The notes beneath the pieces are model-generated. The model was not told where the DNA came from, did no database searches, and worked only from the letters and a program-made list of their open reading frames with translations. Below, piece by piece: positions 1 through 35,286 of a stretch of 35,286 nucleotides of DNA (its first letter is position 1; every line of letters starts with the position of its first letter). Both the position numbers and the translations under genes were made by a program. This DNA comes from Phycisphaerae bacterium (lineage in GTDB: Bacteria > Planctomycetota > Phycisphaerae > UBA1845): positions 1-35,286 of the forward strand of contig JBMYUM010000003.1 of the NCBI GenBank assembly GCA_049605375.1, read 5' to 3'.

Positions 1-2
1 TT

Positions 3-1019
3 GAGCTCGAGGCGGAGGAGGACGCAGCGGGAGATGTCGTCGACGATGAGGAGGAAGGTGGCACACTCGAGGCTGAGGCGTCGCTCATTGCGGCGGATGG
101 CGTGCGTGCACCAAGTTCCTTCTTCGCTCAGAAGCACTTCCGTACGGCGTGGATCATGCTGCACCGCCCCAACCAGGAACCGACGCCGCAGCAGCTGCAG
201 CGTGTGGTCGACATTCTCAACATCTGGAACCAGCGTTACATCGACAGCGTGCTTGGTCGGGGAACCATGAGCAATGTCCTCACTCCGGTGATTCAGCCCG
301 GCGCCTGCGACACGGTTTACGAGGTTCGCATGGAAACCTCGACGCCCCCTGACACGCTGGTCTGCGAGAATCTCCTGCAACCACAGTGTGATCCGGGCGA
401 CCTCGAGTCTGATCAAACGTATTACTGGCAGGTATCGGCAACCCGGGAGGACGTGAAAACGGATGGTCCGATCTGGTCGTTCAACACATTCTGCACGTTG
501 ACCGGGCACAGCCCGGATGTCTGCACGATCGACGCCCGCCAGCCGCACACGCTTGGCGATGCCAGCGCACGTGAAGGCTTGCAGACGGTGTCGTTCGAGT
601 TCGACTGCGAAACACCGGACGTGGTTGTCGAAGACTTTGCCGTCACGTCGGCATCGCCGATTCAACCCGGGATTTCCGGCCTCTTCTTCAATGATGGCGT
701 AGCAACAATCGAATTGAGTGAGCCTGTCGGACCAGGCGAGTGGACATGTGTCACCTACATTCCGGAAGAGATGTCGGTCTGTATCGGGGCACTGCCCGGC
801 GATGTGGACGCTTCGGCGATCGTGAACAGCCAGGACATTCGCAGCCTTGTCCTGTCGCTGGACGGCGCGGCGAGCTTCCCTGAATTCACCACCGACCTGG
901 ACCGCGATGGCGTCCAGGGCCCGGAAGACCTGCTTCGTCTCATTGATGTTATCAACGGCGGTGGGGAATTCGATTCCTGGTATGGCGAGTCGCTCGGTGT
1001 CTGCCCAGCGTTACCCTGA
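3..1019 (+). CDS. 5'-truncated probable extracellular protein with FN3-like domain and C-terminal dockerin-like (paired EF-hand-type) domain
   Basis: The frame of ORF 102..1019 stays open back to nt 3 (ELEAEEDAAGDVVDDEEEGG...). FN3-like TYYWQV...GPIWSFNT. Paired Ca-binding loops LPGDVDASAIVNSQDI and DLDRDGVQGPEDLL near the C-terminus. Confidence 0.75.
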   Translation, partial: ELEAEEDAAGDVVDDEEEGGTLEAEASLIAADGVRAPSSFFAQKHFRTAWIMLHRPNQEPTPQQLQRVVDILNIWNQRYIDSVLGRGTMSNVLTPVIQPGACDTVYEVRMETSTPPDTLVCENLLQPQCDPGDLESDQTYYWQVSATREDVKTDGPIWSFNTFCTLTGHSPDVCTIDARQPHTLGDASAREGLQTVSFEFDCETPDVVVEDFAVTSASPIQPGISGLFFNDGVATIELSEPVGPGEWTCVTYIPEEMSVCIGALPGDVDASAIVNSQDIRSLVLSLDGAASFPEFTTDLDRDGVQGPEDLLRLIDVINGGGEFDSWYGESLGVCPALP

Positions 1020-1167
1020 CAGCCCCGTTCACCATTAATCATGACCGATCGTAAGGCGGTGCAGCTCGACTGAGTTTGCGCCGCCTGTTCGTTTTTGAAA
1101 CGACATCGACCGTCGATGAGAGAGCGTCGCAGCGACGGCGTTACCGCCCACGCGGCGTGTACGGTGT

Positions 1168-1195
1168 TTGACACCGGATCCCCCATCCCTATACT
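1168..1195 (+). promoter_or_regulatory. sigma70-type promoter for lptD
   Basis: TTGACA (1168-1173), 16-nt spacer, TATACT (1190-1195), about 80 nt upstream of the probable lptD start. Confidence 0.7.
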
Positions 1196-1276
1196 GCGAG
1201 GTCCGTTGCTCGAGGTAAGAAGCGCGGCTCATATCGACCTAATCCAATGCGATGGTCGGTCCAGGTCATTCCAGGG

Positions 1277-4189
1277 ATGGTAAAGCCTAAGACCACTCAG
1301 TTCGTTCTTTTCCTGGCTTTGCCGGTCATAGCCTTGATGTCTGCGCCCATTTTCGCGCAAGGCCCCTTCCCCATCGCGGAACCTGCGGAAGATCCACTGA
1401 CACCAAGCGGAATCACCGAACTCGACATCTCTCTGGACGGCGAGTTCGCCTATTTGTTTGACCTCGAGGATGGTACGAAAGTCGCTCATTTCCTTGGTGG
1501 GTTCCAATTACGACAAGGTGAAGGACCCGTTTACGAGCTCGGCGCCAAAGAGGCCGTGGTGTGGATTTCCGAAGGCTTGTACGAGGGCACGGTGTACCGC
1601 CATCTCGACATTCTGCTCTGGCGCGACGCCACTATTTCAGAGCCCGGTGGCACGACGACCGAAGGGCCTGCTTTGTTTGTGACGCTCAACAGCGCAGGGG
1701 ACTTGGCCTTGAATGCCGATCAACTGGCCTTCGAGTCGTCCGAAGAGAGCAAGGTGTATCGGAACGGCAACAAGCTTCGCATGGCATTGGCTGATGCCGA
1801 TGTCCTCATCGACAACGTTGATTCGCCGTTGCAGGTGCTTGATACGACAGGACTGACGCTGCAGCGTCCTCGTCCGAAGATCAAGCCTCCCGTGGTGTTT
1901 CAGGCGCCTGGTGAACTGCAAACCGTGTCGGTGGATGGTCGAGATGTGATCACCGTTGTCGGTGGTGCTTATCTGTCTCGTGGCGACCCGCGTGCCGATC
2001 GATTCCTGGAAATTCGGGCCGAATCCGTCGCCGTCTACTTACCGCAACGGGATCAGAATAAAGAGGACACGGACAGAAACGCCAGGTCCCCCCGTCGCGA
2101 CCGACAGATGATGGCGGGTTCCTTCGGGCAGCAGGAAGTCGAGGGCGTCTACCTTGAGGGTGACGTGCGTATGCAGCAGGGTCCGGTTTCGGTCCGTGCC
2201 GATCGCGTCTACTACGACTTCAACCTGGAACGTGCCTTGATCGTGGATACGGTCATGTACAGCTCCATCCAGGGCCGGAACGTGCCGCTTTACGTGCGTG
2301 CTTCCGAGGTTCGTCAGTTGTCGCCGGAAGAGTTTATCGCCAACGACGCGATGGTCAGCACGAGTGAGTTTCACACGCCTCATTACCACCTCGGTGCCAA
2401 GGAAGTCTATCTGATCAACCAGACACCGCTGGAGCCGACGGGCGAGCGATCATCGATTCAGGCGGGCGCTTTCGAGATCAAGGAAGCGACGCTCAATATC
2501 AACAACACGCCGTTTTTCTGGATCCCCTACTCAAAGGGCAAGATCGACAACAGTGAGTCGGCCTTGCGACGCCTTCGCGTCGGCTACAGTGATGATTTCG
2601 GGGCCGAACTCGAATCATCATGGGAGTTGTTTACAAGTCTTGGCCTTGAGACGCCCGAAGGCTTTGATGGGCTTCTTCGTCGTGATGCGTATACGGAGCG
2701 CGGTGTCGGTCTTGGCGCGGATGTCTTTTATGAACGCGACGACTATTTCGGCCAACTTCGAAGCTACATCATGTACGACGGCGGCGAAGACAATCTAGGC
2801 CGACAGCGCCGCGAGCAGGATTACAGCGGGATTCGCGGGCGTCTGCTGCTTCGTCATCGGCAATACCTGGAAGACGACTGGCAGATCTCTCTCGAGCTTT
2901 CCTACCTTTCCGATGTCCAGTTCCTGGAAGAGTTCTTTGAGCGAGAATTCGACAACGACAAGGAACAGGAAACACTGGTCTACCTGAAGAAACAACGTGA
3001 CAACTGGGCTTTTACCATTGGCGCCCAAACACGCATTCTCGATTTCACCACGCAGACGGAACGTTTCCCGGATATGGGTCTTTTCCTTGTCGGCGAACCG
3101 CTGGGTGACGTAGCCACGCTTTACAGCGAGAACCGTGCAGGCCTGGTCCGCTATCGCTTTGCCGAGCAGGACCTGTTCCAATCGCTCCGCCTTGGGTCGG
3201 GCGACAGTTCGGGAACGGTATTGCGGGTCGACACAAGACAGGAAATCGATACCCCAATCGATCTTGGCGACCTCCGCATCGTCCCCTTCGCCTCGGTCCG
3301 TGGAACGGCATACGACGATACACCTGAAGATGGTGCCGTTCAGCGTGTTTTTGGTACAGCCGGTATCCGCGGCAGCACGTATGCCTGGAAGCAATATCCC
3401 GATGCCGCCTCTGAGCTGTGGGACATTGATGGGATGCGGCACATCATCAAGACGGACTTCACCGGTTGGGTTGCCGGGACCAACTATGATGCACAGTCCT
3501 TGCATCCTTTTGACTCAACCGTTGGTGGCGAGGTGGTTGAGAGCATCGACGGAACGAGCGGTTTTGAACTCGGTATCCGTCAACGGTGGCAGACCAAGCG
3601 AGGCCAGGGTGAGAATCGGCGCGTTGTCGATTTCCTGACGCTCGATATCGAAGCCGGCTTCTTTGATGACGCGACGAACCGGCGATTTACCAACGGCTTC
3701 GCGAGCTTCAGCCGTCCCGAGAACAGCATCGCTCGAAATTACGTTAACACATCGAGTGTCTGGCGTATCAACGACCGGACCGCCCTGCTCCACGAGATGA
3801 ACTTCGATATCAATGATGCCGAGATTGATCTTCTGAATGTCTCGATCGCGGTCGAGCGGACTCCCCGTTTCAGCTATCTTCTGGGCTACCGCTACATTGG
3901 CGAAACAAACTCGAACCTGCTGGCGTTCGATTTGAACTACAAGCTCAGCGAAAAGCACTCAATCGCGCTGCGTGAGCTGTTTGATCTCAGTACCGGACGA
4001 ACGCTTGACTTCACGGTCGGCTTTGTTCGCAAGTTCCCCCGCTGGTACGGCGCGATTTCATTTGAGCTTGACGATACAGAAGATGACTTCGGTGTGTCAT
4101 TCAGTATCTGGCCGGAAGGTCTACCGAATGTCACGCTGGGTTCACGTCGATTCACCGGTCTGGCCACAAGCACCCGAATTCAAAACTGA
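1277..4189 (+). CDS. lptD: LPS-assembly outer-membrane protein LptD (long form)
   Basis: Signal peptide from ATG 1277 (MVKPKTTQFVLFLALPVIALMSAPIFAQ). OstA-like jellyroll segment (VYLEGDVRMQQG..RADRVYYDF; STSEFHTPHYHLGAKEV; PFFWIPY). C-terminal amphipathic beta-barrel strands (SYLSDVQFLEEFFEREF). Confidence 0.85.
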   Translation: MVKPKTTQFVLFLALPVIALMSAPIFAQGPFPIAEPAEDPLTPSGITELDISLDGEFAYLFDLEDGTKVAHFLGGFQLRQGEGPVYELGAKEAVVWISEGLYEGTVYRHLDILLWRDATISEPGGTTTEGPALFVTLNSAGDLALNADQLAFESSEESKVYRNGNKLRMALADADVLIDNVDSPLQVLDTTGLTLQRPRPKIKPPVVFQAPGELQTVSVDGRDVITVVGGAYLSRGDPRADRFLEIRAESVAVYLPQRDQNKEDTDRNARSPRRDRQMMAGSFGQQEVEGVYLEGDVRMQQGPVSVRADRVYYDFNLERALIVDTVMYSSIQGRNVPLYVRASEVRQLSPEEFIANDAMVSTSEFHTPHYHLGAKEVYLINQTPLEPTGERSSIQAGAFEIKEATLNINNTPFFWIPYSKGKIDNSESALRRLRVGYSDDFGAELESSWELFTSLGLETPEGFDGLLRRDAYTERGVGLGADVFYERDDYFGQLRSYIMYDGGEDNLGRQRREQDYSGIRGRLLLRHRQYLEDDWQISLELSYLSDVQFLEEFFEREFDNDKEQETLVYLKKQRDNWAFTIGAQTRILDFTTQTERFPDMGLFLVGEPLGDVATLYSENRAGLVRYRFAEQDLFQSLRLGSGDSSGTVLRVDTRQEIDTPIDLGDLRIVPFASVRGTAYDDTPEDGAVQRVFGTAGIRGSTYAWKQYPDAASELWDIDGMRHIIKTDFTGWVAGTNYDAQSLHPFDSTVGGEVVESIDGTSGFELGIRQRWQTKRGQGENRRVVDFLTLDIEAGFFDDATNRRFTNGFASFSRPENSIARNYVNTSSVWRINDRTALLHEMNFDINDAEIDLLNVSIAVERTPRFSYLLGYRYIGETNSNLLAFDLNYKLSEKHSIALRELFDLSTGRTLDFTVGFVRKFPRWYGAISFELDDTEDDFGVSFSIWPEGLPNVTLGSRRFTGLATSTRIQN

Positions 4190-4484
4190 CCCGGGTCTGT
4201 TGTGGTCATAACGCGATGACCATCCAGCCGTTGCATAATGCAAGGTCGTAACGACAGGCAAATCTTGCGCCATTTGCCGTTTGCCTGAAACGTTGCGATC
4301 GATTCCCGTGCGTGAAACTCACAGGCTGCTGCATCTTTCTCCAAACTTGCACCAATCCCGATCAATTCGCACATCATTGGGTTTTCTGTGCTGGTATCGG
4401 CGGTTATGATGCGCAACCTCAAATAGCGCGGTTGAAACGGGCGGCTTGGCAAACGCCCCGTTGCACTTGATTGGTGGCTTCAAT

Positions 4485-6803
4485 TTGAACACTTCGCATT
4501 CCAGGCTCAACCTGACCATGGCGTGCTGCGCAGCGATGCCTGTGCTGATGCATGCAGCGCTTGCATTTGCGCAGGCTTCCGATGGACAAGCAATCGGACG
4601 GGTGACGTTTGTCGGGCTCGAACGCATCAATCCAGCCTACGTCCGCGACATCGTCGGCATACGCGATGGTGACACGGTCACGACACAAACACTCGAGGGC
4701 GCGAAGTCGAGACTGCTACGCACCGGCAGGTTCCTTTCGGTTGACTATGCGATTTCCGGTGACGATGCCGAATTGATCTTCACGTTGGCGGAACGCCGGT
4801 TGATTCGTGCGATTCGATTCGAGGGGCATACGCGCTTCAGTAGCGACAGATTGCGGGAATCCGTGGGCCTGCAGGTGGATGACAACCTCGACTGGTTTGC
4901 GATTCGCGGCGGCGCAGAGTCAATTCGCCTGCTGTATCAGGAATCGGGTTACAGCGAAGCCGTGGTCTCCTTTGACCGTGAGCTGCTGGAGCAAACCGGC
5001 GAGCTTGTGTACCGCGTAGAGGAAGGCGTTCGTGTCCGCATCAAGAAGATCCGGTTTGAAGGCAATGAGCGATTTGACGAGCGCGAGCTGAAGCTGCAGA
5101 TCGTCTCCCGCGAGGCTTTCGGGCTGCTGTTCCCTGGCGATTTCGACGAAGACCGCGCCGCAGCAGACGCGACCAGCATCCAGGCGTTCTATCGCGATCT
5201 CGGGTACCTCGACGCCCGCGCCGGCTTCCGACGCGAAATCAGTGACAACGGGGAAGACCTGACGCTGACGTTCACCATCTCTGAGGGTGTGCTCTACCGC
5301 GTGGAAGACATCACCATCGAAGGCAACGAGGTCATTTTGACGGAAGAGTTGCTGGAGACGATCAGCACGCGCGTGGACGAACCGGTTCGACGCCCGTTCC
5401 TGGATGAAGACGTCAAGACGATCCGAAACAAGTACTGGGAACTCGGCTACATCTACGTCAACGTGCGTTCGGAGCGCGTTTTCTCCGATCAGCCGGAGTT
5501 CGCGCGAATACGATTCACCATCGACGAAGGTCGTCAATACAAGGTCGGCCGGGTACTGGTGCGCGGCAACACACGGACGCGCGACAAGGTCATTCGTCGT
5601 GCACTGAATCTCTATCCACCGGATGATCTGTTTGATCTCAACCAGGCGAAGGAAGCCGAGAACAAGCTGCGCCAAACACAGATCTTCGAATCCGCAACGG
5701 TTTATCCGATCGGGGATGATCCCGAACGCCGCGACGTCGTGATGGACGTTCGCGAAACCGAACGCAACGGCGACCTCATTTTCGGTCTCGGTGTCACCAG
5801 TAACAGTGGGCTGGTGGGTACGCTGAATGTGGATTTCAAGAACTTCGACCTGTCCGACACGCCGCGTTCATGGTCGGAGTTATGGAAGATGCGTGCATTC
5901 TTTGGTGGCGGACAGCGACTTCGTTTGGAGCTGCAACCCGGTACCGAAGTGAACCGGTTCCGCATCGACTTCACTGAGCCATTCTTCATGGACCAGCCCT
6001 TGCGATTTGATATGAGTGCCTACCTCTTCGATCGCAGACGAGACGGATACAACGAAGGTCGACTGGGTCTGACAACGGCCATCGGAAAGCGGTTTGAAAA
6101 GGGACCGTTGTTCGGTTGGAGCGGCGAGTTGGCCGTTCGTTTTGAAAACGCACAGGTTGACGATATTGACCTCTTCACCTCCAACGAAGTACGTGAGGAC
6201 GAAGGAAGCAACTACCTGTCGAGCCTGAAAGCAACGCTTGTCCGCGACCGCACCGACAGTTTCTTCCTTCCATCCGAAGGGGACCGGCTCCGCTTGAGCT
6301 ACGAACAATTCGGGCTGTTGGGTGGCGCGTTTGACTTTGGCCGATTCTACGCTTCATACACCTGGTACAAGACGCTGCGTCGCGACAAGCTCGATCGAAA
6401 ATCCGTCTTGCGCTTGAACGCCGAGGGCGGTTTCCTGGTCGGTGATGCTCCCGTGATTGAGCGCTTCTTTGCCGGTGGAACGGGTTCGATGCGCGGTTTC
6501 AACTTCCGCGGCATCGGTGAGCGTGACGGGCTGGACGACACCAACGTCGGTGGCGACTACCTTCTGCTGCTTGGCGCGGAGTATGCGTTCCCACTCTTTG
6601 GCGAGAACGTACGAGGACACGTCTTCCTGGATACGGGAACGGCCGGCCGCGGCGGTTATCGCGCAGCCGCCGGTGTGGGTGTGCGAATCGTGGTCGAATT
6701 GCTCGGCCCGCTGCCGCTCGAATTCAACATTGCGCTTCCGATCAGCAGCGAGGAACTTGATGACGAACAGGTCTTCAGCTTCCTGGTGGGTACGCTCTTC
6801 TAA
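4485..6803 (+). CDS. bamA: Outer membrane protein assembly factor BamA (Omp85)
   Basis: Five POTRA repeats (IRFEGH, IRFEGN, ITIEGN, VRGNTRTRDKVIRR, Y..xGY), barrel with MRGF (VRGF-like) loop-6 motif and terminal Phe. Start uncertain (4446, 4485 or 4518). Confidence 0.95.
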   Translation: MNTSHSRLNLTMACCAAMPVLMHAALAFAQASDGQAIGRVTFVGLERINPAYVRDIVGIRDGDTVTTQTLEGAKSRLLRTGRFLSVDYAISGDDAELIFTLAERRLIRAIRFEGHTRFSSDRLRESVGLQVDDNLDWFAIRGGAESIRLLYQESGYSEAVVSFDRELLEQTGELVYRVEEGVRVRIKKIRFEGNERFDERELKLQIVSREAFGLLFPGDFDEDRAAADATSIQAFYRDLGYLDARAGFRREISDNGEDLTLTFTISEGVLYRVEDITIEGNEVILTEELLETISTRVDEPVRRPFLDEDVKTIRNKYWELGYIYVNVRSERVFSDQPEFARIRFTIDEGRQYKVGRVLVRGNTRTRDKVIRRALNLYPPDDLFDLNQAKEAENKLRQTQIFESATVYPIGDDPERRDVVMDVRETERNGDLIFGLGVTSNSGLVGTLNVDFKNFDLSDTPRSWSELWKMRAFFGGGQRLRLELQPGTEVNRFRIDFTEPFFMDQPLRFDMSAYLFDRRRDGYNEGRLGLTTAIGKRFEKGPLFGWSGELAVRFENAQVDDIDLFTSNEVREDEGSNYLSSLKATLVRDRTDSFFLPSEGDRLRLSYEQFGLLGGAFDFGRFYASYTWYKTLRRDKLDRKSVLRLNAEGGFLVGDAPVIERFFAGGTGSMRGFNFRGIGERDGLDDTNVGGDYLLLLGAEYAFPLFGENVRGHVFLDTGTAGRGGYRAAAGVGVRIVVELLGPLPLEFNIALPISSEELDDEQVFSFLVGTLF

Positions 6804-6920
6804 GACGACGTTGTTCCTTCCATGTCCGCCTGCGCCGGCCGGGTAGACCGCCCGCCGGGCTCGGCTTGCCGTCAAATCCAAGCCAGCGTCACCGGGATTC
6901 GATTCAGACCTCGGCGCATA

Positions 6921-6945
6921 AGAAAAGGGAGCCCATTCGGCTCCC
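6921..6945 (-). terminator. Intrinsic terminator for the leftward TPR gene
   Basis: GGGAGCC (6927-6933)/GGCTCCC (6939-6945) hairpin with an A-run at 6923-6926, which reads as a U-tract on the minus strand, about 40 nt past the stop at 6987. Confidence 0.65.
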
Positions 6946-6986
6946 CCGCATAGAGAGTTTGTTGTTTGTGTCGTGTCGCGGTCAGG

Positions 6987-9611
6987 CTACTCCGGGTCGA
7001 TGATCTGATCCGGATGGCGATGGCCGAGGCGGTAGCGAGAGGTTCGAAGGCGACGCGAGGGATCATACGGCGACGATCGACGGCGCGTCGAGGTGCGATG
7101 GATCCAGTGACGGTCTTCATCAATTTTCGAGCGATAGTTGTCGCCCATGCCCGGAGACTGATTGGGCTGACGACCTCCGCGATGGGACGACTTGGCGTCC
7201 GGTGCAGGGTTGTCAAACTTGTTCGAATCATCGACACGACCAGCATTCGAATTCGGCTTCGCTGCTTTGTTCGCAAAGTTGACGTCTTCGGTGTTGGTTG
7301 CTTTCGACTGTTCCTGCGAGAGGTACTGCTGAATGGTCTCGACGTCCCAGCACGTGTTGCCATCAGCCGCAAGACCGATGAGCGTCAGCAGGTTATCAAA
7401 CTGCACCTGATTCAGAGGGATGTTTGTACCCTGGGGATCAAACGCATCACATTCTGATGATTTCTTTCGCTCCTTCGACTCCGTCACTGTCATGGACATG
7501 GTTTCGCGTCCACGAGGAACCGGTACTTCTTCCGGTACCGATCCGAAGTCAACTTCATGAAGAGCCTGATAGGTGGCCTGCTCCATTGGTGACATCGTCA
7601 CAATGGTCCAGTCCATACCGGGAACATAATCCAGAGCCAGATCACTCATACTGACGTTCTGACGATAGGGACCGTAGAGCGTGGCGAGGTCGTTATCCAG
7701 GCATCGGATCTCGTCGCGCACCTGAACCAATCGTGCCTCGATCTGCTGACGCGTCATGGACGCCAGCGATTCGCGGAGTGAAATGGTCGGATTCTGCGCC
7801 ACGGGTGTGTGAATGGAAGCGTAGCCACTCGTCATGTTCCGAACGCTCTTCGAAGGACGAGCCATTGTCTTTACGTACGTGTTTGACGGGCTGATGGCAC
7901 GCATGGCAAGCGTCTGACGTGATGTCTGCATGATATCCGCGTGATCAATCAGATTGACCTGATCGACGACGGCAGCCCATGTCGAAGCGTCAGCCATGCT
8001 GCTCAGCTCGCTTGACGGCATCTCACCCGCCATCGCTGCTACATCGTCGAACGTGACACCACCAACGGCCCACGCCGTGCCTTGCTGAATATGCGGGAAC
8101 TCCTCGTCGCCGCATCCATCAAGAAACTCAAAGCCTTCCACACCATACATCATGACTTCGTTTTCGATGACCGGTGCCTGCACGACCGAATCGGTCATAT
8201 CAGTAGTGCCAGCAGCGTTTGTAGAAGGTGATGAGGTTACCGGCCGACTGGCCATCGTGGATCGGACTGGAGCGATTTTTTCCATCTGATTGATGAACGG
8301 GACGAAGAGACCATCGTCGGGTGATGCATCCGTCAGGAAGAGCTCGTGGCAGCGTGCCACCTCGTAGTCGAAGTCTGCGTAGGTTTCGTGCCAATCAGAT
8401 GCGGAAGCCATCATCATTTCTGATGACGCGGAGTCGTTCATACCCATACGATTGCCGCGCTTACTCGTGGACGGCTTGGCCTTCATCGTATTCTGCTTCT
8501 GTGCGAAGGAACGCAGTGCACTGGTAGGCCAATTCATGTCCGTCGCAACGCCTTCGTTTGGCATCATGACGCCACGGCTGGCTTCACGAAGATTTTCGTC
8601 CTCGCACCATTCGATGTCATAGCTCATGCACGCCTGGAGTGCCGCTTCATCTTCAGGGCAGCTGTTCTGCACTGCGACGTTCCGGTTCCGGCGATTGTTA
8701 ACCGGCGACACTCCGCCACGATTGCGTTGGCTTACCTTGTTCTTGCCTGGCGTTGCGGTGGAAGATGACGTGGTCTGGTTATTCTGTTGGCCACGGTCTT
8801 CAACCATGTTGGAGCGTGACTGGGCGTTGTTGTTGAAGTCTTCGTCGTCACCTTCGCTGGCGATCTGCTCTTCCGATTCAACCGGTGGAGCAAGGAAAGG
8901 CTGCAGGGAAACCAGCTGGTCTTCGGCTGCCACGAATTGCGGATTGACGCGCAGAACATCGCGAAACGCCTGCGCGGCTTCTTCGTAACGCTGCTGGCCG
9001 CGATACATCAGTCCCAGGTTATACTTGGCATCGGCCTTGGGCAGCACCGTACGAAAACTCTCGTAGGCTTCTTCAAATCGACCAAGCTTTGACAGGCACA
9101 TGCCAAGGTTGACATGGGCACGAGCAAAGTAGGGCTGAATCTTGGTCGCCTTGACCAGGTGTTGCTTGGCTTCGGCCCAACGACCGTTACGCATCATGAG
9201 GTAACCGAGGTTGTTTCTGGCGAGCGCATCTGTCGGACAGAGGCTGACGGCCTTGGTCATCGATTCGATCGCGTCGTTGTTGCGACCGATCTGAGCGTAG
9301 AGGATGCCAAGCGCCTGATAGGCTTCACCGTACGTGTGATTAACGGCGATCGCCTTCTGGTACTGGACAATGGCATCGTCGATCATGCCTTTCGCTTCCA
9401 GAAGCTGGCCGGCAGCGAAATGTGTCTTGGGCAGGATCTTCGGTTCGGTCAGGGATCGGTTGCCCTGTTCACTGGGCGTCGGCAACTCATAGCCCTCCTT
9501 CCATTGCGGTGACTGAATGGAGGACGCGGTCTTCTGATTGTTCTGCGCACACCCAGCGATCACGGCAATCACCGATGCCGACAGCAAGGTTTTTGTCAGT
9601 TGCTTACCCAT
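6987..9611 (-). CDS. TPR-repeat lipoprotein with long low-complexity C-terminal region
   Basis: GGGAG SD then ATG 9611. Lipobox VIAG-C. About 5 TPR motifs (AYQALGILY, ARNNLGYLM, AHVNLGMCL, AKYNLGLMY), followed by a long Ser/Thr/Met/Asp-rich tail. Confidence 0.85.
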   Translation of the reverse strand: MGKQLTKTLLSASVIAVIAGCAQNNQKTASSIQSPQWKEGYELPTPSEQGNRSLTEPKILPKTHFAAGQLLEAKGMIDDAIVQYQKAIAVNHTYGEAYQALGILYAQIGRNNDAIESMTKAVSLCPTDALARNNLGYLMMRNGRWAEAKQHLVKATKIQPYFARAHVNLGMCLSKLGRFEEAYESFRTVLPKADAKYNLGLMYRGQQRYEEAAQAFRDVLRVNPQFVAAEDQLVSLQPFLAPPVESEEQIASEGDDEDFNNNAQSRSNMVEDRGQQNNQTTSSSTATPGKNKVSQRNRGGVSPVNNRRNRNVAVQNSCPEDEAALQACMSYDIEWCEDENLREASRGVMMPNEGVATDMNWPTSALRSFAQKQNTMKAKPSTSKRGNRMGMNDSASSEMMMASASDWHETYADFDYEVARCHELFLTDASPDDGLFVPFINQMEKIAPVRSTMASRPVTSSPSTNAAGTTDMTDSVVQAPVIENEVMMYGVEGFEFLDGCGDEEFPHIQQGTAWAVGGVTFDDVAAMAGEMPSSELSSMADASTWAAVVDQVNLIDHADIMQTSRQTLAMRAISPSNTYVKTMARPSKSVRNMTSGYASIHTPVAQNPTISLRESLASMTRQQIEARLVQVRDEIRCLDNDLATLYGPYRQNVSMSDLALDYVPGMDWTIVTMSPMEQATYQALHEVDFGSVPEEVPVPRGRETMSMTVTESKERKKSSECDAFDPQGTNIPLNQVQFDNLLTLIGLAADGNTCWDVETIQQYLSQEQSKATNTEDVNFANKAAKPNSNAGRVDDSNKFDNPAPDAKSSHRGGRQPNQSPGMGDNYRSKIDEDRHWIHRTSTRRRSSPYDPSRRLRTSRYRLGHRHPDQIIDPE

Positions 9612-9630
9612 GAACTTCACTCCCACTCAA

Positions 9631-10164
9631 TTAGTTGCTCGGCGACGATCCTTGCTGCCCGGCAGAACCGGCAGCGGCACCAGTCTGTGCCTGCGGATTG
9701 ACCGTTCCCTTGAGATCAATTTGGATGGCCTTATTGGCCGAGGTTCCCCGTCCACCTGAGATCATGCGCGATACATCGACACGGCTCATGTCACATTCGG
9801 AGAGGTTCAAGTATTCGCGAACGTGTTCGATACGCTGTGCCACAAGTGTTTCATCCACCTGATGCGTTTCGTAGCGAACCGTTCCACCGTACGTCTGCAG
9901 GTACTCGACCATTCGATCGAGTCGTGCCATACCCGTGCCACTCAATTCCGTTGTGTGTGGGACGAAGTGAATGTCGTTCACGGTCATATCGTGAAGCATG
10001 GCATTGTCTGACATCTGGCAGAACATGGATGGATAGTGTTCCTTCATTTCATCCATATGTGCATTCTGAATCTGATGAGGCGTCGTTGGGCCGTTACACC
10101 CTACGACGAAAACCAGTCCAGCTACCGTCGCTACTGCGCCGTTCATTCGAGATCCTGCTTGCAT
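9631..10164 (-). CDS. Lipoprotein with divergent OmpA-C/Pal-like (CpaD-like) domain
   Basis: Lipobox VVG-C. IHFVPHTTELSGTGMARLDRMVEYL and LVAQRIEHVREYL...SRVDV parallel OmpA-C consensus segments. Stop lies 19 nt before the TPR gene start. Confidence 0.65.
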   Translation of the reverse strand: MQAGSRMNGAVATVAGLVFVVGCNGPTTPHQIQNAHMDEMKEHYPSMFCQMSDNAMLHDMTVNDIHFVPHTTELSGTGMARLDRMVEYLQTYGGTVRYETHQVDETLVAQRIEHVREYLNLSECDMSRVDVSRMISGGRGTSANKAIQIDLKGTVNPQAQTGAAAGSAGQQGSSPSN

Positions 10165-10785
10165 GACTAATCAGCTCCTGTGGGCAAAATCCTGCCGGAA
10201 TCACACGCGTTCGTTTCACATGACGTCGCGCAAAAACTCCGGTCTCTACTGCACCGTCTGATGTCCTATCGAGCAGTTCTCCCGGCAACATTCGCTATTT
10301 ATCGGTCTGGATCGTCACATGTGACACGTTTTTCGGGGCGCGCCGGCGTGCGGTTTTTGCGCGGGCGTTTCAACGACGAACACCGATTTTGACGACCCCC
10401 ATCAGCAGTACAGATACGCCGTTCCGCATGAACGTCGTATCAGCATTGAAAAACCGATGCGGCCGATCGCGCCGCCTGGTAGCGCGTCCTCCGATCGACA
10501 TTCTCAACCCTGTGAGCGAGGATCTGGCGGCAACGGGAACGCAGTCGGCAAGCGCGACCCGCAACCGATCAGGTACCGCAAAAAAGTTTTTGAAAAGTTT
10601 TCCGCCGCGGCATTCTCCGGGCGCAATCCATGGCTCAAAATGCGTGAATGTACGTATGGGAAGAGGGCGATGCCTCATCGCCACCGACCATCAAGATGAG
10701 TCAACCGCAGTGCCGTGATCGTGTCGCCGCAGCGGCGATCCCCAATGGGATTCAAACCCGTCGAGGTTCAAGAGGATAATTGACC

Positions 10786-11889
10786 ATGGGCAATCAAGAC
10801 CCCGAACAGTTTGCGTCCCTCGCCAGGACGATTCATGATCGTGAATGCGTGATCGATACTCATTGCGACACCACGCAACGCATGATGGACCCGGCTTGGG
10901 ATTTCTCGGCCCGGCACGACGATGGCCACGTGGACATACCTCGACTTCGCGAAGGCGGCATCGACGCCGTCTTCATGGCGATTTTCACCGCCGGCCCGCT
11001 ACCGCCCGGTGAAGGCACCGTCATCGCTAGAGATCAGTTGGACGTGCTTCGGTCGCTGCCGGATCGCTACCCCGATGACATCATGCTCGCAGGAACATCA
11101 CGTGACATCCTGACGGCACGCGAGATCGGCAAGATTGCAATCATTCCGGCTATCGAAGGTGGGTATCTGATCGATGGTTGCCTGGATACGCTTCAGGAAT
11201 TCTACGACAAGGGTGTCAGATATATGACACTGACACACGGCTTTCATACGCAGTGGGCTGACTCTTCCGGTATTTTCGAACGACTCGAACCGCTGCATCA
11301 CGGACTTTCAGATTTTGGTAAGGATGTTGTACGTGCCATGCAGTCGATGGGCATGATGGTGGACGTTTCGCATGTCAGCGACGAAACCGTTAAGGACGTG
11401 CTCAGCGTCGCCACCGCACCGATCATCGCCAGCCATTCCTGCTGCGACGCCGTCAATCCTCACCCGAGGAATCTCTCTGACGACTTGATGCATGCCATCG
11501 CCGAAACCGGCGGTGTGATACAGATCAATGCCTCCGCCGCCTTCCTCGACCCGGACTACCCCACCGTCGACCCCCACCAGGCACAGGCATGGTTGAAACA
11601 ACTGGATCCGACGATGCGTCTTGATAAGCCGTGCGAAACGCCACTGTCACTGATGAGTCGCCACATCATGCATGCGCTGGAGACCGTCGGGCCGGACCAT
11701 GTCGGTATCGGCAGCGACTTCGACGGGGTACTTCACGTTCCGGAAGGATTGGAAGATTGCACCCGGCTTCCCATGTTAACCGCCGACCTGCTCGCGCAAG
11801 GCGTGGCTGAATCGACCATGGCAAAAGTGCTGGGCACCAATGTGCTTCGCGCCATGGACGAATGCCGGCAGGCGGGAATCGCCGGATAG
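10786..11889 (+). CDS. Membrane-dipeptidase family (peptidase M19) metallo-dipeptidase
   Basis: DTHCDT, HVDIPRLREGG, IEGG, YMTLTH, VDVSHVS, ASHS, HPRNLSD and GIGSDFDG motifs. GAGGA SD 9 nt before ATG 10786. Confidence 0.93.
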   Translation: MGNQDPEQFASLARTIHDRECVIDTHCDTTQRMMDPAWDFSARHDDGHVDIPRLREGGIDAVFMAIFTAGPLPPGEGTVIARDQLDVLRSLPDRYPDDIMLAGTSRDILTAREIGKIAIIPAIEGGYLIDGCLDTLQEFYDKGVRYMTLTHGFHTQWADSSGIFERLEPLHHGLSDFGKDVVRAMQSMGMMVDVSHVSDETVKDVLSVATAPIIASHSCCDAVNPHPRNLSDDLMHAIAETGGVIQINASAAFLDPDYPTVDPHQAQAWLKQLDPTMRLDKPCETPLSLMSRHIMHALETVGPDHVGIGSDFDGVLHVPEGLEDCTRLPMLTADLLAQGVAESTMAKVLGTNVLRAMDECRQAGIAG

Positions 11890-11966
11890 CGGAATGACGC
11901 AACGGCAGCCCTGGTGAAGGGTACGGTAAACCCTCCCGCCCTACGTTGGCGCGAATTGACCAGATT

Positions 11967-11997
11967 GGGGTGGCGATTTTTTCTACCCCCCTTTTTT
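11967..11997 (+). terminator. Possible intrinsic terminator after the dipeptidase gene
   Basis: GGGGTGG/CTACCCC stem (one G-U pair) followed by a T6 run at 11992-11997. Confidence 0.45.
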
Positions 11998-12025
11998 CCG
12001 ATGTGCATGACGCTACACTCCGGTC

Positions 12026-13636
12026 ATGGATGTCATCGCTAGCCAAATCAAGAACAGCGACTCCGATTTCCGGGAGAACGCTGAGCATATGCAGGAGCAG
12101 GTGTCCCTCTTACGCGAACGACTCACGGTCGTTCAGCAAGGAGGAGGGGCGGCTGCCGTTGAGAAGCACACAGCCCGCGGGAAGCTGCTCGCACGTGACC
12201 GTATCGACAAACTTGTTGATCCGGAAAGTCCGTTCCTTGAGTTCAGCGCCCTGGCAGCCTGGGATGTATACAAGGGACAACCGGCGTCAGCCGGCGTGGT
12301 TACCGGCATCGGCCGCGTTCATGGTCGGGAGTGCGTGATCGTTGCCAATGACGCTACCGTGAAGGGCGGAAGTTACTATCCGCTGACGGTCAAGAAGCAC
12401 CTTCGAGCTCAGGAGGTTGCACGGGAAAATCACCTTCCCTGCATCTACCTCGTCGATTCGGGCGGTGCGTTTCTCCCCATGCAGGATGAAGTCTTCCCAG
12501 ACAAGGAACACTTCGGACGCATCTTCTTCAACCAGGCCACAATGTCGGCGATGGGCATTCCACAAATTGCCGTGGTGCTCGGTTCCTGCACAGCCGGCGG
12601 CGCGTACGTACCCGCCATGAGCGACGAGACCATCATCGTCAAAGAACAAGGTACCATCTTCCTCGGTGGCCCGCCGCTCGTGAAAGCAGCAACAGGGGAA
12701 GAGGTCACAGCCGAGGAGCTTGGCGGCGCCGACGTCCACTGTCGCGAATCCGGCGTGGCCGACCATTATGCCATCAACGACGAAGACGCATTGGCCATTG
12801 CGCGCAGCATCGTCAAGCACCTGAACCGCCGGCCTGTAACGAGCTTGGACACGGTTCCCGTCGAAGAACCCCTTTATGACATTCGCGACGTGTACGGCAT
12901 TATCCCCAAAGACAGCCGCAAGACTTTTGACGTACGTGAGATCATCGCCCGCCTTGTGGATGGCAGCCGTTTTCACGAATTCAAAGCGTTATATGGAAAA
13001 ACACTTGTCGCCGGTTTCGCCCATATCTGGGGCTACCCGGTTGGCATTCTGGCGAACAACGGCGTTCTTTTTGCAGAGAGCGCATCGAAAGCTGCACACT
13101 TTGTAGAGCTGTGCTCGCAGCGCGGAACCCCCCTTGTGTTCCTTCAGAATATCACCGGGTTCATGGTCGGGCGACAGTTCGAAGCCGGCGGCATCGCCAA
13201 AGACGGCGCCAAACTGGTCACCGCTGTTTCCTGCGTCAACGTTCCCAAATTCACCGTCATCGTCGGTGGTTCACACGGTGCCGGCAACTACGGCATGTGC
13301 GGCCGGGCCTACGAGCCGAGGTTCCTGTGGATGTGGCCCAACGCCCGCATCAGCGTCATGGGTGGCGATCAAGCCGCGAACGTCCTGCTGACCGTGAAAA
13401 AAGATCAGCTCGCAGCGAAGGGCGAACCCGCCATGTCTCCGGAAGAAGAGGCAGCCTTCAAGAAGCCGACGCTCGATAAGTACGAACTGGAAAGCAGTGC
13501 GTATTACAGCACGGCCCGCCTCTGGGATGACGGTATCATCGACCCAGCCGACACAAGAATGACACTGGCCCTTGGAATCGCTGCGTCGCTGAACGGTCCC
13601 TTCCCGCCCCGTCAGCAAAGCGTCTTCCGAATGTAG
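12026..13636 (+). CDS. liuB: 3-methylcrotonyl-CoA carboxylase beta (carboxyltransferase) subunit
   Basis: [68 protein letters not shown]-terminal VFRM. Confidence 0.95.
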
Positions 13637-13689
13637 CCGGGCACGCGACGCGTCTCCCGTCAGTCGTCAAACGTACAGGAAAAAGCAAC

Positions 13690-14490
13690 ATGGCAGAATT
13701 TGTCAACATAACGGAATCGGATGCGGTCGCCACGGTGACGATCACGCGCGAATCGCTGCATAACGCCTTCAACGAAGTCGTGATTGACGAGTTGACCGCA
13801 GCCTTCCGAGACCTCAGCGAGAGTGAATCGGCACGAGTGGTCATTCTTGCGTCCGAAGGAAAGTCATTCAGCGCCGGCGCCGACATCCACTGGATGAAGC
13901 GAATGGTGGACTACAGCTACGATGAGAACATTCGCGACGCCAATACCATGGCCGATATGCTTCGCGCCATTCGAGAGTGCAGCAAGCCGACGATCGCACG
14001 CGTCCATGGCGCCACGTTCGGCGGAGGTGTCGGCCTGACCGCTGCGTGCGATGTCGCCGTTGCCGTTGAGTCCGCCGTTTTCTGTCTCAGCGAAACCAAA
14101 CTGGGAATTGCGCCGGCCGTGATTTCGCCTTATGTCATGGAGAAAATCGGACCGGGCCCGATGCGCCGCTACGCACTGACGGCCGAGCGCTTTGACGCCA
14201 GAGAAGCATGCCGCCTCGGGCTTATCTCCGACTTCGTCGCAACCGCTGAAGAGCTTGATCCCTGGATCGCAAAGGTCAGCCACGAGATTCTCCAGGTCAG
14301 CCCCAACGCTGTCGCGGTGTGCAAACCACTGCTGAACGAAGTCGCCGGCCTTCACTGGGACAGGGTTCAAGAGATCACGACCGCAGGCATTGCGGGTCTT
14401 CGCGTATCGGAAGAGGGACAGGAAGGCCTGCATGCCTTCCTCGAAAAGCGGAAGCCGGCATGGTCACCGGAGGCACAGGCAAAAGCCTGA
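13690..14490 (+). CDS. liuC: Methylglutaconyl-CoA hydratase (crotonase family)
   Basis: HNAFNE, FSAGADIHWMK, GGGVGL, FCLSETKLGIAPAVISPYV, EGQEGLHAFLEKRKPAW. Sits between liuB and the biotin carboxylase. Confidence 0.9.
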   Translation: MAEFVNITESDAVATVTITRESLHNAFNEVVIDELTAAFRDLSESESARVVILASEGKSFSAGADIHWMKRMVDYSYDENIRDANTMADMLRAIRECSKPTIARVHGATFGGGVGLTAACDVAVAVESAVFCLSETKLGIAPAVISPYVMEKIGPGPMRRYALTAERFDAREACRLGLISDFVATAEELDPWIAKVSHEILQVSPNAVAVCKPLLNEVAGLHWDRVQEITTAGIAGLRVSEEGQEGLHAFLEKRKPAWSPEAQAKA

Positions 14491-14519
14491 GCGCACACGT
14501 CGCATAACGGATGATCCCC

Positions 14520-16013
14520 ATGTTCAAGAAAGTGCTTGTCGCTAACAGAGGTGAGATCGCCTGCCGCGTATTCCAGGCGCTGCAGGAAATGTCGATCACC
14601 GGTGTGGCGGTCTATTCTGATGTCGATCGGCAGTCGTTGCACGTTTCGCGCGCTGACGAAGCGTACCCACTGGGTGGTCAGACCGCGATTGAGTCTTACC
14701 TCAACATCGAACGGATTATCGAAGTCGCCCGAGAATGCGGCGCCGATGCCATTCACCCGGGTTACGGCTTCCTGTCCGAGAATGCCGCCTTCGCCCAAGC
14801 CTGCCAGGATGCCGGTATCACCTTCATTGGCCCGGAACCCCGCGTCATCAAAGCCATGGGTGACAAGATTGAAGCCAAGAGCATCATGCAGCAGGCCGGC
14901 GTCCCCACCGTCCCCGGATGGTCCGGTGATCACGGTGCATCGCTGGATGTCATTCGTAAGGCCGCCGATGAAATCGGCTACCCGCTCCTTGTCAAAGCGG
15001 CTGCCGGGGGTGGTGGTAAGGGCATGCGTGTCGTCGACCAGGCATCGGATCTGGATGCGTCGGTTGAGGCGGCAGGTCGTGAGGCAAAAGCCGCGTTCGG
15101 TGATGCGAGAATCTTCCTGGAGAAGTTCATTCGGAATCCTCGCCATATCGAGTTCCAAATCTTTGGCGACCAAAAGGGCAACGTTGTCCACCTGTTCGAA
15201 CGCGAATGCTCCTTGCAACGGCGGCACCAGAAGATCATCGAAGAGGCACCGTCGCCGGTCGTCAGCCAGGAGCTGCGAGAAGAAATGGGTAACGCCGCCG
15301 TCCGTGCCGCGAAGGCCATTGGCTACACCAACGCCGGCACCGTCGAATTCATGCTGGATGCAGACGGCTCGTTCTACTTCCTCGAAGTCAACGCACGCCT
15401 GCAGGTCGAGCACCCCGTGACCGAACTGATCACGTCGCACGACCTTGTTCGCACGCAACTTCAGGTTGCCATGGGTTTGGCATTGCCCTTCAGCCAGGAA
15501 GATCTCACCATCGGTGGGCACGCCATTGAGTGTCGGATCTACGCTGAAGATCCGTGGAATCAGTATCTGCCATCAACCGGCACCCTTGCTCATTACGTTC
15601 CCCCCGCCGGAGCGCACGTTCGTGTCGACAGCGGGGTGACTGCGGGCAGTGAAGTGTCCGTTCATTTCGATCCCATGCTTGCCAAACTGATCGTGTGGGG
15701 CGAAGACCGGGAGGTCGCAACGCTGCGTCTGCAGTGGGCCCTGCAGCGATACGTCGTGCTGGGTGTGATCACCAATATTCAATTTCTGCAGTTTCTGGTC
15801 ACACAAGATTTCTTTCGAACAGCCGAATTCCATACACAAATGCTGGATCACGATCCGCCCGCCAAGCCCGACGTCGTCCTGGATCAGAAAACGCTGGTTG
15901 CAGCGGCGGCTTCATCCCTGATGAAGTCCAACCGCCAGCCGGTCACAGGGACGGAATCCAGCTCGACCGTTTCGCCATGGCAGGAAAGCGGCTCCTGGAG
16001 GATCGCACGATGA
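14520..16013 (+). CDS. liuD: Biotin carboxylase (methylcrotonyl-CoA carboxylase alpha subunit, BC part only)
   Basis: MFKKVLVANRGEIA, IHPGYGFLSENA, GGGGKGMR, ERECSLQRRHQK, FLEVNARLQVEHPVTE, FDPMLAKLI. No biotinyl domain in this ORF. Confidence 0.92.
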   Translation: MFKKVLVANRGEIACRVFQALQEMSITGVAVYSDVDRQSLHVSRADEAYPLGGQTAIESYLNIERIIEVARECGADAIHPGYGFLSENAAFAQACQDAGITFIGPEPRVIKAMGDKIEAKSIMQQAGVPTVPGWSGDHGASLDVIRKAADEIGYPLLVKAAAGGGGKGMRVVDQASDLDASVEAAGREAKAAFGDARIFLEKFIRNPRHIEFQIFGDQKGNVVHLFERECSLQRRHQKIIEEAPSPVVSQELREEMGNAAVRAAKAIGYTNAGTVEFMLDADGSFYFLEVNARLQVEHPVTELITSHDLVRTQLQVAMGLALPFSQEDLTIGGHAIECRIYAEDPWNQYLPSTGTLAHYVPPAGAHVRVDSGVTAGSEVSVHFDPMLAKLIVWGEDREVATLRLQWALQRYVVLGVITNIQFLQFLVTQDFFRTAEFHTQMLDHDPPAKPDVVLDQKTLVAAAASSLMKSNRQPVTGTESSSTVSPWQESGSWRIAR

Positions 16014-16549
16014 GTCTATTGCGCCTGAAACATCAGGGGACCGACACGGCGTTGCAGCTGAAGCTGGAGCAGACCGATCGGGATCAAAATCGTGAATTCG
16101 TGCTCCACACGGAAGACACATCAGCAGAATTCGAGCTTGAAATCCTGGCCGAGGGGCATGGTCGCCTGCGTATGCACGGCCAGGTTATTCCGGTCTACGC
16201 ACACTGGCAGAACAACAAGCTTCAGCTCTGGGTTGAAGGACAAATCTACAACTTTGAACGTGTCGATCCGTCGGCTCAACGTGCGACGGGTGGGGGCGGC
16301 AGCAGCGCGGCACAAGAGCACATCCTGGCACCGATGCCGGGCACGATCCTTCGTGTCGATGTGAAGGAAGGTGACCACTTCGAAGCCCATGCACCATTGG
16401 TCATCATGGAATCGATGAAGATGGAAACCACCCTTTCCGTACCGCACGACGGTAAAGTTCTTCAGGTTCTATGCGAAGCGGGTGAGATGGTCGAGATGGG
16501 TGCCACACTTGTGCGCGTTGCCGGCCACGACGAATCGGAAGACGATTAA
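16010..16549 (+). CDS. BT-like plus biotin carboxyl carrier subunit of the carboxylase
   Basis: ATGA overlap with the upstream stop (16010-16013). APMPGTIL and ESMKME biotin-attachment motif. Confidence 0.9.
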   Translation: MSLLRLKHQGTDTALQLKLEQTDRDQNREFVLHTEDTSAEFELEILAEGHGRLRMHGQVIPVYAHWQNNKLQLWVEGQIYNFERVDPSAQRATGGGGSSAAQEHILAPMPGTILRVDVKEGDHFEAHAPLVIMESMKMETTLSVPHDGKVLQVLCEAGEMVEMGATLVRVAGHDESEDD

Positions 16550-16593
16550 CGTCATCGACTCACAGAGAAAACAACCAGCATGAACGCGCAAGG

Positions 16594-17517
16594 ATGAAAA
16601 CCGTGTCACTTCCGAAAAGCGTGAACATTGTCGAGGTTGGCCCTCGTGACGGGCTTCAGAACGAGACACGTCCCATACCTCTGGACGAAAAGCTGGCCTT
16701 CGTTCATGCACTGGCCGACGCCGGGCTCAAACAGATCGAAGCAACCTCTTTCGTTCATCCCAAGGCTGTCCCGCAACTGGCGGACGCCCTGGAACTCGCG
16801 CAGCAACTTCCGAGCCGTGACGGCGTGACGTGGTCGGCCCTCGCCCCCAACGCCAAGGGTCTGGATCGCGCCATTGAAGCAGGTATCAAGCGAATCGCCG
16901 TCTTCACCGCTGCGTCAGAGACCTTCACTTCAAAAAACATCCGTATGACGATCAGTGAATCACTGAAGGTCTTCGAAGAGATGATTCCGCGCGCCATCGA
17001 CGCGGGCATGTCGGTACGGGGATATGTTTCAACGGCATTCGTATGCCCCTACGAGGGCGATATCGAGCCACAGAAGGTGGTGGGTGTTTCGAAAGAGCTT
17101 ATCGATCTGGGCGTCGATGAAGTGGCCATCAGCGATACCATTGGGGCAGCCTCACCGCGCGATGTACGCGCCGTCCTCGATCTGGCCATACCGGCGTGCA
17201 GCAGCCAACGACTCGCATTGCACTTCCACGACACATACGGCACGGCCTTAGCAAACGTATACGCTGGCTTGGAGGCGGGAATCAGCACGTTTGATGCGTC
17301 TGCCGGCGGCCTGGGTGGATGCCCTTATGCACCGGGCGCCTCTGGAAATCTGGCCACGGAAGATCTGGTCTACTTTCTGGATCGCATGGGCATTGCATGC
17401 GGTGTGTCACTTGAAGGTGTCGCCGACGCGGCACGGAAAATCATGCAGCATCTGGATCCACGCCCGTCCAGCCGGCAAATGGCCCGGCTCGATGCCGGTT
17501 CACGGGACTGCCACTAG
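16594..17517 (+). CDS. liuE: Hydroxymethylglutaryl-CoA lyase
   Basis: EVGPRDGLQNE, TSFVHPKAVPQLAD, DTIG, LHFHDTYGTALAN, GGLGGCPYAPGASGNLATED. Confidence 0.96.
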   Translation: MKTVSLPKSVNIVEVGPRDGLQNETRPIPLDEKLAFVHALADAGLKQIEATSFVHPKAVPQLADALELAQQLPSRDGVTWSALAPNAKGLDRAIEAGIKRIAVFTAASETFTSKNIRMTISESLKVFEEMIPRAIDAGMSVRGYVSTAFVCPYEGDIEPQKVVGVSKELIDLGVDEVAISDTIGAASPRDVRAVLDLAIPACSSQRLALHFHDTYGTALANVYAGLEAGISTFDASAGGLGGCPYAPGASGNLATEDLVYFLDRMGIACGVSLEGVADAARKIMQHLDPRPSSRQMARLDAGSRDCH

Positions 17518-18669
17518 TTCCTCTTCCGATGACCCCTTCTCGTCTTTCCACACCGCCAGTTGCTCGCTTGACTCACGACGCTGGATAGAGCGGACAACGT
17601 GGCTCGCCATCCACTGCGAGTATTTTGCCGCTCCCTCAGCTGATAAGTGTACCCCATCCCAATAGTCATCATCCGTAAGCAAGCCATCAGGCGGGCGAAC
17701 GACCACGACCGATGTCTCACGACGAAGCTGCTCAACAAACTCAGCGTAGGGTCGATTCTTCGAAGGTGAAGCATAAGCCGGCGCAAACCGACTATGGGGT
17801 AGCTCGATCAGAAGGACCTCGACACCTGCTTCACGCAACATGCGAATGCTCCGGCGAACGGCAACACCATTGATGTTGCTCGAAGCCATGCGTTCCTGCA
17901 TGACCACGTCATGCCCGGATATCACATCCACGGAATCGTCGAGGGTTTCATGACCCGGGTTTGTATCCCCACGCCATTCCGCCCATCCGTTGGCATGGCG
18001 AATCTCACCGGAACGGGGATTGATCGGCGCCGCCAGCATCAGACGCTGCACGCAGATCCTGAAATCATGCCAGCGCGGATAGCTCTTGAGTAACGCAGCC
18101 GGAATAGCCGTATCCAGAAAGCGTGGTTCGTGACGGAAGACCAAGGGAACGGCATCCATCGCCCCCAGCGCCCCAAGACCATTGCGCAACCAGGAAGCCA
18201 ATCCAGTATCCACCGCGTTCGGCGTGATGCCAAGAAGAACGACATCCGGTTGATGGCCGGCATCAAGCATCCGAGATACGAACAGATACTGCGTCAATAG
18301 ACTCGACGCCGACGCCGAAAGATTGAGCGTGGTTCGCTCCACATTCAACGCCTGCCGAATGGCCGCATCCATAACTTGAGGATTAATACCATAGGCCTCG
18401 TACGAAGACCCCAAAACGACGACGTCAGGACCCTCAGATTGAGATGACAGCAGTTTCCACTTCCAGAGGCTGTAGTTCCGACTGCCATACAGTTCCCTCA
18501 GCGGCTGCAGAGCGAGAAACTGATCGACAGCAAGAAACACGAGCAGGAATGAAATCAGGAACTGAACGGCATGGCGACCATGAAAAGCAACGTGCCGTAC
18601 TGGCCGCGTCGATTCGACGGCACTCTTCGCCTGTGCGTGTGCATTTGCCGTCAACATCTCAGTCACCAT
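17500..18669 (-). CDS. Membrane-anchored SGNH-like protein (DUF1574/AlgJ/PatB-like), putative O-acyltransferase partner
   Basis: One N-terminal TM helix, VVVLGSS block I, C-terminal WDGVHL (DxxH). Directly downstream of an MBOAT gene. Its 3' end overlaps liuE by 18 nt. Confidence 0.75.
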   Translation of the reverse strand: MVTEMLTANAHAQAKSAVESTRPVRHVAFHGRHAVQFLISFLLVFLAVDQFLALQPLRELYGSRNYSLWKWKLLSSQSEGPDVVVLGSSYEAYGINPQVMDAAIRQALNVERTTLNLSASASSLLTQYLFVSRMLDAGHQPDVVLLGITPNAVDTGLASWLRNGLGALGAMDAVPLVFRHEPRFLDTAIPAALLKSYPRWHDFRICVQRLMLAAPINPRSGEIRHANGWAEWRGDTNPGHETLDDSVDVISGHDVVMQERMASSNINGVAVRRSIRMLREAGVEVLLIELPHSRFAPAYASPSKNRPYAEFVEQLRRETSVVVVRPPDGLLTDDDYWDGVHLSAEGAAKYSQWMASHVVRSIQRRESSEQLAVWKDEKGSSEEELVAVP

Positions 18670-18734
18670 AGCATCTCACTGCTGAAGCGAATCCATGCCC
18701 CCTCGAAGGCGCGGCAACACTCCAACGCCTGCGC

Positions 18735-20126
18735 CTAAAACTGGAAGTAAATGAACGGCCTGGCGTTTGGACTGAACAGTAGGACACACCAGAGGCCCAT
18801 GGCAGCGATCGCGCCCTGACCGACAGCCGGCACGCGCTGATCCAGAAAGTCCAGTAGCCGCCGCCAAGGCATCAGGTGAAGTACCGCACAGACCATGACA
18901 ATGGCCAGAATTCGCAAGCCGTGTATACGGGCCGGCGAGAAATCTGTTAGATTGGACAACATTTGTCCCACCTGCCCCACGCTTTCGCTACGGAACAACA
19001 GCCACCCCAGACACGTGACGTGGAACATCAGTATGACCTGAACCACGCGTACGGCGCCGGAGGACGATGGAATCTCACCCCGAACGTGCTTCCATGCACG
19101 CTCCGCACAGAGTAGCAGACCGTGAAAGAGCCCCCAGAGAACGAATGTCCAGGCCGCCCCATGCCACAATCCACCAAGGGCCATGGTGATCATGAGATTA
19201 CGCGACGTCAGCCATTTGGACCCTCGTGAACCACCGAGCGGAATATAGAGATAGTCCCGAAGCCAGGTCGAAAGCGAAATGTGCCAACGTCGCCAGAATT
19301 CGGATGGGCTCCGCGCAATGTAGGGTCGATCAAAGTTCTCCATGAATCGGAGCCCGAGCAGGTGCCCGATTCCGATGGCCATATCCGTATAACCCGAGAA
19401 ATCAAGGAAGATCTGGAAGGCATAGGCATACAAAGCAATCCACGCCGAAATGCCCGTGTAGCCGGTCGGATCAGCAAAGACCATATCAACGTACAGGGCC
19501 AGTGAATCAGCCAGAATCAACTTCTTGATCAGACCCTGGAGGAGTCGAAAGGCACCGTCCGTCAGTCGGATGTCGTCAGCCCGTCGATCCGTTGCCAACT
19601 GCGGCAGCAACACCGATGCCCGCATGATGGGGCCCGCAACCAACTGCGGAAAACAAGCGACATACAACGCAAACGTCATCCAGGATCGCTCGGCGCGTTC
19701 CCCACGGTAGACATCGATGGTGTATGACATAGTCTGGAATGTGTAAAACGAAATCCCCATCGGCAGGAGAATGTCGAGTGCCGGTCCACCGACAACGATA
19801 CCGAACTGGGCCATCATCGATGCGAAAGACGCGGTAAAGAACCCCAGATACTTGAAGGTTCCGAGTATGCCGAGGTTCGTAACCAAACTGAGAATAAGCC
19901 AGAGCCGCCGATGACCGGGCTCCGCCGAACGCTCAATGCGTTGAGCGGCCCAGAAGTCAACGAAGGTGCTGATCCACAGCAGACCCAGGAATCGCCAATC
20001 CCAGCAGCCGTAGAAGAAGTAGCTGCCGGCGAGCAAGATGGCGCGGCGCATCGATCCGCGTGTTGACCAATAGCCGGCCAACATGATCGGCAGGAACAAT
20101 GCAAACGCTGGACTGGTGAAAAGCAC
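18735..20126 (-). CDS. MBOAT family O-acyltransferase (AlgI/PatA-like)
   Basis: SYFFYGCW, LPMGISFYTFQTMSY, FPQLVAGPI, DFSGYTDMAIG, EFWRRWHISLSTWLRDYLYIPLGGSR, GLWHGA (catalytic His), C-terminal FIYFQF. Confidence 0.95.
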   Translation of the reverse strand: MLFTSPAFALFLPIMLAGYWSTRGSMRRAILLAGSYFFYGCWDWRFLGLLWISTFVDFWAAQRIERSAEPGHRRLWLILSLVTNLGILGTFKYLGFFTASFASMMAQFGIVVGGPALDILLPMGISFYTFQTMSYTIDVYRGERAERSWMTFALYVACFPQLVAGPIMRASVLLPQLATDRRADDIRLTDGAFRLLQGLIKKLILADSLALYVDMVFADPTGYTGISAWIALYAYAFQIFLDFSGYTDMAIGIGHLLGLRFMENFDRPYIARSPSEFWRRWHISLSTWLRDYLYIPLGGSRGSKWLTSRNLMITMALGGLWHGAAWTFVLWGLFHGLLLCAERAWKHVRGEIPSSSGAVRVVQVILMFHVTCLGWLLFRSESVGQVGQMLSNLTDFSPARIHGLRILAIVMVCAVLHLMPWRRLLDFLDQRVPAVGQGAIAAMGLWCVLLFSPNARPFIYFQF

Positions 20127-20338
20127 GGCTCGACCTCACGATCCAATCTGGATGCGGTGCGCATACACAGGGCGCACCGGCACGCTGGTTTATCGGAAGT
20201 TTGCCTATGGGAATCGACCTGCGCAGCGGAACGATCGTGGAGATGGGTGGAAAGCAATGTCACGCAGGAGGAACGGAACCGTTGTTTTCAGCACTGCCAT
20301 CCGCGAATCACGCGTAATGGCATACAAGCGGCATAGGA

Positions 20339-21313
20339 TCAGACGACACGGCGAGTGAGCAGGCTCCGAAGTGCACGAAAGTCCTCGGCAATCCGACGTT
20401 CTGGAAACAGCTTGAGAATCTCGTCACCGGCATCAAGCGCACGGGCATAGTCTCGAGCACGGACGGCCGCAGCAAATTCGGAACGCCAGTGGTCTTCGAC
20501 ATCAGCCTCCAGGGCAAGAAGCTGGGCGGACATCGGTTCGAGTAATGCGGCATCCAAGGCCTGCGACAGCGTGGCATGGATGACCCGACAAGCAGGCAGA
20601 TCCCGGTTTTCAATCGCCTGCTGCCATTCACGAAAGACATTGCGGGTTGTCACACCCTCCGAAACCTTCACGAGTTCCGAAGGACCACCATCTGCGGGCA
20701 GATCATCATCAAGCTGCTTGGCAAGTCGCGGAAATACACTCTGATCGAGCCGTGCGGCGGCCAGCCCTTCCGGTTGCCCAAGCCCCAGCGATGCAAGATC
20801 AAGCAGCGCAATCCGACCACTGGTTACAGCGTCCACGTGAGGATCCGATTTTGAACCTGACTTTCGCTGCCGCCCTTTTCGTGGCCGTGGATTTCCGACA
20901 TTCGATCGTTGCAGACGATCCAAGGCTGCCTTGTAGCTACGCACGGCGCCATCCAGCCGATGAACCTTTGATTCGAGTGACGATAGTCGACGCCGCCATC
21001 GACGCTGCGTTTGCAGCGACGCCAGGTTAGCGGCGAGAAGTTCACCCAGAAGTCGTACCATGAGCCGTCCCAGCCAGCATGCTGCCATCAGCAGCAGACC
21101 GGACACCACGCCGATCAGATTCCAGTCGAGGATAGCGAGCAAGACCAGACAAGCCGCCCCCCCAAACATAACAGCCAGCAGGCGAAATCCTGCCCGCACC
21201 GCCGTTCGAATCGCCCGGCGCGTTTGCAGGAGTGGTTCACCACGCGTTGTCGCCGTGTTCGACGTTTTCGGTTGATCACAGGAATCAGCCGGTTGCGCCC
21301 TTGCGCCATCCAT
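20339..21313 (-). CDS. Hypothetical membrane protein (two TM helices, coiled coil, helical C-terminal domain)
   Basis: 324-aa ORF whose ATG overlaps the manA TGA by 1 nt. Hydrophobic hairpin followed by a heptad-like segment. Confidence 0.7.
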   Translation of the reverse strand: MDGARAQPADSCDQPKTSNTATTRGEPLLQTRRAIRTAVRAGFRLLAVMFGGAACLVLLAILDWNLIGVVSGLLLMAACWLGRLMVRLLGELLAANLASLQTQRRWRRRLSSLESKVHRLDGAVRSYKAALDRLQRSNVGNPRPRKGRQRKSGSKSDPHVDAVTSGRIALLDLASLGLGQPEGLAAARLDQSVFPRLAKQLDDDLPADGGPSELVKVSEGVTTRNVFREWQQAIENRDLPACRVIHATLSQALDAALLEPMSAQLLALEADVEDHWRSEFAAAVRARDYARALDAGDEILKLFPERRIAEDFRALRSLLTRRVV

Positions 21314-22398
21314 CAGGAATCCCCTTTGGGAAGCCGAATTTCAACCAGCCCCGGATCAGGACGACCCGCCGATTGCGCCGCACCATGATCGATGGGTGCG
21401 TATTCACTCTCGGTTGGGAGCGTCACTTCAAGCCACATGCTGGCTTCTTCAATCTTGACCTGCCCCTCCTTCAAGGCAGATGGAAGCAGGAGAGTCTGAC
21501 CCGCGTGGAATTCAATCGGTGCCACACCTTTGGCACGAATACTTCCTTTCCCTTCCAGGACGATCCAGATGACCATCTGGCCATAGTCAAAAGGTTGCTC
21601 AACCCCTTCAACCATGCGTACCCGCTCAATGACAAATGAATCACACCGAACGAGGCTGGTCACCGCCGTCCACACACTTGCAACATGCTGCTTTTCTTCG
21701 CCCACGATAGGGCCCGAATCAAATGAGATGCACTCCATCGCCTCTTCAATGTGCAACTGACGAGGCTCGCCCGTCTTGGAATCCACACGATTGAAATCGT
21801 GCACGCGATAGGTGATATCTGAAGGCGTTTGAACTTCCGCAACAAGCACGCCCTTTCCCAGCGCATGCAGCGTTCCACTCGGAAGATAGTAGCAGTGACC
21901 CTTTCGTACCGGGATGTGCTGGAGGCAGGACTCAACCGTACCGTCATCGATCGCAGCTCTGAGTGCCGCACGATCGACACCTGGTTTCAAGCCTCGGTAT
22001 ATGAAACCGCCAGGCTCGGCATCGACGATGTACCAGGCTTCATTCTTGACGCGGACACGACCGCCCAGCCGTTTCGCCATGGCTTCATCCGGATGGACCT
22101 GAACGCTGAGCGTGTCATTGGCATCAAGGAGCTTGATCAGAAGCGGAAACCGGCCCTCGAACAGCGTCGCTCGGCCGAGCAGGTCAGCCCCCCAGGTCTT
22201 GACCAATTCCCCCAGCGGCACGCCCTTCGCCGGTCCCGCACAAACCACGGACTGATCATCTTCGAGATCGGCAATCTCCCACGACTCACCGATGGGCTCG
22301 TCACCGGGCAACAAACGACCGAAGGCCGTCTCGATTCGCCGACCTCCCCAGATCTTGGGTTTGTACAGGGGTTCAAAAAGGAGCGGGTATACATCCAT
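21313..22398 (-). CDS. manA: Mannose-6-phosphate isomerase, class I (cupin)
   Basis: KPKIWGG, IGESWE, FPLLIKLLDA..LSVQVHPD, KNEAWY, GTLHALG, EVQTPSDITYR. Confidence 0.92.
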   Translation of the reverse strand: MDVYPLLFEPLYKPKIWGGRRIETAFGRLLPGDEPIGESWEIADLEDDQSVVCAGPAKGVPLGELVKTWGADLLGRATLFEGRFPLLIKLLDANDTLSVQVHPDEAMAKRLGGRVRVKNEAWYIVDAEPGGFIYRGLKPGVDRAALRAAIDDGTVESCLQHIPVRKGHCYYLPSGTLHALGKGVLVAEVQTPSDITYRVHDFNRVDSKTGEPRQLHIEEAMECISFDSGPIVGEEKQHVASVWTAVTSLVRCDSFVIERVRMVEGVEQPFDYGQMVIWIVLEGKGSIRAKGVAPIEFHAGQTLLLPSALKEGQVKIEEASMWLEVTLPTESEYAPIDHGAAQSAGRPDPGLVEIRLPKGDS

Positions 22399-22474
22399 GG
22401 CAGTCTCACCTCAAACTGACGTTTTCACGCATGGTACCGTTCCGTTGGCGACCGGAAAACCGGGTGTCCTCGTT

Positions 22475-22504
22475 TTGACGCAATCCTACCTGCCGGAGTA
22501 GACT
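22475..22504 (+). promoter_or_regulatory. sigma70-type promoter candidate
   Basis: TTGACG (22475-22480), 18-nt spacer, TAGACT (22499-22504), upstream of the tRNA-binding gene. Confidence 0.5.
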
Positions 22505-22563
22505 TCCCCGTACACAGGATGGCCATGGTGGCTCAGTCATATTTTCAACGGAGCAGGTACAAC

Positions 22564-22974
22564 ATGTCGGACCAACCGCAGCCGGAAGCGCAGGCGAGCG
22601 ATCAAGCAAAGGCAGAATCGAAGGAAGAGGCTGCCCCGGCCAACCCAACGATTTCATTCGATGACTTTATCAAGGTGCAGCTGCGCGTCGGGAAGGTCAT
22701 CGAGGCCGGCGAACACCCGAACGCAGATAAGTTGTTGGTGCTGAAGGTCGATCTGGGCGACGAACAGCGTCAGATTTGCGCTGGCCTGAAGGGCTACTAC
22801 ACGCCCGATGAGCTACTCGGCAAGAATGTTGTCGTCGTGGCCAACCTCGCGCCGAGAATGATGCGCGGGCTGGAAAGCCAGGGTATGCTGCTGGCGGCGA
22901 GCGATGCCGATAAGGAAAAGGTGATTGTGGTCGGTCCGCACGCAGACATCGCACCGGGAAGTGGCGTCAGCTGA
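22564..22974 (+). CDS. Stand-alone tRNA-binding OB-fold protein (MetRS C-terminal/beta-subunit, Trbp111/CsaA family)
   Basis: ISFDDFIKVQLRVGKV, HPNADKLL, RQICAGL, VANLAPRMMRGLESQGMLLAA. GGAG SD before ATG 22564. Confidence 0.92.
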   Translation: MSDQPQPEAQASDQAKAESKEEAAPANPTISFDDFIKVQLRVGKVIEAGEHPNADKLLVLKVDLGDEQRQICAGLKGYYTPDELLGKNVVVVANLAPRMMRGLESQGMLLAASDADKEKVIVVGPHADIAPGSGVS

Positions 22975-23141
22975 GCCCTTCCCAAGGCAGCCCTGCGGCA
23001 AGACGACACGACCTCGGCCGTCATAGAGGATCGCAGGCAACTTTGACCCGATTTGCGGGTATGATGTAAACGTATGGTATGTTCTGGCCGATTGACGGCG
23101 GGCAGACCTCGTTGACCCGACGCGGAAAGGCAGGTGTGGCA

Positions 23142-23546
23142 ATGACCTCGGCCAACCGAAGCAACAGCTCATTATTCTTGCGGCTACCGTACCGCGCAAC
23201 CGGGCTCTTTCTGATTTGTTGCGGCCCGTTTCTGGCAGGTTGCCATGATGCCTATGATGCCGCCCTGCAGCAGCGTGAGGATCACATCCACAAGACCATG
23301 CGCTACTATTTCGAGCGCGAAAGCACACGACCGGTTTCGATCGAGCGAATCAACGGCTACACCGAACAGCTTCAGGCGATTTATCAGGAACGGCTGGAAC
23401 GAGCACTCCTTCGCATCGAAGAGCGCTCGAGGGCACGAAATGAGGAGTTCTGGGCCGGCGATCCGGAGCGGGACGCCCATTTTGAGGACAACGCCCGGGG
23501 CGACCTGAATTCCATGAACAAGGTGATCACCAACCTGACGCCATGA
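23142..23546 (+). CDS. Hypothetical lipoprotein, helical
   Basis: Lipobox FLAG-C followed by a charged helical region. Start uncertain (23079 or 23142). Confidence 0.65.
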   Translation: MTSANRSNSSLFLRLPYRATGLFLICCGPFLAGCHDAYDAALQQREDHIHKTMRYYFERESTRPVSIERINGYTEQLQAIYQERLERALLRIEERSRARNEEFWAGDPERDAHFEDNARGDLNSMNKVITNLTP

Positions 23547-23719
23547 CCGACGGTCTCGATCGGGCCTTTTTTGCCCCCGGGCTCGATCATCGCCGCTGCC
23601 AGGTCAAAAAAAATGCGGCGCCATCAGCCTCCCTGCTTCAAGCCGCCGCGGTTACGCAATCGTTAGATTTTGATTCCCATAGGCTCCGTCCCTTGGAAAT
23701 CGAATAAGGTCGGTGGCGA

Positions 23720-23947
23720 TCAGAAATCGCTGACCTGAGATGACAACCAGTCTCCCAGATCAACATCACTGCCACGTGAGCTGCCGCCATTGCCGAGTTC
23801 GCGTGTCACGACTTCGATGCCAGACAGAACAGCGGAAACCTGATCTGCGCTGCAACCCGTCGCCAGCACCATGCCACTCGCGGAAGCGGCTGCGATTCGT
23901 CGGACCAATGTCCAGCTCTTGCCGTTTATGGTGGTTTGATTCATCAT
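23720..23947 (-). CDS. Small hypothetical lipoprotein (75 aa precursor)
   Basis: GGGAG SD then ATG 23947. RR plus hydrophobic stretch ending LATG-C, then a short amphipathic mature peptide. Confidence 0.6.
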   Translation of the reverse strand: MMNQTTINGKSWTLVRRIAAASASGMVLATGCSADQVSAVLSGIEVVTRELGNGGSSRGSDVDLGDWLSSQVSDF

Positions 23948-24014
23948 TTTGCTCCCAAGGTTCATCAGCGTTCCGAACGGTTGCATTGCCGACCTGAACG
24001 CCTGTTCAATTGGT

Positions 24015-24042
24015 ATATCGGACGCCCACCGATAATACTTTA
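24015..24042 (-). promoter_or_regulatory. sigma28 (FliA/SigD)-type promoter candidate for the small lipoprotein
   Basis: Minus strand reads TAAA-N16-TCCGATAT, close to the TAAA-N15/16-GCCGATAW consensus. Confidence 0.45.
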
Positions 24043-24126
24043 CCCATTTTAACCAAAACCCCCTTTTTATCGGATGGCCTGATAATTACGGCTTCGGCTG
24101 TAGCTCTTCAAACAACCGAATAGCTG

Positions 24127-24265
24127 CGGTTCCGGGAGGTCATAGCCTGGAAACGGGATAGGAACCGGGCACCCCAAAGAGAACAGGACACCCAAGAGCA
24201 GGCTCCGGAACGCCCCAGACTCTCATTGGGTCCCCAGCCGTCTCGCGGCGGGCACCGCCTTTGGG
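24127..24265 (+). ncRNA. Candidate structured RNA of unknown family
   Basis: Nested helices CGGTTCC/GGAACCG, CCTG-GAAA-CGGG, CCCAAAG/CTTTGGG, ACCCAAGAG/CTC(A)TTGGGT and GCCG/CGGC in a region with no credible ORF. Confidence 0.3.
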
Positions 24266-24444
24266 AAGGAAATGAAGAACAACGAACTGCCGGCCACGAA
24301 CTGCAGGATACAAAAGCAACGCCTAACACACTCTGCCAGGAGACGAATCCAACGAGGGACACGCTTTGTGAATGACCAACAGAATCGCTGGACCTGACGC
24401 GATCTTCCGGAGCGTCAAATCACGTCGCACGCCCACGTTCATGG

Positions 24445-24473
24445 TTGCGTTGCGCGTAACCCGCCCATATTAT
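24445..24473 (+). promoter_or_regulatory. sigma70-type promoter for metK
   Basis: TTGCGT (24445-24450), 17-nt spacer, TATTAT (24468-24473). GGAGG SD at 24528-24532. Confidence 0.55.
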
Positions 24474-24541
24474 GGGAGTTTGGCAATCGGACGGCCGTCG
24501 ACCGTCCTGATCAAACACACCGAGAACGGAGGTTAGTGGTA

Positions 24542-25771
24542 GTGGTCGAGGAAGTACGCAGGAATCTCTTTACATCTGAATCAGTTTCCATGGGCCACCC
24601 CGACAAGGTTGCAGACCAGATCTCGGATGCCATCCTGGACAGCCTGCTGGAACATGATCCGGCCGCCCGCGCCGCTGTCGAAACGATGGTCGCCACTGGG
24701 CTCGTCGTCGTCGCTGGGGAAGTAACCGTTCATAACGAAGCCGCGCAACGTGCCCTCGAGAATGTCGAAGACACCATCCGCGATACCATCCGCAAAATCG
24801 GCTATACCGACCCTGAAATCGGCTTTGACTACCGAAGCTGTGCCGTCCTGAGGGCGCTTCATCGTCAATCGGTCGACATCAGCCAGGGTGTGACCGCCGG
24901 TAAGGGACTGCACCAGGAACAGGGTGCCGGTGACCAGGGCCTCATGTTCGGTTTCGCCTGCGATGAAACAGAAGCCCTGATGCCGCTTCCCATTCACCTG
25001 TCGCACCGCCTCGTCGAACGTCTCGCCGAAGTTCGTGAATCAGGCGAACTGAACTGGCTCCGACCTGATTCAAAATCCCAGGTAACAGTCACTTACGAAG
25101 GGCAGACGCCTGTCGGCATCGATACCATCGTAATCTCGACGCAGCACACCGAGGAAGTGGTTGACCCGGCTACCGGCAACATGAATGACGCCGCGACGAA
25201 GCAGATCCGCGAATTGGTCATCAACCCGGTTGTGCAGCGTGAATTCCCGTCGGCTTCGCTCGACGATGTGACCTTCCATATTAACCCGACCGGTCGATTC
25301 ATCATCGGTGGTCCCCATGGCGATTCGGGCCTCACAGGGCGCAAAATCATCGTGGATACCTACGGTGGACGTGGCCGTCACGGCGGCGGCGCATTCTCGG
25401 GTAAGGACCCGTCCAAGGTTGACCGCTCAGCGGCCTACATGGCTCGCCACATTGCCAAGAACATCGTCGGCGCCGGGCTGGCTCGTCAATGCGAGGTCCA
25501 GCTTGCCTATGCTATCGGTGTCGCCGAACCGGTCAGCGTTTTCGTGGACACCTTCGGTACCGGCGAGATTGAAAACGCTCTGCTCGATCAGATCGTCCGC
25601 GATACGTTCCCGTTGAAGCCGGCTGACCTGATCGAATACCTTCAGCTCCGTCGCCCGATCTACCGCGAGACCGCCCGACACGGGCACTTCGGCCGACCCG
25701 GCTTCAGCTGGGAAGAGTTGAGCAAGGTGGATGCGCTCCGTGCCGCAGCTAAGCAGACGCAGGCTGTTTAG
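24542..25771 (+). CDS. metK: S-adenosylmethionine synthetase
   Basis: [78 protein letters not shown] start at 24542 (or 24536). Confidence 0.98.
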
Positions 25772-25835
25772 CCAAACGCAAGAGAATCCAAGGTCGGCTT
25801 GACGAGCGACCAGCTTCTGGTGGAAAATCGGGACA

Positions 25836-26705
25836 GTGACGCATCTGACCATCTACGATCAGATGCGTCGACGACCAGACTACGTGAATTTCATGCTCAC
25901 GGCGCAAGCAAAATTCACAGCCTGCGAGGAACCGGTTTTGACCAGTGTAACCACACTTTCCGGCGCGTTTGAGGCGGTGCTCTTCGACCTCGGCGACACG
26001 ATCATCCATTTTGAGACGCAGCGTATCACTGCGATCCTCAATCGATCATGCCGTACGGGGTACGATCGCTTGCTCAAAAGCGGTCATCAGCTTCCCAAAT
26101 ACGATCGCTACTTCAGCGCGCTGCGACGGCGACTGCTCACCGACTGGCTATGCTCGCAGCTGACCCGACGCGAAGTGCAACTCGTCCCGTCCCTCGATCG
26201 CGTGCACCGAAGGCTCGGTGCCAACCTCACCGATGCCGAACTCGCAGACGTTATGCGCGACGCTTCAACTCCCGTTATTCAAGGCATGATGACGGTCGAT
26301 GAAGAAGCACACCATGTTTTGCAGGAACTTCGCAATTTGGGGCTCTTCCTCGGGGTCGTTTCCAATACCTGCTTCCCGGCAGAATCCATCGACGATTACT
26401 TGAGCGCGCACGGACTGCTTGAGTTTTTCCCGTTGCGGATCTATTCCTCAGACGTTCGATACATGAAACCCAGCCCGCACATCTTCCATAAAGCACTCGA
26501 CCAGCTGAACGTGACGGCAGCGTCAAAGGTCCTGTTCGTGGGAGATCGGCTCGACACGGATGTAAAAGGCGCGTCGCGCGTAGGCATGAAAACCGTCCAC
26601 TTTCGGCGCAACGGCAATGGTCGCCGCCGTAATTGGCTGGTTCGTCCCGACTATCGCATCGACTCCCTTTCTGAGATTCTTCGGATCGTCAACCCCGCCG
26701 ATTAG
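25836..26705 (+). CDS. HAD-superfamily hydrolase (subfamily IA)
   Basis: AVLFDLGDT (motif I), VVSN (II), KPSPHIF (III), FVGDRLDTDVKGA (IV). The true start may be downstream of 25836. Confidence 0.88.
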   Translation: MTHLTIYDQMRRRPDYVNFMLTAQAKFTACEEPVLTSVTTLSGAFEAVLFDLGDTIIHFETQRITAILNRSCRTGYDRLLKSGHQLPKYDRYFSALRRRLLTDWLCSQLTRREVQLVPSLDRVHRRLGANLTDAELADVMRDASTPVIQGMMTVDEEAHHVLQELRNLGLFLGVVSNTCFPAESIDDYLSAHGLLEFFPLRIYSSDVRYMKPSPHIFHKALDQLNVTAASKVLFVGDRLDTDVKGASRVGMKTVHFRRNGNGRRRNWLVRPDYRIDSLSEILRIVNPAD

Positions 26706-26708
26706 GTC

Positions 26709-27323
26709 ATGCAGCTCGAACTTGCGCCCGAACGACTCCTTGCCGCCTATGCGGTAGGCATTTTCCCGATGGCCGACGAAGAGGGCGAACTGCGGTGGCT
26801 CGCTCCCAACCCTCGCGCCGTCATCGAACTCGACGAATTTCGCACCACCCGATCGCTTCGTGCGGTCGTTCGACGTGGCGAATTTGATGTCCGCATCAAC
26901 CATGACTTCCCCACGGTCATGCGGTGTTGCGCCGATCGACCCGAAGGAACCTGGATTTCTGCGGAGATTCGTGAAGCCTATTGCCGATTGCATGAACTGG
27001 GATTCGCTCACAGCGTGGAAACGTGGAAAGATGGGCGCCTGTGTGGCGGGCTCTATGGCGTGTCACTCGGCGGTGCCTTCTTCGGCGAATCGATGTTCCA
27101 TCGCGTGACCGATGCCTCAAAAGTCGCACTGGTCGCGCTCGTCGAGCACATGCGCGAACGACGATTCGCACTGCTCGACATCCAGTTCGTGACCGATCAC
27201 CTCAAACGCTTCGGAGCGATTGAGATCCCTCGCGCAGCGTACGAACAACGGCTGGCCAAAGCCGTTCGCATGCGACGAACTTTTGTCGATGATGATGAGG
27301 ACGACGTTGACGGCGATTCCTGA
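26709..27323 (+). CDS. aat: Leucyl/phenylalanyl-tRNA--protein transferase
   Basis: LLAAYAVGIFPM, PNPRAV, TWI, LHELGFAHSVETW, GGLYGVSLGGAFFGESMF, DASKVAL, LDIQF.T.HL. Confidence 0.96.
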   Translation: MQLELAPERLLAAYAVGIFPMADEEGELRWLAPNPRAVIELDEFRTTRSLRAVVRRGEFDVRINHDFPTVMRCCADRPEGTWISAEIREAYCRLHELGFAHSVETWKDGRLCGGLYGVSLGGAFFGESMFHRVTDASKVALVALVEHMRERRFALLDIQFVTDHLKRFGAIEIPRAAYEQRLAKAVRMRRTFVDDDEDDVDGDS

Positions 27324-29256
27324 AATCACCACCAGCCTGGCCATCGAAGATTCGCCACAGCGAATTTTCCTGACCAACATGCAGGCACTCTGGCGACAGG
27401 ACCCCGACCTTGCACGGCAAGTCGACGCCATCGAAGACGACCAGCGACCACCGCTCGAAAAGACCAGGAGCGGCGAGTTCACGACACAACTCGCCCCCGC
27501 CAACGGAAGCACCGGCGACTCCTCTTCTCCGATCTATTTGCACAGCCGGTATGATCCCGTCAAAGAAGCCCAACAACTGGTCAGCCAGCTCGAACAGGAT
27601 GAAAAGTACACCACCGTGGTCTGTGGACTCGGCCTCGGTTATCACGTCAGAGAACTTCTTTCGCGCCTCCGTGGCGATGCCATGGTCGTCTGCATCGAAC
27701 CATCGTTGCAGGTGTTGTCGGCGGCGTTGTCGACGCTGGATTTCAGCCACGCCATCCGCAACGGAAAGATCATCTTCCTGACCGATCCCGATAAACTTCG
27801 TATTCACGACCGACTGCAACCATTCAGTACACTCATGATGCTCGGCCTGGAATTCCTCCATCACCCGGCCTCCAAGCGCATCGAAGGTGACGCCCTCCAG
27901 GTCATTGTGAACGCAGTCAAAGAATTCGTGGCCTACACCCGCATGAGCATTCTGACGCTCGTCACGAATTCGCGCATCACCTGTAAGAACATCGCCATGA
28001 ACTTGGTGACGTATCTCTCGACGCCGCCGATCGATTCGCTGCAGAACCGATTCCGCGGCATGCCGGGAATCGTCGTGTCGGCCGGACCCTCGTTGCAAAA
28101 GAACATCGACACCCTTGCACGACTCAAGGGGAAGGCTGTCATCTGTGCCGTACAAACCAGCATCAAACCGTTGATTCAGCACGGCATCGAACCGGATTTC
28201 ATCACCACGCTTGACTTCCACGAAATGTCACGCGGCTTCTACCAGAACACCGGCGACCTCGCCTCTTCGCGTCTGATTGCCGAACCGAAGGCCACGTGGC
28301 ACGTGCTCGATGATTTTCCCGGGCAAGCCGCCCTGCTGCACAACGAATGGGCGGAACTCATCCTCGGCCCCGAACTGGGTCGTCGCGGCAGTTTGAAAGC
28401 CGGCGCTACCGTTGCCCATCTCGCGTTCTACCTGGCACGATACATGGGATGTGACCCCATCATTTTTGTCGGCCAGGATCTGGGATACACCGGGCATGTC
28501 TTCTACACCCCCGGGGTTGAAATCCACCAGGCGTGGCGGAGCGAACTCAATCGTTTCCACACGCTTGAACATAAAGAATGGGAGAAGATCGTCCGGAACC
28601 GGCAGATCTTAAAACGTGTCGAAGCCAATCAAGGCGGCACAATCTACACCGATGATCTGCTGCTCACATACCTGGAGCAATTCGAAAAAGACGTCGCCGA
28701 GTCCTCAACCAAAGTGATCAACGCCACAGAAGGTGGCGCCCGCATCAGAGGGATGGACATCATGTCGCTGGCGGACGTGGAGGCAACGTACTGTCACACG
28801 CCGATACCGGCTGAAAGACTGGCCGTCGACCTCTCGCTTGATGACCAACAATGCAGAAAACAACTCGCATCCGGTGCAACCGAACTGCACAACCGACTTG
28901 CCGAACTGAAGGATGCAATGGATGTCTGCAACGAGTTGTTGGAATTACTGGAAGAGCTGACGTCACTGACCGACTCGCCAACGGAATTCAATCGGCGCCT
29001 CGTTCGGGTGGACGAATTACGCGTCCGAATCACCAACGAGAGTCGCACCTACATGCTGATCAATGCCGCCTGCCAGTTGGCCGAGCTACGACGGTTTTCG
29101 GCCGACCGCCGTATCCGTGCCGTTGAGCATGATGAAATCGAACGGGCCAAACGACAAATCGAACGCGATATTGAATTCATCAAGTCCGTCAAACAAGGGG
29201 CCGAAGACGTATCTGAAATTCTCCGCGACGCGTTGGAGCGAATCGAAAATCGATGA
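27307..29256 (+). CDS. Motility-associated-factor (Maf_flag10/DUF115) type glycosyltransferase, full length
   Basis: N-terminal LHSRYDPVKEA and GLGLGYH..IEP. Central VSAGPSLQKN, GIEPDF, GATVAH, MGCDPIIFVGQDLGY, INATEGGARI. C-terminal helical bundle. Start uncertain (TTG 27307 after GAGGA, or ATG 27289-27295), overlapping the aat 3' end. Confidence 0.88.
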   Translation: MTAIPEITTSLAIEDSPQRIFLTNMQALWRQDPDLARQVDAIEDDQRPPLEKTRSGEFTTQLAPANGSTGDSSSPIYLHSRYDPVKEAQQLVSQLEQDEKYTTVVCGLGLGYHVRELLSRLRGDAMVVCIEPSLQVLSAALSTLDFSHAIRNGKIIFLTDPDKLRIHDRLQPFSTLMMLGLEFLHHPASKRIEGDALQVIVNAVKEFVAYTRMSILTLVTNSRITCKNIAMNLVTYLSTPPIDSLQNRFRGMPGIVVSAGPSLQKNIDTLARLKGKAVICAVQTSIKPLIQHGIEPDFITTLDFHEMSRGFYQNTGDLASSRLIAEPKATWHVLDDFPGQAALLHNEWAELILGPELGRRGSLKAGATVAHLAFYLARYMGCDPIIFVGQDLGYTGHVFYTPGVEIHQAWRSELNRFHTLEHKEWEKIVRNRQILKRVEANQGGTIYTDDLLLTYLEQFEKDVAESSTKVINATEGGARIRGMDIMSLADVEATYCHTPIPAERLAVDLSLDDQQCRKQLASGATELHNRLAELKDAMDVCNELLELLEELTSLTDSPTEFNRRLVRVDELRVRITNESRTYMLINAACQLAELRRFSADRRIRAVEHDEIERAKRQIERDIEFIKSVKQGAEDVSEILRDALERIENR

Positions 29257-30893
29257 AAACCATCGCTGCCATTTTTGCTGACCTGACAACGTCGACGCTT
29301 GGCACCGCGAGCCGGCTGAACACCCCATTGAAGGGAGTCCCCGTGCTGCGCCGTACCGTCGATCGGCTGCGGCAGGTCAATTCGCTCGCATCCATCCACG
29401 TCGGCTGCAGCAAAGAACATCACCAGACGTGCTCGGCTATCCTCGATAGCAGCGGGGCCGTCGTCCATGTTGTCAATCTCCCACCTCCGCCATGGCGAGA
29501 GCTGGTTTCCTCGGCACGAAAATGGGCAATCAATGGGTGGCGCGGCGGCGTTGGCGGCACGACCCATTTCGATGAGTTCGTCGATGCCAGATGGTTGGCA
29601 CCCTTGATGAACACGATCGAAGCCGAAGCCGTTGTGACAGTCCATGCCGGCGCCGCACTGGTCGATCCTGCACTAACCGAGCGTATGATCCGCCACCTTC
29701 AACATGCGGAAGAGATGGCACGCATGGTGTTCGGCCAATCGCCTCCGGGATTGATGGGGCTCGCAATGGGGCGCCCCATCGTCGAGGAACTCGCTGCCCA
29801 GCAAACCCCAATCGGCTGGGTATTCAGCTTCAAACCCGATGCACCGGCGAAAGACCTGATTACACAACCCCCCTGCCTCGAAGTACCCGGCGTTGTGCGC
29901 TATGCGGCAGGCCGACTCGTGTCCGACACCCGCCGCGGATTCGAAAGGATGGATCGCATCCTCGACCACTTCGAGAACCCAACCGGTGAGCAGATCGCAC
30001 GGCATCTGCTTGATGAAACGACCCACCATGTCGACCAACTTCCGCGAGAAATCGAAGTCGAATTGACAACGGACTCCCCTCTACCGAACTGCAAGCTGCA
30101 TCCAACCGGAGCGAACGCGGGGCGTACCTCACCGCTCCCCACACACTGCGTTGAAACTCTGGCGACGCAACTTGCTGATTTCGACGACTCGCTCATCCTG
30201 CTGGGAGGCTTTGGTGACCCGCTTCGGCATGCGGACTTTCAAACCTGCCTGTCGGCACTTGGTGGCAGAGCATTCGGTGTTGCCATCCGCACAACCGGGC
30301 TCGATCTCAATGAAGAGCTCATTGCTGACTTGACGGATCAGGGTGTCGATTTGCTGCAAGTCACTCTCGACGCCTGCAGCCCCGATACATATCGCAAGGT
30401 CCACGGCCTAGCCGGTTCTGAGCACAACCCGCTCGACGCGTTGCTCGCCAATATCGACAAGATCAATGTACGACGGGAAACGGCCAAGAGCATTCGACCG
30501 ATCTTGGTCCCATCGTTTTCAAAGTCGATCCTTAACATCGAAGAAATGGACCAGTTTCACGATGATTGGCTGCGGAAAGCAGGCGCCGTCTCACTCCATG
30601 GCGCGTCAACGTATGCCGACACATGGGACGATCTACGAGTCACGAGCATGGCACCACCGCAACGAAAGCCATGCGCGAGACTGTGGAATCGATGTATCGT
30701 TCTGGCTGATGGTAACGTTGTTCTATGCGATCAGGATGTCGCAGGTCGGCAGACCATCGGATCGCTGCACGAGCAGTCATTGTCGGAGATTTGGGAATCA
30801 GCAGCCTTCAATCGCGCCAGGTCGGCTCATCAGGACGGGAGCCTTTCCGGGCTCCCACTTTGCGCCTCATGCGACGAATGGCATCGACCGTAG
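29253..30893 (+). CDS. Three-domain protein: cytidylyltransferase-like + degenerate radical-SAM-like + twitch/SPASM (spiro-SPASM-like architecture)
   Basis: The N-terminus parallels SpsF/NeuA-type enzymes (PLKGVPVLRRTVDRL, LVDP, RLVSDT). Central EVELTT.., GGFGDPL, TTG, VTLDA...TYRKVHG without CxxxCxxC. C-terminal PC..LW....LADGNVVLCDQD....IG.L....L.EIW...CASC. ATGA-coupled to the Maf gene. Confidence 0.82.
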   Translation: MKTIAAIFADLTTSTLGTASRLNTPLKGVPVLRRTVDRLRQVNSLASIHVGCSKEHHQTCSAILDSSGAVVHVVNLPPPPWRELVSSARKWAINGWRGGVGGTTHFDEFVDARWLAPLMNTIEAEAVVTVHAGAALVDPALTERMIRHLQHAEEMARMVFGQSPPGLMGLAMGRPIVEELAAQQTPIGWVFSFKPDAPAKDLITQPPCLEVPGVVRYAAGRLVSDTRRGFERMDRILDHFENPTGEQIARHLLDETTHHVDQLPREIEVELTTDSPLPNCKLHPTGANAGRTSPLPTHCVETLATQLADFDDSLILLGGFGDPLRHADFQTCLSALGGRAFGVAIRTTGLDLNEELIADLTDQGVDLLQVTLDACSPDTYRKVHGLAGSEHNPLDALLANIDKINVRRETAKSIRPILVPSFSKSILNIEEMDQFHDDWLRKAGAVSLHGASTYADTWDDLRVTSMAPPQRKPCARLWNRCIVLADGNVVLCDQDVAGRQTIGSLHEQSLSEIWESAAFNRARSAHQDGSLSGLPLCASCDEWHRP

Positions 30894-30922
30894 GAAGGGA
30901 GATGCCGCAAATCACGGACGCT

Positions 30923-31552
30923 TCAAGATGGCGTTCCGTCACCCCACCGCTCAAAGGAATCCCACGCCTTTTCGAGACCGGCATGATCTCCATCCAACGC
31001 CTTTCGACACCAAACGGCAACCTCATCGACAGTTCGGCTGAGTAACGCATCGGTCAGCTCGGGTGTCACTTGCATGACATCCTCCAGGCACGACACAACG
31101 GTGGGTGGCGACAGCCCTCGATCTAACTGTTTCGTATTGATCCCCACCCCCACGATGATCGTGTGAATGCCGTGGCCGTCACCGAATGACTCCACCAGCA
31201 CACCCGCCAGTTTCCCCGGGGCGGCATCAGGCGCAACACGCAGATAGACGTCGTTAATTGGCTTCAAGAGCGGCGATTGCGCACACAGTGCACGGACCGC
31301 GGTCGCACATCCGATGGCCCCGGCACGACTGACGAGTTCTGCATCGACCTGCTCCACCTGCAGCCCGGCCAATACGACGCTCACATAAATGCCGGCATCG
31401 CGCGGCGATTGCCAGGACCGATCGAAGCGACCACGCCCCGCCCGCTGTTCACGCGCGCAGAGATAGCCGTCCCCATGCCAGTCACCGGCACGGATGCGCC
31501 GCTTCACTTCTTCGTTAGTGGAATCGACGGCGTCGAGATGAATGCCCATCAT
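30923..31552 (-). CDS. birA: Biotin--protein ligase, catalytic domain only
   Basis: VDSTN, EQRAGRGRFDRSWQSP, KPIND (KWPND variant), GKLAGVLVE, VGVGIN. Confidence 0.88.
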   Translation of the reverse strand: MMGIHLDAVDSTNEEVKRRIRAGDWHGDGYLCAREQRAGRGRFDRSWQSPRDAGIYVSVVLAGLQVEQVDAELVSRAGAIGCATAVRALCAQSPLLKPINDVYLRVAPDAAPGKLAGVLVESFGDGHGIHTIIVGVGINTKQLDRGLSPPTVVSCLEDVMQVTPELTDALLSRTVDEVAVWCRKALDGDHAGLEKAWDSFERWGDGTPS

Positions 31553-31573
31553 GGCCGGTCGCTCGTAAGCCGG

Positions 31574-32767
31574 TCATCCTTCATGCGGATTTGGATCAAG
31601 ACTGGCGGGTGCCAGTAATGCGATGCTGGCCGTAAAACCGTGGATGAAATTTCTGCCACCTACCGGACCAAACTCACCGCCGCAAAAGAACCCGGTCGCC
31701 GGAACGTCACCGATGAGATCCCGTACAACCCGCGCATCGTGACCCGCGTAAGACCACATGTTGGTTCCACGACCGTTGCAGCTGAAGATCAAGGCCGCCT
31801 GCACACCTGTTCCACCATGCGGTGTCAAGAGCGTCTTCAAGTCATCATCGGCGCTCTCGGCATCGCGTACGTGAAACTGAACCGTCGCACCGGTACGTGC
31901 ATGGCCGGTGATGCGGATGGCCCCGGAATTTTGATCAACGCCAATGATGTTATGAATCAGGAAATCGCCACGGGTGAACTTGTCTTTGTGCTCATCAATG
32001 ACGCGCCCGATCAGCAGCGATTGTCGCGCGAGCTTCTCGTCCTTGTCTGAAAGATCGATCATCACCTGGTGCAGTTGCTTGAGAACAGGCTTTCCACCAA
32101 GCTCACGGATGATGTCACGTTCACCTCGCGTAATGACAAAAGGGACACCGATCGGTCGACAGCCCTGAGAAACCACCGTCTGAACTTCGATGTTGCCACT
32201 CAAGGCAAGACCAACGATCCCCTCACGCAGAATCTGGCCGCTGATCAGCAGACGGTTCTGATCCGGCTGATAACCGGCACTCGCAACGCCGCCCACCAGC
32301 GGAGCGCCGGGAAAAGCCTCGTTGATCTTCTCGACGAACCCATGGACGTTGACCTTGAACGGGTCGGCAAACGCGATGAAAGCCGGCTCCTGATCGCGCG
32401 AAACACCAACAAGGCGCTCCCAGTCCTGTTCGTCATTCGCGTTCTCAAGCTGCTCCTGGTCGATCTGGAAAGGCCGAATCTCGACACCGGGCAGCGTCGC
32501 CGCCATCAACGACATCGACGGAGATCGCTCAACTTCGGTATCTACACCGACCGTCCCCTCGGCCGTGCAGCCGACAAGAATAGCCGTTGGGAAATAGGCG
32601 CTGATCTTCTCAACAACATCATCCAGATCGTCTTCGAAGTGAGCGGTGGAAAATAGAAAGACCAGGTCTGCCATACCCGGTGTCAACGTTTGATCAATAG
32701 GTCGAAGAAGTTCCTCGACCGCCGCCTGTGAAGTCCGGGCGGTCGTGATGGATGAGGCGAAACGCAT
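31574..32767 (-). CDS. FIST N/C domain protein (stand-alone sensory protein)
   Basis: LVGCTAEG, GGVAS, VSQGCRPIG, VQFHVRD, FSCNGRG, GFFCGGEFGPVGGRNFIHGFTAS. Probable start ATG 32767 (MRFASS). Confidence 0.92.
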   Translation of the reverse strand: MRFASSITTARTSQAAVEELLRPIDQTLTPGMADLVFLFSTAHFEDDLDDVVEKISAYFPTAILVGCTAEGTVGVDTEVERSPSMSLMAATLPGVEIRPFQIDQEQLENANDEQDWERLVGVSRDQEPAFIAFADPFKVNVHGFVEKINEAFPGAPLVGGVASAGYQPDQNRLLISGQILREGIVGLALSGNIEVQTVVSQGCRPIGVPFVITRGERDIIRELGGKPVLKQLHQVMIDLSDKDEKLARQSLLIGRVIDEHKDKFTRGDFLIHNIIGVDQNSGAIRITGHARTGATVQFHVRDAESADDDLKTLLTPHGGTGVQAALIFSCNGRGTNMWSYAGHDARVVRDLIGDVPATGFFCGGEFGPVGGRNFIHGFTASIALLAPASLDPNPHEG

Positions 32768-33057
32768 TTGAAAAACCCCGATAGGGAGCCAGCTCGTCTT
32801 CCCGTAACAGTTCGCAGGACGCCTGGGTACCCGTGAGCGCCGGCGAGAATCCCGCGAGGTAAACGCAGCGGAAGCGAGGAAGCACCAGCCATGGCACAAC
32901 CTGCTGACTGCACCATAGTTGGGTCTGGCAAAACAATCAATTGTCTCGTATGGTGGCGTCTCCGGCGGACAATGTCAAAGTGCGATCAAGACGCGACGAC
33001 GTGATCCGGGTTCACCACACGCCGTCAAACGCTTTCCCAACAGCAGGTAGCAACAAG

Positions 33058-35286
33058 ATGGCCACGGACCAGGTAACGTCTTCACACTGGACGGTCGAAG
33101 TATTTCATCGGAATGACCTCGGGGATGCCGTCGCCTGCGATCCGCACGCACGCGCCGTGCTGACGGATCTTCACGAGGCAGGACTTACCCATATCAAGTC
33201 AGTCCATGCAAGCCGCATCTTCATGCTGAGCGGTACGCTGAATGACGGAGCGGTGACGGACTTCGCAGACACATTCTTTGCGAATCCAGTCACCGAATCG
33301 TTCACGATTCATGAAAGCCTGAACCATCGCACGCCCCAGAAACAGACCATCGAAGTGCATCCTCTCCCGGGGGTCATGAATCCAGAAGCCGAGAGCGCCC
33401 TCCGGGCATGCCGCCGCAGGCTCCAGAGTCCGGATCTCGAAATTGAAATGATCCAAACCGGACGACGCTATGCGATCGAAGGCGCTAAGAACGACGATGA
33501 ACTGGATAGGATTGCCCGCCGGTTTCTGGCCAACGACTGCATCGAAACCTGGTACATCAATGGCTTTGATTGCACCGACACCATACCCGCGACCTTTCCG
33601 GAACCACCGCGCCGCCCGTTCCAGCTTCGTACCGTCGAAATACGATCCCTCAACGACGACGCACTCAGCAAGCTCTCCCGGGAAGGACACCTCTTTCTCT
33701 CCCTTGATGAAATGCGGGACGTACAAGCCTACTACACGACGCTCGAACGCGATCCGACTGATCTCGAACTCGAAACAGTTGCACAGACCTGGTCCGAACA
33801 CTGCGTTCACAAGACACTCAAGAGTGCCTACGCGTATGAAGGCGAGGATTTCGGCAAACCGGGCACAATCAAGCTGACGTTCGACAATCTGCTGGCAGAA
33901 ACAATCGCGGCCGCCACCAACGAATTGAACAAACCGTGGTGCTTGTCCGTGTTTGTCGACAATGCCGGCGTGATCGCGTTTGACGATGAATACGGCATCG
34001 CCTTCAAAGCAGAAACGCACAATCACCCCTCGGCGATCGAACCCTACGGGGGCGCCGCGACCGGTATCGGCGGCTGTATTCGTGACATCATGGGCTGCGG
34101 CCTCGGAGCCAAACCCATTGCATCAACCGACATCTTCTGCGTCGCTCCACCGGATTTCCCCTTCGAGAAACTCCCGCAAGGCGTGCTTCATCCACGTCGT
34201 ATCTTGAAAGGAATTGTCGGCGGAGTTCGAGACTATGGTAATCGGATGGGGATTCCGACCGTGAACGGTGCGGTGGTATTCGATGAACGCTACCTCGCCA
34301 ATCCGCTGGTGTTTTGTGGGTGTATCGGCCTGATTCCGCGCGACAAGATCGATAAAGCGCCGCAGATCGGTGACGCCATTATCGTCGCCGGTGGTCGGAC
34401 CGGACGCGACGGCATTCACGGTGCCACGTTCTCTTCCGCTGAGCTGACCGACGAAGCCGCCGACGAATTCTCGCACGCGGTCCAGATCGGAAACGCCATT
34501 GAAGAGAAGAAGTTGCTGGATGCCCAACTGCTGGCAAGAGACCATGCCGATGGTTGCCTGTTCAACGCGGTGACGGACTGCGGTGCCGGCGGCCTGAGCA
34601 GCGCCGTCGGTGAAATGGCAGAAGAACTCGGTGCCGATGTGCAGCTGCAGGATGTCCCATTGAAGTATGAGGGACTCCGTTACGACGAGATCTGGATCTC
34701 GGAAGCACAGGAGCGAATGGTCTTCGCGGTACCACAAGAAAATGTGGACACCATGATCGCGTTATTCCGCAAGGAAGATGTCGAAGCGACGGTCATCGGT
34801 CAATTCACCGGCAATGCCAAACTGCGTGTGTTCTATGGCGAAACCAACGTCGGTGAGTTGGACATGAAGTTTCTGCATGGAGGATTGCCAAAGCAGACGC
34901 TGACGGCAACGTGGGACGCGAGCGCACAAACCCCCTATCACCCGCAAGCACTCGAAGATTCGAGTCGAGACCTCAATGCGACCATGCTGGCTTCGATCGG
35001 AAGTCTGCAGACCGCTTCCCGCGAATGGATCATTCGACAATATGATCATGAAGTGCAGGGACGGAGCGTGGTCAAGCCACTGACCGGACCGAACGCGGGC
35101 CCATCCGACGCCGCCGTCATTCGACCCCGCTATGAAAGTCCAAAAGGAATTGGTGTCAGTTGCGGCATATGCCCCGAACGCGGCGATGATGACCCTTACC
35201 TGATGGCGATCCTTGCGGTCGACGAAGCACTGCGCAATCTCATTTGCGTCGGCGCGGACCCAGAGCAGGTTGCCATTCTGGACAAT
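33058..35286 (+). CDS. purL: Phosphoribosylformylglycinamidine synthase PurL with N-terminal PurS-like domains, 3'-truncated
   Basis: Manual translation from ATG 33058 gives QTWSEHCVHKT, KAETHNHPSAIEPYGGAATGIGGCIRD, GRTGRDGIHGATFSS, DCGAGGLSS, SEAQERM and QYDHEVQG. It runs off the window end, so it is absent from the ORF track. Confidence 0.96.
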   Translation, partial: MATDQVTSSHWTVEVFHRNDLGDAVACDPHARAVLTDLHEAGLTHIKSVHASRIFMLSGTLNDGAVTDFADTFFANPVTESFTIHESLNHRTPQKQTIEVHPLPGVMNPEAESALRACRRRLQSPDLEIEMIQTGRRYAIEGAKNDDELDRIARRFLANDCIETWYINGFDCTDTIPATFPEPPRRPFQLRTVEIRSLNDDALSKLSREGHLFLSLDEMRDVQAYYTTLERDPTDLELETVAQTWSEHCVHKTLKSAYAYEGEDFGKPGTIKLTFDNLLAETIAAATNELNKPWCLSVFVDNAGVIAFDDEYGIAFKAETHNHPSAIEPYGGAATGIGGCIRDIMGCGLGAKPIASTDIFCVAPPDFPFEKLPQGVLHPRRILKGIVGGVRDYGNRMGIPTVNGAVVFDERYLANPLVFCGCIGLIPRDKIDKAPQIGDAIIVAGGRTGRDGIHGATFSSAELTDEAADEFSHAVQIGNAIEEKKLLDAQLLARDHADGCLFNAVTDCGAGGLSSAVGEMAEELGADVQLQDVPLKYEGLRYDEIWISEAQERMVFAVPQENVDTMIALFRKEDVEATVIGQFTGNAKLRVFYGETNVGELDMKFLHGGLPKQTLTATWDASAQTPYHPQALEDSSRDLNATMLASIGSLQTASREWIIRQYDHEVQGRSVVKPLTGPNAGPSDAAVIRPRYESPKGIGVSCGICPERGDDDPYLMAILAVDEALRNLICVGADPEQVAILDN

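Follow-up and report, generated by a model that had tools for sequence, protein, structure and literature searches.

What does a three-domain protein do when its start codon lies inside the end of a glycosyltransferase gene? The question is raised by a 35,286-nt stretch of a Phycisphaerae bacterium genome (hereafter the window), in which a gene for a Maf-type (MptE-like/DUF115) glycosyltransferase (27289..29256, + strand) runs into a partner gene (29253..30893, +) with an ATG start, 546 codons and three encoded domains. At the ATGA of 29253..29256 (+) the Maf TGA is overlapped by the partner ATG, an arrangement of translational coupling that a sequence-only reading had pointed out and that the bases confirm. 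The same reading took the Maf gene to be full-length with a start at 27307, an in-frame TTG; the start is less clear than that. The longest frame in the ORF listing (27220..29256, +) opens on a TTG at 27220, and ATGs at 27289, 27292 and 27295 lie in frame along with the TTG at 27307, and translation could truly begin anywhere from 27220 to 27307; we adopted 27289 for analysis, which gives a protein of 655 aa. Upstream lies aat, encoding Leu/Phe-tRNA-protein transferase (26709..27323, +; PF03588, 235.7 bits), a gene that precedes Maf at 40 of the 80 genome loci and is presumably unrelated in function. Scanning the 23 other ORFs of the window yielded no flagellin, flagellar or pse/leg/neu genes, as had been reported, and our literature search found no published paper on the Maf-partner pair, in keeping with its description as a candidate undescribed module.

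The upstream protein exceeds the Pfam cut-offs for both the MptE-like domain (PF01973, 136.2 bits against 34.6, residues 233-401) and Maf_flag10_N (PF20157, 33.8 bits against 23.5). Its nearest solved sequence is 5mu5_A (E 2.7e-12), which we take to be the Maf of Magnetospirillum magneticum and which is, to our knowledge, the sole solved Maf structure. The N-terminal Maf and central MptE-like domains are common to that protein, to Campylobacter PseD and to the window Maf; the latter differs from PseD, however, in scoring only 100.9 bits against NF050051 (residues 114-654), far from the cut-off of 670, and in belonging to a partner-marked Planctomycetota clade. A three-domain Maf architecture is described in PMC11339370.

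The pairing is not confined to the source genome, and it exceeds chance. Of the 76 informative genome loci, 72 have Maf directly upstream of the partner and the other 4 do not; all 13 informative metagenome loci have it there. A 4-nt NTGA overlap joins the two genes at 56 of the 71 genome loci where a Maf ORF is present (42 ATGA, 13 GTGA, 1 TTGA). Natural Maf-partner fusions also occur (P0230, 1253 aa; P0237, 1233 aa; G265, 1169 aa; G029, 1167 aa; and further G155, G068 and G238), and in two Atlas fusion clusters, one with 53 members at 1244 aa and one with 106 at 1165 aa, 98-99% of members carry MptE-like. One natural fusion was modelled as a single body (pLDDT 91.7, pTM 0.89), with a low-confidence linker of just 11 residues, a prediction that may bear indirectly on binding between the separate proteins. 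No motif is common to all fused lineages: P0230 and P0237 lack the tail cysteines described below, and G155 and G068 lack the WRGG motif, the GGxG[DE]P motif and the tail, so the role of the partner may differ between lineages.

The partner itself is modelled as three alpha/beta domains (pLDDT 97.1, pTM 0.94), and many of its positions are conserved at 90% or more; model confidence and conservation together indicate a protein that is still folded and under constraint. Its middle domain (30036..30632, +; residues ~262-460) is a radical-SAM-like partial TIM barrel with Foldseek matches (E 1e-13 to 1e-7) to BtrN, SkfB, SuiB, anSME, DesII and MoaA, the top match of the partner being BtrN 4m7t (E 1.2e-13, TMt 0.71). 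BtrN, a 2-deoxy-scyllo-inosamine dehydrogenase of the twitch radical SAM type (PDB 4M7T), is the closest solved relative of the C-terminal two thirds of the partner in both structure and sequence (profile E 1.6e-16). The C-terminal domain (30654..30893, +; residues 468-546 plus stop) matches SPASM (PF13186, 47.1 bits against a cut-off of 21.5, residues 474-541). A full SPASM motif has seven cysteines for two auxiliary clusters; the partner conserves four alone (C474, C492, C537 and C540, at 96-98% across 209 relatives), and since all four align with cysteines of BtrN, a one-cluster enzyme, the tail is best described as twitch-like, an abridged SPASM domain.

The catalytic signature of radical SAM enzymes, by contrast, is missing. 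The CxxxCxxC triad that would hold the SAM-cleaving [4Fe-4S] cluster is absent from the partner, both in its sequence and in the BtrN alignment, where the BtrN triad faces 'ttdsplpnCklhp'; 207 of 209 full-length relatives have lost it and 2 retain it. The barrel keeps GGxG[DE]P (residues 318-323), and its match to Radical_SAM (PF04055) reaches 22.9 bits, under the cut-off of 29.5. Of the radical-SAM-like and SPASM domains read from the sequence, the SPASM match and the BtrN-like fold therefore stand, whereas a Pfam-level radical SAM assignment and the triad do not. Lacking the site for a SAM-cleaving cluster, the partner should be incapable of radical chemistry, and, judged by sequence, it is a predicted descendant of a sugar-modifying iron-sulfur enzyme whose catalytic site was lost.

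The N-terminal domain (29253..30020, +; residues 1-256) was assigned to the cytidylyltransferase fold from Foldseek, hhalign and motif conservation. Its structural matches include the cytidylyltransferase 6oew (TMt 0.69), KpsU 1h6j (TMt 0.61), CMP-NeuAc synthetase 6ifd (TMt 0.54) and IspD; the cytidylyltransferase-like domain proposed earlier is thus upheld by fold but not by Pfam score, with PF12804 NTP_transf_3 at 16.8 bits (cut-off 27) and no PF02348 match at E<=0.1. A family-specific WRGG...DE motif (W96, R97, G98, G99, D107 and E108) is conserved at 89-99% among the 209 relatives. CMP-sugar cytidylyltransferases carry two basic P-loop residues, the Arg and Lys of 'AR.GSKG.P.K'. When the domain is aligned by hhalign with the NeuA of its own genome, at a probability of only 86.9%, ADLTTSTLGTASRL falls opposite 'ARAGSKGLPEK' and both of these positions appear to be substituted; the partner has probably lost cytidylyl transfer too. 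An authentic NeuA-NeuB fusion, adjoining a NeuC-like epimerase, is encoded elsewhere in the source genome (contig C113), and the N-terminal domain is therefore not needed for making the CMP-sugar. The divergence from BtrN is reciprocal: BtrN has its own CxxxCxxC triad but is without a cytidylyltransferase-like domain at the N-terminus, and the partner is the reverse on both counts.

The best NCBIfam match of the partner is TIGR04321, the 'spiro-SPASM protein', a family that presumably combines nucleotidyltransferase-like, radical-SAM-like and SPASM domains, presumably has a spirochaete distribution, and to which, as far as we know, no function has been assigned. Pfam traces, the model and fold matches all place the same three-domain layout in the partner, and an Atlas 'spiro-SPASM protein' cluster whose commonest phylum is Spirochaetota resembles it in features (score 0.96) and in structure (TM 0.70/0.78 over 452 residues). 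Membership was nonetheless rejected, and with it the suggested extension of TIGR04321 to a planctomycete: the partner scores 124.2 bits against a curated cut-off of 250, over residues 222-544 only, and none of the 25 relatives tested (18 + 7) reached the cut-off, the best scoring 209.3 bits. The partner belongs instead to a Planctomycetota sister clade; the source names of its close relatives are Planctomycetota or Phycisphaerae, save for one MAG labelled Alphaproteobacteria.

Conservation in the barrel and tail (E270, H326, T347, D366, Y380, K424, D437, W439 and the four cysteines, at 87-98% across the 209 relatives) would also fit an active non-radical enzyme or a redox sensor. The partner might still tailor a CMP-nonulosonate, or the flagellin-bound sugar, by non-radical chemistry, for example at the [4Fe-4S] site of the twitch domain or with conserved acid/base residues in the barrel, and adjoin Maf because it makes the preferred donor. 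Its closest folds are indeed the sugar-modifying radical SAM enzymes BtrN, DesII and BlsE, three-domain relatives with an intact triad exist (P0132, P0167, L141 and L146), and one Atlas cluster carries CTP_transf_3, Radical_SAM and SPASM together. We nevertheless consider such activity unlikely, as the partner has no SAM-cluster site, several fused lineages have shed the tail cysteines or most of the barrel with the fused frame still open, and fusion to or co-translation with a transferase is more in keeping with a subunit than with an enzyme acting earlier in the pathway. If the partner were an iron-sulfur sensor of redox state or of a metabolite, turning Maf on or off with cell state, this would account for a four-Cys site that keeps its BtrN-like spacing despite loss of the catalytic cluster, and the nucleotide-sugar-fold domain could sense a ligand; but the Cys site is gone from the fusions P0230, P0237, G155, G068 and G238, the partner has no regulatory output domain, and we regard this role as quite improbable.

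The distribution of the genes points to a role alongside Maf. Among 301 genomes of one phylum, which are not independent of one another, the partner occurs in 28, Maf in 69, NeuB in 118 and flagellin in 162 (54%). Every one of the 28 partner-bearing genomes also encodes Maf and flagellin, and NeuB occurs in 27 of them, so that within this phylum the co-occurrence with neuB and flagellin that had been put forward as a check is borne out; in 8 of the 28 genomes NeuB lies within 3.5 kb of the paired or fused genes. Taken with the adjacency, the 4-nt overlap and the fusions, these counts substantiate the proposed functional tie of the partner to Maf and nonulosonic-acid metabolism. Flagellin is present in 66 of the 69 Maf-bearing genomes, and a family of the same class (f6; four genomes, 98-99% complete) has flagellin and none of Maf, NeuB or the partner. 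Only 17 of the 28 genomes have Maf and partner side by side or fused; in the other 11 the two stand on different contigs or ~15 kb apart, showing that tight linkage is not obligatory. In a quick IQ-TREE phylogeny of 64 Maf rows, 23 of the 24 Mafs that adjoin the partner or are fused to it group in a single clade (SH-aLRT 99). Of the 36 rows in this clade, just 2 belong to genomes where the partner was not detected (72% and 79% complete); of the 28 rows outside it, 23 belong to genomes without a partner.

These counts also bear on the acceptor. The sequence-only reading had allowed for a target other than flagellin, and the window does lack a flagellar gene, with flagellin adjacency rare across the partner-linked Maf clade (one case, at ~8 kb, in G072). 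Against this, flagellin accompanies the partner without exception in a sample where about half of all genomes have it, and nearly always accompanies Maf; the source genome, with its one Maf, has 6 Flagellin_N matches, its flagellins lying on other contigs; and flagellin is, in the available part of the literature, the substrate of the Maf proteins studied so far. A different acceptor is accordingly very unlikely. That the adjacency is mere inherited synteny is barely credible, even with aat also a frequent neighbour, in half the loci, and one phylum supplying all of them, given the repeated independent fusions, the conserved overlap, the co-occurrence that persists in genomes with the two genes unlinked, and the restriction to one Maf clade.

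Invariable genome co-occurrence and occasional fusion make the partner probably a helper subunit for placing sialic-acid-like sugars on flagellin. We give a probability of roughly 60% to its being a non-radical, dedicated subunit of one Maf clade, in a two-protein module for flagellin modification of the sialylation type. The NeuC-like epimerase and NeuA-NeuB fusion encoded elsewhere would supply a CMP-activated nonulosonic acid, which Maf would move onto flagellin; it is co-occurrence that suggests this acceptor, in a sample of which 54% has flagellin anyway. The partner, co-translated with Maf, would probably bind it physically. Its ancestor may have been a three-domain CMP-sugar-tailoring enzyme, composed of a cytidylyltransferase-like domain, a BtrN-like radical SAM barrel and a twitch domain, and today's protein may use its nucleotide-sugar-fold domain to hold the CMP-sugar or present it, may give Maf acceptor specificity or stability, or may do both.

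A precedent for such a subunit is GlfM, a factor generally encoded downstream of maf and needed by one Maf class, Maf-2, and not by another, for which interconversion between split and fused forms is discussed (Unay, Kint and Viollier, bioRxiv 10.1101/2023.12.03.569772; available part). Gene position downstream of maf and the split/fused pattern are the sole resemblances of the partner to GlfM as that part describes it: GlfM is a small four-helix-bundle protein, whereas the partner comprises 546 aa in three enzyme-derived alpha/beta domains, and homology between the two is neither shown nor expected. The available part of the paper makes no mention of radical SAM, SPASM or Planctomycetes. By analogy, the partner is most likely a functional counterpart of the Maf-2 factor, unrelated in fold.

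A more specific and tentative proposal is that the partner supplies the missing third component for an entire Maf clade, as a former CMP-nonulosonate-tailoring radical SAM enzyme, now noncatalytic, that docks on the transferase, keeps the CMP-sugar in its nucleotide-sugar-fold domain and gates or directs transfer to flagellin, and that the wider family, including the spirochaete TIGR04321 proteins, acts on CMP-activated flagellar sugars. If true, an orphan three-domain family would gain its first function, and protein glycosylation would gain a clear case of an enzyme turned into a pseudoenzyme subunit.

The gene pair lies on the plus strand, where the longest Maf frame (27220-29256) is followed by a 546-aa partner gene with an ATG start (29253-30893). 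Bases 29253-29256 read ATGA, so that the partner start codon overlaps the Maf stop codon, and both frames and their coupling were recovered as the sequence-only reading had described them. The Maf start proposed there, 27307, is an in-frame TTG; in-frame ATGs stand at 27289, 27292 and 27295, and we took 27289, which gives 655 aa, the real start being uncertain within 27220-27307. This MptE-like/DUF115 glycosyltransferase matches PF01973 (MptE-like; 136.2 bits against a cut-off of 34.6, residues 233-401), PF20157 (Maf_flag10_N; 33.8 bits, cut-off 23.5) and the solved chain 5mu5_A, and it aligns over residues 114-654 with the Campylobacter PseD model, yet scores just 100.9/670 bits. By these matches, the first protein of the pair is classed as a Maf-type enzyme.

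Housekeeping genes surround the pair, with metK, a HAD hydrolase and aat upstream and lipB, a FIST protein and purL downstream, and a scan of the 23 other ORFs of the window bore out that none is a flagellin, flagellar or nonulosonate-pathway (pse/leg/neu) gene. The aat gene, encoding Leu/Phe-tRNA-protein transferase (26709-27323, +), sits directly 5' of Maf. Half of the 80 related genome loci (40) likewise have aat upstream of Maf, mostly immediately so and on the same strand (the opposite strand in one, L088), and a HAD hydrolase frequently precedes it; the aat-Maf neighbourhood is probably inherited synteny. Elsewhere in the window, a biotin carboxylase ORF (14511-16013, +; 500 aa) and a biotinyl-domain ORF (15695-16549, +; 284 aa) overlap by ~320 nt in different frames, within a leucine-catabolism-like cluster that also includes a carboxyltransferase, an enoyl-CoA hydratase and an HMG-CoA lyase. 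Because their joint span of ~679 codons resembles one methylcrotonyl/acyl-CoA carboxylase alpha subunit, the overlap suggests a frameshift, genuine or an assembly error, that would split this subunit at 14511-16549. A minus-strand run (17500-22398) encodes a GDSL-like hydrolase (a weak match, below cut-off), an MBOAT O-acyltransferase, a 324-aa ORF without a family and a type-I phosphomannose-isomerase-like protein, and looks like a polysaccharide O-acylation set. Upstream of metK, ~1 kb (23546-24536) lacks a long ORF; no tRNA and no Rfam family at gathering score was found in the window, this interval included, and hence no SAM riboswitch upstream of metK.

The arrangement of Maf and partner recurs well beyond this genome. 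A scan of one genome per species yielded 176 stretches encoding a relative of the partner, and the best 80 of the 176 were retained, all labelled Planctomycetota, Phycisphaerae or similar save one MAG labelled Alphaproteobacteria. Four of these loci (L056, L104, L105 and L109) start at or inside the partner gene and were left out; in 72 of the 76 informative loci that remain, Maf sequence directly precedes the partner in the same orientation. The exceptions are L045 and, with no Maf upstream, L052, L061 and L069; in this order of loci, the ORFs found upstream encode a radical SAM protein plus a kinase, a LysM protein, a SpoIIE/GAF protein, and amidohydrolases. The upstream ORF of L061, grouped with Maf by blastp clustering, was rejected as such on its SpoIIE/GAF Pfam match. 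At L045, on one Phycisphaerales chromosome, a bona fide Radical_SAM protein of 295 aa (4981-5868; 72.5 bits) precedes the partner in Maf's place, and the only Maf trace at the junction is a 39-aa remnant match. Where the Maf ORF exceeds 250 aa (71 loci), its stop codon overlaps an in-frame partner start as NTGA in 56 cases (42 ATGA, 13 GTGA, 1 TTGA). A metagenome scan gave 415 stretches encoding a relative; the best 80 of the 415 were retained, of which 17 encode near-full-length three-domain forms. Thirteen of the 17 lie off contig edges (the other four at edges), and all 13 have Maf directly upstream and lack the radical SAM triad, the CxxxCxxC motif of the SAM-cleaving cluster. At L204, on contig C5 of the sampled genome G035 (2316-7422, -), the order is Maf, partner, Maf, with paralogues flanking the partner on both sides. 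The partner is co-translated with one Maf clade and is sometimes fused to it.

The partner itself is a well-folded and strongly conserved protein, modelled from a 121-sequence alignment with a mean pLDDT of 97.1 and a pTM of 0.94. Pfam detects a SPASM match (47.1 bits, residues 474-541), with Radical_SAM (22.9 vs 29.5 bits) and NTP_transf_3 (16.8 vs 27 bits) both sub-threshold. In Foldseek searches, the closest fold to the C-terminal two thirds is BtrN (4m7t; E 1.2e-13, TMt 0.71), with further radical SAM matches to SkfB, SuiB, anSME, DesII, MoaA and BlsE, while the N-domain matches a Leptospira cytidylyltransferase (6oew; TMt 0.69), KpsU (1h6j), CMP-NeuAc synthetase (6ifd) and IspD; a profile search of PDB sequences was concordant (BtrN, E 1.6e-16; 6oew, 2.4e-6). 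Whereas BtrN carries the CxxxCxxC triad, the partner lacks it, both in its sequence and in the BtrN alignment, which places the triad opposite 'ttdsplpnCklhp'. Only two of 209 full-length relatives, P0132 and P0167, keep the triad at the radical SAM site; a CxxxCxxC in the relative from L130 was rejected as a radical SAM triad, being located in the SPASM part. On these alignments, the partner is unable to bind a SAM-cleaving cluster. Four tail cysteines (C474, C492, C537 and C540) are conserved in 96-98% of the 209 full-length relatives, and all four match cysteines of BtrN, ligands of the auxiliary cluster there, an alignment that marks the tail as a one-cluster, twitch-like domain instead of a complete SPASM domain. 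Likewise conserved is a GGxG[DE]P motif (residues 318-323).

The N-domain has a conserved, family-specific motif of its own, W96-R97-G98-G99...D107-E108. In a profile alignment with the authentic NeuA domain of the window's own genome (probability 86.9%), 'ADLTTSTLGTASRL' of the partner falls opposite NeuA 'ARAGSKGLPEK', so that the usual basic residues of NeuA appear substituted, and the WRGG stretch has no NeuA counterpart; this alignment makes the N-domain a probable pseudo-cytidylyltransferase. The own assembly, a MAG of 616 contigs and 79.8% completeness, encodes a 610-aa cytidylyltransferase-NeuB-SAF fusion on contig C113 (L120, 6670-9620), with a sigma-70-family protein of 568 aa and additional HTH matches upstream of it and a UDP-GlcNAc 2-epimerase downstream. 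Since the fusion and the epimerase supply the donor sugar and its activation from elsewhere than the pair, the partner N-domain is not needed for this step.

The nearest family of the partner is TIGR04321 ('spiro-SPASM protein'), its best NCBIfam match, and the membership proposed from sequence alone did not hold: the score is 124.2 bits against a curated cut-off of 250 and covers residues 222-544 only. The TIGR04321 model found no protein above cut-off in 301 genomes of the phylum, where many generic radical SAM/SPASM matches occur, and no protein of at least 250 bits among metagenome matches to intact-like relatives. Three groups of the Atlas are related to the partner: the spirochaete 'spiro-SPASM protein' cluster, a structural relative (TM 0.70/0.78), an intact CTP_transf_3 + Radical_SAM + SPASM form, and the Maf fusions. 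Two low-GC three-domain relatives from metagenomes (L141, 4570-6234; L146, 2473-4170) have an intact CxxxCxxC and score 172 and 157 bits on TIGR04321, respectively. Neither has a Maf within the upstream 4.5 and 2.4 kb, respectively, and the small ORFs there match no NCBIfam family except for one weak, below-cut-off nucleotidyltransferase match; linkage to Maf may therefore be confined to the cluster-less clade. In public databases these proteins bear names like 'SPASM domain-containing protein' and, in two JGI records, 'spiro-SPASM protein'. No publication on spiro-SPASM or TIGR04321 was found in a search that lay outside subscription journals and supplements, and the literature found there on motility accessory factor together with radical SAM concerns Campylobacter genomics and, in its titles and the opening lines of its abstracts, names no Maf partner.

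Natural fusions of Maf and partner occur in P0230 (1253 aa), P0237 (1233 aa) and the sampled genomes G265 (1169 aa) and G029 (1167 aa), within the window's own class in G155, G068 and G238, and in two Atlas clusters (1244 aa, 53 members; 1165 aa, 106 members), both carrying the MptE-like domain in 98-99% of their proteins; a 1224-aa frame in G030 was rejected as a fusion, being two overlapping frames. Modelled as a single chain, the G265 fusion reaches a mean pLDDT of 91.7 and a pTM of 0.89, falling below pLDDT 50 only at residues 627-637, which indirectly suggests that its two halves take up a defined arrangement. The fused lineages show stepwise decay of the partner part: the tail cysteines are absent from P0230 and P0237, in G238 the N-domain survives with a portion of the barrel, and G155 and G068 retain mainly the N-domain (137-147 bits), with WRGG, GGxG[DE]P and the tail gone. 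Such decay speaks against redox chemistry or catalysis as an essential role in these lineages and points to a structural one, in which the N-domain lasts longest. Unfused partners such as that of the window could nonetheless hold a residual enzymatic or sensing role, because the barrel and the four cysteines stay highly conserved in them.

The proposed link to Maf extends to gene content across the 301-genome sample of the phylum, own genome included. The partner is detected in 28 genomes (P0002 as query, E<=1e-25), Maf in 69 (PF01973, E<=1e-5), Flagellin_N in 162 (E<=1e-10) and NeuB in 118 (E<=1e-20); all 28 partner genomes have both Maf and flagellin, and 27 have NeuB, the exception being G213 (92% complete). 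Because genomes drawn from a single phylum lack independence, the counts are descriptive and no statistical test. A family HMM added further partners, adjoining Maf (G037, G005) or embedded in its long frames (G155, G068), which makes 28 a lower bound. Four same-class genomes (family f6; 98-99% complete) have flagellin without Maf, NeuB or partner. In 17 of the 28 partner genomes, Maf and partner adjoin each other or form a single gene; in the other 11 they are on separate contigs or ~15 kb apart (G192, one of these, has its partner where a contig begins). Eight of the 28 have NeuB no more than 3.5 kb from the pair or fusion (G072, G225, G040, G014, G093, G192, G238 and G029).

A quick IQ-TREE phylogeny, rooted at the midpoint only, was built from 63 Maf sequences of the sampled genomes and the window Maf, after rows with fewer than 150 aligned residues were dropped; the Mafs of G041 and G189 and several weak matches lay outside the sequences sampled for it. 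One clade of 36 rows (SH-aLRT 99) contains 23 of the 24 Mafs that adjoin a partner or are fused to one, 11 whose genomes carry it at another place, and two for which no partner was found, in G110 (72% complete) and G158 (79%, Maf at a contig end). Outside this clade stand 28 rows, namely one adjacent case on a very long branch (G005), four paralogues from genomes whose in-clade Maf has a partner, and 23 from partner-less genomes. Across the sample, the partner is always co-inherited with one Maf clade. Several outside-clade Mafs adjoin flagellin genes, among them a distant, partner-less type (family f18; for example G049 C22, G258 C25 and G161 C146) beside tandem flagellin genes, some of whose frames are very long (829-904 aa).

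Overall, the sequence-only observation stands and its interpretation does so in part: the link to Maf was upheld, TIGR04321 membership was not, and the suggested non-flagellin acceptor gave way to the flagellin found in every partner genome of the sample and to the own genome, which has six Flagellin_N matches and one Maf. Flagellin, and no new target, is the most likely acceptor. The pair is best described as a Maf served by a dedicated, cis-encoded partner, and the partner as a pseudoenzyme that descends from a radical SAM sugar enzyme and has lost the catalytic cluster. We infer that it would bind Maf and act as a non-radical subunit, presenting the CMP-sugar and/or giving acceptor specificity or stability.

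Among described factors, GlfM offers the closest functional parallel: Shewanella Maf-2 requires this cis-encoded factor, which is generally encoded downstream of maf-2. Maf enzymes have been hard to reconstitute, for which missing components have been blamed, GlfM being one such factor (bioRxiv 10.1101/2023.12.03.569772). That paper makes no mention of radical SAM, SPASM or Planctomycetes. The partner has the appearance of a second type of Maf factor, one that is unrelated to GlfM, large, widespread in Planctomycetota and sometimes fused to Maf. Should activity or specificity depend on it, the partner would account for the working of one Maf clade and give relatives of an orphan NCBIfam family a functional context. 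It would then also provide a well-defined case of pseudoenzyme evolution, because intact ancestor-like, cluster-less, fused and still more decayed forms are all found in nature.
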